Positions 1 through 64,000 of a stretch of DNA of 64,000 nt are shown here, in pieces. The translations under genes were made by a program, and so were the position numbers. How positions within the stretch are numbered: position 1 is the first letter of the stretch; the number at the start of each line of letters is the position of its first letter. Origin of the DNA: Candidatus Daviesbacteria bacterium (lineage in GTDB: Bacteria > Patescibacteriota > Microgenomatia > Daviesbacterales > UBA10151). The notes below the pieces were generated by a model, which saw only the letters and a program-made list of their open reading frames with translations, was not told the origin of the DNA and searched no databases. Where the stretch lies: positions 7,497-71,496 of the forward strand of contig JACOXD010000010.1 in the NCBI GenBank assembly GCA_016176465.1. The letters run 5' to 3'.

Positions 1-228
1 TTTCTTGGAAGTATAGTAAGGGACCTGGGTTTAATTGCTGTTAGAGGAGTTGCGCAAGAAGTTCCACCCACTCCAACTCCGACTACATCTCCTAATGATA
101 ATGCAACTAGGAACTCAGAAGATTTAAGAGAATGGTTGGAGGCGCGCAAATTTCCGCTAGCGATAATGGTTGGGTTGTTAATATCTTGTGGGGTATTTGC
201 TCTTCGTGATCACATTGAGAATCCTTAA
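1..228 (+). CDS. C-terminal fragment of a gene starting upstream of the window; hydrophobic C-terminal segment; product unknown
   Basis: Open frame from position 1 to TAA at 226-228; translation ...REWLEARKFPLAIMVGLLISCGVFALRDHIENP. Confidence 0.4.
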   Translation, partial: FLGSIVRDLGLIAVRGVAQEVPPTPTPTTSPNDNATRNSEDLREWLEARKFPLAIMVGLLISCGVFALRDHIENP

Positions 229-296
229 ATTAATTCTTTAATCTATATGCCTAAAGTTACTCTAGTTGAACCTCAAATGGAAAACTTGTATTCTCT

Positions 297-355
297 GTCA
301 TTCCCGCGGAAGCGGGAATCCATTTAAATAGATTCCGGATCAAGTCCGGAATGAC
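297..355. repeat. Palindromic repeat element: GTCATTCC ... GGAATGAC inverted repeat enclosing two hairpins (TTCCCGC-GGAA-GCGGGAA and CCGGA-TCAAG-TCCGG)
   Basis: Perfect self-complementarity read directly; core related to the in-frame repeats in recX, copA and the reductase gene. Confidence 0.6.
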
Positions 356-376
356 AATATAGACTATAATTCAAGT

Positions 377-1057
377 GTGAAGATTACCCAGGTAGAACCT
401 CAAAAAACCCTTCGATTTCGCTCAGGGCAAGCCCCCAAAAGATTTAATATTTTTTTAGATGGGCAGTTTGCTTTTGGGGCAGATGAAGATTTGGTAGTGG
501 AATATCGTTTATTACCTGGAAAACAGCTTGACAACTCGGAGTTGGAAAGGTTGATTTTTGAGGCTGAGGTTGGAAAATTAATGGAGAGGATGTATGGGCT
601 GTTTAATATAAGACAAAGAAGCGAAAAAGAAATTAGAAACTATTTGAGGAACTTATCTTTTAAAAGAAAAATAAGGACCCGCTTCGCCTCGCGCTCTGAA
701 AATATTATAGCGCTTGCTCGCGGAACCTTGCCTTTTGCTACGCAAAACGTTAAAGAATTTGCTAAAGCTTGGGTGGAGGCAAGGAGAAAATCTAAGAAAA
801 AAGGGAAAATTGCTTTAAAAAGTGAGCTATATCAAAAAGGGATTAGTAGAGAAATAATCGAGGGAGCGTTAAGCGTTAAGGGTGAAGGAGAAAGTGAAGA
901 AGAACTGGCAAAGCAAGCTATAGAGAAAAAGTTAAAAAAATGGACTAGCCTCCCCTATTTGGAAAAAAAGAAAAAGATGTATGAATTTTTAATGAGGAGA
1001 GGATTTGAATACAGTGTTGTTAAGAATGTGGTTGATAATTACCTTAAAAAAGAGTAA
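377..1057 (+). CDS. recX: Regulatory protein RecX
   Basis: GTG start; three-helix-repeat protein with RecX-like pattern (YLRNLSF..., ELYQKGISREIIEGAL, MRRGFEYSVVKNVV); contains an in-frame palindromic insert at ~675-726. Confidence 0.7.
   Translation: MKITQVEPQKTLRFRSGQAPKRFNIFLDGQFAFGADEDLVVEYRLLPGKQLDNSELERLIFEAEVGKLMERMYGLFNIRQRSEKEIRNYLRNLSFKRKIRTRFASRSENIIALARGTLPFATQNVKEFAKAWVEARRKSKKKGKIALKSELYQKGISREIIEGALSVKGEGESEEELAKQAIEKKLKKWTSLPYLEKKKKMYEFLMRRGFEYSVVKNVVDNYLKKE
675..726. repeat. In-frame GC-rich repeat (reverse orientation, CGCTTCGCCTCGCG / CGCTTGCTCGCG) inside recX, encoding ~RTRFASRSENIIALARG
   Basis: Local GC spike in AT-rich gene; motif shared with 51816-51846, 52128-52154 and 56514-56559. 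Confidence 0.5.
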
Positions 1058-1063
1058 AATAAA

Positions 1064-1110
1064 CTCACGTCCGGCATAGCCGGAGGCAAGGTTCTGTGAG
1101 TGCGAAGTAT
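1064..1110. repeat. Intergenic hairpin element (CTCAC-g-TCCGGcataGCCGGA ... GTGAG-tgcgaagt), related to element at 297-355
   Basis: Inverted repeats read directly; contains the TCCGG/CCGGA hairpin module and a GCGAAG core. Confidence 0.4.
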
Positions 1111-1302
1111 AATATTACAAACTGAAGCACGAACAGGTCCTTATAGTAGTCAGAAGTTTGGAAGAAGATATGCAAACTTTTAAGTTTCATTTTTATCTCT
1201 CCCCTAGCTCCGATTAAATAGGAGATCTTCTGATGTCATCTTGAACGATTTGAGTGAAAGATCTGCAAGTTAATTTAGAGATTCTTCGCTAAAACGCTCA
1301 GA

Positions 1303-2718
1303 ATGACAAAAAAGATCATGAAAAAAACATTTGGACCAGCTAAAAATACAGATGAGCAAGTTAATGCTCAACCCTCCGCTATTCCGGTGATCACTGATGC
1401 TGCGCTTAAGGACGTTAGTACGCAAGCTTCGCTTATTACCAAAGAAACAGAGCTAGCTAAAAGAGAAGGGATTTTAGAAGAGAGAGAGCGACAAATTGAG
1501 GAAAAATTAAAAATCCTTGATCAAAAATTAGAGCAAGTAGAAAAAGTAAGAAAAGATTTACTAAGTAAACTTGAAAAATCCTCCAAGATGTCTGCAGAGG
1601 ATGCTCAAAAAATACTTTTAGAAAGTGTTGAAAAAGATTTAGCTTCTGAAATATCTAAAAAAGTAAAAGAAGCAGAGGATCAAATCAAACTCCAAGCTGA
1701 TGAAAAAGTAAGGGAAATTTTAGCAGATTCTATGCTTCATGGAGTCACTGATGTAATCAGCGAATTTACAACCTCAAAAGTCACACTGGAGGATGAAGAA
1801 CTAAAAGGAAGGATTATTGGAAAAGAAGGAAGGAATATCCGTTCTTTTGAACAAGCAACAGGGGTTGACGTAGTTATGGATGATGAATCCCCTAATAATT
1901 TAATTTTATCTTCCTTTGATCCTGTAAGGAGAGAAATTGCTAAGGTATCTTTAGAGAGATTAATTGCTGATGGAAGGATTCAACCCCAAAGAATTGAAGA
2001 GATTGTAGAAAAAACTAAAGAAGATATTGAAAAGTTAATGTTACAAGCTGGAGAGAAACTTTGCCATGATGTTGGAATTTATAACATGCCAGTTGAGTTA
2101 ATGGCGCTACTCGGAAGATTTAAATATAGATACTCATATGGGCAAAATATGATTCAACATACTTTGGAAGAAACCCAAATTGGAGTTGAAATTGCCAGGC
2201 AAATTGGGGCTGATGTTAATGTAGTTAAACTTGGATGCTTGTTGCATGATATTGGAAAAATTTTAACTGATTGGGATGAAGGAACTCACGTTGAAAGAGG
2301 AGTGCAGCTTGCTAAAAAGTTTGGATTCCCGGAAAAAGTTGTTAATTGTATTGCGGAGCATCATGAAGACCAGCCATTTTCTGCAGTTGAATCTATCTGT
2401 GTATATTTGGGAGATGCAATTTCAGGTGGTCGCCCTGGCGCTCGCCATGAAAATGTTCAAGATTACATAAAACGTTTGGAAGATATCGAGCGGATTGCTA
2501 CTTCTTTTGAAGCAGTGGAGAAAGCTTTTGCAGTCCAAGCAGGAAGAGAAGTTAGAGTTGTAGTTTTTCCAGATAAAATCTCAGATGATGAGTTACCAAA
2601 ACTTGTACATGATATTGGTACCCAAATTCAAAAAGAAGTTATGGTTCCTGGTGCTGTTAAAATTACTGCTATTAGAGAAACAAGAGCTTCTGATCAATTC
2701 TTAACTTCAGGTGGGTAA
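1303..2718 (+). CDS. rny: Ribonuclease Y (KH domain + HD domain)
   Basis: KH motif GRIIGKEGRNIRSFEQATGVDV; HD motif LLHDIGK...HH; typical RNase Y C-terminus; no obvious N-terminal TM helix. Confidence 0.9.
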   Translation: MTKKIMKKTFGPAKNTDEQVNAQPSAIPVITDAALKDVSTQASLITKETELAKREGILEERERQIEEKLKILDQKLEQVEKVRKDLLSKLEKSSKMSAEDAQKILLESVEKDLASEISKKVKEAEDQIKLQADEKVREILADSMLHGVTDVISEFTTSKVTLEDEELKGRIIGKEGRNIRSFEQATGVDVVMDDESPNNLILSSFDPVRREIAKVSLERLIADGRIQPQRIEEIVEKTKEDIEKLMLQAGEKLCHDVGIYNMPVELMALLGRFKYRYSYGQNMIQHTLEETQIGVEIARQIGADVNVVKLGCLLHDIGKILTDWDEGTHVERGVQLAKKFGFPEKVVNCIAEHHEDQPFSAVESICVYLGDAISGGRPGARHENVQDYIKRLEDIERIATSFEAVEKAFAVQAGREVRVVVFPDKISDDELPKLVHDIGTQIQKEVMVPGAVKITAIRETRASDQFLTSGG

Positions 2719-3271
2719 AATGGAACCCAAGATTGTTTTTCAAGGACAAACAAAAACCGGTAAAAAAGTAATCATCCGCTACCCTACCATGGATGATCTT
2801 TTACCAATGCTTAATTTTATAAATACTATTTCTGTTGAACAAACTTTTGTACGGCCTCAAGGTGAACAATTCACACTAGAACAAGAAGAAGATTATTTAA
2901 AAGATCAGCTGGAAAAAATTGAAGCCAAAAAAGTTGTTAAATTAATAGCTTTTATTGATGGTAAATTTGTTGGGACAGCTGATATTTTTATGAAAGCTCA
3001 AGTTGAATCTCATGTAGGGGTATTTGGGATAATAGTAGCTAATGGATATAGAAGCGAAGGTATTGGAAGGCTGTTAATGGAGAATGTAATTAAAGAATCC
3101 CTTAAAGAGATGCCCCAGCTTAGAATAGTTGAGTTATCTGTATTTGCCAATAATCCGCTAGCGCTAGATTTTTATAAAAAGATGGGTTTTATAGAGTTTG
3201 GCAGATTACCTGAGGGTGTCTTGCACAGAGGCCAATATGTAGACCATATCTATATGTATAAAAAACTCTAG
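2711..3271 (+). CDS. GNAT family N-acetyltransferase
   Basis: Acetyl-CoA binding pattern RSEGIGRLLM, LALDFYKKMGF. Confidence 0.75.
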   Translation: MGKMEPKIVFQGQTKTGKKVIIRYPTMDDLLPMLNFINTISVEQTFVRPQGEQFTLEQEEDYLKDQLEKIEAKKVVKLIAFIDGKFVGTADIFMKAQVESHVGVFGIIVANGYRSEGIGRLLMENVIKESLKEMPQLRIVELSVFANNPLALDFYKKMGFIEFGRLPEGVLHRGQYVDHIYMYKKL

Positions 3272-3324
3272 AATAGTCTCTTTACAAACGCCTAAACATT
3301 TGTTATCTTTTTGCCACACTAATT

Positions 3325-3597
3325 ATGACCAAGAATCAGCTTATTGAAAAAGTAGCTAAAAAATCCCATTTGACCAAAAGAGCTGCACAGGATGCAGTTA
3401 ATGCTGTTTTTGATTTAATCAGAGATAATCTGCAAAGGGGAGAAAAAACAATTATCACTGGATTTGGTACTTTTTTAGTTAGATCTCGTGCAGCTAGGAG
3501 GGGCAGAAATCCTCAAACAGGTGAGGCTATTCAAATCCCCAGTAAAAAACTCCCTGGTTTTACTGCAGGTAAAACTATCAAAAGACAAGTGAGATAA
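3325..3597 (+). CDS. hup: DNA-binding protein HU
   Basis: 90 aa; MTKNQLIEKVA...GFGTF..RAARRGRNPQTGEAIQIP signature of HU/IHF family. Confidence 0.9.
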   Translation: MTKNQLIEKVAKKSHLTKRAAQDAVNAVFDLIRDNLQRGEKTIITGFGTFLVRSRAARRGRNPQTGEAIQIPSKKLPGFTAGKTIKRQVR

Positions 3598-3609
3598 TTT
3601 TTGTAAGTT

Positions 3610-5091
3610 GTGACAAGATCGAACAAATATCTCCTACTAATTCTCATTACTTTACTAGCAGCGCTACTTCGTTTAAACAACTTTCAATACGAATATGGTT
3701 TCTACGGCGATCAAGGACAGGATTTATTAGCAATTAATGATTGGATTAGAACTAATCAGGTTCCACTTCGGGGAATACTTACAAGTATCGGAAGTTTTTA
3801 TAATGGGCCAATCTATTACTACTTGATTTTTCCCCTAGTAATTTTTTTTGACGGTGATCCAATTGCGCCAGTAATTCTTTTTTTGATTGCAGGAATTCTC
3901 ACTACCCCCTTGGTATTTTACATGGTTGAAAAGTATGTTGATTCCTGGACTGCATTTATTAGCTCGGTACTTATTGCTCTCTCCTCTCATACAATCTTTA
4001 TATCTAAAGGAGCTTATGCACCTAACCTGCAAGTTTTTATATTTATTCTAATGTTTTATTTTTTCTTAAATTTTATTAAAACTGATAAAGCATTAAGTTT
4101 ATTCCTAGGATATCTGGTTATAGGAGTTGGTGTACAGTTTCACTATACGTTTTTTGCAAACCTATTTAGTTTTAGTTTGTTGCTTTTAATTTTAAAAAGA
4201 AAGAAAATAGTTTCAGCTAGGATGATACTATGTGCGATTGGAGGATTTTTACTAACCTTACTCCCTTTTATACTGGGCCAGTTTTTTTATAACTTCGCAG
4301 ATTTCAAAGGTATGGCATCATATATCATAAACGGAAATGATCAATCAAGAATAATAACCTTTCAGAGCATTACAGATAGGTTGGTTTTCCCATTTTTAAT
4401 TTATTTTAGAGTTGAACTAGTTCCTTGGTTTCTAACCTATTTTTTAAAACCAATTTTTTTACTCATCTTAATATTATGTTTTGTTATTGGTTTTACAAAA
4501 AACAGACTAGCGTCTTTTACAAAAGTTGTTTTATTTATTTTTTTTGCGAGTTTAACTTTGGTAGTTGTAGGTAATTTAAATTTTTGGTGGTGGTATAACG
4601 ATTTCTATTCTCTTACATCAATTTTTATGCTAGCGATTGTCTGTTCATACCTTATTCAATATGGCAAATTAAAATTCCTTGGATTATTTATATTTTCTGT
4701 TTTAATATTTTGGGAAATCGTGGGACTACCCTTTGCATACGGAATTTTAAGATCACCTCAGATAGCAAAGGAGATAGCCAGTATAATTAAAGCAGACATT
4801 GCTAAAAATAAAGATAAAGAAAGTTACGGTATCCTGGCGTTAAATCCAATTGCTCCATCCCAAGGTTTTGAATATAGATATTTGCTTGAAAAAGATGGTT
4901 ACCGTACAAGAAATGCTGTGGATTTAGCGGATGCAGATTATGTGATTGTAGAGGGTAAGGAAAGTAGAGGCATTAAAATAGATACTAAGTTAAAGATTAA
5001 TAAAATAAATACTTTAAACTTTAATGATAAAAGTCTTTTAATTAAATACGGCGAAATTTATAAAGTAGAAAGAAATCAAGAAACCCAGTAG
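3610..5091 (+). CDS. GT-C fold glycosyltransferase, ArnT/PMT_2-like (family 39/83) polytopic membrane protein
   Basis: GTG start; >10 predicted TM helices; N-terminal loop motif YGDQGQD...; architecture of dolichyl/undecaprenyl-phosphate-sugar dependent transferases. Confidence 0.6.
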   Translation: MTRSNKYLLLILITLLAALLRLNNFQYEYGFYGDQGQDLLAINDWIRTNQVPLRGILTSIGSFYNGPIYYYLIFPLVIFFDGDPIAPVILFLIAGILTTPLVFYMVEKYVDSWTAFISSVLIALSSHTIFISKGAYAPNLQVFIFILMFYFFLNFIKTDKALSLFLGYLVIGVGVQFHYTFFANLFSFSLLLLILKRKKIVSARMILCAIGGFLLTLLPFILGQFFYNFADFKGMASYIINGNDQSRIITFQSITDRLVFPFLIYFRVELVPWFLTYFLKPIFLLILILCFVIGFTKNRLASFTKVVLFIFFASLTLVVVGNLNFWWWYNDFYSLTSIFMLAIVCSYLIQYGKLKFLGLFIFSVLIFWEIVGLPFAYGILRSPQIAKEIASIIKADIAKNKDKESYGILALNPIAPSQGFEYRYLLEKDGYRTRNAVDLADADYVIVEGKESRGIKIDTKLKINKINTLNFNDKSLLIKYGEIYKVERNQETQ

Positions 5092-6455
5092 TGGTTAAAA
5101 TACATAACGGCAAGTAGACTCATTAATGTTAAAAAAATAAAAGTTCCTATCTTTTGCAAATATTCATTTCTGATCATTCCAAAAATAATAAATAAGGGAA
5201 AAATAACTAGGGCATATCTATGAATTGCGATAAGGGTCCCTGAGAATAAGGGTAAGCTAAATGCAAGCAAATAAAAAATACTGTAGGAGTATCTTAATTT
5301 ATAAGTAGAAAATAAAAGACCAACTAGCAATATACTAAATGAAAAAAATTCTATAATAGAGTGGGCAGTCCAAGGTATAGTAAATATGTTTTTGGCAATT
5401 AAAAAATTAAAGTAAGATATTGGAGCCTCCCAAGGAAGAGATAATTTTCGATGCCAGTTCTCCTCGTTTGTTAAAAAACTAAATGGAGCATTAAATTCTA
5501 GGTGCATAAAGAAAAGATAACCTAAAAAAGGGATTATAGAAACTAAAATAAGGATTAAAGCTTTAGATAATACTGTATTAAAAATTAAATTATTTAGGAT
5601 AAATTCTAAAACAACCAAAGCTAAAATAGCTCCAGCGATGGGGAGAAGAAATGGTACGTAAATATCCATTGCTCCAACAATTGGCCAAAGTTTTAAGTTA
5701 ATAAATATTGTTTGAAGAGATTTTACAAAAAAGGTAAATATTAGAAAGTAGAGGAAAAATCTTCTTAATTTAGTTGAAAACAAGTATTTTAAACTAAATG
5801 GATGAGGATTTTTTAATAAATACTCCGCTAAAATCGCTATGATTACTGCGATGCCGATTAATCGGGTAACTGCTGCCAATCCAGCCAGAAAAAAGGCTAG
5901 CAACCATCTTTTGCTAGATTGGTTAGAGTTTAATCCAAGCTTTGCGGTTCTGGAAAAATAAAAAGCAGAGATTGTTAAAAATAAAAACAATGGTTCAGAA
6001 TAAACGGCACCTAAATAAAAACTGGTAGGAAAAATCAAAAGTGCAAAAATTGCTCTTTTGGCGATTGTTTGGTCAAAATCAATTAGGATGAGTTTATATA
6101 AGAAAAAAAGAGCAATTATTGTTGATAAGTTAGTAATAAGCAGACCTCCCCACAGGGAGGGAATTCCAAGGTGCATTAGGATATTTATTAGTAAAGGGAG
6201 TAAGGGGAAGAAAACTGTTTGGACGCTTTTATATCCTGCTTCGGCAATTCCTCTAAAATGTCCTCCGTCCCAGTTTGCCCAATGATTTAAGTATCTGACC
6301 TCTATGCTTGGAGTACCGTTCCCTTCATTTAAAAAATCAGGAAATTTATTAGGTAAAAGACTTACTCCAATAAAGGTAAGAAAAAGCAGTGCTACCCGCC
6401 ACCCAAGAAATATCAAAACTACATATTTTAAAATTCCAAGATTTTCTTTTGACAA
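5076..6455 (-). CDS. Polytopic integral membrane protein, putative GT-C glycosyltransferase (GT87/DUF2029-like)
   Basis: ~12 hydrophobic segments, conserved loop W..GGHF.GIAEAGY; convergent overlap with 3610-5091. Confidence 0.45.
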   Translation of the reverse strand: MSKENLGILKYVVLIFLGWRVALLFLTFIGVSLLPNKFPDFLNEGNGTPSIEVRYLNHWANWDGGHFRGIAEAGYKSVQTVFFPLLPLLINILMHLGIPSLWGGLLITNLSTIIALFFLYKLILIDFDQTIAKRAIFALLIFPTSFYLGAVYSEPLFLFLTISAFYFSRTAKLGLNSNQSSKRWLLAFFLAGLAAVTRLIGIAVIIAILAEYLLKNPHPFSLKYLFSTKLRRFFLYFLIFTFFVKSLQTIFINLKLWPIVGAMDIYVPFLLPIAGAILALVVLEFILNNLIFNTVLSKALILILVSIIPFLGYLFFMHLEFNAPFSFLTNEENWHRKLSLPWEAPISYFNFLIAKNIFTIPWTAHSIIEFFSFSILLVGLLFSTYKLRYSYSIFYLLAFSLPLFSGTLIAIHRYALVIFPLFIIFGMIRNEYLQKIGTFIFLTLMSLLAVMYFNHYWVS

Positions 6456-6481
6456 CTTAAGAAGGATTATATATTAAAATT

Positions 6482-7015
6482 TTATGGAGTATACTTAAAA
6501 GATTTTGCAATTTGATCAAGATCATCATAGAGCTCTTTAGAGGAGGTAGAGAGTTTATAGACAAAATTGTCAGAATATATAAAATAAATCTTCTCACCAG
6601 TGGGAGAGACATCTGTAGACTTGTAAATACGCACAGAACTTTGATACTTATTGATTTTAATTTCTTTCTTTTCTAAAACTTCTAATTTGGTTACTTTATC
6701 AAAATTGTCTAAATAGCTGACAAGATCATTAAATTGTGTCCCGTTCCTATTTACATATATTTTTCCGTCCGGTGAAGTAAGTATTAATCTAGAAGTTTCC
6801 TCTTTCATATTAAATTCTGGGGGAACATCTAGCTGGAGTTTCAGATTTGAGGAAGAAAATAAATCATGCTTCTGAGTGGAGTTATTTAGAGAACTACTTG
6901 TGCTTCCATTTAATGTTTGGCTATCTTCTTTTTTGTTAAGTAAATTTTGCTTACTATAAACACTTAATAATCCAAAAAGGAAGATTATCCCGATAATTAT
7001 AAAAATAAATTTCAT
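6482..7015 (-). CDS. Hypothetical membrane-anchored secreted protein
   Basis: N-terminal TM/signal anchor MKFIFIIIGIIFLFGLL; Ser/Asn-rich linker. Confidence 0.4.
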   Translation of the reverse strand: MKFIFIIIGIIFLFGLLSVYSKQNLLNKKEDSQTLNGSTSSSLNNSTQKHDLFSSSNLKLQLDVPPEFNMKEETSRLILTSPDGKIYVNRNGTQFNDLVSYLDNFDKVTKLEVLEKKEIKINKYQSSVRIYKSTDVSPTGEKIYFIYSDNFVYKLSTSSKELYDDLDQIAKSFKYTP

Positions 7016-7088
7016 TACGAGTAACTATATTTAAGTGTACCTTTTTCTTTAAAAAACATATAATATTTTTATTCCAAAGTAATTACCT

Positions 7089-9432
7089 TTATTCTGTATG
7101 ATCATGAGGAACAATAATAGGTATTTCCTCAATATTTTCATTTCCCGCCAAATCTCTTGCTATCAATCTTATTATATACACCCTACCATCTTTATCACCA
7201 CCTTTTCTTTTTGCTGGTAGTTGAATGATATCTTGGAAGTTGGTTGCTACTATTTTAGTTGAATCGAATTCGTGGTACTCATCGTCAATCTCCAAAGTTG
7301 TGCTATCAAAATGTTGATCATTACTACTCCCTGTTATATTAATATCTGCCATCTCTCCTGAGGGTGGCCAGAGGATTTTAGGGTTTGCATCTAAAGAAGC
7401 TTCAGGTTGAGTTTTATCAATGTTAAACTCTATTGTTTTCACTTCTTCTAAATTCTCATCGTTATCAACAGAGTAAAATTCAACTCTATGATTGCCCTCA
7501 TTACTAAAAACCAGCGGTGGGCTATATCTTTCCCAATCACCACCTTCTACTTTGAACAAAGTGTAATCTACCCCTAAGCCACTATCATTAGATTCTAAGA
7601 GCACTTCTACATCAGACCTAAACCAGTTTTCCTGACCTTTTTCTCCTTTTAATTTGGCTGTAGTAGTTGGTGCTTCAGTATCTATTCTTTCAGCCAATAA
7701 AGCAAAATAGCTAAAGTGATTTAAATTGGCAACTGCAGTTTTATTATTTAAATTAACAGTGGTTTGCTCTTTAACCCAATTTTTTCCATCTGGGCTGGAA
7801 TATATAGAAATTGTATTTGGGTCAATATTAGAAATATCTTGATTATTAAAGTTGACAGTTAGAGTATAGATACTATTAAACTGATCAACTATATTACCAA
7901 AGCCATTTAATGCGCTCGCAAATAAAGAAGTTCCTATGGAGATGAGATTGTTAGAAGTCTTAGTTGTGGGAGCAGATTCCAATTTTATATCTAAATCATC
8001 ATTTGTCGCCCCTGAGGGAAAATTTAAGTTAAATTTTTCTAAGTTAAAAACCCCACCGTTACTAGTTAACTTGCTATTAAGATTATCTATTTGTTTTTTC
8101 CATAAATAATAGCTTTTAGATCCAGACCTATTTTTGCCTCCGTAGGAAAAAGTATAATTTTCCCATGGGTCGAGTTCGCTGCTTTGCCAGCCAAAAGGAT
8201 CTATTACTCCATCAGGTAAATTATTTTCAAAATCGCCATCACCATCTTTATCATAAACAACCATAAAATGGATATGAGCACCTGTAGATTTACCAGTACT
8301 GCCAGTTAATCCAATCTGTTCCCCTGCCTTTACATCAACATTATCGTTGGGATCACTAATGATAAGTTCTTTTGCTAATAGGTGGTAATATCGAGTTTGG
8401 AAACCGTTACCGTGATCTATTAAAATGGTATTGCCGCAAGCACCACAAGAATTCGTAAAACTTGCTTTTCCATCAGCTGCTGCTAAAACTGGGGTTTCTA
8501 GCGTTACTTTTGCAGGCTTGCCATAATCATAGCCATCATGTGAGGAATAGTCATCAGTAGATCTTGGTGGTCCCAAATAGCTAATTACAGAATTGCTTGA
8601 ACCTGATGGTTCTCCCAACCCACTACTTAGTAATGGATACTCATGGTCAAAAAAAGAATTAATTGATAAAGCAGCATCAGTAAAGGTAAGACCGCTAGAT
8701 TGATAATCCCAAGGTAGTTCTAAGAAAGGCTGAGGAGGAATATCTTTTACTCTAATATAATCTACAATAAAATTTGTCCAATCTGGTAGAGGAGGACCAA
8801 AATAGTCTGGATTTCCCATCCAAATGTATTGAACTTGTTCTGGAATTGGAAGGGAGGTATGAATTAATATATTATCAAGATAAATTCTATATATTATCAA
8901 GATAAATTCTATAAATTTGTTTATCCCTTTCAATTTTTAGTATATGGTCATTTGTATTTGTGGGACTTGTGTAAATACTACTCCCATTAAAATCTATTCT
9001 CATATTTGGACCGACAGATAGATCCTGCCAAACATTTATAGTTAGTAAAAGATCCACAGCTTCCCCATTTTTTGGTTCTTTTTCTGAAAGACCAATTCCA
9101 GTTCCCCAGTATGTAACTTTGGTATATCTAAATTTAATTTCAGCTTCAAAGTTAGAATTTGGCAAAGCATTCTTTGATACAGCTAGGGGGAATTTTGAAG
9201 TATTAAATTTCTGGGTAAAAAGTACAACCCCATTTGACTCTCTAATGGTGAAATTAAAAGGTTCATTATTTGGATAGACAGTCCACTTATTATTATCCAG
9301 GGTATTTACTGCTCTCTCAGTATTAAACTCATCGTTAAAATAATATTCCTGAGCAAAAACTTTTTTGGGCAATAGGATAACTAAAAATGAAGATAAAAAA
9401 ACAATCCAGATAAATTGTCTAATTCTGGGCAA
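7089..9432 (-). pseudogene. Secreted M23 (LytM-type) metallopeptidase with N-terminal GH16/ConA-like lectin domain and C-terminal Ig-like domains, split into two ORFs (8887-9432 and 7089-8933) by a 22-bp tandem duplication
   Basis: Signal peptide in 5' ORF; DEFN..W GH16-like motif; M23 motifs IDHGNGFQTRYYHL and GAHIHF in 3' ORF; both ORFs share YRIYLDNI encoded by the duplicated 22-mer; removing one copy restores one ~780-aa frame. Confidence 0.65.
8869..8912. repeat. Perfect 22-bp tandem duplication (ATATTATCAAGATAAATTCTAT x2) causing the frameshift in the M23 peptidase gene
   Basis: Read directly; 22 is not a multiple of 3. Confidence 0.9.
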
Positions 9433-9546
9433 TTTAATTTAATCTTCTATCCAAATAAACCTAAAGTCAATATAATTACTTTTGGTTTTGGAATTTTTCA
9501 CTGAAGCACTATACATCAGCCAGCTCTTAGTATTAAAATTTAGCTT

Positions 9547-10536
9547 ATGGTAAATCAAGTTATTAAAGTTAAAAACTTAAGAAAATATTACAAGGTTCAC
9601 CAAAAAGAGCCTGGCTTAATTGGTTCTATAAAGTCTTTTTTCAGTAGGAAATATTATGATGTCAAAGCAGTAGAAAATGTCTCCTTTACCATAGATGAAG
9701 GAGAGCTGATTGGGTTTATTGGGCCAAACGGTGCAGGTAAAACTACAACCTTAAAAGTTCTATCTGGATTGCTTTATCCAACCTCAGGAGATGTATCAGT
9801 TTTAGGATATGAACCTTTCAAAAGACAAAGCGAATTTCAAAAACAATTTTCCTTAGTAATGGGTCAAAAAAACCAGTTATGGTGGGATCTGCCTCCTTGG
9901 GAGAGTTTTATTTTAAATAAAGAGATTTATGAAATTCCAGAAGAACAGTTTAAAAAGACAGTTGAGGAGCTCTCAAGAATGTTGGAAATTACTGATATTT
10001 TAAAAATCCAAGTTAGAAAGTTGTCTTTAGGACAGAGAATGAAAGCAGAGCTTGTGGCAGCGCTACTTCACAATCCCAAAGTTTTATTTTTAGATGAACC
10101 AACAATTGGTTTAGATGTATTAGCCCAAAAAAAGATGAGGGATTTTATCAAAGAGTATAATCTTAAATTTAATGCAACAATTATTTTAACTTCTCACTAC
10201 ATGGGAGATGTCAGGGAGCTTTGCAATAGGGTAATTATTATTGATAAGGGGCAAATATTATATGATGGTTTACTTGATGATATAGTCCAAAAATTTGCCC
10301 CTTATAAAGTTATTAAAGCTGATTTAGAAAAAGAAGTTGATGAAAAAAAATTATCAGGGGTTGGAGAGGTAAAAGAGTATCGAGACCTTCAAGTAATTAT
10401 TCATGTACCAAAAGATGAGGCAAGTAAGAAAGCTGCTAAACTTTTGGGGAAGTTTCCCGTAGCTGATTTAACAATTGAGGATCCTCCTATTGAAGATATA
10501 ATTAGAACTGTTTTTTCAAAGGGAATGGATATATGA
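9547..10536 (+). CDS. ABC transporter ATP-binding protein (ABC-2 type exporter)
   Basis: Walker A GPNGAGKTT, signature LSLGQRMK, Walker B LLFLDEPT. Confidence 0.85.
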   Translation: MVNQVIKVKNLRKYYKVHQKEPGLIGSIKSFFSRKYYDVKAVENVSFTIDEGELIGFIGPNGAGKTTTLKVLSGLLYPTSGDVSVLGYEPFKRQSEFQKQFSLVMGQKNQLWWDLPPWESFILNKEIYEIPEEQFKKTVEELSRMLEITDILKIQVRKLSLGQRMKAELVAALLHNPKVLFLDEPTIGLDVLAQKKMRDFIKEYNLKFNATIILTSHYMGDVRELCNRVIIIDKGQILYDGLLDDIVQKFAPYKVIKADLEKEVDEKKLSGVGEVKEYRDLQVIIHVPKDEASKKAAKLLGKFPVADLTIEDPPIEDIIRTVFSKGMDI

Positions 10537-10811
10537 CAAAACCTAAAGAAGATAAAAAATTTACTGTTCCAGAATCAATCATCAAGAACCTTTTAACCCC
10601 CTCTGAAATTAGGATGGTGAAAAATAGATATTTTATCATCCAGCTTTTATCTGAAGGTTTATCAATCAGGAGCGTTGCAAAAAAAGCAAAGGTAGGAACA
10701 GATACTGTTGTTAGAGTTGCCAGATTGATGGAGAAAAGCAACCTTAAAAAAAATATAGTAGTGAAAAAAACCTCAAAGACTTCTTGGGTTTTTGGCAAGG
10801 GTAATGAATAA
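10533..10811 (+). CDS. TrpR/YerC-YecD-like small DNA-binding protein
   Basis: 92 aa; HTH pattern SIRSVAKKAKVGTDTVVRVAR typical of TrpR-related YerC/YecD family; overlaps both neighbours by 4 and ~20 nt. Confidence 0.55.
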   Translation: MTKPKEDKKFTVPESIIKNLLTPSEIRMVKNRYFIIQLLSEGLSIRSVAKKAKVGTDTVVRVARLMEKSNLKKNIVVKKTSKTSWVFGKGNE

Positions 10812-11598
10812 ATATTTGGCGGTCTTCAAAATTAACTGGGAGAATGCCTTGGTTTATAGACTCAACTTTTCTTTATGGAGAGTGCGCTCAGTATTGCAAT
10901 TACTTTTAGTTTACTTTATTTGGTTTAGTGTTTTTCAATCACAACAAAGAATTTTTGGCTATGATCAAAGTTCGATATTAACTTATATTTTAATAGCGGC
11001 TTTGGTTAGGGCAATAGTTTTATCATCCCGGGTAATGGATGTGGCCAATGTAATTAACGAAGGGAGTGTTGCCAATTTTTTTCTAAAACCCATAAGTTTT
11101 ATTGGGTATTATTTTATCAGAGATCTCTCTGATAAGTTATTAAATATTTCTTTTGTTATATTTGAGCTCGCATTAATTCTTTTTCTTCTTAAACCCTCAA
11201 TTCTTATCCAAAAAAATTTATCTATTCTAGCCCTTTTTTTATTAGCCGTTTTTTTAGGGTTATTTCTATTTTTTATAATTTCTTTTATTGTAGGTTTAAT
11301 GTCATTTTGGGTAGAAAATTCTTGGGGTTTGTTTTTTTTAATGTATATATTCCTTGAAACTTTTGGAGGAGGAATATTCCCAATAGATATTTTGCCAAGT
11401 CCCTATTCTCAAATATTTTTAATCGCCCCATTTCCTTATCTTCTTTATTTCCCTGCCAAAATATACTTGGGAACACTCGCAGTCCCAGAGCTCGTTAAAG
11501 GCTTTTTTATTCTTTCTTTTTGGATAATTGTTTTGTATTTTTTAATGGTTAAACTTTATCGCGCTGGTATAAGGCAATACAGCGCTGTTGGTCATTAA
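10792..11598 (+). CDS. ABC-2 family transporter permease
   Basis: 6 TM segments; follows ABC ATPase; TTG start (alternative ATG at ~10804). Confidence 0.6.
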   Translation: MARVMNKYLAVFKINWENALVYRLNFSLWRVRSVLQLLLVYFIWFSVFQSQQRIFGYDQSSILTYILIAALVRAIVLSSRVMDVANVINEGSVANFFLKPISFIGYYFIRDLSDKLLNISFVIFELALILFLLKPSILIQKNLSILALFLLAVFLGLFLFFIISFIVGLMSFWVENSWGLFFLMYIFLETFGGGIFPIDILPSPYSQIFLIAPFPYLLYFPAKIYLGTLAVPELVKGFFILSFWIIVLYFLMVKLYRAGIRQYSAVGH

Positions 11599-11599
11599 A

Positions 11600-12388
11600 A
11601 TGAAAAAATTCTATAAATATTTAAAGGTTTGGTGGATCTATGCTGTTAATACTTTACAAATTCAATTGGTTGTTCGCTGGGCAGTTGCCCTCTTCTTAAT
11701 AGCTAAACTTTTAAGGTTTGGAATATTCTTATTTTTTATTATTATTTTAGTTTCTCAGACTAGAGTTTTAGCAGGATACAGTTTGGATCAAACAATACTA
11801 TTTTTTTTATCTTTTAACTTAGTTGATATCTTAGCTCAAATGTTATTTAGGGAAGTATATCGATTTAGGCAAGCGATAGTTTCAGGAACTTTTGATTTTT
11901 ATTTAATGAAGCCGATTAATGTTTTGTTTAGGTCACTCCTTGGAGGACCTGATATTATTGATTTTATTACTTTAATTCCCTTAATTTGGGCAATAGTATA
12001 TTTTATTAATAGTTTAGATATTTCTTCCATAAATTTATTTATCTATATATTTCTTATAATTGCTGGATTTATTATTAGCATGGCCTTTCATATACTAGTT
12101 TTATCTTTGGCTGTTGTGACAACAGAAATAGATAGCGCAGTGCTTTTATATAGAGACGTCTCCGGAATGGGAAGAGTGCCAATTGATATTTATAAGGAAC
12201 CTATTCGGGGACTGTTAACTTTCGTGATTCCTGTTGGAATTATGATGACATTCCCCACTAAATCACTACTCGGATTGCTTTCTCCGCTAAGTATTTTATA
12301 TGCTTTTTTGTTTTCAATTGTATTTTTATTTACATCCTTAAAAGTTTGGCATCAAGCTGTATTAAAATATTCCTCCGCCAGTAGTTAA
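11600..12388 (+). CDS. ABC-2 family transporter permease (second subunit)
   Basis: 6 TM segments; ATG immediately after stop of previous permease (alternative TTG at 11588). Confidence 0.6.
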   Translation: MKKFYKYLKVWWIYAVNTLQIQLVVRWAVALFLIAKLLRFGIFLFFIIILVSQTRVLAGYSLDQTILFFLSFNLVDILAQMLFREVYRFRQAIVSGTFDFYLMKPINVLFRSLLGGPDIIDFITLIPLIWAIVYFINSLDISSINLFIYIFLIIAGFIISMAFHILVLSLAVVTTEIDSAVLLYRDVSGMGRVPIDIYKEPIRGLLTFVIPVGIMMTFPTKSLLGLLSPLSILYAFLFSIVFLFTSLKVWHQAVLKYSSASS

Positions 12389-13644
12389 AAAGGATTTTTT
12401 GTTAAATTAGTAAGGAAAAAATATTCAAGTAGGTTTTTTGGTAAAGGAATGCCAACTAAAATTGGAAAGGTAAGTAAAAATCCAAATAAAATCAAAAATA
12501 AAAGTAAAGTAGCATATTTTTTGTAAGAGTTATTTTCATATAAATGGTTTAGTTGATACCCAAGTGCTAAAGATAAAAAAGGAATTGAAGGGCTATAATG
12601 ATAAAGAAACATTATGCGTGGGGAAAAAGCCCAAGGAAGTAAAAAAACAAAATATCCCGCCAATATAATGAATAAGGCAAAAGACCTTCTTCTTAAAAAC
12701 TCAATAAATGAAAGTATTATTGCAACAACTCCACTGTAAAAAACGACTATATTACCAGATGCAAAAATATTAGAAATTGAATTTTTATGATAATCAACAA
12801 AATACCAAACCGGGTATAAATTAAATGGCCAGCTCCACCAAGGTGAAGAATAATCATGGGAGGCTTTTAAGCCGGTATGATACCAGAACATTTGTTTTTG
12901 CAGCTCTATAAATTGGGAAAAATTATGACCAAGTGTAAAAAAAGGAATATAAGTTATTAAATAAATGGCTGGCGGTATAGAAAGAAAGTAGATTAATTTT
13001 TTTAGAAAATTAAGATTTATTTTTTTGCTATGGTTTTGAAAGGTAAATATTAAAAAAAGGAATAAATAAAGATAGAGGGCGCTCCATTTTGAGGAAAGAG
13101 ATAAGCCTAAAAAAACAGAAGAAAGAAAATACTTTTTTTTAAAAAAAAATAGTAAACAAAAAAGCGCAAACGTTATAAAATAAATATCATTCATTCCTAT
13201 CCTTGATTGGACAAAATTTAATCCGTCAAAGGAAAATACAAATGCAGAAAATAAAGCCAAAGTAGTATTTTTAAAAAGAAATGAGGCTATTTGATATATT
13301 AATAGAATAGAAATTAATCCAAGGATTACACCCGGAATTCTCCATGCCCAAGCATCAGTTGATTGAAGTACAAACATGGAAGCAGTCATTATTTCTTTTG
13401 CTAGTGGTGGATGAGTCCACTCAAAAGCAACATCTTCAGGAGGCTTTGTCCACCACTCCCAGGCTTCTTTTGACCCCTTTAAATACTCCTTGGCTGTAAA
13501 TGCGTGATAAACCTCATCAAATACGAAAGAGTTGGGATAATCCAGCCTAAAAAAGCGCAAAAAAGCACTAAACAATATAAGAATCACTAACAGTTTTTTT
13601 ACTCGTAGGAAACCTCTGAATATAGAGAGTTTATTTTTTAGCAT
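12385..13644 (-). CDS. GT-C glycosyltransferase family 39 (protein O-mannosyltransferase PMT-like)
   Basis: Loop-1 motif FVFDEVYHAFTAKEY (catalytic DE of GT39) followed by many TM helices. Confidence 0.65.
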   Translation of the reverse strand: MLKNKLSIFRGFLRVKKLLVILILFSAFLRFFRLDYPNSFVFDEVYHAFTAKEYLKGSKEAWEWWTKPPEDVAFEWTHPPLAKEIMTASMFVLQSTDAWAWRIPGVILGLISILLIYQIASFLFKNTTLALFSAFVFSFDGLNFVQSRIGMNDIYFITFALFCLLFFFKKKYFLSSVFLGLSLSSKWSALYLYLFLFLIFTFQNHSKKINLNFLKKLIYFLSIPPAIYLITYIPFFTLGHNFSQFIELQKQMFWYHTGLKASHDYSSPWWSWPFNLYPVWYFVDYHKNSISNIFASGNIVVFYSGVVAIILSFIEFLRRRSFALFIILAGYFVFLLPWAFSPRIMFLYHYSPSIPFLSLALGYQLNHLYENNSYKKYATLLLFLILFGFLLTFPILVGIPLPKNLLEYFFLTNLTKNPF

Positions 13645-14860
13645 AGACTTCTTTTATAATGATAATTGTAACTAAATAAAAAATAACTGTTGAGAGTAGT
13701 GATAATATTTTGGAATAATCCTGCGCAAAAAAGTATAGAAAAGGTATATATAGAACTTTTGGCAAACTTAAGTAAAATTCATTGTAATAAATATAAACAT
13801 AATAAAGATTTAAGAAATGGATTAAAGATAAAATAAAATAAAGCAAAATAAGCCACTTATTTTTTATTTGAATTGCAAAAATTATTAAAAATATTAGGGC
13901 TGGGTAAAGATATCTTTCATGGACTCTAGTTGGTAAGAAAAAAAAGCTTAAGAAAGCCAAAGTGGAAAGACTGAAAAAGAAAAACTTTCTTTTGAAATAA
14001 GAATAAAAAATAATCAGCCAATAAAATATTAACAATATATAACCCCAGTGCTTATAAGAGATACCCTGCCAGATTGTTGAATCATTAATCCAAAATCCAA
14101 TCATGCCCCAAAAATTGTATGCATAAAGACTAATGAATTGATAATCTTCAACCATTCTAAAAAAAAGTTTCCAGATTCCCAATATAGGCTCAGATGGAAA
14201 AAAAGGAAGTGATAGAAAAAAAATGACAGCTATTGAAGACAAAGTTAATTGCAAAAAATGCCTTAAGCTTGGATATTTTAACAGATAAAAACAATAAACA
14301 GGAACTAACGCAATAGCTTGGGGTTTAATTAATATGGCTAATGCAATAAAAATTGAGGAAAGAGTAAGCCTTTTTGAATTTAAATAATAGATACTTAGAA
14401 ATAAAAATAAAGTTAAAATGGAATCAATTTGTCCCCAAATACTACTATTAAATAAAAATGCTGGATTAAATAAAACTACGATTGCAGCAAATAGCGCCAG
14501 CTTTTTCTTTCCCAATAGCTTAAATACTAAAAATGCAAGAATTAAATCTGCAATGATTGCCGGCATTTTTAATAAGTAGTAAAAGTTATAATCAGTAATA
14601 CTAAAAAAATTTTTAAAAGCACCTAAAAAAGCTAAGATGTATAAATACCCTGGAAGATAATTTGTCCAAACCTCATCTGAGTAAAATTTAGAAAACCCGA
14701 ACTCATTTAATCTAACTGCCCAGGCAAACCATGCACTCATATCAATCACCATCCCTGGGAGTGTTGCTAAAGTAAGTCTAATAATTAAAGCAACTATAAA
14801 AACAAATATCGTAATTTTTGCCATCTTTGACAATTTAGAACAAAAAAAGGAAATATTCAA
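13631..14860 (-). CDS. GT-C fold glycosyltransferase-like polytopic membrane protein
   Basis: ~11 TM helices, loop motif FYSDEVWTNYLPGY; adjacent and overlapping with GT39 gene. Confidence 0.5.
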   Translation of the reverse strand: MNISFFCSKLSKMAKITIFVFIVALIIRLTLATLPGMVIDMSAWFAWAVRLNEFGFSKFYSDEVWTNYLPGYLYILAFLGAFKNFFSITDYNFYYLLKMPAIIADLILAFLVFKLLGKKKLALFAAIVVLFNPAFLFNSSIWGQIDSILTLFLFLSIYYLNSKRLTLSSIFIALAILIKPQAIALVPVYCFYLLKYPSLRHFLQLTLSSIAVIFFLSLPFFPSEPILGIWKLFFRMVEDYQFISLYAYNFWGMIGFWINDSTIWQGISYKHWGYILLIFYWLIIFYSYFKRKFFFFSLSTLAFLSFFFLPTRVHERYLYPALIFLIIFAIQIKNKWLILLYFILSLIHFLNLYYVYIYYNEFYLSLPKVLYIPFLYFFAQDYSKILSLLSTVIFYLVTIIIIKEVYAKK

Positions 14861-14868
14861 TCTATAGA

Positions 14869-16125
14869 GTGAATACGTTATTATCTACAGTAATGAATAT
14901 GTTAGTCAAAAAATCTTGGATTTTATACTTACCTTTTTTAACACTTGGAATATTGATATTTCAATCCACACTCCCTTTGTGGTTTGGACATATTTCTACA
15001 GATACTTATGTCTATTATAATAGAGCAAGCTATTTTTTTAACAATCTTAACCTGGCTGATTTCGAGGGAAATGAGCATCTGCCAGGAGCAATCATTTATT
15101 TTATTTTAGCAACCCCTGCATTTTTCTTTAAGTCAACTTGGGAAAGTTATGTTTGGGGCTTTATAACTGTCAATTCAATTGCCACTTTAATAATAGATTT
15201 TTTTATTGCAAAAATTGCAGGATTAAAAAATATATTATTTTTATCCTTAATTTTATTATCAGTTGGCCCGATCTCTCTTTTTAGGTTTGATCTTTTAGTT
15301 GTTTTATTAACTATAATTTCTTTCTATTTTTTTATAAAAGAAAAAAATTTAAAATCTGCTTTCTTTCTTGGAAGTGCAACTTTAGTAAAAATATACCCAG
15401 TAATTTTTTTACCCTATTTACTCTATTTAATATATAAAAAACAAAATATTTTAGAAACTCTTAAATTTTTTTCTACTTATATATTAAGCCTAGTAGGTTT
15501 ACTGTGGCTTTATGTGCTTTTTTTTCAAGTTAGCATGGAAAATATTCTATTTAGTCTAACTTTTCATACATTAAAACCGGTACATACAGAGAGTCTTTGG
15601 ACAACCATCTTAACTATCTATTCGTATCTGGTTAATAATACTTACCCTGAAATTGTTAGTGCCTGGGGAATAAATGGGTTAGCAGAAAAATATTGGCTAC
15701 TACCGCTTTGGTTTTACAACTACGCCTGGGTTTTACCTGTGGGATTGTTTTATATATGGCTTCTTAAAAATAGAAAAAAATTTGAAAATTTTGATATTAG
15801 GATACCAATCTTGATTGTTTTACTTTTTTTAATATTCTCTAAAGTGCTGTCTCACCAATATCTTCTTTGGTTTTTATTACTAATTCCCCTTTTAAACTAT
15901 AAAAGATTAATGAGTAGAGCTTGGATTGTAAATATTTTTTTAATCCTACTAACTAATCTATTACATCAATATATTTATCCTTTAAATTACACACAATTCT
16001 TAAATGATTATTACAACCATAATGTTCTTTCAAGCTATTTATTTTGGCTAAATGCTTTAAGTAATTTAATTTTAGTGATTATTTTTTGGAGAATTTTTAG
16101 GGAAATAAAAATTAAAGATGATTAA
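14869..16125 (+). CDS. Polytopic membrane protein, putative GT-C glycosyltransferase (GT87/DUF2029-like)
   Basis: ~12 TM helices; same architecture as 5076-6455. Confidence 0.45.
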   Translation: MNTLLSTVMNMLVKKSWILYLPFLTLGILIFQSTLPLWFGHISTDTYVYYNRASYFFNNLNLADFEGNEHLPGAIIYFILATPAFFFKSTWESYVWGFITVNSIATLIIDFFIAKIAGLKNILFLSLILLSVGPISLFRFDLLVVLLTIISFYFFIKEKNLKSAFFLGSATLVKIYPVIFLPYLLYLIYKKQNILETLKFFSTYILSLVGLLWLYVLFFQVSMENILFSLTFHTLKPVHTESLWTTILTIYSYLVNNTYPEIVSAWGINGLAEKYWLLPLWFYNYAWVLPVGLFYIWLLKNRKKFENFDIRIPILIVLLFLIFSKVLSHQYLLWFLLLIPLLNYKRLMSRAWIVNIFLILLTNLLHQYIYPLNYTQFLNDYYNHNVLSSYLFWLNALSNLILVIIFWRIFREIKIKDD

Positions 16126-17116
16126 GCAAAGCTTCTCTACGAGTAAAAAAATCCTGGTAATCTTGGGTCCAACTGCAACTGGTAAAACTGATTTAGCTTT
16201 AAGTGTGGCAAAAGAATTTAATGGAGAATTGGTAGCTGCTGACTCCAGACAAGTATACACTTGTTTAGATATTGGAACCGGTAAGTATCCAAGTAAAATT
16301 CCCCTTTGGGGGGGCGATGTAAAAAGGCAAAAATATTACTGGGAAATTGATGGGGTAAAGATCTGGATGTATGACATGGTTGATCCAAAGACTCAATACA
16401 GCGCTTTTGATTATGTTAAAGATGCTATGAGGGTTGTTGAGGATATTTCTAAAAGAGAATTACTGCCTATTATAGTAGGAGGGACTGGGTTTTATTTAAG
16501 AGCTTTAATAGATGGATTCTCCAATTTAGCCATTCCCGTAAATCAAAAGTTAAGAAGGGAGTTAGAGAAGTTAAATTTAGAGAAGTTGCAAAATAAATTA
16601 AGATTACTCTCCCCTGGTATATGGGAGGAGTTAAATGAATCTGATAGAAAAAACCCACGTCGACTCCTCCGTTCAATTGAGTGCTTATCTATGTATCCAT
16701 ACGCTAATAAACCTCAAATTCCAAATCTTAAATCGCAAAATTATAATATTTTAAAAATTGGTCTCGCTGCTCCTAAGCCCTTTTTGTATGAAAAAATAAA
16801 TTCCAGAGTTTTAGGATGGATTAAAGAAGGATTGATTGAGGAAGCATTAACTATCCATAAACAAGGTCTAAGCTTTAAGAGGATGGATGAACTTGGGCTA
16901 GAGTTTAAATATTTGGCAAAGTATCTTAAAGGGGATATAAATAAGGAGTCTCTTATTAGAGAAATTCAAGCTTCAACTCGAAGATATGCTAAAAGACAAC
17001 TTACTTGGTTTAAAAAAGAAAAAGATATTAAATGGTTTGATGTCTCTAAAAATAATTGGGATGCTTTAGTGGAAAAGTTAGTTTCTGATTGGTACAATAA
17101 CCTCTATGATTCGTAA
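16118..17116 (+). CDS. miaA: tRNA dimethylallyltransferase
   Basis: P-loop GPTATGKT, ADSRQVY, DIGTGK motifs. Confidence 0.9.
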   Translation: MIKQSFSTSKKILVILGPTATGKTDLALSVAKEFNGELVAADSRQVYTCLDIGTGKYPSKIPLWGGDVKRQKYYWEIDGVKIWMYDMVDPKTQYSAFDYVKDAMRVVEDISKRELLPIIVGGTGFYLRALIDGFSNLAIPVNQKLRRELEKLNLEKLQNKLRLLSPGIWEELNESDRKNPRRLLRSIECLSMYPYANKPQIPNLKSQNYNILKIGLAAPKPFLYEKINSRVLGWIKEGLIEEALTIHKQGLSFKRMDELGLEFKYLAKYLKGDINKESLIREIQASTRRYAKRQLTWFKKEKDIKWFDVSKNNWDALVEKLVSDWYNNLYDS

Positions 17117-18113
17117 GATTGATATTTCGCATAAAACTATATTTTTTATCGCGGGTTTTTTGGGGTTGCTTTGGGTACTCTACCAAATTAGAGATGTAAT
17201 AATTTTACTGTTTGTGGCGATCATTTTTATGTCAGCGCTGTCTCCATATGTAGAAAAAATGATGACTTGGAGAGTCCCGAAAGCATTAGCGATCACAATT
17301 GTTTATTTAGTTGTCATTTCTTTACTTGGTCTACTTTTGATATTGGTAATAAGGCCATTAATAGAACAAACCTCCAATTTAACTACCAGTTTGCCTGCAA
17401 CCCTAGAAACTATATTACCCCCAGGAACGATAAATAGAAACCTCTTAGAGGATAGATTGGGTGACTTTTTTGGTAATGTACCTAATGTAATATTGACAAT
17501 TTTTTCCAATATTCTTGCCATAATTTCTGTTACAGTTTTAACTTTTTACCTTTTGATTGATAAAAAAAGATTTGAAAGGTTGCTTTCCCAGGTTTTTGTT
17601 CCCCAGCAAGATAGAGCAAGAGGGATAATTGAAAAGATTGAAGAAAAATTAGGAGCGTGGCTACGTGGACAAATAGTTTTAAGTATCGTAATTGGCACGT
17701 TGTCTTATTTATTACTTTTTGCGCTAGGGGTTGATTATGCGCTTCCTTTGGCAATTTTGGCCGGAGTAATGGAGGTTGTTCCGGTTATTGGCCCCATAAT
17801 TTCTGCTATTCCAGCAGTATTAATTGCCTATATTATAAATCCTCCTTTGGCAATTGCAGTTGCAGTTGGGTATTTTTTAATTCAACAATTGGAAAATAAT
17901 ATAATTGTTCCACAAGTTATGAAAAGGGCTGTCGGACTAAATCCGCTAGTTGTAATTGTTGCCATTGCGATTGGTGGTAGATTGCTAGGGATATCTGGGG
18001 CATTGTTGGCAGTGCCTATAACCGTTTTGGTTCAAATTATAGCGGAGGAGTTATTGAATCTAGATTTGGGTTCAAGACCTTTGACCAAAAATAATACTCC
18101 AAAGAGTGTTTAA
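17106..18113 (+). CDS. AI-2E family transporter (PerM/UPF0118)
   Basis: 8 TM helices, conserved C-terminal LGISGALLAVP motif. Confidence 0.8.
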   Translation: MIRKIDISHKTIFFIAGFLGLLWVLYQIRDVIILLFVAIIFMSALSPYVEKMMTWRVPKALAITIVYLVVISLLGLLLILVIRPLIEQTSNLTTSLPATLETILPPGTINRNLLEDRLGDFFGNVPNVILTIFSNILAIISVTVLTFYLLIDKKRFERLLSQVFVPQQDRARGIIEKIEEKLGAWLRGQIVLSIVIGTLSYLLLFALGVDYALPLAILAGVMEVVPVIGPIISAIPAVLIAYIINPPLAIAVAVGYFLIQQLENNIIVPQVMKRAVGLNPLVVIVAIAIGGRLLGISGALLAVPITVLVQIIAEELLNLDLGSRPLTKNNTPKSV

Positions 18114-18125
18114 CTAATAATTTGT

Positions 18126-18524
18126 GCTTAGGAAGCTTGTAAGCCAGATTCTGTTTTAGGCAGAATTTATCTGTAAGAGAGGCTTCGCCTCATCTAATGC
18201 TCCTGATTCCAACTATTAGTGCGAGCAGCTTAGTTGATTCTAGGATTGCAGCGGGGAGGATTGCCCTTCGACTCACTCTGTTCGCTCAGGGTTAAAACCC
18301 ATTGCTAATTAGTAAATCAAATACCCGTGTCGCTTGGTCGTTTCATCTGGCGCCACCCAGTTCGTCACTGTTGCTCTAACTAGGCCTTAGCCTTCGACTT
18401 CGCTCAGGCTACCCTGACTCCTATCGAAGGGTACAGCTTCCGGCTTGCACCGGACACCCTGCTCTATGCTGTCTGGACTTTCCTGTCCGATATAAATCGG
18501 ACTACTGCCCATCTTCCTAAGCTT
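18126..18524 (-). ncRNA. rnpB: RNase P RNA (bacterial type A)
   Basis: On minus strand: P1 pairing GCUUAGGAAG...CUUCCUAAGC; CR-I AGGAAAGUCCAGAC..AUAGAGCAGGGUG; CR-V ACAGAAUCUGGCUUA near 3' end; GC-rich island in AT-rich DNA; not in ORF track. Confidence 0.85.
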
Positions 18525-18582
18525 ACTAATTATACATTTTTTTAAATCTAAATTCAAAAAATTATGTGTTAAACTAAAATAG

Positions 18583-19158
18583 ATGACTGGAAGAACACAT
18601 GATTTGGCGGCATTCACTGCACTAAACTATGTAATTATCTCGCAACCTCTTCAAGAGATATCCCTGTCTACAAGCTTAGTAGCGCTTGGAGCTAACTTGC
18701 TGGGGGGACTCGCACCTGATTTAGATCAATCTACCTCCAATTTTTGGCGTTTTGTGCGGGGAGGATCTTTTTTTTCCAGATTAATATCCCCACTTTTAGG
18801 AGGTCATAGATTTATTTCCCACTCAATACTTGGTGTTATTTTATTTGGGGTTTTAATAAAACAGCTTTTAGGGTTGCTTAGTGATGTTTTATTGGTTGAC
18901 ATGGAAATTGTTTGGTGGGCATTTATGATTGGGTTTATTTCTCATTTGGCAATAGATACTTTCACCAAAGAAGGAGTTCCGTGGTTATTCCCAATTCCAA
19001 TCCGTTTTGGAATCCCACCACTTAAGTTTTTAAGAATTAAAACAGGAGGATTACTTGAAAAGTCTTTACTCTTTCCCGGACTTTTAATTTTAAACGGCTA
19101 CTTATTTTATATTCACTATCATAAATTTCTGGATTTTCTCCGCCAATATATAAGATAG
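18583..19158 (+). CDS. Membrane-bound metal-dependent hydrolase YdjM family (DUF457)
   Basis: MTGRTHDLAAF..., His-rich TM segments HRFISHSILG, ISHLAIDTFTKEG. Confidence 0.7.
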   Translation: MTGRTHDLAAFTALNYVIISQPLQEISLSTSLVALGANLLGGLAPDLDQSTSNFWRFVRGGSFFSRLISPLLGGHRFISHSILGVILFGVLIKQLLGLLSDVLLVDMEIVWWAFMIGFISHLAIDTFTKEGVPWLFPIPIRFGIPPLKFLRIKTGGLLEKSLLFPGLLILNGYLFYIHYHKFLDFLRQYIR

Positions 19159-19175
19159 ATATATTTGCATTTAGA

Positions 19176-19204
19176 TTGACAAATTGAATCATTTGTTTTA
19201 TGTT
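19176..19204 (+). promoter_or_regulatory. Sigma70-like promoter TTGACA-17-TATGTT
   Basis: Consensus -35 with 17-nt spacer, read directly. Confidence 0.4.
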
Positions 19205-19210
19205 TAGGGT

Positions 19211-19369
19211 GTCCGATAGGAAGCATGCATATTGGACTTGCCTAAGATAGCGACTCTAGATAAGTGTATTTTAGGGACTTGTTAGTTTTGGTAATACCTC
19301 ACTTATGTCTTAGAGGATATAAGCATAGAGGATTACCGACAAAAAGGCCTGCGAGCAGCGGGCTTTTTT
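19211..19369 (+). ncRNA. Candidate small RNA (~160 nt) of unknown class, bounded by its own promoter and an intrinsic terminator; contains SRP-domain-IV-like GUCC-GAUA-GGAAGCA
   Basis: No ORF >6 codons; promoter upstream; GC hairpin GCCUGCGAGCAGCGGGC + U6 at 19346-19369. Confidence 0.3.
19346..19369 (+). terminator. Rho-independent terminator (A-tract, 6-bp stem, T6; probably bidirectional)
   Basis: GCCTGCGAGCAGCGGGC followed by TTTTTT. Confidence 0.6.
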
Positions 19370-19379
19370 GTGGATAACT

Positions 19380-19700
19380 CTAGTTAGATCCCTCTCCCCA
19401 GTGTGCCATTTCGTCAAAAATTTGATTTAGTGATAGCCCTTTTTTAGTCAAACTATACTCCACATGAAGAGGTATTTCCGGGAATATTTTTTTCTTAAGT
19501 AATCCTACTTTTTCTAGTTCATCCAAGCGCAGTGATAGCGTTTTTGGACTAACAGTTTGCAATAATCTTTGCAACTGCCCAAATCTTTTTGGTCCATCAA
19601 ATAAATTATGGAGTATATACATACTCCACTTACTGCCAATAACTTTTAGAGTTTTAACAACCCCACAATTTTTTGGGCAATGATCATGAGTAATATTCAT
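19380..19700 (-). CDS. HxlR family winged-helix transcriptional regulator
   Basis: CP...VIGSKWSMYIL..L..GPKRFGQL...SPKTLSLRL..LE..GLL. Confidence 0.8.
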   Translation of the reverse strand: MNITHDHCPKNCGVVKTLKVIGSKWSMYILHNLFDGPKRFGQLQRLLQTVSPKTLSLRLDELEKVGLLKKKIFPEIPLHVEYSLTKKGLSLNQIFDEMAHWGEGSN

Positions 19701-19782
19701 ACTTCATAAAATGTAACTACTTTACTTTTTATAGTAACTATTGATAGTATAGCAAAATCTAGGATTTGTCAAGGATAAAAAT

Positions 19783-20403
19783 ATGTCAAAAAAAATATAT
19801 AGTAAAATACCACTAATTGAGGAAATTAATAAAACCATGTCTGCGCTTAAACAAAACGGCATGGAAGCTTATTTTGTTCCAGATAGAAAAGCCGCCAAGG
19901 AAAAAGTTTTGCAAATAATCCCAAAGGGATCTGAAGTTATGAATATGACTTCGGTTACACTAGACAGTCTTTCCTTATCCAGAGAAATTACTAACTCTAA
20001 TAACTATAAATCTATAAGAAAAATACTTTCAAATATGAATAGAGAAACAGAGGGTTTGAGAATGCAACAGTTGGGAACAGCGCCTTCTTGGGCAATTGGA
20101 AGTGTTCATGCTATAACCCAAAATGGTCAAGTTATAATAGCTTCAAATACAGGTAGTCAGTTGCCATCGTATGCTTACGGTGCAACAGGCGTAATTTGGG
20201 TAGTTGGGGTACAGAAAATTGTTACAGATTTAAATCAGGGAATGGATCGAATCTATCAATATGTTCTTCCTCTTGAGTCCAAGCGGGCTAAAAAAGCATA
20301 TGGGGCATCAGGAAGTAATGTGAGCAAACTATTAATTATTAATAAAGAAATAAAACCTGGAAGAGTTCATATAATTTTAGTTAATGAAGTATTGGGTTTT
20401 TAA
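19783..20403 (+). CDS. LUD-domain (DUF162, LutC-like) protein
   Basis: Length and N-terminal pattern typical of LutC/YkgG-like proteins; weak assignment. Confidence 0.45.
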   Translation: MSKKIYSKIPLIEEINKTMSALKQNGMEAYFVPDRKAAKEKVLQIIPKGSEVMNMTSVTLDSLSLSREITNSNNYKSIRKILSNMNRETEGLRMQQLGTAPSWAIGSVHAITQNGQVIIASNTGSQLPSYAYGATGVIWVVGVQKIVTDLNQGMDRIYQYVLPLESKRAKKAYGASGSNVSKLLIINKEIKPGRVHIILVNEVLGF

Positions 20404-20430
20404 ACAGATTTGTGTTATATAAAATCTGTA

Positions 20431-21948
20431 ATGTTAGCTAAAGTATTATCAGGGGCAAATGTAGGATTGGATGCCCTTTTGGTTACTGTTGAGGTAGATA
20501 TTGCCTCGCAAGGTTTGCCATCTTTTACCATTGTAGGTTTGGCTGATCGTGCAATTGAGGAATCAAAAGAGCGGGTTCGCTCTGCTATTAAAAATAGTGG
20601 CGGGGAGTTTCCTGCCAAAAGGATAACAGTTAACTTAGCCCCAGCTGATTTTCCCAAAGAAGGACCAATTTTTGATTTACCTATTGCTCTTGGATTATTA
20701 ATCGCATCTGGACAAATAACTGCAAATTTAGATGATACATTAGTGTTGGGTGAGCTTTCACTTGATGGGACGCTACGTCGAGTCAATGGAGTTTTACCCC
20801 TTGCACTTCTTGCGCAAAGACTTAATCTAAAAAGAATCTTTCTTCCGAAAGATAATGCACCAGAGGCAGCAGTGGTTGAGGGGGTGGAAATTTATCCAAT
20901 GGAAAGTTTACTCCAAGTTTCCAAGTTTTTACTCAATCAGGAAGAGATAAATATCCAGCCAAAAACACAGTTTAATATTCAATCTTTCGATGAAGAATTT
21001 GATTTTGCCTATATTAAAGGGCAAGAACAAGCAAAAAGAGCCTTGGAAATTGCAGCAGCAGGAGGTCACAATATTTTACTTAAAGGCCCACCAGGTGCAG
21101 GGAAAACTTTGTTAGCCAGGTCTTTCTCTTCTATTTTACCTAAGTTAAGCTTTGATGAAGCAGTTGAAGTTACTAAAATTTATTCGGTTATGGGAAATTT
21201 ATCTGCAGATGAGCCAATTATAACTACGCGCCCATTTAGAGCTCCTCATCACAGCGCTTCTTATGTAGGTATGATAGGTGGAGGAAATACAATTAGGCCT
21301 GGGGAAGTTTCACTTGCTCATCGAGGGGTATTGTTTTTAGATGAATTTCCAGAGTTTTCCCGTCAAGTAATAGAAGCACTAAGACAACCATTGGAAGATC
21401 GGGTTATCTCAATTTCTAGAGCATCTGGATCTATGAGTTTTCCTGCTCAGTTTATTTTAATTGCAGCTTCTAACCCTTGCCCATGCGGATTTTTAGGAGA
21501 TCAAAAAAGGAACTGTATTTGTTTACCAGGACAAATCTCCCGCTATCAAAAAAAAGTTTCAGGCCCAATTTTAGATAGAATAGATATACATCTGGATGTT
21601 CCACCTGTAGATATTGATAAATTAACAGGCAAGGAGCTAGGGGAAGCTTCCAAAAAAATAAAAAAAAGGGTAGATGAGGCAAGGAAAATCCAAAGGCAAA
21701 GGTTTAGAGACTTTAGAATTTTAACTAATTCCGAAATGAATAATATTCAAATTAAAAAATTTTGCTCAATTAGCAAAGATGCGTTAGATTTATTAAAAAT
21801 GGCTATTGCCCAGATGAATTTATCTGCCAGATCCTATCATCGAGTTTTAAAGCTCGCCAGAACAATAGCAGATTTAGGCAAATCTGAATATATTAAAACA
21901 GAGCATATCGCAGAAGCCTTGCAATACCGGGCAAGAGAGGAGTCCTAA
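20431..21948 (+). CDS. comM: YifB/ComM family Mg-chelatase-like AAA+ ATPase
   Basis: Lon-like N-domain, Walker A GPPGAGKT, ChlI motifs; ATG at 20431 preferred over TTG at 20410. Confidence 0.85.
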   Translation: MLAKVLSGANVGLDALLVTVEVDIASQGLPSFTIVGLADRAIEESKERVRSAIKNSGGEFPAKRITVNLAPADFPKEGPIFDLPIALGLLIASGQITANLDDTLVLGELSLDGTLRRVNGVLPLALLAQRLNLKRIFLPKDNAPEAAVVEGVEIYPMESLLQVSKFLLNQEEINIQPKTQFNIQSFDEEFDFAYIKGQEQAKRALEIAAAGGHNILLKGPPGAGKTLLARSFSSILPKLSFDEAVEVTKIYSVMGNLSADEPIITTRPFRAPHHSASYVGMIGGGNTIRPGEVSLAHRGVLFLDEFPEFSRQVIEALRQPLEDRVISISRASGSMSFPAQFILIAASNPCPCGFLGDQKRNCICLPGQISRYQKKVSGPILDRIDIHLDVPPVDIDKLTGKELGEASKKIKKRVDEARKIQRQRFRDFRILTNSEMNNIQIKKFCSISKDALDLLKMAIAQMNLSARSYHRVLKLARTIADLGKSEYIKTEHIAEALQYRAREES

Positions 21949-21950
21949 AG

Positions 21951-21978
21951 AAAATCCCCCAAATTGGGGGATTTTCTT
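21951..21978. terminator. Bidirectional intrinsic terminator ATCCCCC-AAATT-GGGGGAT flanked by A- and T-runs
   Basis: Perfect 7-bp GC-rich stem between convergent genes. Confidence 0.6.
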
Positions 21979-21999
21979 TAGACAGGTATTTATCAAAAT

Positions 22000-22143
22000 T
22001 TAGGCGGCTCCGCCAATTCGATACATTCCTGTTCCACAAACAGAGCAAACACCTTTCATAGCTTTTTTACCATTTTTCATGGTAACTTCTTCTGTGTTGT
22101 TTGCATCTCTTTTTTGCCTGCACTTAACACAATACATTTGCAT
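22000..22143 (-). CDS. Small zinc-ribbon protein (47 aa, two CxxC pairs; DUF5679-like), missed by ORF track
   Basis: MQMYCVKCRQKRDANNTEEVTMKNGKKAMKGVCSVCGTGMYRIGGAA; strong SD AAAGGAGGTGA 8 nt upstream of ATG. Confidence 0.6.
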   Translation of the reverse strand: MQMYCVKCRQKRDANNTEEVTMKNGKKAMKGVCSVCGTGMYRIGGAA

Positions 22144-22174
22144 TTTAAAAGTCACCTCCTTTAAGATCTAGTTT

Positions 22175-22504
22175 TCAAAGCCATATTTGTCCAAAAAGGC
22201 TAAATCTGGCAAGACTTAAATATAATAAAGCTTGTAATCCTAAAGCTAAAAAGGATAAAATAAAAATTTTTAAAAGATCTAACTTTAGGTAGTTAAAATC
22301 CGAGTATAAGCTATCTTTGTTGGCTTTACTCGCAGAGAAGTTTTGCTTATCCGAAGGAAAGCTTTGCTTATCACGAAGGGACAAGCTTTGCTTACTTACA
22401 GGAAAGGTAAGTTTGCTTTTTATACTAGAGGTAGTTGAAGCGCTGCCATATAGCTGCTTTTTTAAATTCTGAAGCTTCTTTTCATCTAAAGTTAATTTAT
22501 ACAT
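22175..22504 (-). CDS. Hypothetical membrane-anchored protein with degenerate tandem 7-8-aa repeats (DKQSFPS-like)
   Basis: ~22-bp imperfect DNA repeats AAGCTTTGCTTAT x4 at 22331-22425; C-terminal TM helix. Confidence 0.45.
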   Translation of the reverse strand: MYKLTLDEKKLQNLKKQLYGSASTTSSIKSKLTFPVSKQSLSLRDKQSFPSDKQNFSASKANKDSLYSDFNYLKLDLLKIFILSFLALGLQALLYLSLARFSLFGQIWL

Positions 22505-22718
22505 CTTTAGCCTCTCCTACTATGGCAATGAGCCTAGCACGTTCAATTGAGCCTGTCAAGCACGAAATGCATTTTTGCACCTTGCCCTATAGTTGAAAAT
22601 ACGATATAATTTTTGAAATGAATGCTAAACTTTTAAGTAAAATGATTAATACCTATTGGTTTTACTTCCTCTAAAAAGGGAGTATTTTCTAACGCCAATA
22701 AAAAGGCCTTGGAAGAAA

Positions 22719-22741
22719 CCTCCCTAAGGGGAGGTTTTTTT
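22719..22741 (+). promoter_or_regulatory. CCUCCC-UAAG-GGGGAGG hairpin plus U7, ending 5 nt before the start codon (SD sequestered in 3' arm; terminator/attenuator-like)
   Basis: Read directly; same architecture at ~39289, ~41219 and ~41787 (minus strand). Confidence 0.5.
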
Positions 22742-22746
22742 GACCT

Positions 22747-23463
22747 ATGAGAGATGAAATTGGAGAATTAGTAAAAGCAAACGTGAGAGATTATGTAGCC
22801 CAACAGGGATCATTAGAACGTTGTGGACTATGTTGTGTTGTTATTCCTACTGGAACTTTTTCAAAAGGTGGAATGGTGTGTAAAGATCTATCTGTAAGTA
22901 CTGGCATTGCAGTATGTCAAATTTATGCTTCAAGACCAGCTGGTTGCCGACAGTTCGACTGTGGTAACTGCAAAGGACAATTTGAAAGACTTGATCATCT
23001 TGTATTAGAAGCTTTAGGTGGTCTAAAAAGTGCAGTTTACTATCACGAATATGAAGAAGGTTACTCAGAAACTGAAGCCATACCTAAAGCGATTAAGGAT
23101 ATGGCAAGGCTAGATTTATTAAGATTTTCACCAACAGTTTTAGGTTTAATAGAAGATGTCGAACTTACTAATAGAACTGCACCAGCTATTTGGGCTTTGG
23201 TAAGACCAGGCCGCCTTGGAGGAGTAGCACTACCAGATGATATTGTAATGGATTGCTTGGGGGTAGACACTTTCTTGAGAAATACTTCTGTAGCTGGAGC
23301 AAGAGAAACTTTAGTTTTTTCCAGGATGGTCGTTGCTAATGGGAACTCAAGTCCAAATGGTTTGTGGAGACCTGTTGAGAATTTAGTTGCCAGAGGATTA
23401 GGTTTAGGAAATAATGCATTCGCAAATTCCAATATTGGTGACCTATTATATGAAACAGGTTAA
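22747..23463 (+). CDS. YkgJ-family cysteine-cluster (CxxCxxCC) protein with uncharacterised C-terminal domain
   Basis: N-terminal ERCGLCCVV...C...C..C.C..C; K-poor C-terminal half; overlaps aroA start. Confidence 0.5.
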   Translation: MRDEIGELVKANVRDYVAQQGSLERCGLCCVVIPTGTFSKGGMVCKDLSVSTGIAVCQIYASRPAGCRQFDCGNCKGQFERLDHLVLEALGGLKSAVYYHEYEEGYSETEAIPKAIKDMARLDLLRFSPTVLGLIEDVELTNRTAPAIWALVRPGRLGGVALPDDIVMDCLGVDTFLRNTSVAGARETLVFSRMVVANGNSSPNGLWRPVENLVARGLGLGNNAFANSNIGDLLYETG

Positions 23464-24730
23464 AAGTCTAAGAATAAGAAAACTTAAAAAGATACTCTCT
23501 AAAAAAATCTCTATCCCTGGTTCAAAAAGTTATACCAATAGAGCTCTAATTTTAGCAGCTTTAACTAAAGGTAAAGTAGAAATTATTAATCCTTTATTTA
23601 GTGATGATACAGAGGCGATGATTGATTGTATAAAAAAATTAGGGATAAAAGTAGAAAAAAAGGAGGGTGATTTAGTAGTCTATGGATCTTTTAGTGATGT
23701 TAAGAATAAAATATTTAAATTAAATTGCAGACTTTCGGGAACTACTATTAGGTTTTTGCTGGCTTTTAGCTGTATTGTGCGAGGGATTGAAATTTTATTC
23801 GGAGAGAAAAGTTTAAATAAAAGGCCTATCAAAGAGTTAGTAGATGGGTTAATAAAGTTAGGAGCAAAAATTGAATATATAAATAAGGTAGGTTATCCTC
23901 CCATCAAAGTTAGCTCATCAAGCTTAAATGGAAAATCGACTCAACTTAAAGGTGATATAAGTAGCCAGTATTTCTCAGCGATTTTAATGATTGCACCAGT
24001 GGTGGGAAAAATGACTATTAATGTTTTGGGTAGGCAAATATCCAAGCCCTATATAGATATGACCATTGATACCATAAATAAGTTTGGGGGGAAAGTAAAA
24101 AATAATAAATATAGACAATATATTATTCCTAGAAAACAGAAATATAAAGCTAAAAAATACCTAGTGGAAGGAGATTATTCATCAGCAGGATATTTTTTTG
24201 CAATTGCAGCTTTAGCTAAAAGCAACCTAACTTTAACAAACTTAAATAAAGATTCCCTGCAAGCTGATAAAAAATTATTAGAGATTTTAGGAAAAATGGA
24301 CAACCAGGTAGTTTATGAAAAAAATGGCATCACCATAAAAGGAAAAGGGGTTAAACCAATTAGCACTGATATGGAGGACTGTCCTGACCAAATCCAAACT
24401 GTTGCAGTGATGAGTGCCTTTGCTGATGGGGAAACACAAATTAGAGGAGTTAGTAGCTTGCGAATTAAAGAAACAGATAGGGTAGCTGCGCTGCAAAACG
24501 AATTAGCTAAGATGAAAATTAAAACTAAAGCAAACAAAGATACATTATTAATATATGGGGGAAGTCCCAAGGCAGCATCGATTGATACCTATAATGATCA
24601 TCGCATGGCAATGTCTTTTGCCATAGCCTCCTCCAGGCTAGATGGAATGGTAATAAACAATCCTGAAGTTGTCTCAAAAACATTCCCACAATATTGGGAG
24701 AAATTAAAAGAGATAGGATTTAATTTATGA
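23450..24730 (+). CDS. aroA: 3-phosphoshikimate 1-carboxyvinyltransferase (EPSP synthase)
   Basis: ISIPGSKSYTNRALILAAL, LNCRLSGTTIRFL motifs; ATG at 23450 chosen over upstream ORF-track start. Confidence 0.9.
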   Translation: MKQVKSLRIRKLKKILSKKISIPGSKSYTNRALILAALTKGKVEIINPLFSDDTEAMIDCIKKLGIKVEKKEGDLVVYGSFSDVKNKIFKLNCRLSGTTIRFLLAFSCIVRGIEILFGEKSLNKRPIKELVDGLIKLGAKIEYINKVGYPPIKVSSSSLNGKSTQLKGDISSQYFSAILMIAPVVGKMTINVLGRQISKPYIDMTIDTINKFGGKVKNNKYRQYIIPRKQKYKAKKYLVEGDYSSAGYFFAIAALAKSNLTLTNLNKDSLQADKKLLEILGKMDNQVVYEKNGITIKGKGVKPISTDMEDCPDQIQTVAVMSAFADGETQIRGVSSLRIKETDRVAALQNELAKMKIKTKANKDTLLIYGGSPKAASIDTYNDHRMAMSFAIASSRLDGMVINNPEVVSKTFPQYWEKLKEIGFNL

Positions 24731-25230
24731 AAATTATATTAATTGGTTTTATGGGTTCTGGTAAAACAACTGTTGGTAAGGAGTTGGCTAAAAGATTAGG
24801 GGTAAAGTTAATTGATACTGATTCTTTAGTAATTAGAGCATCTGGAAGAAAAAGTATAAAGGAAATTTTTCAAAAAGATGGGGAAATTAGGTTTAGAGAG
24901 TTGGAAATCGAAGTTGCCAAAGAAGTTGCTATGCGAAAAGAAGATCTGGTTGTGGCAACAGGAGGGGGAGTCGTTTTGAACAAAATTATTTTGGATTACT
25001 TAAAAAAAGAGGGAGTAGTTGTCTACCTTGAGGCCTCTTTTAAGGAAATTGCCAAAAGATTAGAAGGTTTTAAAGATAGACCTTTATTTAAAAATTTAAA
25101 AGATGCGAGAAGGCTTTATCTGCTTCGAAAAATACTCTATCGCAGCTATAAAGATATTAAAGTTTTCACAAATAATAAAGATATAAATGAGATTGTTGAT
25201 AATATAATGAAAAAAATAAGGATTTATTAA
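24727..25230 (+). CDS. aroK: Shikimate kinase
   Basis: P-loop GFMGSGKTTVGK; size 167 aa. Confidence 0.85.
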   Translation: MKIILIGFMGSGKTTVGKELAKRLGVKLIDTDSLVIRASGRKSIKEIFQKDGEIRFRELEIEVAKEVAMRKEDLVVATGGGVVLNKIILDYLKKEGVVVYLEASFKEIAKRLEGFKDRPLFKNLKDARRLYLLRKILYRSYKDIKVFTNNKDINEIVDNIMKKIRIY

Positions 25231-26313
25231 ATGTCTGGAAATTCTTTTGGAACACTTTTTAAAATAACAACTTTTGGAGAATCCCATGGTAGGGCAGTTG
25301 GGGTAATTATTGATGGGTGTCCTCCAGGAATAGAAATTACTGAGGAAGAAATCCAAAAAGAATTGGATAGGCGAAAACCCGGACAAAGTAAAATTACCAC
25401 CCCAAGGAAAGAGGCAGATACTATCCAAATTACATCAGGGGTGTTTGAGGGCAAAACTACAGGAACTCCCATTATGATGATCGCTTACAATGAGGATATT
25501 GAATCTGATGATTATTTAGACTTAAAAGATTTGTACAGGCCTTCTCATGCTGATTATACATATGAAGCAAAGTATGGAATTAGAGATTGGCGAGGTAGTG
25601 GTCGAGCTTCAGCCAGAGAAACTATGGCTAGAGTTGCAGCAGGAGCCATTGCTAAAAAATATCTTAAGGAAAAATTAGGAATAGAAATTTTAAGTTATGT
25701 TGAGCAAGTTGGGGATTTAAAAACCAATATTGATTTTGAAAAGGTAACCCCCAAGCAGATTGAATCTAATATTATCCGCTGTCCTGATTCTAAAATAGCT
25801 TCAGAAATGATTAAGCTTATAGAAAAAGTTAGAGATGCTGGTGATTCGCTCGGAGGGATAATCAAAGGAGTTATCAAAGGAGCTCCGCCAGGTTTAGGGG
25901 AACCTGTTTTTGATAAGTTACATGCAAACTTAGGAAAAGCTATGCTTTCCATAAACGCTGTTAAAGGCTTTGATATAGGCTCTGGTTTTGCGGGAGTTTC
26001 TATGAGAGGATCGGAGCATAATGATCCTTTTTATATTGATGAAGGTAAAGTTAGAACTAAAACAAACTATGCTGGTGGAGTCTTGGGTGGAATCTCCTCT
26101 GGCCAAACAATTTATTTTAGAGTTGCCTTTAAGCCTGTTTCAACAATTAAAAAAAAGCAGCAAACAATAAATACCGCAAAAAAACAAGTTTTCTTGGAAG
26201 CTTCAGGAAGGCATGATCCTTGTGTTTTGCCTCGGGCTGTACCAATTGTTGATGCAATGGCAGCCCTAGTAATAATGGATTTTTATCTAGTTCATAGAGG
26301 TAAAAGTGAGTAA
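25231..26313 (+). CDS. aroC: Chorismate synthase
   Basis: GNSFG..F...[18 protein letters not shown] motifs. Confidence 0.9.
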
Positions 26314-26362
26314 TTTGTTGACAAATTCTAAAGCGTCAGGTTAATATTAAAAAGAGTAATAT

Positions 26363-26824
26363 ATGTATCCGGCTTGGGTATGGGATACCTTCCTTCTTTT
26401 AGGGTTAGTTTGGCTTTGTATTTTAACTTATTTTTTTTGGAAGGAAAGAAAAATATATAAAAAATTTTTTCCAAATGAGCAGGATAAAGATTTTACTGAT
26501 AAATTAAAAGAGATCTTAGCTAATTTAAAAGAGGGGGAAATTAAAGATAGGCTGATTATTAAAAATCAAAGGCAGATATCCTTTGAAGGCTTAAGTCATC
26601 TTCAAAATATAGCTGTTTTAAGATATAACCCTTACGAGGATACAGGTGGGAGTATGAGTTTCTCGCTTGCTTTGCTGGATGGTCACAGTAACGGAGTAGT
26701 ATTAACGAGTTTACATACCAGAGCAGGAACCAGAGTTTATACTAAAGAAATTAAAAAAGGCGAAAGTGAAATTGCACTCTCAAAAGAAGAAGAGCAGGTT
26801 ATAGAAAAAGCAATTAACAAATGA
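26363..26824 (+). CDS. Hypothetical membrane protein (N-terminal TM helix)
   Basis: ORF with sigma70-like promoter TTGACA-17-TTAATA at ~26318-26346. Confidence 0.4.
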   Translation: MYPAWVWDTFLLLGLVWLCILTYFFWKERKIYKKFFPNEQDKDFTDKLKEILANLKEGEIKDRLIIKNQRQISFEGLSHLQNIAVLRYNPYEDTGGSMSFSLALLDGHSNGVVLTSLHTRAGTRVYTKEIKKGESEIALSKEEEQVIEKAINK

Positions 26825-28002
26825 GTCCAATAACTTCAGTATTTAATAATTTAACTAAAATTCAAAAATATTTGGTCATTGCCATCTTGGTTGTTTTAAT
26901 GTATATAGCGACATCAACAATTTCTTATTCCTTACTTATAAAATCTTTTGTAGGTAAACAGTCTGAAGATTTAGCCTCATCTATCCCTACTCCCAGTAGT
27001 ATTGTTGAAGAAGATCCTAAAGAACCAAAGACTGAGGAGTGTCCATTAAACGGTAGAATGCATACTAAAAAAGCTAAAGCAGCCTGGGATTTAAGACGCC
27101 CACTGGCTATAATGGTTGAGAACCACAGCGAAGCAAGACCACAATCAGGTTTGACATCAGCAGATGTAATCTATGAGGCTGTGGCCGAAGGAGGAATTAC
27201 TAGGTTTATGGCTGTTTTTCTTTGTAATTTGTCTGAGGTTCAAGTTGGACCTGTTAGATCAGCAAGGACTTACTATTTAGATTGGTTATCCGAATATGAT
27301 GCCCTTTATGCTCATGTAGGAGGAGCCAATACTCCAGGTCCTGCTAATGCCTTGGGACAAATTATCCAATTTGATCTTAAATCCCTAAACCAGTTTGGAA
27401 TTGGCTATCCCACTTATTGGAGAGATTACCAAAGATTAGGTAAACCTGTGGCAACGGAGCATACTATGTATTCCACAACTAAAAAGTTATGGGAAGTTGG
27501 CGCTAAAAAAGAATGGACAGCAACCGATTCATCAGGGCTTCGCTGGGACTCTGAATTTGAGAAATGGTTGTTTAAAGATGATAGTGCATCTGATGCCTCT
27601 GCTAAATTAATAACTGTGAATTTCTGGGAAGGCAAAGGAGATTACCAAGTTGAGTGGATATATGATGGCGCCTGCAATTGTTATAAACGTAAAAACGGCG
27701 GAGCTGACCATACGGATTTAAATAACAAACAACAAATTTCTCCTAAAAATGTAGTAATTCAATTTATGAGAGAATCAAGGGCAAATGACGGTTATGAGGG
27801 AAATGTCCATTTACTTTATGCCAATAAAGGGCAGGGCAAAGCATTAATTCTCCAAGATGGTAAAGTCATTGAGGGGCAATGGGTTAAGCCAAATAGGCAG
27901 TCAAGAGAAAAATTTATAGACAGTGAGGGTAGCGAAATTGAATTTAATAGAGGTCAACTTTGGATCCAAACTGTCCCGGAGGGATCCAAAGTTAGCTATT
28001 AA
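26821..28002 (+). CDS. DUF3048 (YerB-like) lipoprotein-type domain protein
   Basis: N-terminal TM; conserved MVENHSEARPQSGLTSADVIYEAVAEGGITRFMAVF block. Confidence 0.55.
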   Translation: MSPITSVFNNLTKIQKYLVIAILVVLMYIATSTISYSLLIKSFVGKQSEDLASSIPTPSSIVEEDPKEPKTEECPLNGRMHTKKAKAAWDLRRPLAIMVENHSEARPQSGLTSADVIYEAVAEGGITRFMAVFLCNLSEVQVGPVRSARTYYLDWLSEYDALYAHVGGANTPGPANALGQIIQFDLKSLNQFGIGYPTYWRDYQRLGKPVATEHTMYSTTKKLWEVGAKKEWTATDSSGLRWDSEFEKWLFKDDSASDASAKLITVNFWEGKGDYQVEWIYDGACNCYKRKNGGADHTDLNNKQQISPKNVVIQFMRESRANDGYEGNVHLLYANKGQGKALILQDGKVIEGQWVKPNRQSREKFIDSEGSEIEFNRGQLWIQTVPEGSKVSY

Positions 28003-28042
28003 TTATTAGTCAAATTAATCTGTCCAGAAGGGTGGTGGGAGA

Positions 28043-28627
28043 ATGGATGAAATTATAATTTCCAAAGTCCGGGTAAAAATCCTTCAGCTTTTTTTATCTT
28101 CAAGCGAGAACTTGTTTCATGTAAGAGAAATAGTCAGGCGTGTTGATGAAGAAATCAATGCAGTAAGACGTGAATTAGCGCGGATGGAAAAATATGGACT
28201 ACTCTCTTCAGAATGGCGGGCAAATAGAAGATTGTATAGATTTAGGAAAGAATATATTTATTTTCCCGAACTTCTAGCGATGGTTGTAAAATCCGCTGGG
28301 ATAGGAGGAGATATCATCAAAAATAAAGTGAAACTGGGAAAAATTAAATATGCAATGTTGGCAAAAAGATTTGTTAATAATGAACCATCCGGTGCTGAAG
28401 ATGTTGATATATTAATAGTAGGTCAAATTATTTTACCCGAACTTCAGGTAGTAGTAGCAGATGAACAGGCAAAAAGAGAGAGAGAAATAAATTACTCCTT
28501 TATGGATGAAGCGGAGTTCAATTTTAGAGTCAAAAGAAGAGACCCTTTTATTTTGAGGGTTTTAATCCAGCCTAAAATTATGTTAATTGGGGATGAAGCC
28601 GACTTTTTATCTGGTGTAATACTTTAG
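28043..28627 (+). CDS. Hypothetical protein with N-terminal winged-helix-like segment
   Basis: ORF only; weak wHTH-like pattern. Confidence 0.35.
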   Translation: MDEIIISKVRVKILQLFLSSSENLFHVREIVRRVDEEINAVRRELARMEKYGLLSSEWRANRRLYRFRKEYIYFPELLAMVVKSAGIGGDIIKNKVKLGKIKYAMLAKRFVNNEPSGAEDVDILIVGQIILPELQVVVADEQAKREREINYSFMDEAEFNFRVKRRDPFILRVLIQPKIMLIGDEADFLSGVIL

Positions 28628-28630
28628 TTT

Positions 28631-29992
28631 ATGAATCGCTCTCGCTTAAGTTTGTGGTCTATTATTTTTTTAACCCTGATTGCAATTTTTGTGAATCTGC
28701 CCTTTATTCCCTCAAATATTGAAATCAAACTTAAACAAATTAATTTACCCTTCAATAGATCTATTCCAGAAGTTGAATTTAATCCTACGAAGCTTACTAA
28801 TTTATTTCCCCTAAAATTAGGGCTAGATCTACAAGGAGGTACGCAACTAGTTTTGCAAACTAATATGGAAAAAATTACTAGAGAAGCTAAAGATGATGCT
28901 TTGGAATCTGCTAGGCAAGTAATTGAGAGAAGAGTTAATTTATTTGGAGTATCTGAAGCAATTGTCCAATCATCCAAATTAGGTAATGAGCGAAGAATAT
29001 TAGTTGATCTTCCGGGTATCAAGGACGCATCAAGCGCTGCTTCTTTAGTTGGTAAAACAGCGCAGCTAGAATTTAGGGAAGTGCCAGCATCACAATCCGC
29101 AGAGGCTACCCAATCTGCTTTTTTAGCAATTTATTCAGCAGTTCCGACAGGATTAACTGGCGCAGATTTAAGCAAGGCGCAAGTAGTTTTTGGACAAAGT
29201 GCTACCGCTTTAGCGGGCGCTGAAGTCTCAATTCAGTTTACATCTTCTGGTGCAAAAAAGTTTGCTGATTTAACCAAAAGAAATATTGGTAAACAAATCC
29301 CTATTTTTTTGGATGGAGAAGTAATTTCCTCTCCTGTCGTTCAAACAGAAATACTTGATGGAAATGCGCTAATAACCGGGGATTTTAGCACAGATGAGGC
29401 AAAAAATTTAGTAGTTCAACTAAATGCCGGTGCACTTCCAGTACCAATAAAAATTATTGAACAAAGATCAATAGGAGCCAGCTTAGGATTAGAATCAATA
29501 AATAAAAGTATAATAGCCGGCGTGGTAGGGTTTGCTATTGTCATGATTTATATGATTGCATATTATGGCTTTTGGGGATTAATTGCTGATTGCGCACTAG
29601 TAATTTATACGTTAATTGTTTTGACAATTTTCAAAACAGGTTTATTTATATTACCTCCTGTTACTTTGACACTAGCCGGTATTGCTGGGTTTATTTTATC
29701 TATTGGAATGGCAGTTGATGCCAATATATTGATTTTTGAAAGAATGAAAGAAGAAAGAAGGTGGGGAAAATCACCCTCATTGGCTCTTGAGTTGGGTTTT
29801 AAAAGAGCTTGGTCATCAATTAGAGATTCCAATATTTCCTCACTAATTACTGCATTGGTTTTATACATTTTTGGTAGCGGTTTAGTAAGAGGGTTTGCAG
29901 TTACATTGGCAATTGGTGTTGCAATCTCAATGTTCACGGCAATTATTGTTACCAGAACCATCCTTAGATTATTCTTTAATAGATTAAGTTAA
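28631..29992 (+). CDS. secD: Protein translocase subunit SecD
   Basis: GLDLQGGTQL motif, 6 C-terminal TM helices. Confidence 0.85.
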   Translation: MNRSRLSLWSIIFLTLIAIFVNLPFIPSNIEIKLKQINLPFNRSIPEVEFNPTKLTNLFPLKLGLDLQGGTQLVLQTNMEKITREAKDDALESARQVIERRVNLFGVSEAIVQSSKLGNERRILVDLPGIKDASSAASLVGKTAQLEFREVPASQSAEATQSAFLAIYSAVPTGLTGADLSKAQVVFGQSATALAGAEVSIQFTSSGAKKFADLTKRNIGKQIPIFLDGEVISSPVVQTEILDGNALITGDFSTDEAKNLVVQLNAGALPVPIKIIEQRSIGASLGLESINKSIIAGVVGFAIVMIYMIAYYGFWGLIADCALVIYTLIVLTIFKTGLFILPPVTLTLAGIAGFILSIGMAVDANILIFERMKEERRWGKSPSLALELGFKRAWSSIRDSNISSLITALVLYIFGSGLVRGFAVTLAIGVAISMFTAIIVTRTILRLFFNRLS

Positions 29993-29993
29993 T

Positions 29994-30854
29994 ATGAAAT
30001 TCAAATCAAGAAATCCAAAATATGAGCACTTAAGAAAAAAGTGGACCCAGGATAATAAAAACTTAGCGGAAAACTTATTTGACAAACATTTAAGACATAT
30101 GGCAATTGGTTCACTAGGAGGACTTATGCTTTTAAACACCTCAGGTTTATCTCTAGCACCTTTTTCTCCAATGAGTAGCGACCAATTTAAAGTAACCGGC
30201 GAAGAAAATAAGAACTTAATTTTAGCTGCTAAATTAAAAGATAAAATTCCAAATGAAATAAGATCCTTAACTCCTTTAGAAGAAGATGAAATTACTCAAA
30301 TTTTAAGCCAAGATTTTGGTTTTAAAGTAGCATCAGAGTTAAATGGCAAACGATTAAATAGATATTATGGGTTAATTGGTGGAGAGCAGCATTTGTATAG
30401 ATATCCAGGAGATACAATTTATGCTCATGCTAAAACAGCTCAAGATTGGGCAATGTATGGGAGTTCTGGAATCGCCCCTGGGCTTGGAGCATGGGGATAT
30501 TTTGCACCTTCTAAAGAGGAATTCACAAGCTTAGATGAACAAAAAGAAAGATATTATTTAGCTATACAAACATTTCTAGCCTCTGGTTTTGCAGAAAGGG
30601 TGGGAGAATATAGGGATTTTTTTAAGTTTAGAAAAATGCTGGTGGTGAACCCAAATACTGGTCAAGCCGTGGTTGCTGTTATTGGAGATGCTGGTCCAGC
30701 AGAGTGGACAGGTAAACACTTAGGAGGTTCCCCAGAGGTGATGCATGAAGTTGGACTAGCAGGAGGACCAAGAAAAGGAGCGGTACTTTATTTTTTTATT
30801 GATGATCCGACAGATAGTATCCCTTTGGGACCTGTTAAAGTTAAGGAAACTTAA
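29994..30854 (+). CDS. Membrane-anchored protein with RlpA-like double-psi beta-barrel (DPBB) domain, inserted between secD and secF
   Basis: C-terminal VVNPNTGQAVVAVIGDAGP...GGSPEVMHEVGL resembles RlpA VTNL.NG.S..VR.NDRGP... block; weak. Confidence 0.4.
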   Translation: MKFKSRNPKYEHLRKKWTQDNKNLAENLFDKHLRHMAIGSLGGLMLLNTSGLSLAPFSPMSSDQFKVTGEENKNLILAAKLKDKIPNEIRSLTPLEEDEITQILSQDFGFKVASELNGKRLNRYYGLIGGEQHLYRYPGDTIYAHAKTAQDWAMYGSSGIAPGLGAWGYFAPSKEEFTSLDEQKERYYLAIQTFLASGFAERVGEYRDFFKFRKMLVVNPNTGQAVVAVIGDAGPAEWTGKHLGGSPEVMHEVGLAGGPRKGAVLYFFIDDPTDSIPLGPVKVKET

Positions 30855-30857
30855 GAT

Positions 30858-31181
30858 ATGAAATTTTACTCACATTTAATTGAGATAGAATCAATAATAC
30901 TTGAGCTGGATCATCTTGATTTATCTGATAAAGAAAAAAAACACTTAGCAAGTTTAATAGATGATAATTTGCATCAGTGCATTTTAGATGCAGTATTATC
31001 CCACCTAACACCTGAAGATAAAAAAACTTTCATCAACCACTTAAATGCTAAGGATCAAGAAAAAATTTGGGAATTTCTAAATAATAAAGTTGAAAATATA
31101 GAAGAGAAAATTAAAGTAGCAGCTAAAGATTTAAAAACAAAAATTCATAAAGATTTAAAGATAGCAAAAAGGATTTCTTAA
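30858..31181 (+). CDS. Hypothetical acidic coiled-coil protein
   Basis: ORF only. Confidence 0.35.
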   Translation: MKFYSHLIEIESIILELDHLDLSDKEKKHLASLIDDNLHQCILDAVLSHLTPEDKKTFINHLNAKDQEKIWEFLNNKVENIEEKIKVAAKDLKTKIHKDLKIAKRIS

Positions 31182-31182
31182 A

Positions 31183-32046
31183 ATGCTAAGATTAATGCGT
31201 TATAAATATGTTTTCTTTATTATCTCCACTTTAGTGATTTTACCTGGTTTGTATTTTCTAATAACTAGTGGATTAAAGTTAGGTATAGATTTTACCGGAG
31301 GTTCGCTTCTTGAATATCATTTTGAAAAAGAAATAAACATTGATGAGCTAAAAAAGTATGGGCAAGTCGTTAAATCCGGTGATAAAACTTATATTCTAAG
31401 AACAAAGCCTCAAGAATTCCAAGAGTTGCAGAAGTTAAAAAGTGAATTAGCTAAACTATTTGGAAAATTTGATGTTAGAAGAGAGGAAAATGTTGGGCCA
31501 ATTATTGGTCAAGAGTTAAAACAAAAAGCCATCCTGGCAACTATTGTTGCTTGTGTGGCAATTTTAATTTATATTAGTATTTCTTTTAGAAAAGTTCCTA
31601 AACCAACATCCTCTTTTCGCTTTGCCCTCTCAACAATAGTTGCACTTATTCATGATGTATTACTCATAGTGGGAGTTTTTGCAATTTTAGGGAAATTTTA
31701 CAATATAGAGATAGATACTTTATTTGTCAGCGCATTACTTACTATAATTGGGTTTTCCGTTCATGATTCTATTGTAGTTTTAGATAGGGTTAGAGAAAAT
31801 CTAACTAAGTTTTCAGGAAAAAAATTTAGCGAAATTGCTGATATTTCTATTACCCAAACTTTAGCAAGATCCTTAAATACTTCTTTAACAGTGGTATTTG
31901 TTTTAGTGGCCCTGCTTTTGTTTGGAGGAGAAACAATCCGCTATTTTACGATTGCCTTGCTTGTAGGGGTGATCTCAGGCACATACTCCTCAATTTTTAA
32001 TGCACTAGCTTTCCTTACTTGGTGGGAAGAAAAATTAGGACATTAA
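31183..32046 (+). CDS. secF: Protein translocase subunit SecF
   Basis: GIDFTGGSLLEY motif, 6 TM helices. Confidence 0.85.
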   Translation: MLRLMRYKYVFFIISTLVILPGLYFLITSGLKLGIDFTGGSLLEYHFEKEINIDELKKYGQVVKSGDKTYILRTKPQEFQELQKLKSELAKLFGKFDVRREENVGPIIGQELKQKAILATIVACVAILIYISISFRKVPKPTSSFRFALSTIVALIHDVLLIVGVFAILGKFYNIEIDTLFVSALLTIIGFSVHDSIVVLDRVRENLTKFSGKKFSEIADISITQTLARSLNTSLTVVFVLVALLLFGGETIRYFTIALLVGVISGTYSSIFNALAFLTWWEEKLGH

Positions 32047-32049
32047 ATA

Positions 32050-32433
32050 TTACTTTTTTTGTCCAAGAAGGTAAAGAGCATAAAGTCCTGGTAAACCTAA
32101 TATTACTCCGATTAAAACAGATGAAACATTTGGATCAGCTGTTGAATTTTCAAAAAGCAAATCTATTCCATACAGATTTTGAGTTCGAAGGAAGCTATAA
32201 TATAAAATATCCAAAGTCCAAGCTATAGTTAATACCCAAAATAAAACTCGAGCAGTTTTTCTGGAAAAAATAACTTTAGAAAATGCAAGTGAATAAACTG
32301 CAACTAAAATTATAATCATCTCAACAAAACCTCTATAATCTGCTAAAGTTAACAGTGAAATTTGAGCAAAACTACCAATCACTCCTAAAACAAAAAGTGC
32401 TAAATAGATGGCAAAAATAATCTTCCAGATCAT
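32050..32433 (-). CDS. Hypothetical small membrane protein (4 TM)
   Basis: ORF, hydrophobic profile. Confidence 0.4.
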   Translation of the reverse strand: MIWKIIFAIYLALFVLGVIGSFAQISLLTLADYRGFVEMIIILVAVYSLAFSKVIFSRKTARVLFWVLTIAWTLDILYYSFLRTQNLYGIDLLFENSTADPNVSSVLIGVILGLPGLYALYLLGQKK

Positions 32434-32469
32434 AATTTAATATTCTAACTATTTTTTAAAAATGTCAAG

Positions 32470-33918
32470 CTAGGCTTGCTCTTTGATTTTACTAAACAAG
32501 TATTCTTTGGTATTTTTAGATGAATCATCTGACACTTCTTTAAATAACTTTTCTAAAACTTCTCCCACTTTTGGTCCTGGTTTTATATTTAATATTCTCA
32601 TCACATCATTACCATTTACTTTTAAATCATTTATAGAAAAGGGTTTTTTTAAAACTTGTTTTATTCTTTCTTTAAATTTTTCCATTCTCCAAGAAACAGG
32701 TTTGCTGGTATCCCCTCCAAGTCTATCCCCAATTCTTAAAGCAAACATATCATCTAAATTTTCTAAGCCTACATTTTTAATAAATCTTCTAATAGCAGAA
32801 TCTGTTTGTCTTTCATCTGTTGAAAACATATGCCACCTAATTAGCGAGTATAATTTATCGGTTTGTTTTTTAGAAAGATTAAACCTTTTAGCAATATTTA
32901 ATGCTAAATCTGCTCCAACGATATCATGATTGTAAAAAGTTACATTCCCCACGGAGTCTTTTTTAAAAGTTTTAGCTTTCCCAATATCGTGTAAGAGAGC
33001 GGCAAACTTCACAATAGGATCTAGTGAGGGAGTTTCTCGCATAGTTCTCAAAGAGTGATCTCCAATGTCATAAATCCTATCATGCTTAGGTCCTTCTTGG
33101 ATTATCCCAAAACATTTTTCTACCTCAGGCAGTATTAGTTTTAGTATCCCAGTCTCTTTTAATAGCTTTATTCCGAAATAAGGACTGCCTGATTCTAGAA
33201 TTTTAAAAAGTTCATCCCTAATTCGCTCCCTAGCAATTTCTTTAATTAGTTTGGCATTTTCCTTAATGCTAGAAAAAGTAGTTTTTTCGATCTCAAATTC
33301 CAACTCTGTGGCAATCCTAATTGCTCTCATTAGACGCAGTGCATCCTCCTGGAAGCGTTTGGAGGAATCTCCAACTGCTCTGATTAATTTTTCCTTAAGA
33401 TCTTTTTGTCCATTAAATGGATCAATAATCCCTTTTTTGTCATCCTGAGGTGCGGGTCCCTTTAGGGAGGAAGGATCTAGAGATTCTTCGCTGGCGCTTA
33501 AAATGATAGAAGGAAGAAACGCCATTGCGTTGATTGTGAAATCGCGTCTTCCTAAATCTTCTTCAATTTTATTAGTCCAAGAAACTTCAACTGGGTGACG
33601 ATGATCTTTATAGTTTCCCTCTTTTCTCATTGTTGTAATTTCATAAACTTTTAAATCTTCGCTATGGTCGGCATCCCCGCTCACTTGTTCACTAACGCTA
33701 GCAGGGATTCCCACAGTTCCAAATTTATTATCATAAAAACCATCCGGGAAGATTTTTAAAATCTCTTCTGGCTTAGCATCTGTTGTGAAATCAAAATCTT
33801 TAACCTCCTTCTTCATTAAAAGATCACGAACAGCTCCTCCCACAATATAAATTTGGAAATTTGCTTTTTTAAACTTATTTATAATCTCTAAGATATCTTT
33901 AGGTATTGCAAGTTTCAT
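32470..33918 (-). CDS. cca: CCA-adding tRNA nucleotidyltransferase / poly(A) polymerase family with HD domain
   Basis: IVGGAVRDLLM..DFDFTT head motif; HD motif HDIGK; C-terminal tRNA-binding region. Confidence 0.8.
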   Translation of the reverse strand: MKLAIPKDILEIINKFKKANFQIYIVGGAVRDLLMKKEVKDFDFTTDAKPEEILKIFPDGFYDNKFGTVGIPASVSEQVSGDADHSEDLKVYEITTMRKEGNYKDHRHPVEVSWTNKIEEDLGRRDFTINAMAFLPSIILSASEESLDPSSLKGPAPQDDKKGIIDPFNGQKDLKEKLIRAVGDSSKRFQEDALRLMRAIRIATELEFEIEKTTFSSIKENAKLIKEIARERIRDELFKILESGSPYFGIKLLKETGILKLILPEVEKCFGIIQEGPKHDRIYDIGDHSLRTMRETPSLDPIVKFAALLHDIGKAKTFKKDSVGNVTFYNHDIVGADLALNIAKRFNLSKKQTDKLYSLIRWHMFSTDERQTDSAIRRFIKNVGLENLDDMFALRIGDRLGGDTSKPVSWRMEKFKERIKQVLKKPFSINDLKVNGNDVMRILNIKPGPKVGEVLEKLFKEVSDDSSKNTKEYLFSKIKEQA

Positions 33919-33971
33919 ATAAGGGAATTTTAACCTGATTACCTCTATGTTACAATTAGCGCTGCCTAAAA

Positions 33972-35609
33972 ATGATTACTGCCAAGATTTGGAAAGTTAA
34001 AGAAAGAAGTAAAGAGGATTTAATAGAGCAGCTTTTGCTTAATAGGGGGCTAAATTCAAAAAAACAAAAGGATGAATTCTTTAATCCTAAATTGGAAAAC
34101 TTCCAAAAGGATTTAGAAATCAAAGGAATAAAGATAGCCCAAAAAAGAATACAGAAAGCTATATATAACCAGGAGCTAATTATAGTCTATGGGGATTATG
34201 ATGTTGATGGAATTGCTGCATCGGCCATAGTATATAAGGCCTTAACTTCTTTGGGAGCAAAGATTTTGCCCTATATTCCCCACCGCGAAAAAGAAGGATA
34301 TGGATTGTCAAAATTAGGTTTAGAGCATGCCAGGGATAGTGGTGCAACTTTAGTTATTACAGTTGATAATGGAATTGTAGCAATAAAGCAGGCTGAATTT
34401 GCTAAAGAATTGGGTTTGGATTTAATTATTACTGACCATCATTTACCGCTTGATGAAAAACCACAAGCTTTTGCAATTGTCCACTCTATTAAAATGTGCG
34501 GAGCTGGTGTGGCTTGGTGTTTAGTTAAAGATTTAATAAAAAAAGATCTAAGTGATGAACTTTTACAGTTTGTAGTAATTGCCACCATTGCAGATTTAAT
34601 GCCTTTAGTGGGATTAGGTAGAGCATTTGCAGTTGAAGGTTTAAAACAGCTTAATCAAACTAAAAACTTAGGTCTAGTTGCACTGATGAAAGAATCTGGT
34701 TTAGAGCCAGGTGAGATTACTGGTTATGACGTAGGTTATATTTTAGCTCCCCGCCTAAATGCTATTGGCAGGTTGGAACATGCAATTGATGCATTAAGGC
34801 TTCTTTGCACTAATGACCCTATTAAAGCTACAAAATTAGCAAAGCTTTGCAGTGATACAAATTCCATAAGACAAAAAATAACAGAGGAGGCTATGATTGA
34901 TGCTAAAGCTCTTATAGATAGTAAGGACAAAAGCAAGATTCACATTGTTGATAGCGAAAAATGGGTTCCGGGAATTATAGGTTTAATAGCAGGTCGGATT
35001 TCTGAGGAGTATTATCGTCCGGCCATAGCAATATCTATCGGTGAGGGTATATCCAAAGGATCTGCCAGATCAATAAATGGGGTAAATATTGTTGAAATAA
35101 TTAGGACCTGCTCTGATATTTTAGTGGATGTAGGAGGACACTCAGGAGCTGCGGGATTTAGCATAGCAAATGATAAAATTGCTGAATTTAAATTAAGAAT
35201 TCGTAAACATTTAGAAAGTTTAGAGGATTTTTCAGACCCAATCTTGGAAATCGATGCAGAAGTTTCAAAAAAGGATTTGACGCTACATTATGCTAGGTTA
35301 ATAGAAAAATTTGCACCATTTGGATTGGGTAATCCTAGGCCCTTACTTATTAGCTCTGCCATGGCAGTTTCCGATTTAAGAACAGTGGGAGAGGGAAAAC
35401 ATTTAAAATTTAAAGTCTCTCCCTCTGTCATCCACAGTGGAGCAGCACGGAATGAAGGATCTATTGATTGTATAGCTTTCAATATGGGAGATTTAAAAGA
35501 TATTTTAATTGATGGAATTTTAGTTGATTTGGTTTTTTACTTAGAAGTGAATAGGTTTAACGGAACAGAAAAAATACAATTAAAAGTTAAAGATCTTAAG
35601 TTAGCTTAA
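33972..35609 (+). CDS. recJ: Single-stranded-DNA-specific exonuclease RecJ
   Basis: DHH motifs IVYGDYDVDGIAAS, ITDHH; DHHA1 GGH..AAG. Confidence 0.85.
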   Translation: MITAKIWKVKERSKEDLIEQLLLNRGLNSKKQKDEFFNPKLENFQKDLEIKGIKIAQKRIQKAIYNQELIIVYGDYDVDGIAASAIVYKALTSLGAKILPYIPHREKEGYGLSKLGLEHARDSGATLVITVDNGIVAIKQAEFAKELGLDLIITDHHLPLDEKPQAFAIVHSIKMCGAGVAWCLVKDLIKKDLSDELLQFVVIATIADLMPLVGLGRAFAVEGLKQLNQTKNLGLVALMKESGLEPGEITGYDVGYILAPRLNAIGRLEHAIDALRLLCTNDPIKATKLAKLCSDTNSIRQKITEEAMIDAKALIDSKDKSKIHIVDSEKWVPGIIGLIAGRISEEYYRPAIAISIGEGISKGSARSINGVNIVEIIRTCSDILVDVGGHSGAAGFSIANDKIAEFKLRIRKHLESLEDFSDPILEIDAEVSKKDLTLHYARLIEKFAPFGLGNPRPLLISSAMAVSDLRTVGEGKHLKFKVSPSVIHSGAARNEGSIDCIAFNMGDLKDILIDGILVDLVFYLEVNRFNGTEKIQLKVKDLKLA

Positions 35610-36526
35610 GAGGAGATTTTAGTTAAAAATTCTAAATATTTTGGGTATTCCCCATGGACTAATTTGTTATAAATATCTTGGACTTTGCCAGTAATTTCTC
35701 CTACCACACCATCTCCAATCTTTCGATCATCAATTTCTATAACTGGTAAAATCTCTGCTCCTGTTCCAACTAAAAAAACCTCATCAGCAGATGTTAGTTG
35801 GGTTTTAACTAAACTTTCCTCCTTAACCTCAATGTTTAAATCTTCCTTTATGATTTTTATAACAGTGTCTCTGGTTACACCTTGTAAAATATCATCTGAA
35901 ATAGGAGGAGTGTAAGCAATATTGTTTTTAACAATAAATAAATTTTCTGCACTTCCTTCCACTACATTACCTTTATGGTCTAAAAATAAAGCTTCATCAT
36001 ATCCCGCTAATGAACTCTCTGTCTTAGCAAGTGAGGTATTAACATAAGACCCAGTAATTTTGCCTCTAGGAGGAATTTGATTATCTGATACCCTAACCCA
36101 GGATGAAATTTTACAATGAATACCTTTTTTTATATCTCCATACCTTCCAAGAGGGACAGTGTAAATAAGGAAGCTATCTCTTAAGGTTTTTAAATTAAAA
36201 TTACCAACAGCGGGATCTGATTTAAATGCTAGCGGTCTAATATAAAGGTCAGTTTTTTCAAAATTTTTTTTGACCAATTCTTTAGTTATATCAATCAACT
36301 TTTCTAAAGAGTAGGGCAAGTCAATAAATAAAATTTTGCATGATTGAAGCATCCTCTTATAGTGATCATCAACTCTAAAAATAAATAGTGCATCCATCTT
36401 TTTTGAATAATAGGCCCTAATCCCTTCAAAACAACCAGTCCCATAATGCAAAGCATGAGTAGTTATGGGCACATTAGCTTCATCTAGTGGGATAAATTTT
36501 CTATCAAAAAATACTTGTGGTTTCAT
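35606..36526 (-). CDS. ilvE: Branched-chain amino acid aminotransferase (class IV PLP)
   Basis: HYGTGCFEGIRAY, GTGAEI fold motifs. Confidence 0.8.
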   Translation of the reverse strand: MKPQVFFDRKFIPLDEANVPITTHALHYGTGCFEGIRAYYSKKMDALFIFRVDDHYKRMLQSCKILFIDLPYSLEKLIDITKELVKKNFEKTDLYIRPLAFKSDPAVGNFNLKTLRDSFLIYTVPLGRYGDIKKGIHCKISSWVRVSDNQIPPRGKITGSYVNTSLAKTESSLAGYDEALFLDHKGNVVEGSAENLFIVKNNIAYTPPISDDILQGVTRDTVIKIIKEDLNIEVKEESLVKTQLTSADEVFLVGTGAEILPVIEIDDRKIGDGVVGEITGKVQDIYNKLVHGEYPKYLEFLTKISS

Positions 36527-36816
36527 TTTTCTATTTTATACGAAATTTTAAATAAAGCATGCCAAACATTTTTAATTACCTCTTCGTTTATTCCAAGGGC
36601 TCTCGCCTCTATAATTAAGGTATTAATCTTAGCCTTCTCTCTACTTGGATCCTTTACTTCTTTACCATTTATTTTTTTTATTTTCCCGATTTTTTCGACT
36701 ACTATTATTCTTTTTTTCAGTAACTTTAGAATTTTTTTGTCTATTTGATCAATATCTTTTCTATATTTACTTAAACTATCCATTAAACTGCTCCTAAAAT
36801 CTTGGTTACCGGGCAA
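36523..36816 (-). CDS. Chorismate mutase (AroQ class)
   Basis: 97 aa; IDQIDKKILKLLKKR.. helix typical of CM_2. Confidence 0.7.
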   Translation of the reverse strand: MPGNQDFRSSLMDSLSKYRKDIDQIDKKILKLLKKRIIVVEKIGKIKKINGKEVKDPSREKAKINTLIIEARALGINEEVIKNVWHALFKISYKIEK

Positions 36817-38408
36817 TATTGTTTTAAAATATTTAAAGCTTGAGTTAACTTTTGATCATTTAAGTTTACCTCAACTTCAATAAAAAAGTAATAATCCCAT
36901 ACCTTTTCTTTACTAGGACGGGATTCAATTTTATTTAAATTAATTCCTAAATCCGCAAACACACTTAAAATATCCCTTAAAATTCCTACTCTGTTAAAAA
37001 TAGTTAGAAAGAGTAAGGTTTTCGTAGAAACTTTTGCCAAAGGATTTAAGTGTTTGGAAATTAAATAAAATTTGGTGATATTATTTTGATTATCCTCAAT
37101 ATTTTTGGCCAAAATATTTAAGTTATAAAGTTTTGCCGCGAGTGATGGGCCAATAAAAGCTACTCCTTTTTTAGCTGCATCATTAGCAATCCCGGATAAT
37201 GTGCTGGCAGAGTATTCCAACTGTACTTGTGGCAAATTCTCATTCAAATAGTGTTTGCATTGAGCAATTCCTTGAGGATGGGAAATTACTTTTTTTATTT
37301 TATTTAAGCTAGATTCCTTGGAAAGTAAGTTTTGATTAACTTTAAGTTCTAAAGATCCATTAGTTTTCAAGTTAAACTTTACAAGAAAGTCTAGTGTTTC
37401 CCGGATAGTCCCTTCAGTTGAATTTTCTGCTGGGACTACCCCAAAATCTAGCTCACCATAAGATAGCGCTTGAAAAATATCAAACAAAGTGGGTTTAGGT
37501 ATTAGAGTTTGTTCGTTACTATCAACAACTTTTAAAGCTGCTTGGTGAGAAAAAGTTCCATTTGGTCCTAAAAAACCCAATTTTACCTTTTTTAGATTTA
37601 GCTTTAAACTTTTATGTTTGTCAATAATAGTTTGGATTTTTGTAGGATTTGGTTCAACTTGGGATTTCAAAGTTCTAATTTCTTTTTTAATTAAATCTTC
37701 TTTCTTTTTGATAATTAATTTAATTAAAACTTCCTGGTTTTTAAGATGATTTTTTAAAATAGCAGGATACTCAGGGTTATTAATCTGTAGTTGAGAGATT
37801 AATTCTTCATCTTGAGCGAGTACTCTACTCAAAACAGAAACTTGATTTAAAAAAACAGGTGTAGAAATTTTTCCTGCTGTATTTATTTTATTTTGAAGTA
37901 AGGTTTTTGCCAAACTTATGTTGATGAAATGAATTAGGGCTTGAATGTGAGCCATCTGGAAATCGTGTTCTTTAAGTCCTAAGTTTATGATTTGTCCTCC
38001 CGCATTTTGAATTAGCTTTCTTAAGTTTTCAATAAGTTTATGTTTTTTAATTTCCACAAAAATTACTTTTTGATTCTCAATAGATGATAATTTAGGTCCA
38101 AATAATAAATGCATACATAAAGCTCCATTTTTAGTTTTTTCTAAACTTTTTGATGTTTTGGAGATGATGGAAGATAAATCCACCAATAAAACATCATCCC
38201 TGCTAATTTTGGAAGTCTCATCAATTACTTTTGGTGCAATAGAAATCGGGACAGAGATAAAAATAATATCTGAATTTTTTACATCATCTGATTTGGAATT
38301 ATTTTTCCCACTGATAGTACTAGATACTCCTTGGCTTTCCAAAAAATTTTTAAGCCAATTACCCATTGCACCAGTTCCACCAATAATGTGAATTCTTAAG
38401 TTGTCCAT
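36783..38408 (-). CDS. Bifunctional prephenate dehydrogenase (TyrA) / prephenate dehydratase (PheA) fusion with C-terminal ACT domain
   Basis: N-terminal Rossmann IIGGTGAMG + PDH region; central PDT motif GFLGPNGTFSHQAA; C-terminal ACT LLFLTIFNRVGILRDIL. Confidence 0.75.
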   Translation of the reverse strand: MDNLRIHIIGGTGAMGNWLKNFLESQGVSSTISGKNNSKSDDVKNSDIIFISVPISIAPKVIDETSKISRDDVLLVDLSSIISKTSKSLEKTKNGALCMHLLFGPKLSSIENQKVIFVEIKKHKLIENLRKLIQNAGGQIINLGLKEHDFQMAHIQALIHFINISLAKTLLQNKINTAGKISTPVFLNQVSVLSRVLAQDEELISQLQINNPEYPAILKNHLKNQEVLIKLIIKKKEDLIKKEIRTLKSQVEPNPTKIQTIIDKHKSLKLNLKKVKLGFLGPNGTFSHQAALKVVDSNEQTLIPKPTLFDIFQALSYGELDFGVVPAENSTEGTIRETLDFLVKFNLKTNGSLELKVNQNLLSKESSLNKIKKVISHPQGIAQCKHYLNENLPQVQLEYSASTLSGIANDAAKKGVAFIGPSLAAKLYNLNILAKNIEDNQNNITKFYLISKHLNPLAKVSTKTLLFLTIFNRVGILRDILSVFADLGINLNKIESRPSKEKVWDYYFFIEVEVNLNDQKLTQALNILKQYCPVTKILGAV

Positions 38409-39271
38409 ATTGAATTTTCATCCTCTCTATTTAACTTTCTGTATAATTTTAAAATTAACCCTGCCAGTTTATCCCAAGTTAAGTGTTGGTTAGAATCTGT
38501 TAGTGCGTTTCCTGGATCAATCCTAGTTTCTATAATAAACCCATCAAAGTTCTTTCCTAAGTTTTGACTAAAGGTTAGTGTTTCCTCTATTACTTTTTCA
38601 ACATTAGCAGTTGTGCCGCCAATATGGGAAGGATCAATTATCATGGATAGATCTGATGTTTCTTTGACCCTTAAAGCCATTGCTAAATCATGAGGATTTC
38701 TGTAAGAGTTTGGATTTCTTGGTTCCTCAGTTCCTGGATCAAACCCACGATGACATAAAATTATTTTACCCTCTAATTTTTTAGCCCTCTCCTCATCACC
38801 TAATACATGGGATAAAATTCCCAGCCAGTGTTTTTCACTTTTCCAGGGTTGATTTTTAATCATTAAATAAACTCCCCCACCTTGAGTGGAAACCAATTCT
38901 CCAATCTCATCTTGATCCAGGTGCTCTTGCATCCTGGAGCCAATCCAGATTAAGACTTGAGGATTATTAGATTTTTGTTTAATGGTTTTTATTATATCTT
39001 TTGCCATTGAAACATTTCGCACCTCGGTTGCAGGAATCATTCCTAAATTTGCTATCTCCACAAGTCCATCTAAAAATTCCTGCCTTTTATCTTTTGATTC
39101 ATGGTACATCCCACTCCAGGATCTTACAGTTCTTGGTTTATAGCCAGATGCCCTAAAAATTAATCCACCCATTTTTTTAAAAACTAGGGCATTCTCAAGC
39201 ATCTGCTTTCTACTTTCAGCAGCACATGGTCCTGCTATTATTATTGGTGATTTAAGATTTATTAATTTCAT
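38396..39271 (-). CDS. 3-deoxy-7-phosphoheptulonate (DAHP) synthase, type I-beta (KDO8PS-like)
   Basis: IIAGPCAAES...GYKPRT motif. Confidence 0.8.
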   Translation of the reverse strand: MKLINLKSPIIIAGPCAAESRKQMLENALVFKKMGGLIFRASGYKPRTVRSWSGMYHESKDKRQEFLDGLVEIANLGMIPATEVRNVSMAKDIIKTIKQKSNNPQVLIWIGSRMQEHLDQDEIGELVSTQGGGVYLMIKNQPWKSEKHWLGILSHVLGDEERAKKLEGKIILCHRGFDPGTEEPRNPNSYRNPHDLAMALRVKETSDLSMIIDPSHIGGTTANVEKVIEETLTFSQNLGKNFDGFIIETRIDPGNALTDSNQHLTWDKLAGLILKLYRKLNREDENSIWTT

Positions 39272-39282
39272 ATTTTTCCATT

Positions 39283-39304
39283 AAAAAACCTCCCATGAGG
39301 GAGG
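39283..39304 (-). promoter_or_regulatory. CCUCCC-UCAU-GGGAGG hairpin + U6 located 17 nt upstream of DAHP synthase start (minus strand)
   Basis: Read directly; member of the recurring anti-SD/SD hairpin family. Confidence 0.45.
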
Positions 39305-39441
39305 TTTGCTTTTAAAGACTTTTAGTCTTTAAACTACTAACAAACCCCCTCCTTACGGAAGGCAAAATAAGCAAAAAACCACTTATTAACTTGGTTTGTT
39401 TTCATAACTTTAAAAAAGTCTAACAAATACTATATAGCTTG

Positions 39442-41211
39442 TCAAATTTTATAAAAGCCTCTACCTGGTTCTAATATAATTTGATCAACGTTAGCACCAG
39501 GAGGCATAATTGGTAATATCTTTTCATTAGGATCAACCCAGAAATCCAATAAATAAGCATCAGGAGAGGTAAGCATTCTAACAAGACCAGGTTCTACTTC
39601 ATCCCACCTTGTAACTTTTTCCCCTCCAAAACCACGAGACTCTGCAATCTTTACAAAGTCAGGAGGTTTTCTATCGACTGAAGAGCGTTTTCTATCGACT
39701 GAAGAGCGTCTCCCATCCCAAAAATCTTCTTGCCACTGTCTTACCAAACCTAGTCCTCGATTATTAAATAGAGCTATTTTTACAGCTACTCCATGATTAG
39801 CAGCTGTTGTTAATTCTCCCTCTGTCATTTGAAAACCGCCATCTCCTACTATTAAAACTACTTCCTTTTCTGGGTGGGCAATTTTTATTCCAATAGCGGC
39901 TGGTAATCCCCATCCCATGGTTCCTGCTCCTCCGGTTGTAAAAAAACTGTAAGGATCTTCTTGCATTAAATGTTGAAACGCAGCCATTTGATGTTGACCC
40001 ACATCTGCCACAGCTATTGTTTTTCCTTGAGTTAATTTTGAATATATGTGTGTTATTCCTGCCATTGTTAATGGACCTTCAATGGCTATTGCTTTCCTAG
40101 TTACTCTTTCGTATTGGACTCGAGCAAGCTTTCTAAATTCTTCCAGCCATTCCTCATGACTATTTTCTCTCAAAGCTTCTGCTAATGCTTGTAATCCCAG
40201 AAGTGCATCAGCTTGAATTGCTACATCAGCATTAACTACTCGATTGAACTCCTCTAGATTAATATCCATGTGTATGATCTGTGCTTGTTTTGCGTACCCT
40301 GCTACTTTTCCAGTTACTCTATCATCAAATCTCATTCCAACCCCGAGTATAGTTTGTGCCCTATTAGTGTTTATATTTGCTCCTAAGTCACCATGCATAC
40401 CCAGTCCTCCAACATATAAAGAATGATCACTTGGCATACTAGATAACCCCAGTAATGTGGTAGCAACTGGTATTCCTCCTTTTTCAGCAACTGCTTTTAG
40501 AGCTTCAGCAGCTCTGGATCTCGATACTCCTTGACCAGCAAGAATATAAGGCCTTTTAGATTTATTTAACAAATCAGCAGCCCTTTCTATTTGCCCCAGT
40601 GCTTGAGGTGTAAGTTCTGGGCGCATAAAGCCTGGCGCTGGGGAAAATATCTTAAATTCTGCTTTAGCAACCTGCCAATTTCTGGGTATATCAATTAATG
40701 CAGGACCAGGAGCACCATCTTGGGCGACGTGGAAAGCTTGATCCATGATAGCAGGGATTTCTTCCACGTTTTTTATTTGATAGGCCCACTTAGTAAAGGG
40801 GAGAGCTCCAGAAACTATATCTGCTTCTTGGAATGCTCGGGTTCCTTCTACAGTTGAAGCAACATTTCCAGTTATAATTACCATTGGCACATTATCCATT
40901 TGCCCGGTATAAAGACCAGTTAGTGTGTTTGTTGCTCCGGGACCTGATGTAAATAAACCTACACCCACTTCCCCTGTGGCACGAGCGTAACCATCCATTA
41001 TATGTGTACCACCCTGTTCATGAGTTACCTCAATTCGTTCGAAGGGATAATCATATAAGGCATCAAAGGTAGGCATAATTGCCCCTCCCGGAAGAACGGC
41101 AATCTTCTTGACATGATGACGCTCTAATGATCTCATCACTGCTTGACCACCTGTTAACGTTTCTCGCCCAGTGGATGACTGGGCTTCTAATTGTCTCTCT
41201 GCTATTGCCAT
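39442..41211 (-). CDS. Thiamine-pyrophosphate enzyme, acetolactate synthase large-subunit-like
   Basis: TPP motif GDGGFQMT...N, FAD/central domain; start taken at MAIAERQ (ATG 41211) because upstream codons are the hairpin; K-poor, GC-richer than neighbours. Confidence 0.75.
   Translation of the reverse strand: MAIAERQLEAQSSTGRETLTGGQAVMRSLERHHVKKIAVLPGGAIMPTFDALYDYPFERIEVTHEQGGTHIMDGYARATGEVGVGLFTSGPGATNTLTGLYTGQMDNVPMVIITGNVASTVEGTRAFQEADIVSGALPFTKWAYQIKNVEEIPAIMDQAFHVAQDGAPGPALIDIPRNWQVAKAEFKIFSPAPGFMRPELTPQALGQIERAADLLNKSKRPYILAGQGVSRSRAAEALKAVAEKGGIPVATTLLGLSSMPSDHSLYVGGLGMHGDLGANINTNRAQTILGVGMRFDDRVTGKVAGYAKQAQIIHMDINLEEFNRVVNADVAIQADALLGLQALAEALRENSHEEWLEEFRKLARVQYERVTRKAIAIEGPLTMAGITHIYSKLTQGKTIAVADVGQHQMAAFQHLMQEDPYSFFTTGGAGTMGWGLPAAIGIKIAHPEKEVVLIVGDGGFQMTEGELTTAANHGVAVKIALFNNRGLGLVRQWQEDFWDGRRSSVDRKRSSVDRKPPDFVKIAESRGFGGEKVTRWDEVEPGLVRMLTSPDAYLLDFWVDPNEKILPIMPPGANVDQIILEPGRGFYKI
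39667..39708. repeat. Perfect 21-bp tandem duplication (in frame) inside the TPP enzyme gene, encoding RSSVDRK twice
   Basis: TTTTCTATCGACTGAAGAGCG x2 read directly. Confidence 0.9.
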
Positions 41212-41240
41212 AAAAAAACCTCCCATTTGGGAGGCTAAAA
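41212..41240 (-). promoter_or_regulatory. CCUCCC-AAAU-GGGAGG hairpin + U7 immediately followed by ATG of the TPP enzyme (minus strand)
   Basis: Read directly; downstream of mini-ORF 41261-41356. Confidence 0.5.
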
Positions 41241-41260
41241 AAATCCTTTCTCTTTTAGTT

Positions 41261-41356
41261 TTACCTAAAAGCGCCTCCCAACATAAGGGTAATAATAATT
41301 ACCCCAAGAGAGACTAAAATTTCTTCATTTAAATTTATTGTTACTATCTTTATCAT
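41261..41356 (-). CDS. Mini-ORF, 31 aa, Ile/Val/Leu-rich (MIKIVTINLNEEILVSLGVIIITLMLGGAFR); candidate leader peptide or small membrane peptide
   Basis: ORF below track threshold; paralog of 41832-41942 (both end LGG-x-FR); followed by hairpin+U-tract then ALS start. Confidence 0.35.
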   Translation of the reverse strand: MIKIVTINLNEEILVSLGVIIITLMLGGAFR

Positions 41357-41429
41357 ATTTTTGTCTTAATTTAGACTTTTATGAAGTGTTTAATCAGGGG
41401 TGCGAACAGAGCACCCCCATTAAAAACTC

Positions 41430-41717
41430 TTAGCGATTCCCTGATATTCTCTGACGATCTCTAAATGTTCCAAATTTTGTATCCACATATTCTGCATAGA
41501 ATGGATGTCGTCCCTCCGCTATTTCTGGTACTGGCCTTAAACCATTGAAGGAAATACTGCCTGTTGGATTCATAGGTATTGTAGATTTTACTCTAGAACC
41601 CTCAGGTTGATAAAGTACATCTCGTGTTCCAAATACTGCTGTATCCTTACTTACCCTAATAGGTGAAATTCCTTCTCCAACCTGGACTTTGACAGTTTCT
41701 TTATTTCTTCCTTCCAT
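41430..41717 (-). CDS. Hypothetical 95-aa protein (K-poor, Gly/Arg/Pro-rich)
   Basis: ORF with SD AAAGGAGGTG 9 nt upstream; atypical composition for this genome. Confidence 0.45.
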   Translation of the reverse strand: MEGRNKETVKVQVGEGISPIRVSKDTAVFGTRDVLYQPEGSRVKSTIPMNPTGSISFNGLRPVPEIAEGRHPFYAEYVDTKFGTFRDRQRISGNR

Positions 41718-41786
41718 TTTTTAACACCTCCTTTCTAATTTTTAGACTAAGCAAAGCTTTCCTTTTGCTTCTCAAAACGTAAAAAA

Positions 41787-41802
41787 CCTCCCCGTAGGGA
41801 GG
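41787..41802 (-). terminator. CCUCCC-UACG-GGGAGG hairpin + U-tract on minus strand, after mini-ORF 41832-41942
   Basis: Read directly. Confidence 0.5.
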
Positions 41803-41831
41803 CTAAATTCTTTCTTTAGGTTTATTTAAAT

Positions 41832-41942
41832 TTACCTAAAAAGACCTCCCAAGATAAATCCTCCAACAAGGAGGACCTCAAGTAGGAGGCCAAGAACTAA
41901 AACTAACTGTGTTTTTGAATCAATTGCTAAAACTTTACTCAT
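41832..41942 (-). CDS. Mini-ORF, 36 aa, Leu/Val-rich (MSKVLAIDSKTQLVLVLGLLLEVLLVGGFILGGLFR)
   Basis: Paralog of 41261-41356; preceded by promoter/operator at 41967-41995. Confidence 0.35.
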   Translation of the reverse strand: MSKVLAIDSKTQLVLVLGLLLEVLLVGGFILGGLFR

Positions 41943-41966
41943 AACTATTCTAAATATTTTAATATT

Positions 41967-41995
41967 TATGCCTGCTATTGTCAAGCTAGGCATAA
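41967..41995. promoter_or_regulatory. Divergent promoter region with 10/11-bp palindrome TTATGCCTaGC-N7-GCaGGCATAA overlapping a TTGACA-17-TAAAAT promoter (minus strand)
   Basis: Read directly; likely operator. Confidence 0.45.
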
Positions 41996-42044
41996 AACTG
42001 GTACTATTCCTTCATGGAAAGAACACTAGTTTTATTGTGGCTGG

Positions 42045-43370
42045 GTGCAAACAAGGCGTGATCATGGCAAGATTGCCTTTTTAGATATTAGGGATAGATC
42101 TGGGATTATTCAGGCTGTGGCAACTGGTGAGAAGTTAGGAAATTTAGGGACTGAGGATGTAGTGGAGGTAGAAGGAAAAGTAGTTGAGCGAGGGGAAAAA
42201 AATATTAACGATAAAATCCCAACAGGCAAAATTGAGTTACAAGTTGAAAAACTAACTATTATCTCTAAAGCAACTGAGTTGCCGCTACCAATAGATAGCG
42301 ATGGCCATGATATTTCTGAAGAGACTCGTTTAAAATATCGCTATTTGGATTTACGGCGCCCGAGAATGACTAAAAATTTAAGGATTCGCTCCAAAGTGGT
42401 TAACTTTATTAGAAACTATTTATTTAATGAGGATTTTGTAGAGATTGAAACCCCAATTTTAACTAAAACCACCCCTGAGGGGGCAAGAGATTTTATTGTT
42501 CCATCCAGGTTACAAAAAGGAAAATTTTACGCACTTCCTCAATCTCCTCAACAATATAAACAGCTCTTAATGGTTTCTGGTTTTGAGAGGTATTTCCAGA
42601 TAGCCAGATGTTTTAGGGATGAAGATCCAAGAAAAGATCGAGCTTATGGTGAGTTTACTCAACTTGATTTAGAGATGTCTTTTGTTACTCAGGAAGATAT
42701 TTTAGAGCTTACTGAAAAAATGTTTACCCAGCTAGTCTCTGAATTATTTCCTGAAAAGCATATTACAAAATCTCCCTGGCCTAGACTTTCTCATAAGGAA
42801 GTAATTGAAAAATATGGAACTGATAAGCCTGACTTAAGAGTTAACAAAAATGACCCAAATGAACTAGCTTTTTCTTGGACAATTGATTTCCCACTATTTA
42901 GCGAACAATCTGAAGAGGATTTTTATCATGGCTCAGGAAGTGCAAAATATGCTCCTTCCCATCATATGTTTACATCTCCTCATCCAGATGATCTTGCCCT
43001 TTTGGATACTGAGCCTTCCAAAGTAAGGGGTTTGCAGCATGATTTAGTGTTAAATGGATTTGAAGTTGGGGGAGGAAGTATTAGAATTCACCAAAGCGAA
43101 ATCCAGGAAAAGATTTTTGGTTTGATTGGATTTTCAAAAGAGCAAAAGAAACAATTTAGCCATATGCTAACTTCTTTTGAATATGGTGTCCCGCCTCACG
43201 GTGGGATTGCTCCTGGAATTGATAGATTTTTAATGGCATTACTTGGGGAACCAAGCGTAAGGGAGGTAATCGCTTTTCCAGCAACTTCTTCAGGTCAAAT
43301 AGCTGTTATGGATGCTCCATCAAAGGTTGACCCGAAACAGTTAAAGGAACTAGGAATATCTCTTAAATAG
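42045..43370 (+). CDS. aspS: Aspartyl-tRNA synthetase, compact form lacking GAD domain; N-terminal ~25 aa of OB fold absent
   Basis: Class II motifs (FRDE, HHMFTSP, GGGSIRIH, GIDR); GTG start; in-frame TAG at 42027 precludes longer N-terminus. Confidence 0.8.
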   Translation: MQTRRDHGKIAFLDIRDRSGIIQAVATGEKLGNLGTEDVVEVEGKVVERGEKNINDKIPTGKIELQVEKLTIISKATELPLPIDSDGHDISEETRLKYRYLDLRRPRMTKNLRIRSKVVNFIRNYLFNEDFVEIETPILTKTTPEGARDFIVPSRLQKGKFYALPQSPQQYKQLLMVSGFERYFQIARCFRDEDPRKDRAYGEFTQLDLEMSFVTQEDILELTEKMFTQLVSELFPEKHITKSPWPRLSHKEVIEKYGTDKPDLRVNKNDPNELAFSWTIDFPLFSEQSEEDFYHGSGSAKYAPSHHMFTSPHPDDLALLDTEPSKVRGLQHDLVLNGFEVGGGSIRIHQSEIQEKIFGLIGFSKEQKKQFSHMLTSFEYGVPPHGGIAPGIDRFLMALLGEPSVREVIAFPATSSGQIAVMDAPSKVDPKQLKELGISLK

Positions 43371-43381
43371 TTCTATATAAT

Positions 43382-44371
43382 ATGCCCAAGAAGAAAAAGA
43401 ATCGTTTTCTACAAAGATACTGGGAAAAACTTTTCTATTTTAAATTAATTACTTTTTTATTATTTATTTTTTTCCTAACCAGCGGCGCGTTACTACTACT
43501 TCCTAATTATTTAAATCAAGCTCAAGGGGAAATTACTTCGCTTTCTTCCACTAAAGTTTTATCCTACAATATCGCCCCGGAAAAAAATGAGCCAACAAAG
43601 AAATTAGAAGATAAAATAATTGAAGGTGAGCTCTCGCCACCTATTTTAACAGCAGAGGCTGTATTGGCGCTAGATTTACTAACAGGTCAGACACTTTATC
43701 AAAAAAACATCCATAAACGCCTTCCTCCTGCCTCAACTACAAAATTAATGACTGCCTTGGTGGCAATTGAGCACTACAAAAATCCTGACATTTTAACAGT
43801 TTATCCTGAGGCAATAGTTGGTGGGGCTGATATGGGGTTAAACCCGGGTGAGGTCTTAAGTTTTAGGAGCTTACTTTACGGTATGCTTTTAAATTCAGGT
43901 AATGATGCCTCTTTTACTATTGCTTTAAATTATCCAGGAGGGTTACCGATGTTTGTCATGCATATGAATAAAAAGGCCAAAAGTTTAGAACTTATTAATA
44001 CTAACTTTGATAATCCAGCTGGGTTTGATTCCCCAAATCACTATTCATCTGCATATGATTTATCTTTAATTGCCAAGGAAGCTATTGCCAATCCGCAAAT
44101 TTCCCGAGTTGTTGCTACAAAAGAAACAACAGTTACTTCAACAGATAGTAGCAAGCTACACATTTTGAAAAATTTAAATGCCTTACTAAGTGAGGGATTC
44201 TTGGGTATAAAAACAGGCTATACTGAAAATGCAGGAGAGAATTTTGTGGGTCTTTTTGAAAAAGACACTCATCGGATTTTAACAGTTGTATTAAATAGCA
44301 AAGATCGGTTTGGGGAGACTAAAAAATTGACCAATTGGATTTTTCAAAATTTTACATTCATAAAAATTTAA
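43382..44371 (+). CDS. D-alanyl-D-alanine carboxypeptidase (S11 family, PBP5-like)
   Basis: SxxK ASTTK, SGN LNSGND, KTG motifs; N-terminal TM. Confidence 0.8.
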   Translation: MPKKKKNRFLQRYWEKLFYFKLITFLLFIFFLTSGALLLLPNYLNQAQGEITSLSSTKVLSYNIAPEKNEPTKKLEDKIIEGELSPPILTAEAVLALDLLTGQTLYQKNIHKRLPPASTTKLMTALVAIEHYKNPDILTVYPEAIVGGADMGLNPGEVLSFRSLLYGMLLNSGNDASFTIALNYPGGLPMFVMHMNKKAKSLELINTNFDNPAGFDSPNHYSSAYDLSLIAKEAIANPQISRVVATKETTVTSTDSSKLHILKNLNALLSEGFLGIKTGYTENAGENFVGLFEKDTHRILTVVLNSKDRFGETKKLTNWIFQNFTFIKI

Positions 44372-45480
44372 CGGGCTAGCGAGTCTTTTCTAATAGCCCC
44401 CACATAGCCAACATAATTTTCCCCCTCAAATACATAAATGGGTTGAATATAGGGAAGATACTCAAAACTTACTAAATATGCTAAGTAAATTTTACGCAAA
44501 GAAACATTAGGAGTTTGTGGATCAATAACAACAACGCCTTCCCCTCCTTTTAGTTCTTCAAAAGCTTCCGTAACAGCTTTTACGGGATAAGTTCCAAAAC
44601 CACCTTCGTTTTCATCAATGGGCCAGAAAGTGAAGTCAAAGTTTAAATAAATATATTTTTCTTCGCTATATTTAGAAACACTTGCTTTAATTAAACCGGT
44701 ACTAAATTGGGGTGTTACAATAACGTATTGATCAAGGTCTTTTGGCCAAACTGTGACGATTGCTGATTCAGAGTCTGCAATATTTTGGCCACCATATATA
44801 ACCTCGCCTCTTCCAGTCCTTAAAGACTCATTAAGCAACCCCTTTTCATTTAAGAATCCCTTAAAATTTTCGATTATTTTTTCTCTTGTCGCTAGAGTTT
44901 CTAATCGGGGAATATCCAAAGTATTTGCCAAATTCCTAAAAAAACTAAAATTTCCATTTTCTAAGTTGATAGTTATTTCACTACCTAATTCATCATTGAA
45001 TTTATGCAACGTTGGATTGATTACCTCCGGGCCTAAAGGAAAACCTAAATTTTCTGCCAACTCTTTTGCAGCAGATGAGGAGCGTAAATTAACACTCAAG
45101 GGAGTTGAGAGATAAACCTTCATTAACTTAGGGATATTGGTGGGCAGGTTGCCTGTTTCAGTGTCAAGTGAATAAGAAAAGTTTGATGAGGAAACGCTAG
45201 ATTCTGGAAGAGCAGGTGGAGAAAGAGGGCCAAACTTATAATCAGGTAGAATTTCAACCGGTGGTAAATTAGGCAAGTAGATATTGTAATAGTAAAAACG
45301 ATAACTTAGCCAAATTGTTAGGGATACAACAATAAAGATGGATGAAAAAAGCAAAACTTTTTTGGTTATTTTGGCGGCCTCAGTTAAAGTCATATTTTCT
45401 TTGGACGAAATCGGACTTACTTTGACTGTTCTTGTTGTCTCTACTGCCGATTTGTCCAATCCAAACAAAGATTTATTCAA
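44368..45480 (-). CDS. Hypothetical membrane-anchored extracytoplasmic protein
   Basis: ORF, single N-terminal TM. Confidence 0.4.
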   Translation of the reverse strand: MNKSLFGLDKSAVETTRTVKVSPISSKENMTLTEAAKITKKVLLFSSIFIVVSLTIWLSYRFYYYNIYLPNLPPVEILPDYKFGPLSPPALPESSVSSSNFSYSLDTETGNLPTNIPKLMKVYLSTPLSVNLRSSSAAKELAENLGFPLGPEVINPTLHKFNDELGSEITINLENGNFSFFRNLANTLDIPRLETLATREKIIENFKGFLNEKGLLNESLRTGRGEVIYGGQNIADSESAIVTVWPKDLDQYVIVTPQFSTGLIKASVSKYSEEKYIYLNFDFTFWPIDENEGGFGTYPVKAVTEAFEELKGGEGVVVIDPQTPNVSLRKIYLAYLVSFEYLPYIQPIYVFEGENYVGYVGAIRKDSLAR

Positions 45481-45533
45481 ATAGAGACTAATTTAAATTA
45501 TACAGTAACAGATCTGGCTGCTATAATAACCTC

Positions 45534-47009
45534 ATGAAAAATGTTCGGGTTCGTATAGCTCCCTCACCAACTGGTTACCCTCATATTGGCACAATTTATC
45601 AAGCAATGTTTGATTTTGTTTTTGCTAAAAAATATGGTGGTAAATTTATTGTCAGGATTGAGGATACAGATAGAAATAGGTTTGTAGAAAAAGCAGAAGA
45701 AATAATTTTTAACTCCCTTGATTGGTTTGGACTTAAATCGGATGAAAACCCCAAAATAGGTGGACCTTATGCTCCCTATCGGCAATCAGAAAGGTTAGAC
45801 ATTTATAAAAAATATGCCTTTGAATTAGTAGAAAAAGGGCATGCCTACTATTGTTTTTGCACTAAAGAAAGATTAGAAAAAATGCGAGGAGATCAGGAGA
45901 CAAAAAAATTACCTCCCATGTATGATAAAACATGCTTGAATTTAAACAAAGACCAAGTGGAGGAAAATTTAAAAAATAATATACCTTATGTTATTAGGAT
46001 GAAGGTTCCGGAAAATAGGAAGGTAGTAGTTTTAGATACTTTAGCTGGGGAGATAGGGTTTAACAGTAGTCAAATTGATCATCAAGTAATTTTAAAATCA
46101 GATGGTTTTCCTACCTATCATTTAGCGGTTGTTGTTGATGATTATTTAATGAAGGTAACCCATGTATTTAGGGGTAAAGAATGGCTTCCATCAACACCTA
46201 AACATATATTACTTTATGAGTTTTTAGGTTGGGAAGACTCAATTCCCACCTTTATTCACTTGCCTGTCATTTTAAATGCAGATGGTAAAGGCAAGCTCTC
46301 AAAAAGGCTTAAGACTGCATCTGTTGATTACTATAAAAATATGGGATTTTTGCCCGAAGCAATTTTAAATTATTTAGCAAATATAGTTTGGAATCACCCA
46401 GAAGGTAAGGAAATTTATCCTTTAATGGATTTAGGTTTAGCTTTCCACGAGGATCCTTTTAGAGTAGATGTTACATCATCTGGTCCAAGGTTTGATTTAA
46501 CTAAATTGGAGTGGATGAATGGGGAGTATTTAAGAAAGATGGATGATGAAAGTTTAAGTAAAAGGTTAATGGAATTTTTAGGAAGTAAATATGAAGGGGA
46601 AGTTGTAAAAAAGTTAGTACCGTTAACTAAAGAAAGAATTAAAAAATTCGCAGATTTCATTCCTTTAACTTCTTTTATTTTTGAGGAGCCAAAATATGAT
46701 ATGGAAGTGTTAAACAAAGTAAAAATAGAAAGCCCCAAAGAGATTTTGGAGGAAGTTATTAAGACTTTAGATAGTTTGGGAAAGCCCTGGAAGGTAGATG
46801 CTTTTGAAAAGACTTTTAGGCAGTTAGCTGAAAAACTTGAAATTAAAGTTGGGGATTTTTTTCAACTTTTTAGGTTTGCTATATCTGGTAAATTAGTTAC
46901 TCCTCCACTTTTTGAGTCCATTCAAATATTAGGTGAAAAAGAAACTATTGATAGGATTAAAAAACTTGTAGTAATATCTAATAGGATTGGAGGTGAAACA
47001 AATGGCTAA
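45534..47009 (+). CDS. gltX: Glutamyl-tRNA synthetase
   Basis: HIGH-type PHIGT and KMSKS-type KLSKR motifs. Confidence 0.9.
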   Translation: MKNVRVRIAPSPTGYPHIGTIYQAMFDFVFAKKYGGKFIVRIEDTDRNRFVEKAEEIIFNSLDWFGLKSDENPKIGGPYAPYRQSERLDIYKKYAFELVEKGHAYYCFCTKERLEKMRGDQETKKLPPMYDKTCLNLNKDQVEENLKNNIPYVIRMKVPENRKVVVLDTLAGEIGFNSSQIDHQVILKSDGFPTYHLAVVVDDYLMKVTHVFRGKEWLPSTPKHILLYEFLGWEDSIPTFIHLPVILNADGKGKLSKRLKTASVDYYKNMGFLPEAILNYLANIVWNHPEGKEIYPLMDLGLAFHEDPFRVDVTSSGPRFDLTKLEWMNGEYLRKMDDESLSKRLMEFLGSKYEGEVVKKLVPLTKERIKKFADFIPLTSFIFEEPKYDMEVLNKVKIESPKEILEEVIKTLDSLGKPWKVDAFEKTFRQLAEKLEIKVGDFFQLFRFAISGKLVTPPLFESIQILGEKETIDRIKKLVVISNRIGGETNG

Positions 47010-47244
47010 AAGAAATTTTGGAAGAATTGCTGCTATTGGTGCAGCAGGAATTGTTTTAGCAGGAGCAGCATCTGCAGCAGCAGCTGTTTTAGCAAATAAA
47101 AAATTAAGAGATGCGTTTGGTAAAAAAACAACTGAGGCTTTAAAAACAGTTTCTGATTTGGCAAACAATATCCAAGTCAGTGTGGGTGGAGAAGAAAAAA
47201 AGAGTCCCAAGAAAAAGGCATCCAGAAAAAAAGTTAAGAAGTAG
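47002..47244 (+). CDS. Hypothetical small protein (Ala-rich helix, basic C-terminus)
   Basis: ATG at 47002 with SD GGAGGTGA; ORF-track start 46987 less likely. Confidence 0.4.
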   Translation: MAKRNFGRIAAIGAAGIVLAGAASAAAAVLANKKLRDAFGKKTTEALKTVSDLANNIQVSVGGEEKKSPKKKASRKKVKK

Positions 47245-47249
47245 CTTTT

Positions 47250-47597
47250 TTATGAAATAGGCTCTTTGTGCGAAGTAAGGTTATTTATTTTTGCTGCCAG
47301 AATAAAATCATTTTCATGGAGTCCTTTAATAAAGTGAGTGGTTAAGGTAATGGTTACTTTATTGTAGGCAATAAAAATGTTTGGGTGATGTTCCTCTTCC
47401 TCCGCTAAATTAGCTACCTTATTTACAAATTCCATTGCCTCTTTAAAATCTTTAAACTCAAATTTCTTTTTAATTTTTAAATTTTCTTCTGTTTCCCAAT
47501 CTTTTACTTTTTGTAGCATCTCCATTACTTTTTCAGGCGCCATTGGCGGAACCCAACTTTCACAAGGAACACATTTTTTAGAAGTTAGATCGTCCAT
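47250..47597 (-). CDS. Pterin-4-alpha-carbinolamine dehydratase (PCD/DCoH)
   Basis: EEEHHPNI...Y.KV.I.L.TH...GL...DF motif. Confidence 0.75.
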   Translation of the reverse strand: MDDLTSKKCVPCESWVPPMAPEKVMEMLQKVKDWETEENLKIKKKFEFKDFKEAMEFVNKVANLAEEEEHHPNIFIAYNKVTITLTTHFIKGLHENDFILAAKINNLTSHKEPIS

Positions 47598-47647
47598 GGT
47601 ATTAGTTTATTAATATTCTTTAAAATGTTTACTAAAATGATTATGAC

Positions 47648-47671
47648 ATGACGAAAATTTCTGCATTAGCA
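47648..47671. repeat. 24-bp direct repeat copy 1 (ATGACGAAAATTTCTGCATTAGCA), upstream of PCD gene
   Basis: 22/24 identical to copy at 48283-48306. Confidence 0.55.
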
Positions 47672-47681
47672 AAAAAATTAG

Positions 47682-48236
47682 TCAAATACCAAAATACCTT
47701 TTATAAACAGATTCTGCCTCCAGTTCTTTTATAGTTAATAATGTTACATTATTACCCAGGTTGTAAAATTTCTTTAATAACTCTATTTCCTCTTTGCAAG
47801 GGTAAGGAATTAACCATAAACTTTTTTGCAAATTATAAAACTGCATCTTTTTAAGAAGCGACCTAAAAGCTTCTGCTTGGCTTTTCTTCCCCTTAGGAAT
47901 ATCATAAGCCACTAATCTCCATTTCCCATCCCATTTTCTTTTCTCTATTTTAGGGTTATTTAAATTTAGCTTGAATAGTTTATTGCTCCCCGTACTGGTT
48001 AGTTTATAGACAATATCTCCATCCTGGTCGATTTTTTCTACTATTCCGGATTTTTGTAACCTATTTAGCTCAAATTTGAGTCTTCGCTTATCAAAATGAC
48101 CCCAAGTTTTATATTGTTTTCTGAGCAAAGGGGACAAAACAACTGGAAGTCCAGGCATTAACAAACTGAGAGCTACAAATCCCGTAATCCCAAGCAAAGT
48201 TAAAACTTCTTTGGTATAAGGATAAGATTTAATCAT
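47682..48236 (-). CDS. PaaX-like regulator family protein (wHTH + PaaX_C/Cas2-like domain) with N-terminal hydrophobic segment
   Basis: W.G.WRLVAYDIP......R..L...L.....SLW pattern; flanked by 24-bp direct repeats. Confidence 0.5.
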   Translation of the reverse strand: MIKSYPYTKEVLTLLGITGFVALSLLMPGLPVVLSPLLRKQYKTWGHFDKRRLKFELNRLQKSGIVEKIDQDGDIVYKLTSTGSNKLFKLNLNNPKIEKRKWDGKWRLVAYDIPKGKKSQAEAFRSLLKKMQFYNLQKSLWLIPYPCKEEIELLKKFYNLGNNVTLLTIKELEAESVYKRYFGI

Positions 48237-48282
48237 TAGTTTAAATATAACTTTATTTTCAAAGTATTAAATAACGTATCAA

Positions 48283-48318
48283 ATGACGAAAATTTATGCA
48301 ATAGCAGATTTTTTCGTC
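48283..48318. repeat. 24-bp direct repeat copy 2 (ATGACGAAAATTTATGCAATAGCA) with internal inverted repeat GACGAAAA...TTTTCGTC, upstream of PaaX-like gene
   Basis: Read directly. Confidence 0.55.
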
Positions 48319-48377
48319 ACTCTTAGCTAGTAATCAGGTACCTTCTTTGATAAAATTTACATAGCTAAATTAACATT

Positions 48378-48446
48378 GCGGGATCGTCTAACGGCAGGAC
48401 AACGGACTCTGAATCCGTTTATCTAGGTTCAAATCCTAGTCCCGCA
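48378..48446 (+). tRNA. tRNA-Gln (anticodon CUG), no encoded CCA
   Basis: Acceptor GCGGGAU/GUCCCGC, anticodon stem ACGGA/UCCGU with loop CUCUGAA, T-arm GGUUCAAAUCC. Confidence 0.7.
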
Positions 48447-48496
48447 GCACGAAGAGTTAGCGGGGTGCTAAGGGTCCAAGGTTAGCCTAGCAGTCT

Positions 48497-48509
48497 TAGT
48501 CCCGCAGCT
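48497..48509. repeat. tRNA-Gln 3'-end fragment copy (TAGTCCCGCAGCT)
   Basis: 12-nt identity to tRNA 3' acceptor/T-stem region, 50 nt downstream of the tRNA. Confidence 0.4.
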
Positions 48510-48535
48510 TTTTGAGGTATGCCCAGTGTCCTATG

Positions 48536-48985
48536 TTAGAACTTTCTTGGTATACTTTCTTCAGTGAATACATCTCCAATTGTCTCTTTTGCTTTATGGA
48601 CTTGCCCAAGGAGTTTTCCTAAAGCAAAGCATTGATCATTATTTAGTTCGCTTTTAGAGGCATTTGATCCAGAGATAAAATTAAATAAAGCTGCAGGATA
48701 CTTATCTAAATAAAAAATTAATTCTCCCTTTTTATTTTTGATAGGATGGGTAATATTTTTTATTCCACAATTATTAAAAAGCCTATATGTTAAATCAAAA
48801 CGCAATTTGTATTCTTCTAACATAATATGAATCTTAAAAAAGAATGTCTCTTTTTCAGTTTCTACTTTATAACCCCAAGACGCCTCACCTCCAATTACAT
48901 GGGTGAGGTTAGTTATGTTTATTCCATAACTTTCTTCAATCTTTGCTTTAATTACCTTTTTATCAATATTGGGTTCAGTTAACAT
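48536..48985 (-). pseudogene. N-terminal fragment (149 aa) of an aminoglycoside/choline-kinase-type phosphotransferase (APH family)
   Basis: N-lobe pattern; protein about half expected length; ends next to tRNA-fragment repeat. Confidence 0.45.
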
Positions 48986-49028
48986 AATATAAGGAATAAC
49001 AGACGCTTCAATCCATTATAATATTCTT

Positions 49029-49307
49029 GTGTCTTACTCTGTCTATATTTTAAGAACTTCATCGAACACTTTATATATTGGGCAAACCAATAATTTAGAA
49101 AAAAGAATTAAAGAGCATAAAAATAAAAAAGGTAAGGGAGCAAAATATATTAGGTCTTTTTCCTCATTTGAATTAGTTTACTTTGAAAAACTCAAAACTA
49201 GATCTGAAGCAATGAAGAGAGAATGGCAACTAAAGGGATGGACAAAAGCCATGAAAGAGACTTTAATCAACTTGGGAAGCAAGTATTTATCCAAGTCCCG
49301 CAGCTAA
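49029..49307 (+). CDS. GIY-YIG nuclease superfamily protein (YhbQ/UPF0213-like)
   Basis: VYILRTSSNTLYIGQTNNLEKRIKEH GIY-YIG motif; 3' end formed by direct repeat. Confidence 0.7.
   Translation: MSYSVYILRTSSNTLYIGQTNNLEKRIKEHKNKKGKGAKYIRSFSSFELVYFEKLKTRSEAMKREWQLKGWTKAMKETLINLGSKYLSKSRS
49278..49305. repeat. Left 28-bp direct repeat AGCAAGTATTTATCCAAGTCCCGCAGCT (att-like, contains tRNA-Gln 3' motif)
   Basis: 27/28 identical to 63612-63639. Confidence 0.65.
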
Positions 49308-49323
49308 GTAAGATCAGGAAATA

Positions 49324-49371
49324 TTGACACTTTAACTTATTGGTATTAGTATATCCCTACTAGGGGGATAT
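49324..49371 (+). promoter_or_regulatory. Promoter TTGACA-17-TAGTAT followed by palindrome ATATCCC-N7-GGGATAT (CsoR-type operator)
   Basis: Read directly, 20 nt upstream of csoR start. Confidence 0.55.
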
Positions 49372-49390
49372 CCTCCAAAGGCGGACAAGT

Positions 49391-49663
49391 ATGGCATATA
49401 GACCAAAAGATACTCAAGAAAGAATTGTTCATAGGTTAAAAATAGCTAAAGGTCATTTAGAAAAGGTTATCAAGATGGTTGAGGATGACTGCTACTGCAT
49501 TGATGTTCTCCACCAATCTCAAGCTGTTCAAAAAGCATTAAGAGAAACAGATAACCTCATGCTAGAAAATCATCTTAAAACTTGCGCTATGGATGCCATA
49601 GGTAAAGGTAGAAAAGAAGAAGCAGTTGCTGAAGTGATCCAGGTATTTAAGAAAATGTCTTAA
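49391..49663 (+). CDS. csoR: Copper-sensing transcriptional repressor CsoR/RcnR family
   Basis: 90 aa; RL.RI.GH...V.KM.ED..YC.DVL.Q..AV..AL helix pattern with conserved Cys/His. Confidence 0.8.
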   Translation: MAYRPKDTQERIVHRLKIAKGHLEKVIKMVEDDCYCIDVLHQSQAVQKALRETDNLMLENHLKTCAMDAIGKGRKEEAVAEVIQVFKKMS

Positions 49664-49786
49664 AGAAAGGAGCAGATATGTGCCCTAATTGCGGTTAAGT
49701 AAACTATGACACCAGATAAGAACCTGCTTCGCAGAACCTTGCCTTTTTGACTAGCGTCAAAAACGTAAAATTTTAGTTTTAAAATT

Positions 49787-50149
49787 ATGGAATTAGATAA
49801 GATTTTTGTAGCACTATTTAGTTTAGGAGGTATTCTATTTACTTATTGGTTTTTCTTAATGAGAAATGAAAAGGAGGTAGCTGTTACCTCTGATTCTATA
49901 GATATTACAGTTGAAGGTGGTTACCAACCAGAGGTTATATCTATTCCCAAAGGAAAAACTACCAAGCTTAATTTTCTCAGAAAAGATCCTTCCAGTTGCT
50001 TAGAAGAAGTAGTTTTAGGAGATTTTAAAGTTAGAAAAACACTACCTCTAAATCAAACTGTAACCATTCCGATTACTCCTCAAAAAGAGGGTGAATATGT
50101 TTTTAGCTGTGGAATGAACATGTTCCATGGAAAGATAAAGGTTGTCTAA
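49787..50149 (+). CDS. Membrane-anchored cupredoxin-like domain protein
   Basis: N-terminal TM, C-terminal FSCGMNMFHGKIKVV; paralogous to C-terminus of 62235-63275. Confidence 0.55.
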   Translation: MELDKIFVALFSLGGILFTYWFFLMRNEKEVAVTSDSIDITVEGGYQPEVISIPKGKTTKLNFLRKDPSSCLEEVVLGDFKVRKTLPLNQTVTIPITPQKEGEYVFSCGMNMFHGKIKVV

Positions 50150-50150
50150 T

Positions 50151-50300
50151 ATGAGTAAAAGTAAATTATATACCTGTCCTGAATGTAGATTCTCTTATAA
50201 AGATAAGGCTTTAGCTAAAAAATGTGAGGCTTGGTGCAAAAAGTACAATAGCTGTAATTTAGAAATTACAAAATACTCAGTAAACAGGGAGGTGTTGTAA
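50151..50300 (+). CDS. Small Cys-rich protein (49 aa; CPEC...C..WC...SC) between cupredoxin gene and copA
   Basis: ORF below track threshold; ATG 1 nt after upstream stop; 3' end supplies SD for copA. Confidence 0.4.
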
Positions 50301-50305
50301 AAAGT

Positions 50306-52735
50306 ATGCCAGCAGTGAGCAAGCTCTCTCCTTTGGAGATAAAAAGAACATTTTCAGTACAAGGAATGCACTGTGCTTCCTGCGTGAGGCTTATTGAAAG
50401 AGCTTTGAGTAGAACTAATGGCATATCAGAGGCAAATGTTAATCTTGCAACTAACAAAGCCACCATCACTTATGATCCTAAAAGTGTTAATGATGAGCAA
50501 ATAGAATCTTCTGTATCCAATATAGGTTATAAAGCATTATTAGACGAGGAAGTTAAATCAGAAGATGATGAGAAAAAAGAAAAACAAAAAGAATTAAGAA
50601 AGTTACAGCATAAAGTTGGTATAAGTTTATTTTTAGGATTACTAATTTTATGGGGTTCTTTTCCGGGTTTAATGAATACTGCCCCAGCTATTTTAAGAAA
50701 TTTTTGGATACAGCTTCTCCTTGCTACCCCAGTTCAATTTTGGGCAGGTTTAGATTTTTATAGAGCTACTATTCCAGCATTAAAACATAGAACAGCTAAC
50801 ATGGACACTTTAGTGGCAATTGGTACAACTGTCGCTTATAGTTATTCAGCTTTTGTCACAGCCCTTCCTCAGGTAGTTAAAAGTATTGGTATTGATCCTC
50901 TCCCTTACTTTGATGTGGCAACTATAATTATTGGTTTAATACTTCTTGGTAGATATTTTGAGGCTAAAGCTAAGGCTGGTACGTCTGAAGCAATTAAAAA
51001 ACTAATAGGTTTGCAGGCAAAAACAGCCAGAGTTTTGAGACTCTCCTCTGTCATCTCGAACGATAGTGAGAGATCTGCAGATTCTAATCTAGAGATTTCT
51101 CTCCGCCAGCTGGCGGATCGAAATGACAAAAGTGAAACAAGTGATGAGAGCAAATATTTAGAAGTAGATATTCCTATAGATCAGGTGGTTATAGGAGATA
51201 TCATTAGAGTACGTCCTGGAGAAAAAATTCCAGTTGATGGAGAAATTTTGGAGGGAGAATCCTCAATTGATGAATCAATGATTACGGGAGAAAGTATTCC
51301 AGCTGACAAAACTAAGGGCGATACAGTCGTAGGTGCAACAATTAATAAATCAGGAACATTTACTTATAAAGCTACCAAAGTAGGACAAGAGACTATGCTT
51401 GCCCAAATTATTAAACTTGTTCAAGAAGCTCAGGGTTCAAAAGCTCCTATCCAAAGAATTGCAGATCTTATTTCCTCTTACTTTGTACCTATTGTCATAA
51501 TACTTGCTTTTGCTACCTTTGGTATCTGGTATGTATTTGGTCCAACCCCAGCTCTTTTATACGCACTTCTAAATACTGTAGCAGTTTTAATTATTGCCTG
51601 TCCTTGTGCCATGGGACTGGCTACACCAACAGCTATTATGGTAGGTACAGGAAAGGGTGCAGAGCATGGAATTTTAATTAAAGATGCAGAAAGTTTAGAA
51701 ACTGCCCACAAAATTAAGACGGTCATCTTTGATAAAACTGGAACTTTAACAAAAGGAAAACCAGAAGTGACAGATATCATTGCGAGGAGTGAAATGATGA
51801 AGCAATCTATAAAGAGAAGATCGCCACGCTTCGCTCGCGATGGCATACTTCGTTTGGCTGCTTCAATAGAAAAAGGCTCTGAACATTCTTTAGCTGAGGC
51901 AATAGTCCAAGAAGCTGAAAAACAAAATATTCAACTGGAACCTGTCACAAAGTTCAAAGCTATTGCAGGGCATGGAGTGGAAGGAGTTGTTGATGGAAAG
52001 CAAGTTTATTTTGGAAACCGAAAATTAATGGAAAGAGAAAAAGTAAGAATCCTAAAACTTGTTCAGGATGACATAGAAAGGTTAGAAAGTGAAGGTAAAA
52101 CTGTAATGATATTAGCAACCTCCTCCCGTCATTCTGAGCGAAGCGAAGAATCTCAACTTATTGGTCTTGTGGCTGTAGCAGATACCGTCAAAGATACTGC
52201 TAAAGAAGGTGTAAAAGCTTTGCAGAAAATGGGTATAGAAGTTGTTATGATCACTGGAGATAACACAAGAAGTGCTAAAGCTATTGCAGATCAGGTAGGT
52301 ATTAAAAGAGTTTTGGCAGAAGTACTACCAGATCAAAAAGAAGCTGAAGTAAGGAAGATTCAAGCGGAGGGCAAAAAAGTGGCAATGGTTGGAGATGGGA
52401 TTAATGATGCACCCGCCTTAGCAGCAGCAGATATTGGAATAGCTATGGGAAGTGGTACGGATGTGGCAATTGAGGCAGCGGATATTACCTTAATAAATAA
52501 GGACCTTAAATCTGTAGCTCAAGCTATTAACCTCTCCAAAAAGACAATGAGAACTATAAAATTAAATCTTTTTTGGGCATTTGGCTATAATGTTTCACTG
52601 ATTCCTGTAGCAATGGGAGTTTTATATCCTTTTTGGGGAATATTGTTAAATCCAATCTTTGCCTCAGTTGCTATGGCCACAAGTTCTATATCAGTTGTTG
52701 GAAACTCATTACTTTTAAAAAGAGTAAGGATTTAA
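50306..52735 (+). CDS. copA: Copper-translocating P1B-type ATPase
   Basis: N-terminal HMA GMHCASC, CPC motif [26 protein letters not shown]; contains at least three in-frame low-complexity/palindromic inserts. Confidence 0.9.
51040..51140. repeat. ~100-bp in-frame palindromic insert in copA (includes perfect 14-bp palindrome CCGCCAGCTGGCGG) encoding ~35 aa [36 protein letters not shown]
   Basis: Segment has no counterpart in canonical CopA between TM4 and the actuator domain. Confidence 0.5.
51816..51846. repeat. In-frame GC-rich repeat (reverse orientation, CGCTTCGCTCGCG) in copA N-domain encoding ~[11 protein letters not shown]
   Basis: Shares core with recX insert. Confidence 0.5.
52128..52154. 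repeat. In-frame repeat GTCATTCTGAGCGAAGCGAAGAATCTC in copA encoding [10 protein letters not shown]
   Basis: 29/32 identical to 56521-56552; GTCATTC head shared with element at 297. Confidence 0.6.
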
Positions 52736-52736
52736 A

Positions 52737-53324
52737 ATGAAAGCATTACCTTCAAAGTTTATTTTAACAAAAAAACCTAAGGAATATTTAAAACAAGGGC
52801 TAACTCATTGTGGTGCTTACTCTGTAAAAGCTATTATAGAAGCATTTGATAAAGACTACAAAAAAGATCCAAGAGATTATCACACTTTTTGGTTAAATAG
52901 ATTAATAGGTACAGGGCTATGGAGATCTTATTATGTGGATATATTAAAATCATTTGATTTAAACGCAAAAGCCAAAGAAGCTAAGAGTCTAACAGACAAA
53001 GAACATTTAGATTTACTTAAGCAATTATTATCCACTAATAATCCTGTGATGATCTATGTTGGGAATGGTTATACAAAAACTGGTGAATACAATAAGCTGC
53101 GAGCAGCACTAGTTGGTCATTGGGTCACTCTTTGGGGTTATTCTGATTCAGAACAAGTATTTTATGTATATGATTCTGCTGCCCCAAAAAAGTTATACGA
53201 TAATGTTCCAGTCGGTAATAAAAAAAGAACTTATGAGCAAATATTAAGAGATTGGAAGGGTGCAAAAATTACTAAATTTATTTGGCCCTGGGAATATTTC
53301 TATATAGAAGTAAAAAATCAATGA
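52737..53324 (+). CDS. Papain-like (C39-like/BtrH-like) cysteine peptidase domain protein
   Basis: Candidate catalytic Cys in LTHCGAYSV and His in GHWVTLWGY; weak. Confidence 0.4.
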   Translation: MKALPSKFILTKKPKEYLKQGLTHCGAYSVKAIIEAFDKDYKKDPRDYHTFWLNRLIGTGLWRSYYVDILKSFDLNAKAKEAKSLTDKEHLDLLKQLLSTNNPVMIYVGNGYTKTGEYNKLRAALVGHWVTLWGYSDSEQVFYVYDSAAPKKLYDNVPVGNKKRTYEQILRDWKGAKITKFIWPWEYFYIEVKNQ

Positions 53325-53602
53325 AAAAACATTTCTTACTATTTTTTCTAGATGATTTTCATCAAGGGGCTATGAATCATTTAATACATTTTGTGGGTTT
53401 CACAGTTTTAGGATACGGATTAGGAAAACCAAGTTTATTTTTAATAATACTCTCTCCTTTTATAATGGAATCAGGACATATTTATAATTATTTAACTGGA
53501 AGACATAAAGAGCTAGCTATAAAAATAATTCCTTTACAGCTTTTAGCATGGGTTATATTTGTAGGCATCGGCTATTTAATTGCTAATTTTTTTGGATACT
53601 AA
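53321..53602 (+). CDS. Small His-rich membrane protein (3 TM)
   Basis: ATG overlapping upstream stop (ATGA); His clusters HQGAMNHLIHF, ESGHIYNY. Confidence 0.4.
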   Translation: MKKHFLLFFLDDFHQGAMNHLIHFVGFTVLGYGLGKPSLFLIILSPFIMESGHIYNYLTGRHKELAIKIIPLQLLAWVIFVGIGYLIANFFGY

Positions 53603-53603
53603 A

Positions 53604-53739
53604 TAATGGGTCTTTGGATAATATTTTTAACTGGTCTAACAGTTGGAGGCTTAACTTATTTAGCCGTACAAGGAGGTCTTCTTGCCTCAGTTGCTATGGC
53701 CACAAGTTCTATATCAGTAGTTCTAACTCTTTATTGTTA
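53604..53739 (+). pseudogene. Chimeric gene remnant: first ~28 codons of a 62235-like gene (MGLWIIFLTGLTVGGLTYLAVQGGLLAS) fused to last ~12 codons of copA ([11 protein letters not shown]...)
   Basis: 5' part matches 62235-62320 at protein and DNA level; 3' part GCCTCAGTTGCTATGGCCACAAGTTCTATATCAGT identical to copA 3' end (52661-52695). Confidence 0.6.
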
Positions 53740-53834
53740 AAGAGGTTCAAGATATGAACCAGACATGTCCTTTCGTTGAGGTATTCTTCCCATTTTTGAA
53801 ATAACTAGTTAACTCTGATTCTGTAGTTTAACTC

Positions 53835-53873
53835 TTTGACATCTGAATGCAGGGATACTACACTTAGTAGTAG
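53835..53873 (+). promoter_or_regulatory. Promoter TTGACA-17-TACTAC with operator palindrome TACTAC-ACTTA-GTAGTA (copy 1)
   Basis: Same palindrome at 58048 and 61442, each ending at a start codon. Confidence 0.55.
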
Positions 53874-53894
53874 ATATTAGAACGAACCAATAAA

Positions 53895-54941
53895 ATGAAC
53901 AAAATACTAATTCTTATAGTTCTATTAATCGTATCAGCAGCAGGGATATTTTTGTATATAAATAGATTTCAAAAACCAGTTGAAGTCTCTCAAGAGGTCT
54001 TGAATAAACTTAATGAAAATAAACCTACTCTTTCCCAAGATGAGGATAGGTTTTTAAATCTGCTTGAGCAAAACGCAGTCTCAGGTGGTCCTCCAAAAGA
54101 TGGCATCCCCGCCATAGATAAACCTCAATATACAACTGCTGCTGAAGCTGATTCTTGGCTTTTACCAAATGATGTTGTTTTTGGAATAGATTACCAAGGT
54201 TTTGTTGCAGCATACCCTCAAAGGATTTTAGTTTGGCATGAAATATTAAATGATCAAATAAACAGACAAAAGGTATCTATTAGTTATTGTCCTCTAACTG
54301 GCACTGCCATTGGTTTTGAGGCTTCAGTAACTAAAGATCTAGATTCATCCTTTGGAGCATCAGGAAAGTTGGTTAACTCTAATTTAATTATGTATGACAG
54401 AATTAGTGATTCCTACTGGCCTCAAATTTTAGGTAAAGCCATTAATGGTCCAGCTAAGGGGAGGAATTTGCAAGAGTTTCCAGTAGTTTGGACAACATGG
54501 GATAAATGGAAAACAAAGTTTCCAGAAACAAAAGTACTTTCTAAAAATACTGGATTTGTTCGTAACTATGATGTTAATGGTGATCCCTATGGATCATATC
54601 TTAGAGAAGATAAAGGATATTATGCTTCTGACAGGCTAATTTTTGAACCGATAAATAAGCAAAGCTTTTCTTCGAATAAGGATGATCGTTTAAAACCGAA
54701 AACAGTAGTAGTGGGAATTCGTGATAAGGATGGTAATGCTGTAGCAATTTTGAAAGATTCTCTGCGCCAACAAAAGAAAATGGAAGTTTCTTTAGGAGAT
54801 AAAGTGGTGGTAGTTGATTATGATCAAAGCCTAGATTTTTACCAAGCATCTGTAAAAGATACAAAAGAAGCGATTAATGCTTTTGATGCTATGTGGTTTG
54901 CCTGGGTAGCATTCTATCCCAATACTAAGTTAATAGAATAA
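53895..54941 (+). CDS. DUF3179 domain protein
   Basis: N-terminal TM; conserved SYCPLTGT block. Confidence 0.55.
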   Translation: MNKILILIVLLIVSAAGIFLYINRFQKPVEVSQEVLNKLNENKPTLSQDEDRFLNLLEQNAVSGGPPKDGIPAIDKPQYTTAAEADSWLLPNDVVFGIDYQGFVAAYPQRILVWHEILNDQINRQKVSISYCPLTGTAIGFEASVTKDLDSSFGASGKLVNSNLIMYDRISDSYWPQILGKAINGPAKGRNLQEFPVVWTTWDKWKTKFPETKVLSKNTGFVRNYDVNGDPYGSYLREDKGYYASDRLIFEPINKQSFSSNKDDRLKPKTVVVGIRDKDGNAVAILKDSLRQQKKMEVSLGDKVVVVDYDQSLDFYQASVKDTKEAINAFDAMWFAWVAFYPNTKLIE

Positions 54942-54942
54942 A

Positions 54943-55506
54943 ATGTTAGCGTTATTTTTATCAATAATTACACAGAGAAAATTTTTCTTAGTAGCCTTGA
55001 TTGTTTTTGTGGTATATATTCTAATTTATTTAGCTGCAGTAGGACATTTGATCTTCACATCCCGCATGGAGCCAGCTTATTCATTTTTAGAAGTAAAATT
55101 CTTGACAAACTGGCAACAACTTCTACTGCGACAAAGGTCACCTTTTTTGTTTGAAGCAATTGGGGCAATCTATATAGGTCCCAATATCAAACTATTTCTC
55201 TCAATTCCTAACTTGATACTTGCTTCAGTGTTAGGATTTCTTGTCGGATCTAACTTTGCCTTAAGTTATTATAACTTTAAGAGATTAGGGTTATCAGGTG
55301 GAAAAGGAGCAGTTGCACTTTTGGGAACCATTCCGGCTATTGTTTCGGGAAGTGTTTGTTGTGTTCCTACTCTGATTCTGGTGCTAGGATTACAATTAAC
55401 AGCTACTTTAGCCACAGCGTGGTCTTTTTTTATTCCACTTTCAATAATCCTGCTTATTTTAAGTCTAGTATGGTCTGTAAAAAGAATTGAAACTGGAAGA
55501 TTGTGA
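54943..55506 (+). CDS. Membrane protein with MerT-like intramembrane Cys-Cys motif (GSVCCVPTLILVLG)
   Basis: 4-5 TM; CC pair in TM resembling MerT TM1 (TCCLGPLVL). Confidence 0.4.
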   Translation: MLALFLSIITQRKFFLVALIVFVVYILIYLAAVGHLIFTSRMEPAYSFLEVKFLTNWQQLLLRQRSPFLFEAIGAIYIGPNIKLFLSIPNLILASVLGFLVGSNFALSYYNFKRLGLSGGKGAVALLGTIPAIVSGSVCCVPTLILVLGLQLTATLATAWSFFIPLSIILLILSLVWSVKRIETGRL

Positions 55507-55522
55507 GGGGAGGTGAAGAATA

Positions 55523-55771
55523 ATGGCAAAAGTAAAAGTTTATTCAATAACAACGTGTCCATATTGTCATATGCTCAAAGAATATTTAAAGGAGAAGAAT
55601 GTAGCTTTTGAAGATATAGTTCTTGACTACAGTCCCGATAAGGCAGTCGAGGCTATTCACATATGTCAGTCAATGGGTGTCCCTTGCACACATATCGTAA
55701 AGGACGATGGAAAGGAAGTTGCCATCTTGGGATTTGACAAAGAAGCAATAGATCGCGCACTCGGACTGTAA
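55523..55771 (+). CDS. Glutaredoxin/NrdH-like redoxin (CPYC)
   Basis: 82 aa; VYSITTCPYCHMLKEYL. Confidence 0.75.
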   Translation: MAKVKVYSITTCPYCHMLKEYLKEKNVAFEDIVLDYSPDKAVEAIHICQSMGVPCTHIVKDDGKEVAILGFDKEAIDRALGL

Positions 55772-55804
55772 TGGAGGGAGGTGCAAAAGGTTATTAATAA
55801 AAAC

Positions 55805-57193
55805 ATGAATAACAAATATGATGTTATTGTAATTGGGGGAGGATCGGCAGGGTTTTCTGTTTTGGAGCAGATTGCCCATAAAGGCTTAAAGATTGCCCTG
55901 GTGGAAAATAGAAAATTGGGAGGATCTTGTCCTAATTTTGCCTGTGTACCCTCTAAAGCTTTAATCAAATGTGCTGAAGTTCTACACACAGCTTTGAATG
56001 CTGATAAATTTGGTATAAATGTTTCTAATATAGGATTTGACTGGAAAAGAGTACAAGAATTTAGAGCAGGTAAGGTAGCTAATACTGCTGCTGCAGAGTC
56101 TGAACAAGATTTAAAAGAAAAAGAGGTTGATCTTATTTGGGGCACTGCCAAGTTTATTTCAGCTTCTGAGATTGAAGTAGATGGGAAGATTTATTCAGCT
56201 GATAAGTTTGCCATTACCACCGGCTCAAGGCCTTTGGTTTTACCAATTGATGGTTTGGAAGAGATTGGTTTTTTAGATTCTGATCAAGGTCTGCAAATAG
56301 ATAAATTGCCTAAATCCTTAACTATACTAGGTGCTGGGCCTGTGGGAATTGAAATAGCTCAGATGTTTGCCAGATTTGGGGTCAAAGTAGCAGTGATCAA
56401 TAGAGGTGGACAGATACTTGGTAGAGAAGAACCAGAAGTGGCAAATCTCGTTCAGGGATTTTTAGAAAAAGAGGGAGTGGAGTTTTTATTAAATGCTCAA
56501 GTTAAAAAAGTGATGCTTCAGCGTCATCCTGAGCGCAGCGAAGGATCTCAAAATCTGAAGCTACTGGAGATAGAAGTCAGTGGGCAGAAAGGAACAATGG
56601 AAGTGGAGCAAATTCTGGTTGCTCCAGGTAGGATTCCCAATATTGACATGCTTGATCTTAAAAAAGCTGGAGTGAAAACTTATGAGAGAGGAATTGTGGT
56701 TGATGAGTACATGCAGACCTCACAGCCTCACATCTATTCTGCTGGAGATGTGGCAGGAATCATGCTTTTTACCCATGCAGCATCTTATGAGGGCTTTATT
56801 ATTGGACAAAACCTCTTGGGCAACAAAATGGAGGTAGATCATAAGGTGATACCAAGAGGAACGTTTTCTGATCCGGAGGTAGGTAGCGTGGGAATAATGG
56901 AAAAAGAGGCCAGGGACAAGGGTTTGAAAGTACAAACTGCTTTGATGGATTATACAGGAGGGAGAGGAGATATCCAGGATGACCCCCTAGGATTAACTAA
57001 GGTGACTGTTGATGCTAAAACCAGACAAATCCTTGGGGCATCAGTAGTGGGTAGAGGCGCTGCTGAGTTTGTGCATATGATAGCCATGGCCATGCATCAT
57101 AAAATTAAAGTTGATGATTTAGATACTCTTGTTTATGCCTTTCCCACTTATGCAGAAGGGTTAGCTGGAATTACTTCCTATCTTAAGGATTAG
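55805..57193 (+). CDS. Class I pyridine nucleotide-disulfide oxidoreductase (MerA/Lpd-like; lacks NmerA and C-terminal Cys pair)
   Basis: GGGSAGF, redox CxxxxC GGSCPNFACVPSK, HPxE-type dimer interface; ATG 55805 preferred over GTG 55781; carries in-frame repeat at 56514-56559. Confidence 0.8.
   Translation: MNNKYDVIVIGGGSAGFSVLEQIAHKGLKIALVENRKLGGSCPNFACVPSKALIKCAEVLHTALNADKFGINVSNIGFDWKRVQEFRAGKVANTAAAESEQDLKEKEVDLIWGTAKFISASEIEVDGKIYSADKFAITTGSRPLVLPIDGLEEIGFLDSDQGLQIDKLPKSLTILGAGPVGIEIAQMFARFGVKVAVINRGGQILGREEPEVANLVQGFLEKEGVEFLLNAQVKKVMLQRHPERSEGSQNLKLLEIEVSGQKGTMEVEQILVAPGRIPNIDMLDLKKAGVKTYERGIVVDEYMQTSQPHIYSAGDVAGIMLFTHAASYEGFIIGQNLLGNKMEVDHKVIPRGTFSDPEVGSVGIMEKEARDKGLKVQTALMDYTGGRGDIQDDPLGLTKVTVDAKTRQILGASVVGRGAAEFVHMIAMAMHHKIKVDDLDTLVYAFPTYAEGLAGITSYLKD
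56514..56559. repeat. In-frame repeat GCTTCAG-CGTCATCCTGAGCGCAGCGAAGGATCTCAAAAT-CTGAAGC encoding QRHPERSEGSQNLK
   Basis: Flanked by 7-bp inverted repeat; homologous to copA insert at 52128. Confidence 0.6.
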
Positions 57194-57196
57194 CAT

Positions 57197-57730
57197 ATGT
57201 ACAATCAACAAAAACTTTTAAAATTCAGAAAGCAAAAAGACGAAGCTTGGAAAGAAGATGCCCAGTCTCCCTTAGCTGAGGAGCAAAAGCGAAGCTTTAA
57301 AGGTCTAAATTATTTTCCTCCTAATCCTGATTTTAGTTTTGAACTAGAGTTAAATAAAAATATCCCTGGTGTGGGTGAGAGAGTAGTAATTAAAACAACG
57401 GGTGGGGATGAGCAGGTCTATTTAAGAGCTGGAAGGGTCAAGTTCAATGTTGAGGGTAAAGAGGTAGAGGCATTAGTGTTTGAAGATCCAGAGCAAGAAC
57501 AGTTTCAATATTATTTATTATTTAGAGACCAAACAACAGGAAAGGAAACTTATGAAAATGGCAGAATGTTACAAATCCCTAAAAAAGGAGATAAGTTAGT
57601 AATCGATTTTAATTATGCATATAATCCCTATAGCTCATATAATAACAATTGGGATTGTCCAATTACCCCTCAAGAAAATATCTTACCTTTGGCAATTCAG
57701 GCTGGAGAAAAGATTTTTAAGAACTTATGA
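57197..57730 (+). CDS. DUF1684 domain protein
   Basis: Pattern F.GL.YFPP...F; WDCPITP motif. Confidence 0.5.
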   Translation: MYNQQKLLKFRKQKDEAWKEDAQSPLAEEQKRSFKGLNYFPPNPDFSFELELNKNIPGVGERVVIKTTGGDEQVYLRAGRVKFNVEGKEVEALVFEDPEQEQFQYYLLFRDQTTGKETYENGRMLQIPKKGDKLVIDFNYAYNPYSSYNNNWDCPITPQENILPLAIQAGEKIFKNL

Positions 57731-57772
57731 ATGTTGTGTATAAAATTCTGCCTGGAAGGGGGTGATAGCTTA

Positions 57773-58000
57773 ATGAAGAAACTTCTTATAGGAGGGGTTG
57801 CAGCTGCAATAATGTATGCAAGCATGGTAGTACCTGTTTTTGCTGATGGGCCAACTAGTCCCAATGTTAGTCCAGTTGTTGTTCCCTTAGCTCAGACAGG
57901 AACTTTTGGTCAAACTGTTTGTAGCGTTCTTGGCCAGGCTAATCTTGAGAATAATGTGGTTTTAACAGTACAGGGGCATGACCCCTCTCACATTAACTGA
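57773..58000 (+). CDS. Small secreted protein (signal peptide)
   Basis: MKKLLIGGVAAAIMYASMVVPVFA signal; SD GGAAGGGGGTGA. Confidence 0.4.
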   Translation: MKKLLIGGVAAAIMYASMVVPVFADGPTSPNVSPVVVPLAQTGTFGQTVCSVLGQANLENNVVLTVQGHDPSHIN

Positions 58001-58047
58001 AGTGGTCTACTTCCTAAAAATAAACAGTTGCTTTATTAAAAACTTAG

Positions 58048-58067
58048 TACTACACTAAGTAGTAGTA
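58048..58067 (+). promoter_or_regulatory. Operator palindrome TACTAC-ACTAA-GTAGTA (copy 2) ending 2 nt before blaI-like start
   Basis: Read directly; nested larger palindrome ACTTAGT...ACTAAGT. Confidence 0.55.
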
Positions 58068-58069
58068 AT

Positions 58070-58462
58070 ATGGAAAAACAGCAAAAGGTTGGTAAAGTGT
58101 TAGGTGAGTTAGAATCAGAAGTGATGGAGATAATTTGGCAATCTAAAATGCCAATTTCTGTAAGAACTGTTACTCAAATCTTGCAAACAAAGCGCCAGAT
58201 TGCTTATACAACAGTCATGACCATTATGGGGAGATTAACTGATAAAGGTTTGCTTAAGCGTACAGAATCTGGTAAAGCATATATTTACAGATCAGTCTAT
58301 TCAAAAGAAAAGTTTCTTACCAGAGTATCCCGCCAGATTATTAAAAATTTTGTTGCTAATTTTGGTGACGGCGCAGTAGCTCATTTTGCAGCGGAAGTGG
58401 AAAAACTAGAACCTTCTAAGAGGAAAGACTTAACTAAATTATTAAAGGAGGTAAGAAAATAG
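58070..58462 (+). CDS. BlaI/MecI/CopY family winged-helix repressor (no C-terminal metal-binding Cys motif)
   Basis: LGELESEVMEIIW....VR.V..IL...R.IAYTTVMT...RL..KGLL. Confidence 0.8.
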   Translation: MEKQQKVGKVLGELESEVMEIIWQSKMPISVRTVTQILQTKRQIAYTTVMTIMGRLTDKGLLKRTESGKAYIYRSVYSKEKFLTRVSRQIIKNFVANFGDGAVAHFAAEVEKLEPSKRKDLTKLLKEVRK

Positions 58463-58463
58463 C

Positions 58464-59477
58464 ATGGGTGCTAACAAAGCCTTCTGCATGCTCCTACTCT
58501 CTTTTGTTGTTGCTTTAGTTGGTTTGGGTACTGTGTTTTTTAAAACAGTTCCGCTCCTTCTTTCTCATGCAGTTTATGTTTGCCAAGAGACTTTCTCTAA
58601 TATTCTTTTTGGCATCTCGCATTCTGTTCCTCTTGTTCTAATTACTTTAGTAATCATGGTTTTACTTATTGGTCTTGTAACTTTATTGATACAAGTTTTA
58701 AAAACTAGAAATTATCTTAAGAAGCATATGAGAGAAAGAGTACCCATCCCCTCTAGTTTGATAGAAATAACCAAAGAACTTGGCTTAAATGATAGCGTTG
58801 ATGTTGTTAAAGATAGAAGTAAATTTTCTTTCTGTTATGGATTGATTCACCCTAGAATTTGTTTAAGTACAGGTCTTTTAAGATCATTAAATACAAGAGA
58901 ACTTAAAGCAGTGATACTTCATGAGAGTTACCATGTTAAAAATCGGGATCCACTTAAAATAATCCTTGGCAAAACAGCATCTTTAATGTTCTTCTTTATT
59001 CCATTGCTAAAAGATATTCAAAACTTCTATGCTTTATCAAAAGAGATAGCTGCAGATAAACTTGTGGTCGGTAATGGATATAGACATTCCCTAATTTCCG
59101 TTCTTTCAAAGCTTTTAGTGGCTGGCTCATCTAAATTCAGTGGCGTAGCAGCACTAGCTAGTTTAGATGATTTAGAAAGAAGGATACTGTTGCTCACAGG
59201 TAATCAGAAAAGATCAATATTTAAACCCTCACTGCTCAACATATCAATGTCGGCTTTTGTAGTTTTGTTTTCCCTGGCACTTATGAATACCCCAGCTTAT
59301 GCAGTTTCTGATCATGAAGGGTCTATGGAAAGCTCAATGTTTACTGCGAAGCAGGAAGTTTACTTCATTTGTCCTTTTGGGGATAAATGTGCGCTGTCTT
59401 GCAAGGCAAAGGAAGAGGAGGGTGGAAATTACAGTCAAGACTTAATGTATACACCGATGCATTACACACCAAAATGA
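58464..59477 (+). CDS. BlaR1-like M56 family membrane metalloprotease lacking penicillin-binding sensor domain; Cys-rich C-terminal tail
   Basis: HEXXH HESYHVKNRD; 4 TM; C-terminal CPFGDKCALSC. Confidence 0.7.
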   Translation: MGANKAFCMLLLSFVVALVGLGTVFFKTVPLLLSHAVYVCQETFSNILFGISHSVPLVLITLVIMVLLIGLVTLLIQVLKTRNYLKKHMRERVPIPSSLIEITKELGLNDSVDVVKDRSKFSFCYGLIHPRICLSTGLLRSLNTRELKAVILHESYHVKNRDPLKIILGKTASLMFFFIPLLKDIQNFYALSKEIAADKLVVGNGYRHSLISVLSKLLVAGSSKFSGVAALASLDDLERRILLLTGNQKRSIFKPSLLNISMSAFVVLFSLALMNTPAYAVSDHEGSMESSMFTAKQEVYFICPFGDKCALSCKAKEEEGGNYSQDLMYTPMHYTPK

Positions 59478-60442
59478 ACAGTAAATTAGTTTATATCATA
59501 GTTGCGGTTTTGCTTTTAGGAGGAGTAGTTTTCTTTGCTCAAAAACAAGCGGGTGCTCCGAAACTTAAATCTGAAACAGCACAAAGCTTACCTGCAACAA
59601 CGCAAGAAGAATCTGTTAGGGAAAATTCAACTTATGGTCATGTACACGCTTTAATTTCTAATCCTCAAGATAACAGCCTATTGTTGGGTACTCATGAAGG
59701 TTTGTTTAAGAGTGCAGATGGAGGGAAAACTTTTCAGAAAGTGGGTGTTAAAGGTGAAGTTAATGCAATGGATTTCATGAACTTTGCGTATGACCAGAAT
59801 AATAAAATCATTTATGCTGGTGGACATGATTTGGGAGTTGTTAAAAGCACTGATGGTGGAGTAACTTGGGCAAAAACAGATTCAGGGATTCAAGGTACGG
59901 ATATTCATGCTTTGGCTATGAACCCCCTTGATACTAACAGGTTATATGTTTTCTCAGTAGGTAATGGAGTTTATGGAACTAAAGATGGGGCAAAAAGTTG
60001 GTATAGAATTGATGATGGACCAGCGAACCCATCTGTAGTAGCTTTTGGATATATGGCAACTCCCTCAAGTATGGACCGCGGTATGAAAACTGATAAAACT
60101 ACTAATATTGGCTACCTTTGGGCAGGAACTGGAGGAGGGTTATATAGCTCATTTGCTTGTTTCTGTGGCTGGACTAAAACATCAGGTGTAACAGATAGAG
60201 CCACTATTTATACACTTGCTCCTGATCCAATAGACAAAAGTAGTATGCTTGCAGGAACCAAAGATGGTATTTACAAAACGACTGATGAGGGGAGAAATTT
60301 TACTAAGATAAGTGATATTAAAGACATTGCTGCCCTTAATTTTAATACATCTAATCCTAAAACAATTTATGCTGCTACTGCCGATGGTGCGATTTATAGA
60401 AGTGATGATGAAGGTAAGAATTGGAGTAAAGTGAATGAATAA
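59474..60442 (+). CDS. Ycf48-like/BNR-repeat beta-propeller protein, membrane-anchored
   Basis: Repeated S.DGG.TW / T.DG..W blades; ATG overlaps upstream stop (ATGA). Confidence 0.55.
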   Translation: MNSKLVYIIVAVLLLGGVVFFAQKQAGAPKLKSETAQSLPATTQEESVRENSTYGHVHALISNPQDNSLLLGTHEGLFKSADGGKTFQKVGVKGEVNAMDFMNFAYDQNNKIIYAGGHDLGVVKSTDGGVTWAKTDSGIQGTDIHALAMNPLDTNRLYVFSVGNGVYGTKDGAKSWYRIDDGPANPSVVAFGYMATPSSMDRGMKTDKTTNIGYLWAGTGGGLYSSFACFCGWTKTSGVTDRATIYTLAPDPIDKSSMLAGTKDGIYKTTDEGRNFTKISDIKDIAALNFNTSNPKTIYAATADGAIYRSDDEGKNWSKVNE

Positions 60443-60671
60443 GCAAAGCTTGTCTTTTGCTGTCGCAAAACGTAAGTTTTTTAACAGCTGTAGGCGCTGT
60501 TTAAACCCCTGGATAATTGCCTTAATTACTGTTGTAGTGGTTGGATTATTAATTTTTCTTCCTATTTTAGGAGTAGCAACTTTGATAGCAGCTCTTCCTC
60601 TGGTAGGTTGTACTGTAATGTGTGGTGCAATGGCTCTTATGATGCGGGATCACAAAAAAGATAAAAGTTAA
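60435..60671 (+). CDS. Small membrane protein with intramembrane Cys cluster (GCTVMCG)
   Basis: ORF, 2 TM. Confidence 0.4.
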   Translation: MNKQSLSFAVAKRKFFNSCRRCLNPWIIALITVVVVGLLIFLPILGVATLIAALPLVGCTVMCGAMALMMRDHKKDKS

Positions 60672-60673
60672 GT

Positions 60674-61414
60674 ATGAGATTGATTTTCCTGCCCATTGTT
60701 GTATTTATTATCTTAGCTGTAACGCTTTTATCGCAAAATTTATTTCCAAAAAATACACTCGAGTCAACTATTGCAAATTGGAATGATGGAACAGATGCTT
60801 TTTATCAGCAGGTTTTAAAAAGTGATGGTGATTGGGTAGATCATGCAGGTGAGGCAGTTTTTGATAACTATCCTGTAAAAAGTATTTCAAAGCTGGAAAC
60901 AGAAAATATTTTGGCACAAGCAAGGCAGCCACAACCACCAGTTTTGGGACTGCATACTGCACCTGACGGAGCAGAAAAATGGATTGAGATAGACCTATCT
61001 AATCTTAAACTTTATGCTTGGGAAGGAAACCGCAAAGTTTATGAATTTTTAATATCAACAGGCCGTCCTGGCTATAACACCCCTACAGGTGAGTTTAGGG
61101 TTTGGAGAAAGGTACTATCACAAGCCTATAAAGGCGGCTCAAGAGAAAGGGGCGATTACTACTACTTACCTAATGTTCCCTTCTCTTTATTTTTCGGTGG
61201 CGGAAATGTTTCTAACTGGAAAGGTTATGCTATCCATGGAGCATATTGGCACAGTGACTTTGGTATAAAAAACAGGAGTAGTGGGTGTGTAAATGTGAAA
61301 CCTGAAGAAGCAGGACTTTTGTACCAATGGGCTGGTCCTGCTATGCCTGCTGGGACAGGAGTTTTAAATTCAACTCCTGATAACCCTGGTGTAAGAGTAA
61401 TCGTACATGATTAA
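60674..61414 (+). CDS. L,D-transpeptidase (YkuD domain)
   Basis: YAIHGAYWHSDFG...SSGCVNV catalytic His/Cys motif. Confidence 0.75.
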   Translation: MRLIFLPIVVFIILAVTLLSQNLFPKNTLESTIANWNDGTDAFYQQVLKSDGDWVDHAGEAVFDNYPVKSISKLETENILAQARQPQPPVLGLHTAPDGAEKWIEIDLSNLKLYAWEGNRKVYEFLISTGRPGYNTPTGEFRVWRKVLSQAYKGGSRERGDYYYLPNVPFSLFFGGGNVSNWKGYAIHGAYWHSDFGIKNRSSGCVNVKPEEAGLLYQWAGPAMPAGTGVLNSTPDNPGVRVIVHD

Positions 61415-61421
61415 TTTCCCC

Positions 61422-61461
61422 TTGACAAGTTAAAGTTTATCTACTACAGTAAGTAGTAGTA
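61422..61461 (+). promoter_or_regulatory. Promoter TTGACA-17-TACAGT with operator palindrome TACTAC-AGTAA-GTAGTA (copy 3) abutting start codon
   Basis: Read directly. Confidence 0.55.
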
Positions 61462-62231
61462 TGGATAAACAGTCAGGTATTCGAATCAACCTTTTTATTT
61501 CAACCCCAATAGCTATTTTAATTGGGTCTGTGATAATCGCTTTAGCTATTCTGGTAAATGGTGGAATCATCAAATTTAAAGGATCAGTTGCTACTAAATC
61601 ACCAACTACTCAAGCAGCTCAAGCTCCAACTGCAACAGCCCCACAAGCTCCCCAACCAGAACCTCAAGCTGGCCCTGTAGAACCCCTAAAAGATGAAGAT
61701 CATGTCAGGGGTGAAAGAAAAGCTAGGATTTTACTTTTTGAATACTCAGATTTAGAGTGTCCCTTCTGTAAAAGATTTCATCCCACTGCTAAACAAATAG
61801 TAGATACCTACAAAGGAGAAGTGGCTTGGGTATATAGGCATTTTCCTTTGGATCAAATCCATTCTAAAGCAGATAAAGAAGCAGAGGCTATAGAGTGTGC
61901 AAATGAGTTGGGTGGTGAAGATGGGTTTTGGAAGATGACAGACAAGATATTTGAGGTAACACCTTCTAATAATGGTTTAAATTTGGAAGATCTGCCAAAA
62001 CTGGCAGGGGAAGTAGGGCTAAATCAAGCTACATTTAAGTCATGTTTAGATAGTGGTAAATACACAGCTCATGTAGAAGAGGATTATCAGGGTGGAATAA
62101 AAGCTGGTATTACAGGTACACCTGGCAATATTCTACTTGATACTAAACTCAATAAGACTAAATTAATACCTGGTGCACTACCCTTTGAGCAATTTAAACA
62201 AGCAATAGATGCTATGCTTAAGGAAGCATAA
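61461..62231 (+). CDS. DsbA-family thiol:disulfide oxidoreductase (CPFC), membrane-anchored
   Basis: FEYSDLECPFCKRFH thioredoxin-fold active site. Confidence 0.75.
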   Translation: MDKQSGIRINLFISTPIAILIGSVIIALAILVNGGIIKFKGSVATKSPTTQAAQAPTATAPQAPQPEPQAGPVEPLKDEDHVRGERKARILLFEYSDLECPFCKRFHPTAKQIVDTYKGEVAWVYRHFPLDQIHSKADKEAEAIECANELGGEDGFWKMTDKIFEVTPSNNGLNLEDLPKLAGEVGLNQATFKSCLDSGKYTAHVEEDYQGGIKAGITGTPGNILLDTKLNKTKLIPGALPFEQFKQAIDAMLKEA

Positions 62232-62234
62232 CAA

Positions 62235-63275
62235 ATGGATCTTTGGTTAATATTTCTAACTGGTTTAACTGTTGGTGGACTTACCTGTCTAGCTGTGCAG
62301 GGGGGTCTTCTCGCCTCTACTATTGCTGCAAGGGAAGAGGAAGATATAGACGCAGGAAGCAGAAGAAAACATACTATATTCCCCACTGCAGCCTTTTTAA
62401 CTACTAAGCTTATTGCCTATACGATTTTAGGCTTTCTTTTAGGACTATTCGGACAAACCCTACAGATCTCTGGTAGTGCTCAAACTGTGATGCAGCTTCT
62501 AGCTGGAGGATACATGATAGCTGTGGCACTAAATCTTCTTAATGTTCACCCAATATTCAGATACGCCATTATTCAACCCCCAAGATTTTTAACCAGATTA
62601 ATTAGAAATCAAACTAAATCTAAAGATATTTTTGCTCCAGCCTTGCTTGGTGTTATGACCATCTTTATTCCTTGTGGAACAACTCTAGCTATGGAAGCAT
62701 TAGCAATCTCTTCAGGTAAACCATTTCTCGGCTCAATGATTATGGGAGCATTTACTTTAGGCACTATGCCACTATTTTTTGGTATTGGGTTCTTAACTTC
62801 TTTGCTGGGGGATACTTTCAGAGCCAAATTTTTCAAAATAGCAGGAGTTTTGGTGTTATATCTAGGTATTATCTCATTTAATGGGGCACTAGTTGCTAGC
62901 GGTTCTCCTATTACTTTACAGTCAATTGGACAAGCTTTACCAATTGAGATTGATTTATCTGGAGGGCAAGCTGCAGCATCTGCTGATTCAAATGTAAAAC
63001 TCGTTGGTGGAGTTCAAACTGTCGATATGTCTGTTTTCCCCACCAGCTATAGTCCAAACTACATTCAGGTAAAAGCAGGCACTCCTGTTAGGTTGAATTT
63101 AACTCCATCAGGTGGTTTAGGATGTACTTCATTTTTTAGAATTCCAAAACTGAGAATTACTAAAAAATTGGCTCAAGGCGCAACTGAAACTGTTGAGTTT
63201 ACCCCTCAAAGTCCTGGAAGATTAACCTTTACCTGTTCAATGGGAATGTATACAGGGACAATAGAGGTTATATAA
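62235..63275 (+). CDS. DsbD/CcdA-like (DsbD_2) membrane protein with intramembrane Cys pair fused to C-terminal cupredoxin-like domain
   Basis: TM Cys in GGLTCLAVQGG and FIPCGTTLA; C-terminal FTCSMGMYTGTIEVI. Confidence 0.55.
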   Translation: MDLWLIFLTGLTVGGLTCLAVQGGLLASTIAAREEEDIDAGSRRKHTIFPTAAFLTTKLIAYTILGFLLGLFGQTLQISGSAQTVMQLLAGGYMIAVALNLLNVHPIFRYAIIQPPRFLTRLIRNQTKSKDIFAPALLGVMTIFIPCGTTLAMEALAISSGKPFLGSMIMGAFTLGTMPLFFGIGFLTSLLGDTFRAKFFKIAGVLVLYLGIISFNGALVASGSPITLQSIGQALPIEIDLSGGQAAASADSNVKLVGGVQTVDMSVFPTSYSPNYIQVKAGTPVRLNLTPSGGLGCTSFFRIPKLRITKKLAQGATETVEFTPQSPGRLTFTCSMGMYTGTIEVI

Positions 63276-63320
63276 GCGGAGCTTGATACTTCGTATTGAG
63301 GCGAAGCCTCTAATTTCATT

Positions 63321-63557
63321 ATGAGTAAAATAGTAAAGAAAAAATTAAAGATTGATGGGATGCACTGCAGCAGCTGTGCCATGAATATAGAGTTTGATTT
63401 AGAGGATGTGGAAGGTATTAAATCGGCTAAAGCTAGCCTGGTAAAAGAGGAATGCGAAGTAGAATTTGATGAAGAAAAAGTTAATGAGCAAATGATTATC
63501 CAAACTATCCAGAAAACTGGGTACCAAGCAAGGTTACAAGAAGAGTCTAAGCAGTAA
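63321..63557 (+). CDS. copZ: Heavy-metal-associated (HMA) copper chaperone
   Basis: GMHCSSC motif, 78 aa ferredoxin-like. Confidence 0.8.
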   Translation: MSKIVKKKLKIDGMHCSSCAMNIEFDLEDVEGIKSAKASLVKEECEVEFDEEKVNEQMIIQTIQKTGYQARLQEESKQ

Positions 63558-63611
63558 TAGGGTTTCTGATTCCTACTGCGCACCAGTTCCTGACAAGCTT
63601 TTCTTTTGCAA

Positions 63612-63639
63612 AGCAAGTATTAATCCAAGTCCCGCAGCT
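63612..63639. repeat. Right 28-bp direct repeat AGCAAGTATTAATCCAAGTCCCGCAGCT (att-like)
   Basis: 27/28 identical to 49278-49305. Confidence 0.65.
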
Positions 63640-63673
63640 TTGAACTGAAACCATCCCTTGTGGGACATAAAAC

Positions 63674-63994
63674 TTAGTTGTCATGAACGTTTAATGAAGC
63701 TCCAGCAGCATCAACTTCAACTTCCCTATCCTTAATAGTGAACTTTCCATCCTGTTGTATTGCTATTCTTCCTCTTGTATTTACGACATTTATTCTTTCA
63801 ATAACTACTCTGTGAGGGTTTTTAGCAGAATTTGGCTTATATCCTAAATCAATGTTATAGCACATAGCTTGAGGTATACTATGTCTTGTGTAAACCTCAT
63901 TTTTAAATAACTCCATAGATCCTCGTTGAGTAAATACCCATTCAATTTCTTCCCATGTTTTTCTGCCTCGTAATACTTCAACAATATCTCTCAA
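63674..63994 (-). CDS. Hypothetical protein; 5' end may lie beyond window
   Basis: ORF only. Confidence 0.3.
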   Translation of the reverse strand: MRDIVEVLRGRKTWEEIEWVFTQRGSMELFKNEVYTRHSIPQAMCYNIDLGYKPNSAKNPHRVVIERINVVNTRGRIAIQQDGKFTIKDREVEVDAAGASLNVHDN

Positions 63995-64000
63995 TGCTTC

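Follow-up and report, generated by a model that had tools for sequence, protein, structure and literature searches.

Several conserved genes in a contig of a Candidatus Daviesbacteria bacterium contain short GC-rich segments that keep the reading frame and are missing from homologous proteins. What are these segments, and how did they come to occupy such genes? We addressed these questions in a 64-kb stretch of the contig (hereafter the window, meaning the whole stretch analysed), for which an earlier note had proposed a family of short GC-rich palindromes inserted in frame in the manner of the Rickettsia palindromic elements (RPE). Our analysis confirms the observation and supports that interpretation. 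We consider it probable (roughly 0.75) that each segment is a copy of a DNA hairpin repeat that is short, non-autonomous and a member of the super-family comprising the CGTC-tagged REP and NTS-SRM sequences, and that this repeat was spread in trans by an Ssn-type nuclease. The earlier note overstated the novelty of the family, because the repeats themselves and their in-frame intragenic copies are already known in other phyla and a cognate nuclease family, Ssn, has been described. What appears to be new is the host lineage, a candidate phyla radiation genome; the bulged sub-type to which the focal units belong, which the published SRM search pattern overlooks; and the occupation, alike in unrelated lineages, of three loops of CopA.

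Anatomy of the repeat unit

The window holds nine intact units and about seven decayed ones (Table 1), mostly as inverted pairs: three intact and two decayed pairs stand against two singletons. CopA contains five units at three sites, the CCA-adding enzyme one pair, and RecX decayed copies. Units are 27 nt long and follow the grammar (T/C)GTC-AT-NNN...N'N'N'-AT-C-T. The first letter, T or C, precedes the tag GTC, which stays unpaired, and the stem after it always begins with A-T and T-A. The inner part varies; beyond the complementary arm come a C that never changes and, in most cases, a T. In the bulged sub-type a 5-bp stem is followed by a GA/GA bracket around an exchangeable inner hairpin, here the GCGAAGC mini-hairpin. 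The GTC tag, the AT-opening stem and the 3' C are common to all nine intact units, although the C was no criterion of the scan that found them; seven of these units begin with TGTC and two with CGTC. Among 149 units of other genomes, 82% have T at position -1 and 11% have C there. An inverted partner lies 11-89 nt away from 41 of 151 units in other genomes.

Table 1. Repeat units of the window and the GIY-YIG gene that it contains.
Positions	Strand	Feature and sequence	Context and remarks
296-323	+	Canonical unit, TGTC-ATTCCCGC-GGAA-GCGGGAAT-CCAT	8-bp stem, 4-nt loop, CCA tail
331-356	-	Canonical unit, TGTC-ATTCCGGA-CTTGA-TCCGGAAT-C	8-bp stem, 5-nt loop; right half, pair with 296-323
407-431	-	Decayed bulged unit, reverse complement CTTGCCCTGAGCGAAATCGAAGGGT	recX, N-terminal coding part (TLRFRSGQA); low confidence
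675-735	-	Two decayed tagless units	recX (RTRFASRSEN...LARGTLPF); direct reading
1235-1263	+	Bulged unit, GTC-ATCTT-GA-ACGATTTGAGT-GA-AAGAT-C	Left half, intergenic inverted pair immediately upstream of RNase Y gene
1280-1307	-	Bulged unit, GTC-ATTCT-GA-GCGTTTTAGC-GA-AGAAT-C	Right half, pair with 1235-1263
33439-33477	+	Unit, GTC-ATCCT-GA-GGTGCGGGTCCCTTTAGGGAG-GA-AGGAT-C	Inside CCA-adding enzyme gene (- strand gene); half of in-frame pair
33482-33507	-	Decayed partner, ATC-ATTTT-AAGCGCCAGCGA-AGAAT-C	CCA-adding enzyme gene; tag GTC changed to ATC; direct reading
33653-33692	-	Possible decayed unit, GTGAACAAGTGAGC...GCGAAGATTT (VSEQVSGDADHSEDL)	CCA-adding enzyme gene; GC island; low confidence
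49029-49301	+	Single-domain GIY-YIG gene, 90 aa	Pfam GIY-YIG, E = 4e-20; context
51050-51075	+	Bulged unit, GTC-ATCTC-GA-ACGATAGT-GA-GAGAT-C	copA site A; read VISNDSERS
51094-51127	-	Bulged unit, GTC-ATTTC-GA-TCCGCCAGCTGGCGGA-GA-GAAAT-C	copA site A; [12 protein letters not shown]
51776-51807	+	Decayed unit, (ATC)-ATTGC-GAGGAGTGAAATGATGAA-GCAAT-C	copA site B, left half; GTC tag gone via 3-nt deletion
51819-51844	-	Decayed unit, GCC-ATCGC-GAGCGAAGCGTG-GCGAT-C	copA site B, right half; read RSPRFARDG
52127-52153	+	Focal 27-nt unit, CGTC-ATTCT-GA-GCGAAGC-GA-AGAAT-C-T	copA site C; read RHSERSEES
56522-56548	+	Unit, CGTC-ATCCT-GA-GCGCAGC-GA-AGGAT-C-T	Pyridine-nucleotide disulfide oxidoreductase gene; 27 nt; read RHPERSEGS

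The outer arms vary with compensation (ATTCT/AGAAT, ATCCT/AGGAT, ATCTC/GAGAT, ATTTC/GAAAT, ATCTT/AAGAT). When a search was seeded solely with the inner core, fully paired arms of 12 types were found in 29 of 150 cores, with 4.4 expected, and of these 29 the GTC tag precedes 23 and a C follows the palindrome in 28. A scan of the window for the grammar (GTC, a 5-nt arm opening with AT, a complementary arm and C) gave 10 matches as compared with 0.6 in shuffled sequence. The matches at 10495-10537 and 23980-24015, which are AT-rich and correspond to no insert, and the one at 52049-52072, which lies within conserved copA sequence and likewise marks no insert, were rejected as chance.

The predicted folds of the focal units are no more stable than those of shuffled sequence (z about 0) under nearest-neighbour DNA parameters, in which neither tandem G.A pairs nor the GCGAAGC mini-hairpin are represented. 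Standard parameters thus lend the focal units no thermodynamic support, and it is the covariation of the arms that underlies the structural claim. For the unit at 51094-51127 the predicted fold (-8.7 kcal/mol, z = -3.2) recovers the outer stem, the 2x2 internal loop and the inner stem, and the canonical hairpins at 296-323 (-9.0 kcal/mol, z = -3.9) and 331-356 (-7.6 kcal/mol, z = -4.0) also fold well below shuffled sequence. The shortness of the focal units and their unremarkable fold energies might suggest that the similarity arose by chance, or that the segments are lineage-specific low-complexity protein loops rather than inserted DNA. We regard this reading as extremely improbable and reject it, given that the core CTGAGCGMAGCGAAG is present exactly twice in the window where shuffles lead one to expect 0.03, that a 25-mer of the bulged sub-type is found in more than 120 loci where about 0.02 would be expected in 596 Gb (our own calculation, assuming equal base frequencies), that the arms are compensatory, and that empty and filled orthologous sites both exist.

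Insertions in conserved genes

The units at 52127-52153 in copA and 56522-56548 in the reductase gene are non-random and are missing from homologues. The earlier note had quoted both sequences correctly, the copA copy (GTCATTCTGAGCGAAGCGAAGAATCTC at 52128-52154) and the reductase copy (CGTCATCCTGAGCGCAGCGAAGGATCTCAAAAT, with its flanks GCTTCAG/CTGAAGC). In the reductase, the nine inserted residues are missing in the MerA/Lpd structures 5x1y and 1ebd and in all 58 other homologues aligned; the nearest homologues (70-76% identical) are 451-454 aa long as against 462 aa, and the insert is placed at an N-G-K turn. Compared with the Bacillus stearothermophilus enzyme (1miv), the CCA-adding enzyme is longer by 24 residues at 135-158 (nt 33445-33516), a stretch involving both paired units, and at 33653-33692 it has about 13 residues more than 1miv and 7otr. 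The segment of recX at 675-726, which had been listed as a family copy, is decayed and extends over 675-735; it adds only about 7-10 residues relative to the RecX structure 3d5l, and the Pfam RecX_HTH1 match is broken here. At 407-431 the outer arms CCCT/AGGG pair, and the tag is not GTC (GC-island scan and direct reading). Homologues of CopA, the reductase and the CCA-adding enzyme lack the extra residues, and no sharing of these residues by unrelated homologues was seen.

Copies between genes were also on the earlier list. That at 297-355 is indeed related, as an inverted pair upstream of recX with outward-facing tags, whose left half is the unit at 296-323, but its two hairpins are of the canonical kind with 8-bp stems, and the CTGAGCGAAGCG core is missing from them. 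The left half differs from the Neisseria NTS consensus CGTCATTCCCGCGMAVGCGGGAATCYRG at 3 of 28 positions, with 0 such matches expected. The proposed copy at 1064-1110, a CGTC followed by a CCGGC/GCCGG hairpin just past the recX stop, lacks the AT-opening stem and the 3' C and is not counted here as a member of the family; nor did it score as a terminator. The list missed the copies at 51050-51075 and 51094-51127, 1235-1307, 33439-33477 and 33482-33507, and 407-431; many copies thus exist beyond those first noticed, in the window and in other genomes. A resemblance of the units to the hammerhead or another ribozyme (CUGA...GAAG) was discarded for want of the required N-G-A, and tRNA was the sole Rfam match in the window at gathering thresholds.

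Three loops of CopA, filled and empty

At site A, CopA carries a segment of about 37 residues (246-285) that is missing in Archaeoglobus fulgidus CopA (3j09) and in the empty orthologues L123, L124, L126 and L128; the AF2 model predicts coil at 250-282, with pLDDT below 50. At site B, 13 residues at 498-512 are missing in 3j09. The interval 51816-51846, which had been taken for a copy in its own right, does belong to the family, not as a whole element but as the decayed right half of an inverted pair whose tagless left half lies at 51776-51807. In a codon alignment the sister genome L121 keeps an intact GTCATTGCGAGGAGTGGTAACGACGAAGCAATC at the position equivalent to the left half, and the intact partner of the right half lies at 11409-11434 of L121. 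At site C, alignment with 3j09 leaves a gap of exactly nine residues (at HSERSEESQ); the unit is missing in four empty orthologues and 100% identical in the carriers L125 and L127. Here the AF2 model places the insert as coil between strands 598-606 and 617-625. The inserts of CopA, placed at D-G-K turns, all fall in predicted loops, as the structural modelling proposed with the earlier note was meant to check.

The recurrence of the same insert in a CopA loop could reflect lateral, homing-like spread of the filled allele through homologous recombination (transformation) rather than repeated insertion. The carriers of site C are scattered on the CopA tree (20 Fitch changes as against 23 with random labels), the nearest neighbour is empty for 10 of the 15 carriers at 80-86% identity, all carriers are alike in orientation and frame, and no amino-acid column among those that best separate carriers from non-carriers is more than about 50 residues away from the site. 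These columns, however, may reflect structural accommodation of the loop. Across 40 codons on each side, third-codon identity among carriers is 0.43-0.55 as against 0.40-0.48 gene-wide, and because it is not raised there is no recent co-converted tract; we therefore reject recent homing with co-conversion, as third-codon positions do not separate the carriers in the way that the amino-acid columns do. Moreover, recombination is inefficient between genes that are about 75% identical, and the known nuclease SsnA cuts element-bearing DNA and not empty DNA (Chenal et al. 2025, Nat Commun 16:2388). On balance, lateral spread of the filled allele is unlikely to account for the pattern.

The same loops also bear on the possibility that the hairpins are retained for a host function, as transcript-end, mRNA-stability, nuclease or gyrase sites, with the protein inserts being adaptive loops and not selfish passengers. 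Three lineages share the site-C unit at 100% identity despite saturation of their synonymous sites, and covariation of the S/E and P/G residue pairs preserves the stem in 12 of 12 carriers. Outside copA, intergenic pairs lie immediately upstream of recX and of the RNase Y gene, where the ATGAC end of the unit at 1280-1307 overlaps the first ATG of the ORF; many CGTC-type repeats have been argued to act as RNA elements (Di Nocera 2013, BMC Genomics 14:522), and transformation of Neisseria is modulated by the sites (Chenal et al. 2025, Nat Commun 16:2388). Yet most orthologues do without the inserts and show no sign of a cost, decay is evident in several of the window's copies, the proteins that carry inserts are unrelated, and the 25-mer occurs in every context type across at least 15 phyla. 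Retention for a host function therefore seems quite unlikely.

Distribution and association with Ssn-like genes

At least 15 phyla share the 25-mer of the bulged sub-type without a single difference, and it escapes the published search pattern. That degenerate SRM pattern, an operational search string derived from 29 genomes of four phyla (Chenal et al. 2025, Nat Commun 16:2388), has 0 matches in the window, with 0.08 in shuffled sequence. Searches of the literature for the exact DNA or peptide strings returned chance matches only. Consistent, within the literature searched, with the suggestion of the earlier note that the family is undescribed in this kind of genome, the two principal studies (Di Nocera 2013; Chenal et al. 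2025) are both silent on Patescibacteria.

Clustering of the ORFs in 120 loci that carry the 25-mer recovered a small GIY-YIG family in three loci, independently of Chenal et al. (2025). In loci L021 and L114 units stand on both sides of the small single-domain GIY-YIG gene, a unit adjoins the gene in L077, and in the Patescibacteria locus L209 units flank both genes. Units reach a density of 1.44 per kb in the Ssn-like loci of the candidate phyla radiation, as against 0.13 in shuffles. The Ssn nuclease family corresponds to CDD entry cd10448. The Ssn-like proteins consist of one GIY-YIG domain each, 92-110 aa in length, and between phyla they share 58-68% identity, which fits the occurrence of an identical 25-mer in at least 15 phyla. 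In the L114 protein the Tyr...Glu spacing is 47 residues, equal to that of Y17-E64 in SsnA of N. meningitidis (CAX49033.1), a correspondence that we infer from our own count.

We found no Ssn-like gene within the 64-kb window. Its sole GIY-YIG gene (49029-49301) is nearer to UPF0213, the nearest solved structure for its product being UPF0213 BH0048, and in 80 loci with its closest relatives (64-79% identical) units are not enriched (0.106 per kb, with 0.074 in shuffles). This gene is probably not the cognate nuclease of the repeats.

Relation to known repeat families

The CGTC repeats have a CGTC or TGTC tag, AT-opening stems and 3-nt tails, are mostly paired, include intragenic copies and lack a transposase; their listed hosts are Proteobacteria, Chlorobi, Bacteroidetes, Spirochaetes and Thermotogae, and bulged members may have slipped through the authors' own search (Di Nocera 2013, BMC Genomics 14:522). 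The Daviesbacteria units share with them the unpaired tag, the AT-opening stem, a short 3' tail, inverted pairs, frame-keeping copies in genes and the lack of a linked transposase. The 8-bp stem with a 4- or 5-nt loop is found only in the units at 296-323 and 331-356. Whereas the four families of Di Nocera have continuous 8-9-bp stems with 4-5-nt loops and CCA tails, seven units, among them the focal ones at 52127 and 56522, combine a stem of only 5 bp with a 2x2 GA/GA internal loop and an inner hairpin, the tail of the focal units being CT(C). The hosts differ as well, with Patescibacteria being absent from the phyla listed in that study.

The comparison with RPE proved closer than an analogy. 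RPE-1 is 100-150 bp long and restricted to Rickettsia. Like the RPE (Ogata et al. 2000, 2002), the Daviesbacteria units are selfish palindromes of a small, AT-rich genome, lodged in frame within conserved genes and tolerated there as additional surface segments. Both groups are palindromic repeats in frame in conserved genes and missing in orthologues, but the Daviesbacteria units are 27 nt long (60-120 nt as pairs) and cross-phylum. Di Nocera, De Gregorio & Rocco (2013, BMC Genomics 14:522) place Neisseria dRS3 and RPE-4 and RPE-6 of Rickettsia conorii among the CGTC-tagged REPs; only these two RPE have been assigned to the super-family of the Daviesbacteria units, a placement taken from that study. 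The units carry the marks of CGTC-tagged REPs, and one of them fits the NTS consensus.

SsnA cuts NTS/SRM hairpins as single-stranded DNA; what it depends on are the C that follows the palindrome and three bases upstream, and its gene is arranged as NTS-ssnA-NTS (Chenal et al. 2025, Nat Commun 16:2388). The units of this study are likewise oriented hairpins with GTC before the palindrome and C after it, positions that matter for cleavage and binding by SsnA, and a small single-domain GIY-YIG gene lies between units in L021, L114 and L209. They differ in that copies in coding regions and in Patescibacteria were not reported for NTS/SRM. Features of a MITE derived from an insertion sequence with a DDE transposase were not found: inspection showed no direct repeats flanking units or pairs, and no transposase family recurs near them.

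A possible route of spread

How CGTC-tagged repeats multiply has been a question since 2013, and Ssn, the sole enzyme linked to them, was described in 2025 and studied for transformation rather than for repeat spread. The small single-domain Ssn GIY-YIG nucleases of other bacteria bind hairpins of this kind solely as single-stranded DNA; the C after the palindrome serves binding and the three bases before it cleavage, with the cut falling just upstream. Their gene typically sits between two units, like a miniature insertion sequence. The units of Daviesbacteria were probably spread in trans by such a nuclease, encoded elsewhere in the genome or since lost. The anatomy of the units, their insertion, their loop positions and their association with Ssn-like genes are direct results of the analysis. 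We infer that the bulged sub-type may be cut in the same way, and the Ssn-like proteins of L021 or L209 would then bind or cut single-stranded GTCATTCTGAGCGAAGCGAAGAATC. Spread would begin with nicks in single strands, either at replication forks or in incoming DNA, after which repair or copying would place units at new sites, singly or as inverted pairs. With a length of 27 nt and four open reading frames out of six, copies that come to lie in permissive beta-turn loops are retained as 9-residue inserts, or as inserts of about 20-37 residues in the case of pairs.

We know of no demonstration that Ssn enzymes spread their own sites. To our knowledge, GIY-YIG nucleases form no covalent intermediate, so that cut-and-paste of the IS200/IS605 kind cannot simply be assumed. 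REP/REPIN sequences with RAYT (Nunvar 2010; Bertels & Rainey 2011; Ton-Hoang 2012) have a GTAG tag and an HUH tyrosine transposase and are usually lineage-specific. They share with our units tagged hairpins recognised as single-stranded DNA, inverted doublets, a non-autonomous nature and a tie to a single-copy enzyme gene flanked by repeats, and one could suppose that the units are classical REP/REPIN moved by a REP-associated Y1 (HUH) tyrosine transposase through single-strand peel-and-paste. Their form is REP-like, with a short GC-rich hairpin, an unpaired 5' tag and mostly inverted pairs; precise excision and targeted insertion would account for copA sites being filled in some lineages and empty in others; and L127, a candidate phyla radiation contig with a filled copA, carries a Y1_Tnp gene (7046-7574). 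That gene, however, has no flanking units, a tblastn search with its product found no match in the window or in the 120 element-bearing loci, and the ORF clustering of these loci revealed no recurrent transposase, nor was a RAYT found with the units. The tag is GTC rather than GTAG, and no transposase was found tied to CGTC repeats (Di Nocera 2013, BMC Genomics 14:522). Movement by a Y1 transposase is thus very unlikely.

A further reading, which we hold as a possibility rather than an expectation, is that the bulged 27-nt unit is an actively mobile, horizontally shared module, repeatedly and precisely inserted at or excised from the same (G/A)AY-GGN-AAR beta-turn codons of conserved proteins in many lineages, with an Ssn-type single-strand nuclease as the driver. 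Were this correct, the unit would amount to a mini-insert with preferred sites, able to edit loops of proteins without any splicing, and a first route for the multiplication of CGTC/SRM repeats would be at hand. The system is, in any case, extended to the candidate phyla radiation. The CopA of Microgenomates offers a natural experiment: close relatives differ in whether the same three loops hold an insert, and the element stays identical while synonymous sites are saturated. With this pattern, existing metagenomes and simple biochemistry would suffice to test insertion specificity, excision and homogenisation. In practical terms, the units inflate protein lengths, create spurious hypothetical ORFs, break assemblies and can mislead alignments of conserved genes in metagenome-assembled genomes.

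Relation to known repeats

The short sequences that an earlier note had pointed out within copA and a disulfide reductase gene, and had likened to the palindromic elements of Rickettsia, are present exactly as quoted, and in this window of 34.7% G+C the core that they have in common, CTGAGCGMAGCGAAG, occurs twice against an expected 0.03. The finding is real and its reading is right in kind, but the hairpin units are a variant of a known super-family that includes RPE-4 and RPE-6, and not a new class. The CGTC-tagged REPs, to which Neisseria dRS3 and Rickettsia RPE-4 and RPE-6 belong, often have TGTC as their tag, a stem that starts with AT and a 3-nt tail; they occur mostly as inverted dimers, with intragenic copies, in five host phyla, and no transposase was reported for them (Di Nocera et al. 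2013). SsnA, a small GIY-YIG nuclease with a single domain, binds and cleaves the NTS hairpins of Neisseria and their 'SRM' relatives in single-stranded DNA and is inactive on duplexes and on RNA; its binding depends critically on the C that follows the palindrome and its cleavage on the three bases that precede the palindrome, and the gene is often arranged NTS-ssnA-NTS (Chenal et al. 2025). The window's unit at 296-323 differs from the NTS consensus by 3 mismatches of 28, where 0 such matches are expected, and the published SRM pattern has no match in the window. Patescibacteria are mentioned neither by Di Nocera et al. (2013) nor by Chenal et al. (2025), and the latter paper makes no mention of intragenic copies. 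The window's CopA is 100% identical to a protein annotated to Candidatus Daviesbacteria, which belongs to the Microgenomates of the candidate phyla radiation. The remaining interest lies in the host lineage, in a sub-type missed by the published pattern, in identity across phyla and in the repeated occupation of the same protein loops.

Structure of the units

A hairpin scan anchored on GTCAT, with the 3' side unconstrained, recovered nine intact units in the window, a wider set than the two focal copies, and a stricter grammar scan gave 10 matches against 0.6 in shuffles. In each of the nine, an unpaired GTC (preceded by T in seven and by C in two) is followed by a stem starting with A-T and T-A, a variable middle, the complementary arm and, directly after it, a C on which the scan placed no requirement. 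In 149 units of other genomes, GTC is preceded by T in 82% and by C in 11%, and the final C is followed by T in 79%. With the T or C before GTC and the T after the final C, each unit therefore has a length of 27 nt, equal to nine codons; read directly, the focal unit has four of its six reading frames open and TGA in the other two. The bulged units enclose GCGAAGC, GCGCAGC, GCGTTTTAGC, ACGATAGT, ACGATTTGAGT, TCCGCCAGCTGGCGGA or, in one case, a longer inner hairpin.

Under DNA nearest-neighbour parameters, the predicted folds of the unit at 51094-51127 and of the plain hairpins are much more stable than those of shuffled sequences (z -3.2 to -4.0), and those of GCGAAGC-type units are not (z about 0). 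Because of this, the structure of the GCGAAGC type rests on covariation of its arms. When the search was seeded on the inner core alone, and copies selected by database pattern were left out, the 5-nt arms were fully paired in 29 of 150 cores, compared with 4.4 when arms were dealt at random, and 12 different arm pairs were represented among the 29.

Features in the window and in related contigs
Feature	Coordinates	Remarks
Plain hairpin units	296-323, 331-356	8-bp stem, 4- or 5-nt loop
Bulged units (other 7 of 9 intact)		5-bp outer stem and GA...GA bracket enclosing an exchangeable inner hairpin
Pair in CCA-adding enzyme gene	33439-33477, 33482-33507	
copA site A	51050-51075 / 51094-51127	intact pair; codon alignment
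copA site B	51776-51807 (left) / 51819-51844 (right)	decayed pair
copA site C	52127-52153	focal unit
Reductase gene unit	56522-56548	focal unit
GIY-YIG gene, the window's only one	49029-49301	Pfam E = 4e-20; GKGAKY motif; closest structures UPF0213
CsoR-type repressor (candidate)	49392-49664	read by eye; matches Trns_repr_metal gene preceding copA in related loci
Cupredoxin gene	49787-50149	within candidate copper-resistance stretch, as is copA
DsbD_2/cupredoxin gene	62235-63275	candidate copper-resistance stretch
Retroelement-associated GIY-YIG gene	3001-3300 in L211-L213; 2108-2407 in L214	same order in four contigs

Insertions in conserved genes

Compared with A. fulgidus CopA (3j09), the window's CopA has extra residues at 246-285, about 13 at 498-512 and exactly nine (HSERSEESQ) at 608-616. 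We aligned the codons of its gene with those of four empty orthologues and one filled sister; the three loops with inserts are called sites A, B and C. At site B, a 3-nt deletion has removed the GTC of the left unit, the right unit has ATGGC where ATGAC is expected, and both units are still intact in the sister genome L121. The copy assigned earlier to the reverse orientation at 51816-51846 is indeed a copA member, but it is one half (51819-51844) of this decayed pair, and its counterpart in L121 is intact. The reductase insert is a clean gain of nine residues, missing from 58 of 58 other aligned homologues; together with the gaps in 3j09 and the empty CopA orthologues, this bears out the claim that the segments are in-frame insertions that homologues lack. 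A 24-residue insert in the CCA-adding enzyme holds an inverted pair, and the gene possibly contains a third, decayed unit. In RecX, where a copy had also been proposed, about 7-10 extra residues are present, but the copies are decayed. Structural modelling agrees with a position in loops: when CopA is modelled with AlphaFold2 (mean pLDDT 71), coil flanked by regular elements is predicted at all three insert sites, with residues 250-282 and 501-503 at pLDDT below 50 and residues 607-616 lying between strands 598-606 and 617-625.

The stretch from about 49390 to 63275 resembles a copper-resistance island and contains six of about 15 listed units, one of them in the reductase gene and the other five in copA; CopA orthologues from other loci are heavily colonised too. 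At the other end, the RNase Y reading frame has its first ATG (1303) within the ATGAC end of the unit at 1280-1307, and translation probably begins instead at the ATG at 1318. Units of this kind can give rise to false N-terminal extensions in gene calls. Upstream of the inverted pair at 296-356 there is a partial duplicate of the 5' end of recX (248-290 versus 377-410; ATGCCTAAAGTTACTCTAGTTGAACCTCAA versus GTGAAGATTACCCAGGTAGAACCTCAAA at the recX start, about 18/25 in the best stretch), which runs into the hairpin pair and then a stop (MPKVTLVEPQMENLYSLSFPRKRESI*) and may be a trace left by the arrival of the pair.

CopA loops across lineages

We aligned 120 CopA orthologues, 69-80% identical to the query, mostly about 740 aa long and largely from metagenomic contigs, whose named sources are Daviesbacteria, Curtissbacteria, Levybacteria, Microgenomates, Parcubacteria and Patescibacteria. 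Element-derived inserts, from different sub-families and either single or paired, occupy the same three loops A, B and C in 22, 38 and 25 of the 120 sequences, respectively. Their presence requires 19, 27 and 20 Fitch changes, compared with 20.6, 32.3 and 23.0 for shuffled labels, and thus carries almost no phylogenetic signal. The 15 carriers of RH(S/P)ERSE(E/G)S resemble one another no more closely (76.4% identity) than they do non-carriers (76.0%), and for 10 of them the nearest neighbour, at 80-86% identity, is empty. The site C unit is 100% identical in the window and in loci L125 and L127, whose copA genes agree at third codon positions by 0.43-0.55 in the flanks of site C and 0.40-0.48 gene-wide. 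Within the site C insert, covariation of the residue pairs S/E and P/G preserves the stem in 12 of 12 carriers.

This pattern of carriers and empty sites excludes a single old insertion that was passively inherited. The CopA data are compatible with targeted insertion on several occasions, with precise excision and with ongoing homogenisation, and favour none of these over the others. In the sister genome, the site C unit (L121 11715-11748) has the same tag, outer stem and codon position as the window's, with TCCGCCACCTGGCGGA as its inner hairpin in place of GCGAAGC; TCCGCCACCTGGCGGA is nearly equal to the inner hairpin of the window's own unit at 51094-51127, which suggests that inner modules may be exchanged between copies. 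Where sites A and C are empty in the aligned orthologues, the sequence is mostly (G/A)AY-GGN-AAR, a D/N-G-K turn, and in most reductase homologues the insertion site is likewise N-G-K or a similar turn.

Occurrence beyond the window

The exact pattern GTCATYCTGAGCGNAGCGAAGRATC is found in at least 120 loci from at least 15 phyla among one-genome-per-species contigs, where about 0.02 occurrences would be expected in 596 Gb under equal base frequencies. These loci range from 29 to 68% G+C, have unrelated flanks and include closed chromosomes and isolates (Mucilaginibacter sp. L196, Hymenobacter glaciei). For 41 of 151 units in other genomes an inverted partner lies 11-89 nt away. Truncated 5' halves, each consisting of about 7 nt of flank plus GTCATCCTGAGC and sometimes repeated in tandem about every 19-20 nt, occur within 45 nt before 21 of the 151 full units (e.g. 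in loci L016, L046, L067, L082, L088, L100, L105 and L108) and after none of them. Abortive copying could produce this polarity, as could stalling or slippage at the foot of the hairpin.

Candidate mobilising enzyme

Clustering of reading frames in 120 GTCATYCTGAGCGNAGCGAAGRATC loci among the matches listed revealed no recurrent transposase, and a small GIY-YIG family in three loci. Units bracket the GIY-YIG genes of L114 and L021, one unit adjoins that of L077, and both such genes of the Patescibacteria locus L209 are flanked by units. Proteins related to this family occur in Pseudomonadota, Clostridia, Chloroflexota, Nitrospirota and Patescibacteria and share 58-68% identity between these groups, and near Ssn-like genes of the candidate phyla radiation the unit density is 1.44 per kb versus 0.13 in shuffles. 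In 80 loci with relatives (64-79% identical) of the window's own GIY-YIG gene, units are not enriched (0.106 per kb versus 0.074 in shuffles), and we therefore do not regard that gene as the cognate enzyme.

Ssn enzymes bind single-stranded DNA specifically and cut upstream of the hairpin (Chenal et al. 2025). The bulged sub-type, with GTCATTCTGAGCGAAGCGAAGAATC as the putative single-stranded substrate, would be cut by the neighbouring GIY-YIG proteins, and nicking followed by repair or copying would spread the units; genic copies would be the survivors of selection for multiples of 27 nt in open frames at beta-turns. More speculatively, stalling of replication or template switching at the hairpin foot may account for the tandem 5' half-copies and for the interchangeable inner hairpin.

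A Y1_Tnp gene (HUH motif NHFHLL; L127 7046-7574, minus strand) is found on a candidate phyla radiation contig that also carries a filled copA; it has no flanking hairpin units, and neither the window nor the 120 listed loci contain a counterpart. In Parcubacteria (L211-L214), an Ssn-like GIY-YIG gene (P0211) lies between the bAvd and reverse transcriptase genes of a diversity-generating retroelement. Most of the Ssn-like proteins P0121-P0240 come from very short contigs (0.5-2 kb) in a large database, which would be expected if metagenome assemblies broke at the gene and the repeats beside it.

Follow-up and report, generated by a model that had tools for sequence, protein, structure and literature searches.

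The copA gene and the position of the insert

The DNA analysed here, a stretch of 64,000 nucleotides of a Candidatus Daviesbacteria contig (called the window below), carries a csoR-cupredoxin-copA operon with a small GIY-YIG nuclease gene directly upstream of it. The copA product is 100% identical to P0001, a protein named for Candidatus Daviesbacteria, and aligns with the solved CopA structures 3J09, 3RFU and 7R0G with E values down to 6e-49. Its translation contains the HMA CxxC, TGES, CPC and DKTGT motifs and a motif of the SEHPL type (read, for example, as GSEHSLAEA). The features of the operon region, together with the related repeats found in the window, are listed in Table 1.

Table 1. 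Genes, hairpin units and their copies in the window
Feature	Position	Strand	Basis or remark
GIY-YIG nuclease gene, single domain, 92 aa	49029..49307	+	Pfam PF01541, E = 4e-20
copA, host gene of the insert, P1B-type Cu+ ATPase, 809 aa	50306..52735	+	ORF; Pfam HMA, E1-E2_ATPase and Hydrolase domains
Insert replacing the canonical 3-residue DGK turn, 40 codons, L246-L285	51041..51160	+	Alignment of 120 homologues, PDB alignment, AF2
Core hairpin doublet GTCAT...ATGAC, 78 nt = 26 codons, REPIN-like inverted pair	51050..51127	+	Fold z = -3.9
5' hairpin unit GTCATCTCGAACGATAGTGAGAGATCT, 27 nt	51050..51076	+	27/27 identity with unit in other loci
Spacer between units GCAGATTCTAATCTAG, 16 nt	51077..51092	+	Centre forms small central stem in predicted fold
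3' hairpin unit, inverted, 35 nt, AGATTTCTC-TCCGCCAGCTGGCGGA-TCGAAATGAC	51093..51127	+	
Perfect 14-bp palindrome CCGCCAGCTGGCGG	51103..51116	.	Extended apical stem-loop of 3' unit
Second copA doublet, slightly decayed; site 2, N-domain start	51776..51844	+	Doublet-type inserts here in >40/120 homologues
Single unit in copA, site 3, GTCATTCTGAGCGAAGCGAAGAATC, encodes RHSERSEES	52128..52152	+	Best nhmmer hit, E = 3e-4
Intergenic doublet, 5' unit GTCATTCCCGCGGAAGCGGGAATC	297..355	+	5' unit one mismatch from published Neisseria NTS core
Intergenic doublet most like the copA insert, collinear with it	1235..1307	+	Reaches start codon of RNase Y-like ORF 1303..2718
Doublet in frame within minus-strand CCA-adding/HD-domain-like ORF 32470..33918	33439..33507	+	Translated IILSASEESLDPSSLKGPAPQDDKK
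Single unit in frame in pyridine-nucleotide-disulfide oxidoreductase-like ORF 55781..57193	56523..56547	+	RHPERSEGS

In 98 of the 120 closest homologues, the place of the insert is taken by a turn of three residues, mostly DGK. The net surplus over canonical CopA is 37 codons (111 nt). When compared with A. fulgidus CopA (3J09), the alignment runs up to D218 and is taken up again from E221; 39-40 residues replace two or three, and the residues taken over by the insert are those of the turn G219-K220. The open reading frame, the Ser/Asp/Glu-rich peptide, the palindrome and the inverted repeat described in the first-pass annotation were all found at the position in copA that it had claimed, and its description of an in-frame palindromic insertion without a counterpart in canonical P1B ATPases is borne out. 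The placement of the insert in the actuator linker, however, was wrong. The alignment with the PDB structures and the AF2 model both put it in the turn of the first β-hairpin of the actuator (A) domain, between the first two β-strands.

In the AF2 model, pLDDT is below 50 for residues 253-280, which are flanked by strands 241-246 and 284-289, and L246 and Y284-L285 lengthen these two strands. Judging from the reading frame, which has no stop codon, the insert would be translated, probably as a hydrophilic loop of 40 residues that is predicted to be disordered. No Pfam family matched the insert peptide.

Hairpin units of the insert and their copies

In both units of the insert, a loop lies between the two halves of a 5-bp stem, with GTCAT before the stem and ATC after it. 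The 5' unit follows the order GTCAT-stem-loop-stem-ATCT, and the 3' unit is inverted and reads GAT...ATGAC. The palindrome is its own sole match in the window even when two mismatches are allowed, and it has 0 matches in 100 shuffles. The inner inverted repeat is formed by GAGAGATCT (51068-51076), which pairs with AGATTTCTCTC (51093-51103). The outer pair, GTCATCTCGA (51050-51059) and TCGAAATGAC (51118-51127), surrounds both of these. As single-stranded DNA, the whole doublet can fold back upon itself; the fold of 51046-51131 has an energy of -17.6 kcal/mol, and one of 200 shuffles was as stable. Apical stems equivalent to the palindrome are found elsewhere as GTCATTCTGATCCGCCACCTGGCGGAGAAGAATC in L002 (the locus of the nearest relative), as ...CCGGCGAAGCCGG... 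in L005 and as ...CGGCCAATGGCCG... in L003. The ending of the 3' unit matches the 3' units of Mucilaginibacter (AGATTTCTC...TCGAAATGACA), and spacers related to that of copA are present in Daviesbacteria copies, at 1264-1279 of the window and in L114 and L078.

An HMM whose training units were all taken from the flanks of GIY-YIG genes in unrelated metagenomes matches 51049-51075 within the copA insert and recovers the window doublets 297-355, 1235-1307 and 33439-33507 and the singlets at 52128 and 56523. Thus, beyond copA, the window holds three doublets, two of them intergenic and one in frame in the CCA-adding-like gene, as well as singlets, and five of the eight perfect-stem units of the window are in frame inside genes. 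Within copA, inserts at site 3 are carried by 25 of the 120 homologues. The kinship that had been proposed between the insert and the gene's smaller palindromic inserts is confirmed, as the hairpin unit is common to them, but the insert does not represent a second, larger class: it is a doublet of the unit that is seen singly at 52128-52152. Nor is it a feature of copA, because the repeat family is dispersed and occurs also between genes, in other genes and in other phyla.

The extent of this dispersal can be described in some detail. The pattern GTCATCTYGAACGAT..GTGARAGATCT was found at at least 118 loci (Mucilaginibacter, Proteobacteria and other phyla), nearly all of which are doublets with a matching 3' unit and with ends that have a T before GTCAT and an A after ATGAC. 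The 5' unit of copA is present, identical at all 27 positions, in Mucilaginibacter, Gammaproteobacteria and other loci, and the architecture of the copA core is repeated in at least 62 doublets from other genomes. An assembly artefact was rejected because this architecture recurs in many independent assemblies. A related Daviesbacteria MAG (L114) has a copy of the same sub-family as the copA insert, with the same peptide (...RNDN), in frame in the gene for ATP synthase gamma, and has other doublets in the genes for ATP synthase gamma and beta. In-frame genic copies are thus known from copA, the CCA-adding-like enzyme, the oxidoreductase, atpG and atpD, and each genic copy examined has a length divisible by three and is stop-free in the host frame. 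Units lie inside long open frames in 31 of 48 cases in CPR loci, as against 25 of 260 in other loci. Among the 62 doublets no convincing target-site duplication was seen: 44 are without a flanking direct repeat, and the repeats flanking the remainder are just 2-4 nt long, with AT-rich flanks. In viral contigs, the unit pattern was matched once.

These observations bear on the suggestion that the loop is a lineage-specific functional part of CopA, such as an actuator segment that is acidic or Ser-rich and is regulatory, binds metal or is phosphorylated. Its Ser/Asp/Glu-rich composition, the retention of in-frame inserts at the site in several lineages and the extension of both flanking strands in the AF2 model would be in keeping with a function. 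However, the same DNA and peptide are found in ATP synthase gamma, in the CCA-adding-like enzyme and in intergenic DNA, and the insert is absent from the closest homologue. The peptides found at the copA site are wholly different between homologues while the DNA hairpin plan is common to them. Together with the low pLDDT and the lack of a Pfam match, this makes a functional loop highly improbable.

Nuclease association and origin of the insert

Units of the copA kind also form the inverted ends of elements of 0.35-0.5 kb that carry a gene for a single-domain GIY-YIG nuclease of about 95 aa. In L060 and L032, the identical 5' unit is followed by a GIY-YIG gene and then by a 3' unit; the L060 gene (100 aa) is positioned between the 27-nt unit and AGATTTCTC..TCGAAATGAC. 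The L172 element, 354 bp long, has perfect inverted hairpins of 29 nt. In a sample of 80 loci selected by GIY-YIG homology alone, a hairpin unit lies within 150 nt of the nuclease gene at 61 loci (76%), and on both sides of it at 29 (36%). The density of units is 4.95/kb adjoining the nuclease gene versus 0.63/kb in other intergenic DNA of those loci. Units that are not accompanied by a gene, both doublets and singlets, are far more numerous than the nuclease-bearing elements.

The association of hairpins with GIY-YIG nucleases is already published: the NTS/dRS3 and SRM repeats and the Ssn GIY-YIG single-strand nucleases were described by Chenal et al. 2025, Nat Commun 16:2388 (PMC11893778). 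The Ssn nuclease of Neisseria binds to the hairpin when the DNA is single-stranded, the cut being made immediately upstream, and such cleavage has been demonstrated for four SsnA homologues (PMC11893778). The partner nucleases of that system are assigned to CDD family cd10448. The GIY-YIG product of the window, a match to Pfam PF01541, shares 46% identity (E = 1e-21) with the nuclease that hairpins flank in L172 and 34% with a Mucilaginibacter nuclease whose element ends match the copA units; its nearest solved relatives are the UPF0213 structures 1zg2/1ywl. That the window gene is itself an autonomous unit-flanked element was considered and dropped, as there are no hairpin units directly beside 49029-49307. 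Its product is a candidate Ssn-like partner that may act in trans.

SsnA does not bind RNA (PMC11893778), which argues against a role of the repeat as RNA, be it in stabilising the mRNA or as a hairpin at which ribosomes pause. Such a role, or the removal or bypass of the segment as an intron, an intein or a translational hop, might be suggested by the stable RNA structure predicted for 126 nt (-40.4 kcal/mol, z = -2.8). Across the window, though, Rfam at gathering threshold detected tRNA alone, and at permissive E-values no relevant family was matched by the insert or by eight element-bearing loci. Moreover, lengths in multiples of three and stop-free frames would be needless in genic copies if the segment were removed. 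Intein, intron and translational bypass were rejected because of the frame, the absence of stop codons and the lack of the corresponding motifs, and the readings at the RNA level are the least probable of all those considered here.

By combining the available information, the copA insert can be described as, very probably, a copy of a dispersed hairpin-forming selfish passenger repeat and not an invention of CopA or a new domain. The copy would be a non-autonomous derivative that entered the gene, or was copied into it, at the DNA level, most likely through the joint work of an Ssn-type nuclease in trans and of host replication or repair. It might then have survived because it is 26 codons long, is stop-free in frame and is located at the tip of the first actuator β-hairpin. 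The pump would tolerate the translated loop at its surface, which would have no CopA-specific function. In the small, gene-dense CPR genomes many copies seem to land inside genes; the copies in Bacteroidota and Neisseria appear to lie almost all between genes.

A different possibility is that the repeat works as DNA, being a site for an Ssn-type nuclease that modulates natural transformation or recombination of the copper-resistance genes, in the manner of NTS in Neisseria, with the loop as a by-product. SsnA cuts single-stranded DNA bearing NTS and reduces the integration of NTS-gene-NTS DNA (PMC11893778). Three copies of the repeat lie in copA. An Ssn-like GIY-YIG gene directly precedes the cop operon of the window, and in L001 such a gene lies about 1.7 kb upstream of csoR. 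The presence or absence of the insert at one codon departs from the relatedness of the genes, as would fit repeat-mediated exchange. On the other hand, the copies in unrelated genes and in intergenic DNA follow no apparent locus logic, and in L002, the nearest relative, there is no GIY-YIG gene within 10 kb of the cop operon. A DNA-level role of this kind appears unlikely.

The distribution of inserts among CopA homologues provides information on the age of the copy. Inserts of 6-40 aa at exactly this site are present in 22 of the 120 homologues and are variable copies or remnants of one repeat family. A conserved homologous domain in close relatives, which the first-pass annotation had named as the finding that would speak against it, was not seen in the sense intended. 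This doublet is missing from P0002, the nearest homologue (80% identical), where D-G...K is preserved and another small unit stands between the G and the K. The nearest relatives of P0001, P0066, P0040, P0021 and P0020, all insert carriers, are without an insert in 100% of 200 bootstrap replicates. Within ±50 codons of the site, the window copA is still nearest to L002, and L204 to L205. The relatedness of the flanks gives no support to a transfer of the insert between copA lineages on a recombination tract of at least 150 nt. Both units of the window insert have the consensus form, and the insert seems, from these comparisons, to be a recent or maintained copy.

The insert-bearing CopAs have junction residues in common, R-[PLQ]-x-S before the insert and x-[YL]-[ILV]-E after it, yet they are not mutual closest relatives. 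In all insert-bearing alleles examined, the DNA reads CYN-(nnn)-TCT up to GTCAT and, after ATGAC, ..-TAY/CTT-WTN-GAR. The CT-rich 5' extension ..TCT before GTCAT recurs at other insertion sites as well. The 'xY[IL]' junction is absent from these sites, and it was for this reason rejected as a part of the element. The common junction residues are not an obvious outcome of simple random insertion with subsequent selection.

The shared junctions, including the 3' 'Y-[IL]' that is specific to the copA site, might instead be the mark of a single old insertion whose interior was later replaced through gene conversion, short-tract recombination or homing; short forms at the site such as QAQDKSF look like deletion remnants and would agree with this. 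Such a history is difficult to reconcile with the empty nearest relatives of the five carriers, with the undisturbed relatedness of the flanks, with the D-G...K that P0002 retains around a different small unit and with the consensus form of the window units. It is possible but doubtful.

It is also conceivable that CPR doublets are not random passengers but are copied site-specifically into codons of conserved genes by a homing-like process driven by an Ssn-type nuclease. The empty site, GAT-GGN-AAA, would resemble the 3' end of the element, GATGAC-AAA, with CGAGATGGAAAAGAA as the mimic sequence. Single-stranded DNA might be cut at the empty site during replication or DNA uptake, and a filled copy might then serve for its repair, the conversion tract being very short. 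In this way doublets would come to occur at one codon, with the same junctions, in unrelated CopA lineages. If true, it would be a new kind of in-frame 'homing hairpin', which would also shape the alleles that can be exchanged by transformation, although this idea has to be considered rather improbable.

The passenger repeat has several consequences for the study of CPR/Patescibacteria. Their proteins may be lengthened by translated copies, and peptides such as SPRFARDD can be mistaken for lineage-specific domains; translated copies can also lower the quality of alignments and structure predictions and inflate the apparent novelty of proteins. No description was found of frequent in-frame, presumably translated copies in CPR core genes, nor of what looks like the repeated occupation of one CopA codon where the nearest relatives lack an insert. 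Such a codon, refilled beside empty nearest relatives, offers a concrete handle on whether Ssn nucleases mobilise hairpins. The identical 27-nt units in Bacteroidota, Proteobacteria and CPR bear on the mode by which the repeat spreads. Three sites in CopA recur as permissive (the tip of the A-domain hairpin, the start of the N-domain and the loop after 'ILAT') and amount to a natural insertion-tolerance map for P-type ATPases.

Comparison with known repeat systems

Classical MITEs (Correia/NEMIS, ERIC, BOX, QMITE) resemble the copA repeat in being short and non-coding, in having terminal inverted repeats and many copies, and in the occasional intragenic copies that give in-frame fusions. They differ from it in their ends, which are simple inverted repeats and not structured hairpins, and in their autonomous partner, which encodes a DDE transposase where a small nuclease is found here. 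No convincing target-site duplication was detected for the copA-type doublets.

The REPIN-RAYT system (Bertels & Rainey 2011, PMC3337134) is closer in its plan. The insert, like a REPIN, consists of two short imperfect inverted palindromes with a spacer and can form one long hairpin. In both systems the doublets are well conserved and the singlets resemble decaying remnants, the repeats flank the partner gene, and the presumed substrate is a hairpin in single-stranded DNA. The partner here is nevertheless a hydrolytic GIY-YIG nuclease, whereas that of REPINs, RAYT, is an HUH/Y1 transposase, and the units are tagged with GTCAT instead of GTAG/CGTC. REPINs are extragenic and largely vertical within a lineage, while the copA-type repeat is often intragenic in CPR and has identical 27-nt units across phyla.

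The Rickettsia palindromic elements, or RPEs (Ogata et al. 2000, reviewed in PMC10969869), are likewise selfish palindromic repeats that lie in frame in unrelated housekeeping genes. They are about 100-150 bp long, occur in a small-genome host and give rise, on translation, to additional peptide segments that the protein fold accommodates (PMC10969869). The copA repeat, too, is in frame in unrelated genes, and in the AF2 model its putatively translated segment is a loop at a hairpin tip. It is shorter (78-111 nt), is made of two SRM-like units, and has another host phylum and another sequence; it would provide a parallel to RPEs in a second reduced-genome lineage. As Rickettsia is among the SRM-rich genomes (PMC11893778), a direct relationship to RPEs is possible and may be taken as a lead.

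The closest likeness is to NTS/SRM and Ssn. The published elements and the copA units have in common the 5' foot GTCAT, the imperfect hairpin, the 3' ...ATC and a length of 25-35 nt per unit, and both copA units are hairpins in the 20-50 nt range with an oriented 5' GTCAT beside the stem. As in NTS-ssnA-NTS, inverted units surround single-domain GIY-YIG genes of about 94-100 aa, copies without a gene number in the hundreds, and the family is spread across phyla. Window positions 297-320 are one mismatch from the NTS core, and the association frequencies of 76% and 36% obtained here match the published 71% and 42% (PMC11893778). The copA units are, however, of a GTCAT-NNN-GA... type, and in the dispersed form, a doublet, the left and right units differ from each other. 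The published SRM pattern, HGTCWYN(0-2)YYVSBRHN(0-5)WNVSBRGN(0-2)RNCYNB, which was checked on the NTS consensus before use, has no match in the window, copA units included, and matches seven of the 222 hairpin units around the 80 GIY-YIG loci. The copA units thus constitute a variant class, and the assignment is kept at a repeat that works like the published system and is a variant of it. Of the N. meningitidis NTS, 2% are in genes (PMC11893778), in contrast to the 31 of 48 CPR units that are genic and in frame, and PMC11893778 makes no mention of Patescibacteria or translated copies. The copA insert belongs to the NTS/SRM-Ssn kind of system in a variant form, and extends this system to Patescibacteria, to a motif class missed by the published pattern and to a REPIN-like dispersed doublet.

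Anatomy of the copA insert

The window has a G+C content of 34.7%, and its copA product is 100% identical to a protein named by NCBI for Candidatus Daviesbacteria (CPR/Patescibacteria). The first-pass annotation had described in this gene an in-frame palindromic stretch without a counterpart in canonical P1B ATPases, and the homologues bear this out: at its position, 98 of the 120 closest (69-80% identity; alignment) have a three-residue turn, mostly DGK. The stretch had been assigned to the actuator linker; its position is instead the turn joining the first two strands of the actuator domain. In the alignment with A. fulgidus CopA, the match to the flanks of the insert ends at D218 and resumes at E221, and the alignment of the 120 homologues shows that many of them have variable inserts at this place. 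The insert is in frame and contains no stop codons. In an AlphaFold2 model of CopA (mean pLDDT 78.6), which has strands at residues 241-246 and 284-289, residues 253-280 fall below pLDDT 50 and are predicted to be a floppy excursion at the hairpin tip.

Both repeats reported earlier within the insert are present. The perfect 14-bp palindrome CCGCCAGCTGGCGG (51103-51116) occurs once in the window and in none of 100 shuffles. The imperfect inverted repeat consists of GAGAGATCT, which base-pairs with AGATTTCTCTC, and both are enclosed by the outer pair GTCATCTCGA / TCGAAATGAC. Folded as single-stranded DNA, the 86-nt core has an energy of -17.6 kcal/mol (z = -3.9). Five other CopA genes with an insert at the same codon (L001, L003, L004, L005, L204) share one plan with the window: a (TCT)GTCAT...ATCT unit, a short spacer and an inverted unit ending in ATGAC. 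The copA doublet spans 78 nt (26 codons) from GTCAT through ATGAC, and its 3' unit has the palindrome as an extended apical stem; comparable stems in units of other genomes include TCCGCCACCTGGCGGA (locus L002) and CCGGCGAAGCCGG (L005). Every unit is a small hairpin by itself (e.g. ATTCT-GA-GC-GAA-GC-GA-AGAAT), and its stem triplet varies among copies with covarying complement (TCT/AGA, TGC/GCA, CTC/GAG, CCT/AGG and others).

Features of the window related to the copA insert
Feature	Position	Strand	Basis
Doublet, intergenic	297-355	+	same repeat family as insert
Doublet, intergenic, closest to copA copy; extends to RNase Y-like gene start	1235-1307	+	sequence likeness
Doublet in frame in CCA-adding-like ORF (minus strand), translated IILSASEESLDPSSLKGPAPQDDKK	33439-33507	+	sequence, reading frame
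GIY-YIG gene, just upstream of csoR-cupredoxin-copA	49029-49307	+	ORF
copA, P1B-type copper ATPase, 809 aa	50306..52735	+	ORF, usual motifs in translation
Insert, 40 codons, between ...AKTARVLR and EVDIPIDQV...	51041-51160	+	translation and homologue alignment
5' unit GTCATCTCGAACGATAGTGAGAGATCT	51050-51076	+	plan common to insert-bearing CopA genes
Spacer, 16 nt	between 5' and 3' units	+	same plan
3' unit AGATTTCTC-TCCGCCAGCTGGCGGA-TCGAAATGAC, inverted	51093-51127	+	same plan
Second copA doublet, slightly decayed	51776-51844	+	same repeat family as insert
Single unit within copA	52128-52152	+	same repeat family as insert
Single unit in frame, oxidoreductase gene	56523-56547	+	sequence, reading frame

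Dispersed copies and a GIY-YIG partner

The insert is a copy of a dispersed repeat and not a feature of CopA. The smaller copA inserts, from which it had been set apart as a second class of palindromic insertion, belong to the same family. An HMM trained solely on units of unrelated metagenome loci recovers all doublets of the window and the oxidoreductase singlet, and the ATP synthase gamma gene of another Daviesbacteria MAG (L114) contains an in-frame copy of the insert's own sub-family. With one genome scanned per species, the pattern GTCATCTYGAACGAT..GTGARAGATCT was found at 118 loci or more. Among the matches listed, most are from Mucilaginibacter, the other taxa being Gammaproteobacteria, Deltaproteobacteria, Sandaracinaceae, Flammeovirgaceae, UBP6 and two Daviesbacteria; nearly all of these listed matches are doublets (median 88 nt) with the common 3' unit AGATTTCTC...TCGAAATGACA and ends T|GTCAT...ATGAC|A, and no convincing target duplication was found among them. 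The copA 5' unit is identical to their consensus at 27 of 27 positions.

In loci L060 and L032, a 5' unit identical to that of copA precedes a 100-aa GIY-YIG gene, after which comes the 3' unit. As an independent test, 80 metagenome loci picked solely by homology to this nuclease were scanned for units (GTCAT, any triplet, 6-29 nt, the complementary triplet, AT). A unit lies within 150 nt of the GIY-YIG gene in 61 of the 80, and in 29 the gene is flanked by a forward unit on its upstream side and an inverted one on its downstream side, the stem being the same on both sides in 18. The hairpin is present at 109 of 187 GTCAT near the gene (chance expectation about 2%), and unit density is 4.95/kb in intergenic DNA beside it versus 0.63/kb in the remaining intergenic DNA of these loci. 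One locus, L172, holds a complete 354-bp element with perfect 29-nt inverted hairpins. Its nuclease is 46% identical to the GIY-YIG product of the window, directly beside whose gene no units were found.

Several further repeats were observed. In L114 (RIFCSPLOWO2_01_FULL_37_10; 884..2320 and 2660..3652), in-frame doublets occur once in ATP synthase beta and twice in gamma. L032 (Mucilaginibacter panaciglaebae, 2980-3300) has head-to-tail tandem doublets with a constant 26-nt linker aaaaaataaaaaaactaatatattat, the last copy containing the GIY-YIG gene. The sole viral-contig match to the 27-nt unit pattern is L206 (IMG/VR, 5675-5701); phages do not appear to be common carriers of the copA-type 27-nt sub-family. 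In the window, the 3' end of the GIY-YIG ORF (..GCAAGTATTWATCCAAGTCCCGCAGCT, 49272-49305) recurs with 91% identity at 63606-63639, just downstream of a small HMA-domain ORF and with no GIY-YIG gene adjoining; it may be what remains of another nuclease gene close to a second copper-related gene. In the gap that separates the GIY-YIG gene from the csoR-like ORF, the near-perfect palindrome GTATATCCCTACTAGGGGGATATCC (49351-49375) resembles a CsoR-type operator. The last ~80 nt of copA are repeated as coding sequence ~1 kb downstream (52659-52699 and 53682-53722, core 40/41 identical), with two small ORFs (52737..53324, 53282..53602) between the copies, which looks like an insertion or duplication affecting the 3' end of copA, or like what is left of another ATPase gene. 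A GC-rich in-frame stretch RTRFASRSENIIALARGTLPFATQNV (678-750) of the RecX-like ORF (377..1057) has a 50-nt, 70% complementary partner just past the stop codon (1067-1116); the pair is not a GTCAT-type unit and may represent another repeat family. Terminator-like AAAAAACCTCCC-loop-GGGAGGTTT hairpins are repeated at 39283-39309, 41213-41239, 41781-41807 and 22716-22740, two of them followed by a further common 33-nt segment (41254/41825).

Recurrence at one codon of CopA

The alignment of 120 homologues contains three recurrent insertion sites. At site 1, the codon holding the insert, insert-bearing genes have common junctions (R-[P/L/Q]-x-S preceding GTCAT, x-[Y/L]-[I/L/V]-E following ATGAC) and interior stems that vary by lineage. 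In 100% of 200 bootstrap replicates, the CopA proteins P0001, P0066, P0040, P0021 and P0020 each have a nearest relative without the insert. The unoccupied site, GAT-GGN-AAA, is similar to the element's 3' end with its flank, GATGAC-AAA. The CT-rich 5' extension of the insert recurs at further sites and is probably part of the element; the 3' Y-[IL] junction is specific to site 1. Restricting the comparison to ±50 codons around the site still leaves L002 as the closest to the window and L205 as the closest to L204. Both L002 and L205 keep D-G-K here, with a small unrelated unit separating G from K in L002. The recurrence may reflect target mimicry with homing-like copying, repeated insertion and then selection for residues that extend the strands, or an old insertion that gene conversion has refreshed.

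In the CopAs of CPR, two other positions also often take up repeat copies: more than 40 of the 120 homologues have VIA..KQS...RFARDD-type doublets at query residues ~495-513 (N-domain start), and 25 have repeat-derived single-unit inserts at ~606-616 (after 'ILAT'). The window copA and its nearest homologue share both.

Origin and relation to known systems

The insert is explained as a selfish doublet of hairpin repeats of the NTS/SRM-Ssn kind, probably translated within a permissive loop. It would have arrived by a DNA-level process relying on an Ssn-type nuclease and host repair, and its translation product is likely to leave pump function unaffected. In CPR loci, a sample biased to copA, 31 of 48 units fall within long open frames, versus 25 of 260 in other loci, a contrast that supports a filter by tolerance; in the unbiased window, 5 of 8 perfect-stem units are intragenic.

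The Neisseria NTS, CGTCATTCCCGCGMAVGCGGGAATCYRG, is an extension of dRS3, and Ssn-related motifs (SRM) are the broader class of hairpins flanking ssnA (PMC11893778; Chenal et al. 2025). The ssnA product is a ~94-aa single-domain GIY-YIG nuclease (cd10448), which binds the hairpin solely in single-stranded DNA and cuts upstream of it (PMC11893778). SRM accompany 71% of ssnA homologue regions, 42% on both sides, and the NTS-ssnA-NTS layout has been termed IS-like and likened to REP/RAYT (PMC11893778). The system limits transformation of N. meningitidis with NTS-bearing DNA, and just 2% of NTS in that species are intragenic (PMC11893778). The hairpin-nuclease link is already published there and is therefore not new; the unit-nuclease counts obtained here reproduce its figures. 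Positions 297-320 of the window differ from the NTS core by a single mismatch. No match to the published degenerate SRM pattern occurs in the window, and the pattern fits only 7 of the 222 units around the 80 GIY-YIG loci, 170 of which are of the GTCAT-NNN-GA type; because that pattern misses them, the copA units constitute a variant class. Literature searches found no description of the variant motif, of doublets whose identical units occur in several phyla, of frequent translated copies in CPR core genes or of recurrence at one codon. The repeat family, its nuclease partner and in-frame palindromic insertion as a phenomenon are already known. The closest functional analogy to the copA insert is provided by the Rickettsia palindromic elements (PMC10969869), and the closest structural analogy to its doublet by the REPIN (PMC3337134).

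Follow-up and report, generated by a model that had tools for sequence, protein, structure and literature searches.

Genomic islands that target the 3' ends of genes, be they tRNA, tmRNA or protein genes, carry a replacement 3' end with them, and in reduced, tightly packed genomes the erosion of pseudogenes leaves fusion remnants. Homology-facilitated illegitimate recombination at microhomologies of 3-10 bp is treated for transformable bacteria in an article that, in its passage on this mechanism, cites the 2002 work of de Vries and Wackernagel and names Acinetobacter baylyi, Streptococcus pneumoniae and Pseudomonas stutzeri (PMC6382021). Here we describe a seam of this sort in a copper locus of Candidatus Daviesbacteria, contained in a 64,000-nt stretch of one contig (the window) whose proteins are 100% identical to entries of one Candidatus Daviesbacteria genome. 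Between g93 and the DUF3179 gene of this locus lies a short chimeric ORF that reads as the first 28 codons of a DsbD-like gene followed by the last 25 codons of a copper-pump gene (Table 1), and we hold with considerable confidence that it is without function, a scar left when a DsbD-type gene recombined illegitimately with a copA-type gene.

Table 1. Coordinates in the window of the scar, its two parent-type genes and the neighbouring features.
Feature	Position	Strand	Description
Resident copA	50306..52735	+	809 aa copper P-type ATPase; Pfam HMA, E1-E2_ATPase, Hydrolase
R1, 37-nt exact direct repeat in copA	52659..52695	+	last transmembrane helix; codons about 785-797
Resident copA tail	52696..52735	+	ends KRVRI
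g195	52737..53324	+	195 aa, peptidase C39-like / BtrH_N-like; weak Pfam matches
g93	53321..53602	+	93-aa histidine-rich membrane protein, HYS91_04610
Chimeric ORF	53606..53740	+	44 codons + stop
Chimeric ORF, protein layout	53606..53740	+	MGLWIIFLTGLTVGGLTYLAVQGGLLAS, then copA-type stretch (11 aa), then LTLYC and stop
DsbD_2/cupredoxin-type-only part of scar	53606..53681	+	first 25 codons
Putative junction microhomology TTGCCTC	53682..53688	+	DsbD-type parent CT[TC]GCCTC, copA parent TTTGCCTC
R2, second copy of 37-nt repeat	53682..53718	+	copA codons (12 aa)
Diverged copA 3' tail	53719..53757	+	own TGA 53755-53757; out of frame; restored = VVSNSLLLKRFKI and stop
DUF3179 gene	53895..54941	+	Pfam; first gene past scar
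Resident DsbD_2 + cupredoxin gene	62235..63275	+	Pfam DsbD_2, Cupredoxin_1; intact homologue of scar 5' half

The locus begins in the order GIY-YIG, CsoR, cupredoxin, a 49-aa zinc-ribbon ORF, copA, g195 (C39-like), g93 and the scar, continues with DUF3179, a 187-aa membrane protein, glutaredoxin, a pyridine-nucleotide disulphide oxidoreductase, DUF1684 and an 89-aa ORF, and then runs through BlaI, BlaR, a BNR protein, a 78-aa ORF, an L,D-transpeptidase, DsbA and the DsbD_2 and cupredoxin gene (DsbD2cup) to CopZ. Compared with the closest relatives, 52737-58069, scar included, is extra material between copA and BlaI, and its right-hand part reaches from the DUF3179 gene through the 89-aa ORF, to 58000. 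The loci L016 and L017 (copA 80%) have CsoR, cupredoxin, copA, a 133-aa ORF, BNR, p78, DsbD2cup and CopZ, and L018, from Daviesbacteria GW2011_GWA2_38_24 (copA 75%), has CsoR, cupredoxin, copA, BlaI, BlaR, CopZ, DsbA and DsbD2cup, with the BlaI start 2 nt past the copA stop. The chimeric ORF is missing from the syntenic loci L016 and L018, and an exact-protein look-up of the DUF3179 protein returned no record.

The outer borders of the locus carry a repeat of their own. Just past CopZ, at 63611-63639, the end of the GIY-YIG gene recurs (its final 11 codons, ...LGSKYLSKSRS and stop, 49277-49305), as 29 nt with one difference or 34 nt at 91%, with TTA changed to TAA in the downstream copy; the two copies flank the entire 14.3-kb copper locus from CsoR to CopZ, and chance produced such a repeat in 0 of 100 shuffles. 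The repeat may mark the border of an island, or it may be what is left of another GIY-YIG gene. Small GIY-YIG genes stand directly beside g195 homologues in 4 of 80 loci (L025, L029, L033, L037), and L007 has a GIY-YIG gene between two transketolase-domain genes that adjoin directly in L018. Genes for small GIY-YIG nucleases may be mobile and could promote local rearrangements.

The two collinear halves of the scar are each homologous to a different gene above chance in blastn and tblastn searches of the window. Its 5' half aligns without gaps to the start of the resident DsbD_2 and cupredoxin gene (53605-53688 against 62234-62317, 79.8% identity, blastn E = 2e-16 within the window; tblastn with the DsbD N-terminus against the window, E = 4e-10), and counted from the ATG, 66 of 84 nt and 25 of 28 amino acids are identical. 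An earlier note on this DNA had read here a DsbD-like start that passes into copA, with about 80% identity over 80 nt as the value to be checked, and both the chimera and its significance at the DNA level are borne out by these figures and by those for the copA half. The note's ORF of 45 codons at 53604 exists in a slightly different form, with 44 codons plus stop and a start 2 nt later. Between scar and resident gene 17 codons differ, 14 of them synonymously, the replacements being G2D, I5L and Y18C; at the last of these the scar has Tyr where the cysteine of the conserved GGLTCLAVQGG motif stands, a residue kept in every full-length homologue inspected. The DsbD-like 76 nt have no other occurrence in the window. 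Against the homologue of another organism, in L015, 63 of 83 nt are identical (76%), and since the half is thus 79% identical to the resident gene and 76% to that of another organism, its source is a diverged homologue and no recent copy. What the earlier note called a second copy of the 62235-type gene is therefore a second DsbD_2/cupredoxin-type gene, not a recent duplicate. The switch into copA falls where the note had placed it, at TTGCCTC, which is exact in copA and matches at 6 of 7 positions in the resident DsbD gene (CTCGCCTC), here a stand-in for the actual DsbD parent.

Downstream of this switch the scar repeats the resident copA, whose protein is 100% identical to the NCBI copper-translocating P-type ATPase of Candidatus Daviesbacteria. 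Over 53682-53722 the scar agrees with 52659-52699, codons about 785-798 of copA, in 40 of 41 nt, the first 37 exactly (blastn E = 6e-17 within the window), and this repeat (family D5) is the closest to exact of all repeats in the 64 kb. Orthologous copA genes match the 41-nt stretch at only 25-34 of its 41 positions, which, beside the exact 37 nt shared with the resident copA, fits two copies of one sequence. What had been described as the exact last 35 nt of copA is indeed an exact copA match, in fact of 37 nt, and the end of copA lies 40 nt further on, at 52735. Past the repeat the agreement between remnant and resident copA, 37/37 up to that point, drops sharply to 26/40 (Fisher p = 3.5e-5). 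In the tails 10 codons differ, the stop codon included, 7 of them without change of product. The T run at 53721-53722 has a 1-nt deletion; an insertion at 53722/53723, turning GTTCT into GTTTCT, restores the frame, and the remnant tail then reads SNSLLLKRFKI and stop, a complete copA 3' end.

Among the best 120 copA homologues KRFKI is the commonest ending (17/120) and KRVRI is found once (1/120), as well as in L042. From ASV onward the restored C-terminus equals exactly those of P0093, P0096 and P0100, three of the nearest homologues. Because KRFKI is common in the family, this match is weak evidence that the remnant holds the native tail, and a comparison of tails across loci involves too few nucleotides to tell which tail is native. 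Taken together, the remnant reads as three segments, namely a diverged DsbD-type 5' end, 37 nt equal to the resident copA and a complete copA 3' end of separate descent, formerly functional and now frameshifted. The mostly synonymous codon differences and the consensus form of the restored tail indicate that the source genes of both halves were under selection while they diverged.

The resident copA also has insertions of its own. At 52127-52156, as in the disulphide oxidoreductase gene at 56522-56551, an in-frame insert carries nearly the same 30-nt motif (CGTCATYCTGAGCGMAGCGAAGRATCTCAA), encoding a 10-aa peptide in copA and RHPERSEGSQ in the oxidoreductase, and the copA of L049 has an 11-aa insert, by eye apparently at the same place. 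Lineage-specific inserts are also present at 51044-51157 and 51782-51850, and with them this copA reaches 809 aa, compared with mostly 730-790 in its nearest homologues.

The two genes that separate copA from the scar are found in other company elsewhere. The family of g195 comprises 148 cluster representatives, and g195 adjoins a copA or cupredoxin gene in about a dozen of 80 loci (L030, L042, L049, L055, L066, L077, L093, L098 and others), after copA in L042, L049 and L098 and between cupredoxin and copA in L030, L055 and L093. For g93 there are 85 homologues, which stand directly upstream of copA in L007 and L009-L011 and alone in several unrelated contexts. A second g93 homologue of the same genome, HYS91_05385 (P0013; L004/L005, 1622-1909), is 74% identical; considered as a g93 copy in copper context, it was rejected, its neighbours being ABC-transporter and glyoxalase-like genes. 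We also rejected a g93 remnant between cupredoxin and copA, the gap there being the zinc-ribbon ORF, a cysteine-rich frame at 50151-50300 of the window. Homologues of this ORF adjoin g195 in L077, L085 and L098, which makes it another travelling accessory gene of the copper operon.

A comparable seam is present in L042 (Ga0213870_1000776, 9268-9396), where the order is CsoR, cupredoxin, copA (KRVRI), g195, a 219-aa membrane ORF, a 42-codon ORF, BlaI, BlaR and DsbA. The seam encodes MNLW plus 38 aa and consists of ATGAATCTTTGGATAT joined to the last 38 codons of a second copA; its first 16 nt equal the DsbD2cup start, the first 12 nt being identical to L015, and the MNLW start also occurs in L018 and L025. 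Its copA part is about 78% identical to the locus's own copA, with a longest identical run of 14 nt. In its relative position and in its pair of parents, a DsbD2cup start and a copA end, this seam agrees with the one in the window, but it joins 16 nt of DsbD to 38 copA codons, compared with 76-83 nt and 25 codons in the window, and it has an intact frame, no long repeat to the resident copA and BlaI directly after it. The copA part of the L042 seam is undamaged consensus, which suggests a recent date for that seam and an independent origin of the two. In L042 the called copA has 690 aa, without the N-terminal HMA domain, and about 530 nt without a called gene lie between cupredoxin and copA (5398-5926). 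In L012, at about 5943-5990, a decayed copA 3' stub (...ISVVSNLLLLKRYKI and stop) stands 10 nt upstream of a g93 homologue, and the other copA sequence is gone. That g93 homologue is the closest to the window's (86% identity), and the contig is labelled uncultured archaeon.

In order to account for the scar we favour a one-step insertion by microhomology-mediated (homology-facilitated) illegitimate recombination, an explanation whose chances we regard as evenly balanced. The ancestral copA tail would have been the ending now displaced in the remnant, in its restored KRFKI form, and 986 nt from a homologous copper locus with another arrangement would have been spliced into the copA 3' end. This piece would have consisted of a copA tail ending in KRVRI and stop, g195, g93 and the opening 25 codons of a DsbD-type gene. 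The left joint would have formed in register through copA homology, and the right joint illegitimately at the TTGCCTC microhomology, 37 nt upstream of the left joint. Such an exchange would duplicate 37 nt, leave copA intact with a new tail, and move the original copA 3' end downstream by 1 kb, into an in-frame fusion with the DsbD start, where the displaced piece would later have gained the 1-nt deletion and probably also Cys18Tyr. The chimeric build, the exact repeat with sudden divergence behind it, the damage, the lack of the scar in relatives and the recurrence of such seams are observed, whereas we infer in which order the steps came, that the inserted piece is of outside origin and by which pathway it recombined.

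Consistent with this explanation, 52696-53681 is one uninterrupted collinear stretch of copA tail, g195, g93 and DsbD start, which begins inside copA at 52696 while the copA frame runs on to its normal stop. The block may be foreign; it is missing from the closest relatives, and its KRVRI tail is rare among the copA homologues but shared with L042. Collinear pieces of a suitable donor are known, with copA followed by g195 in L042, L049 and L098 and the DsbD_2 ATG 2 nt past the copA stop in L015. A single insertion explains the exact repeat, the abrupt divergence, the intact copA and the consensus tail of the remnant. On the other side, the donor-like arrangement of g93 followed by a DsbD gene was in none of the fetched loci, neither among those with g93 homologues (L004-L011, L100) nor in the species-representative genomes (L012-L014); a relative with an empty site, whose copA would end in ...SVVSNSLLLKRFKI and stop (KRFKI) and be followed by ACCAGACATGTCC... 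from the DUF3179 upstream region, was not found; and the sliding-window identity of copA against three orthologues gave no crossover breakpoint. If illegitimate ends fall at random, it would furthermore be a coincidence for two independent events to stop inside the first 16-83 nt of a DsbD gene, and the progressive erosion of a dead second module explains these end points more naturally.

That erosion belongs to a second explanation, which we consider possible and clearly less probable: a deletion in a once-complete second module, in the order copA, g195, g93, DsbD', (CopZ'), copA', DUF3179. From DsbD' codon 28 to the last 25 codons of copA', about 3.4 kb would have been lost in one or several internal deletions, and the 37-nt identity would be the leftover of gene conversion between full-length copA paralogues before the deletion. 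The order DsbD2cup, CopZ, copA does exist in L014, with g93 after copA, and a simple deletion would yield exactly such a fusion. In tightly packed genomes erosion is bounded by live neighbours and the extreme 5' and 3' ends are the last to go, and this would explain both the seam of the same kind with other end points in L042 and the lone copA 3' stub upstream of g93 in L012. The L042 remnant, in which no stretch identical to the resident copA exceeds 14 nt, also behaves as a separate paralogue would. However, a deletion needs at least three events, namely the gain of a second module at the precise spot between g93 and DUF3179, the gene conversion and the deletion itself; the conversion tract would have to end as abruptly as the change from identity to divergence at the end of the repeat; and the intact two-module arrangement is present in none of the sampled loci. 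The exact 37-nt repeat followed by abrupt divergence fits the one-step insertion at least as well as the deletion. The earlier note had concluded that the copper module was once duplicated or arranged differently, and a different earlier arrangement is what our data support, with no complete second module in any sampled locus; the intact second DsbD-like gene that it proposed to look for at this position in relatives was not found.

We regard it as quite unlikely that the 37-nt repeat and the 986 nt together form a 1,023-nt circularisable cassette with its own copA 3' end, integrated in a site-specific or circle-mediated manner. Exact 37-nt direct repeats at both ends of the unit, a target gene restored in frame by element-borne sequence and a native 3' end displaced to the other junction would all suit such a cassette, and the last 29-34 nt of the GIY-YIG gene show the same signature on a larger scale around the 14.3-kb locus. 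Yet the ORFs between the repeats are g195 and g93 only, neither the unit nor its flanks carry a gene for an integrase or recombinase, and the ORFs scanned over the locus (49029-63557) included no recombinase. The L042 seam is without a long repeat, viral contigs contained no relatives of g93 or g195 and no match to the junction, and the formation of a circle would itself need the illegitimate joint of DsbD to copA.

Still less probable, and in our view very unlikely, is that the ORF is a real small gene for a new 44-aa hydrophobic membrane protein whose translation is coupled to g93. The ATG lies 3 nt past the g93 stop, the frame is open and its sequence hydrophobic, and the counterpart in L042 is open as well, over 42 codons. 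Against these points, the ORF closes where it does through a shift out of the copA frame, the Cys kept in the homologues is missing, the junctions of the two seams differ and a Pfam scan of the 44-aa ORF gave no match. Conservation is lacking: the exact 44-aa protein is found elsewhere on one short contig only, from the same sample series, and the search with the ORF found no homologues of similar length in diverged genomes. Its five matches were the ORF itself (P0086), P0087 and three short DsbD_2-like starts. P0087, considered as a second scar, was rejected as a fragment of a frameshifted DsbD_2 gene in L015; in that locus (5859-8837) copA and the DsbD_2 gene are each split into several called ORFs, which are either real pseudogene frameshifts or assembly errors of the Logan contig.

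The ORF also belongs to neither parental family, as only the first helix (28 aa) of DsbD_2 (PF13386) is present and copA is represented by no more than its last 25 codons, without E1-E2 ATPase or HAD domains. Across 52500-54100 promoter-like sites were at background level only, a terminator scan found none and an Rfam scan gave no match. With the 1-nt deletion ahead of the copA-type stop, the change of conserved Cys18 to Tyr and the absence of a Pfam domain as signs of lost function, the 44-aa ORF is best labelled a remnant in annotation, rather than a hypothetical protein. The view of the earlier note that this is a scar of illegitimate recombination gains support from the DNA-level significance of both halves, the selection-type substitutions, the frameshift and the loss of Cys18, and further from the presence of the ORF in one population only and from the independent seam in L042. 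A false assembly join at the 37-nt repeat is extremely unlikely: the contig does come from a metagenome-assembled genome, and L002, a Logan contig that by its reported gene coordinates would correspond to 52666-53711 of the window, starts and ends inside the two repeat copies, like k = 31 graphs, but L001, a Logan contig assembled from a different run of the same series, is 100% identical to 53339-54300 and covers g93, the scar and the DUF3179 start, the repeat should be shorter than an Illumina read, and the DsbD-like 76 nt, found nowhere else in the window, must join something.

The seam gives a view at base-pair resolution of how a copper locus was rebuilt in Candidatus Daviesbacteria, an uncultivated lineage with small genomes. 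It divides a left from a right block, neither of which the closest relatives have between copA and BlaI, and it shows copA to have come through the event intact. The value of the seam is local, in that it dates and orients a rearrangement of the copper locus. The L042 seam, in another lineage, suggests that accessory genes have repeatedly been shuffled between the same two framework genes, and the two seams together hint that gene blocks are exchanged preferentially between copA and DsbD2cup. A further extension, which we offer as speculative and rather unlikely, is that the interval from the copA 3' end to the DsbD_2/cupredoxin 5' end is a recurrent cassette slot in copper loci of the Microgenomates group, with movement as a circle and an extension to the whole locus. 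If this were true, small blocks such as g195, g93, the zinc-ribbon ORF and BlaI/BlaR would have been captured repeatedly by recombination via the two framework genes, seams of a DsbD 5' end with a copA 3' end would be a diagnostic footprint, the 1,023-nt unit might move as a circle without an integrase, and the duplicated GIY-YIG 3' end would extend the mechanism to the entire 14.3-kb locus.

Compared with the known systems, the scar resembles pseudogene erosion in its short 5' and 3' stubs beside live neighbours, its frameshift and its loss of a key residue, but it differs in being a chimera of two parents and in repeating exactly part of a live gene that lies 1 kb off, and these two properties point to a recombination joint rather than simple decay. 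With islands at gene 3' ends it shares the flanking direct repeats, a target gene restored by the insert and a native 3' end at the far junction, whereas it lacks the integrase by which such elements are defined and has an insert of only about 1 kb, a far junction that is a fusion to the 5' end of an unrelated gene, and a repeat inside a coding transmembrane helix. To homology-facilitated illegitimate recombination, as far as that mechanism is set out in the passage cited above (PMC6382021), it corresponds in having one joint in homology, here in register in copA, the other at a putative microhomology, here 5-7 nt compared with 3-10 bp, and presumably foreign genes gained beside the anchor. 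It departs from that mechanism in being deduced from natural sequence alone and in the recipient joint lying upstream of the homologous joint, which yields the 37-nt duplication. The scar is a well-resolved new instance of an ordinary, known kind of recombination event.
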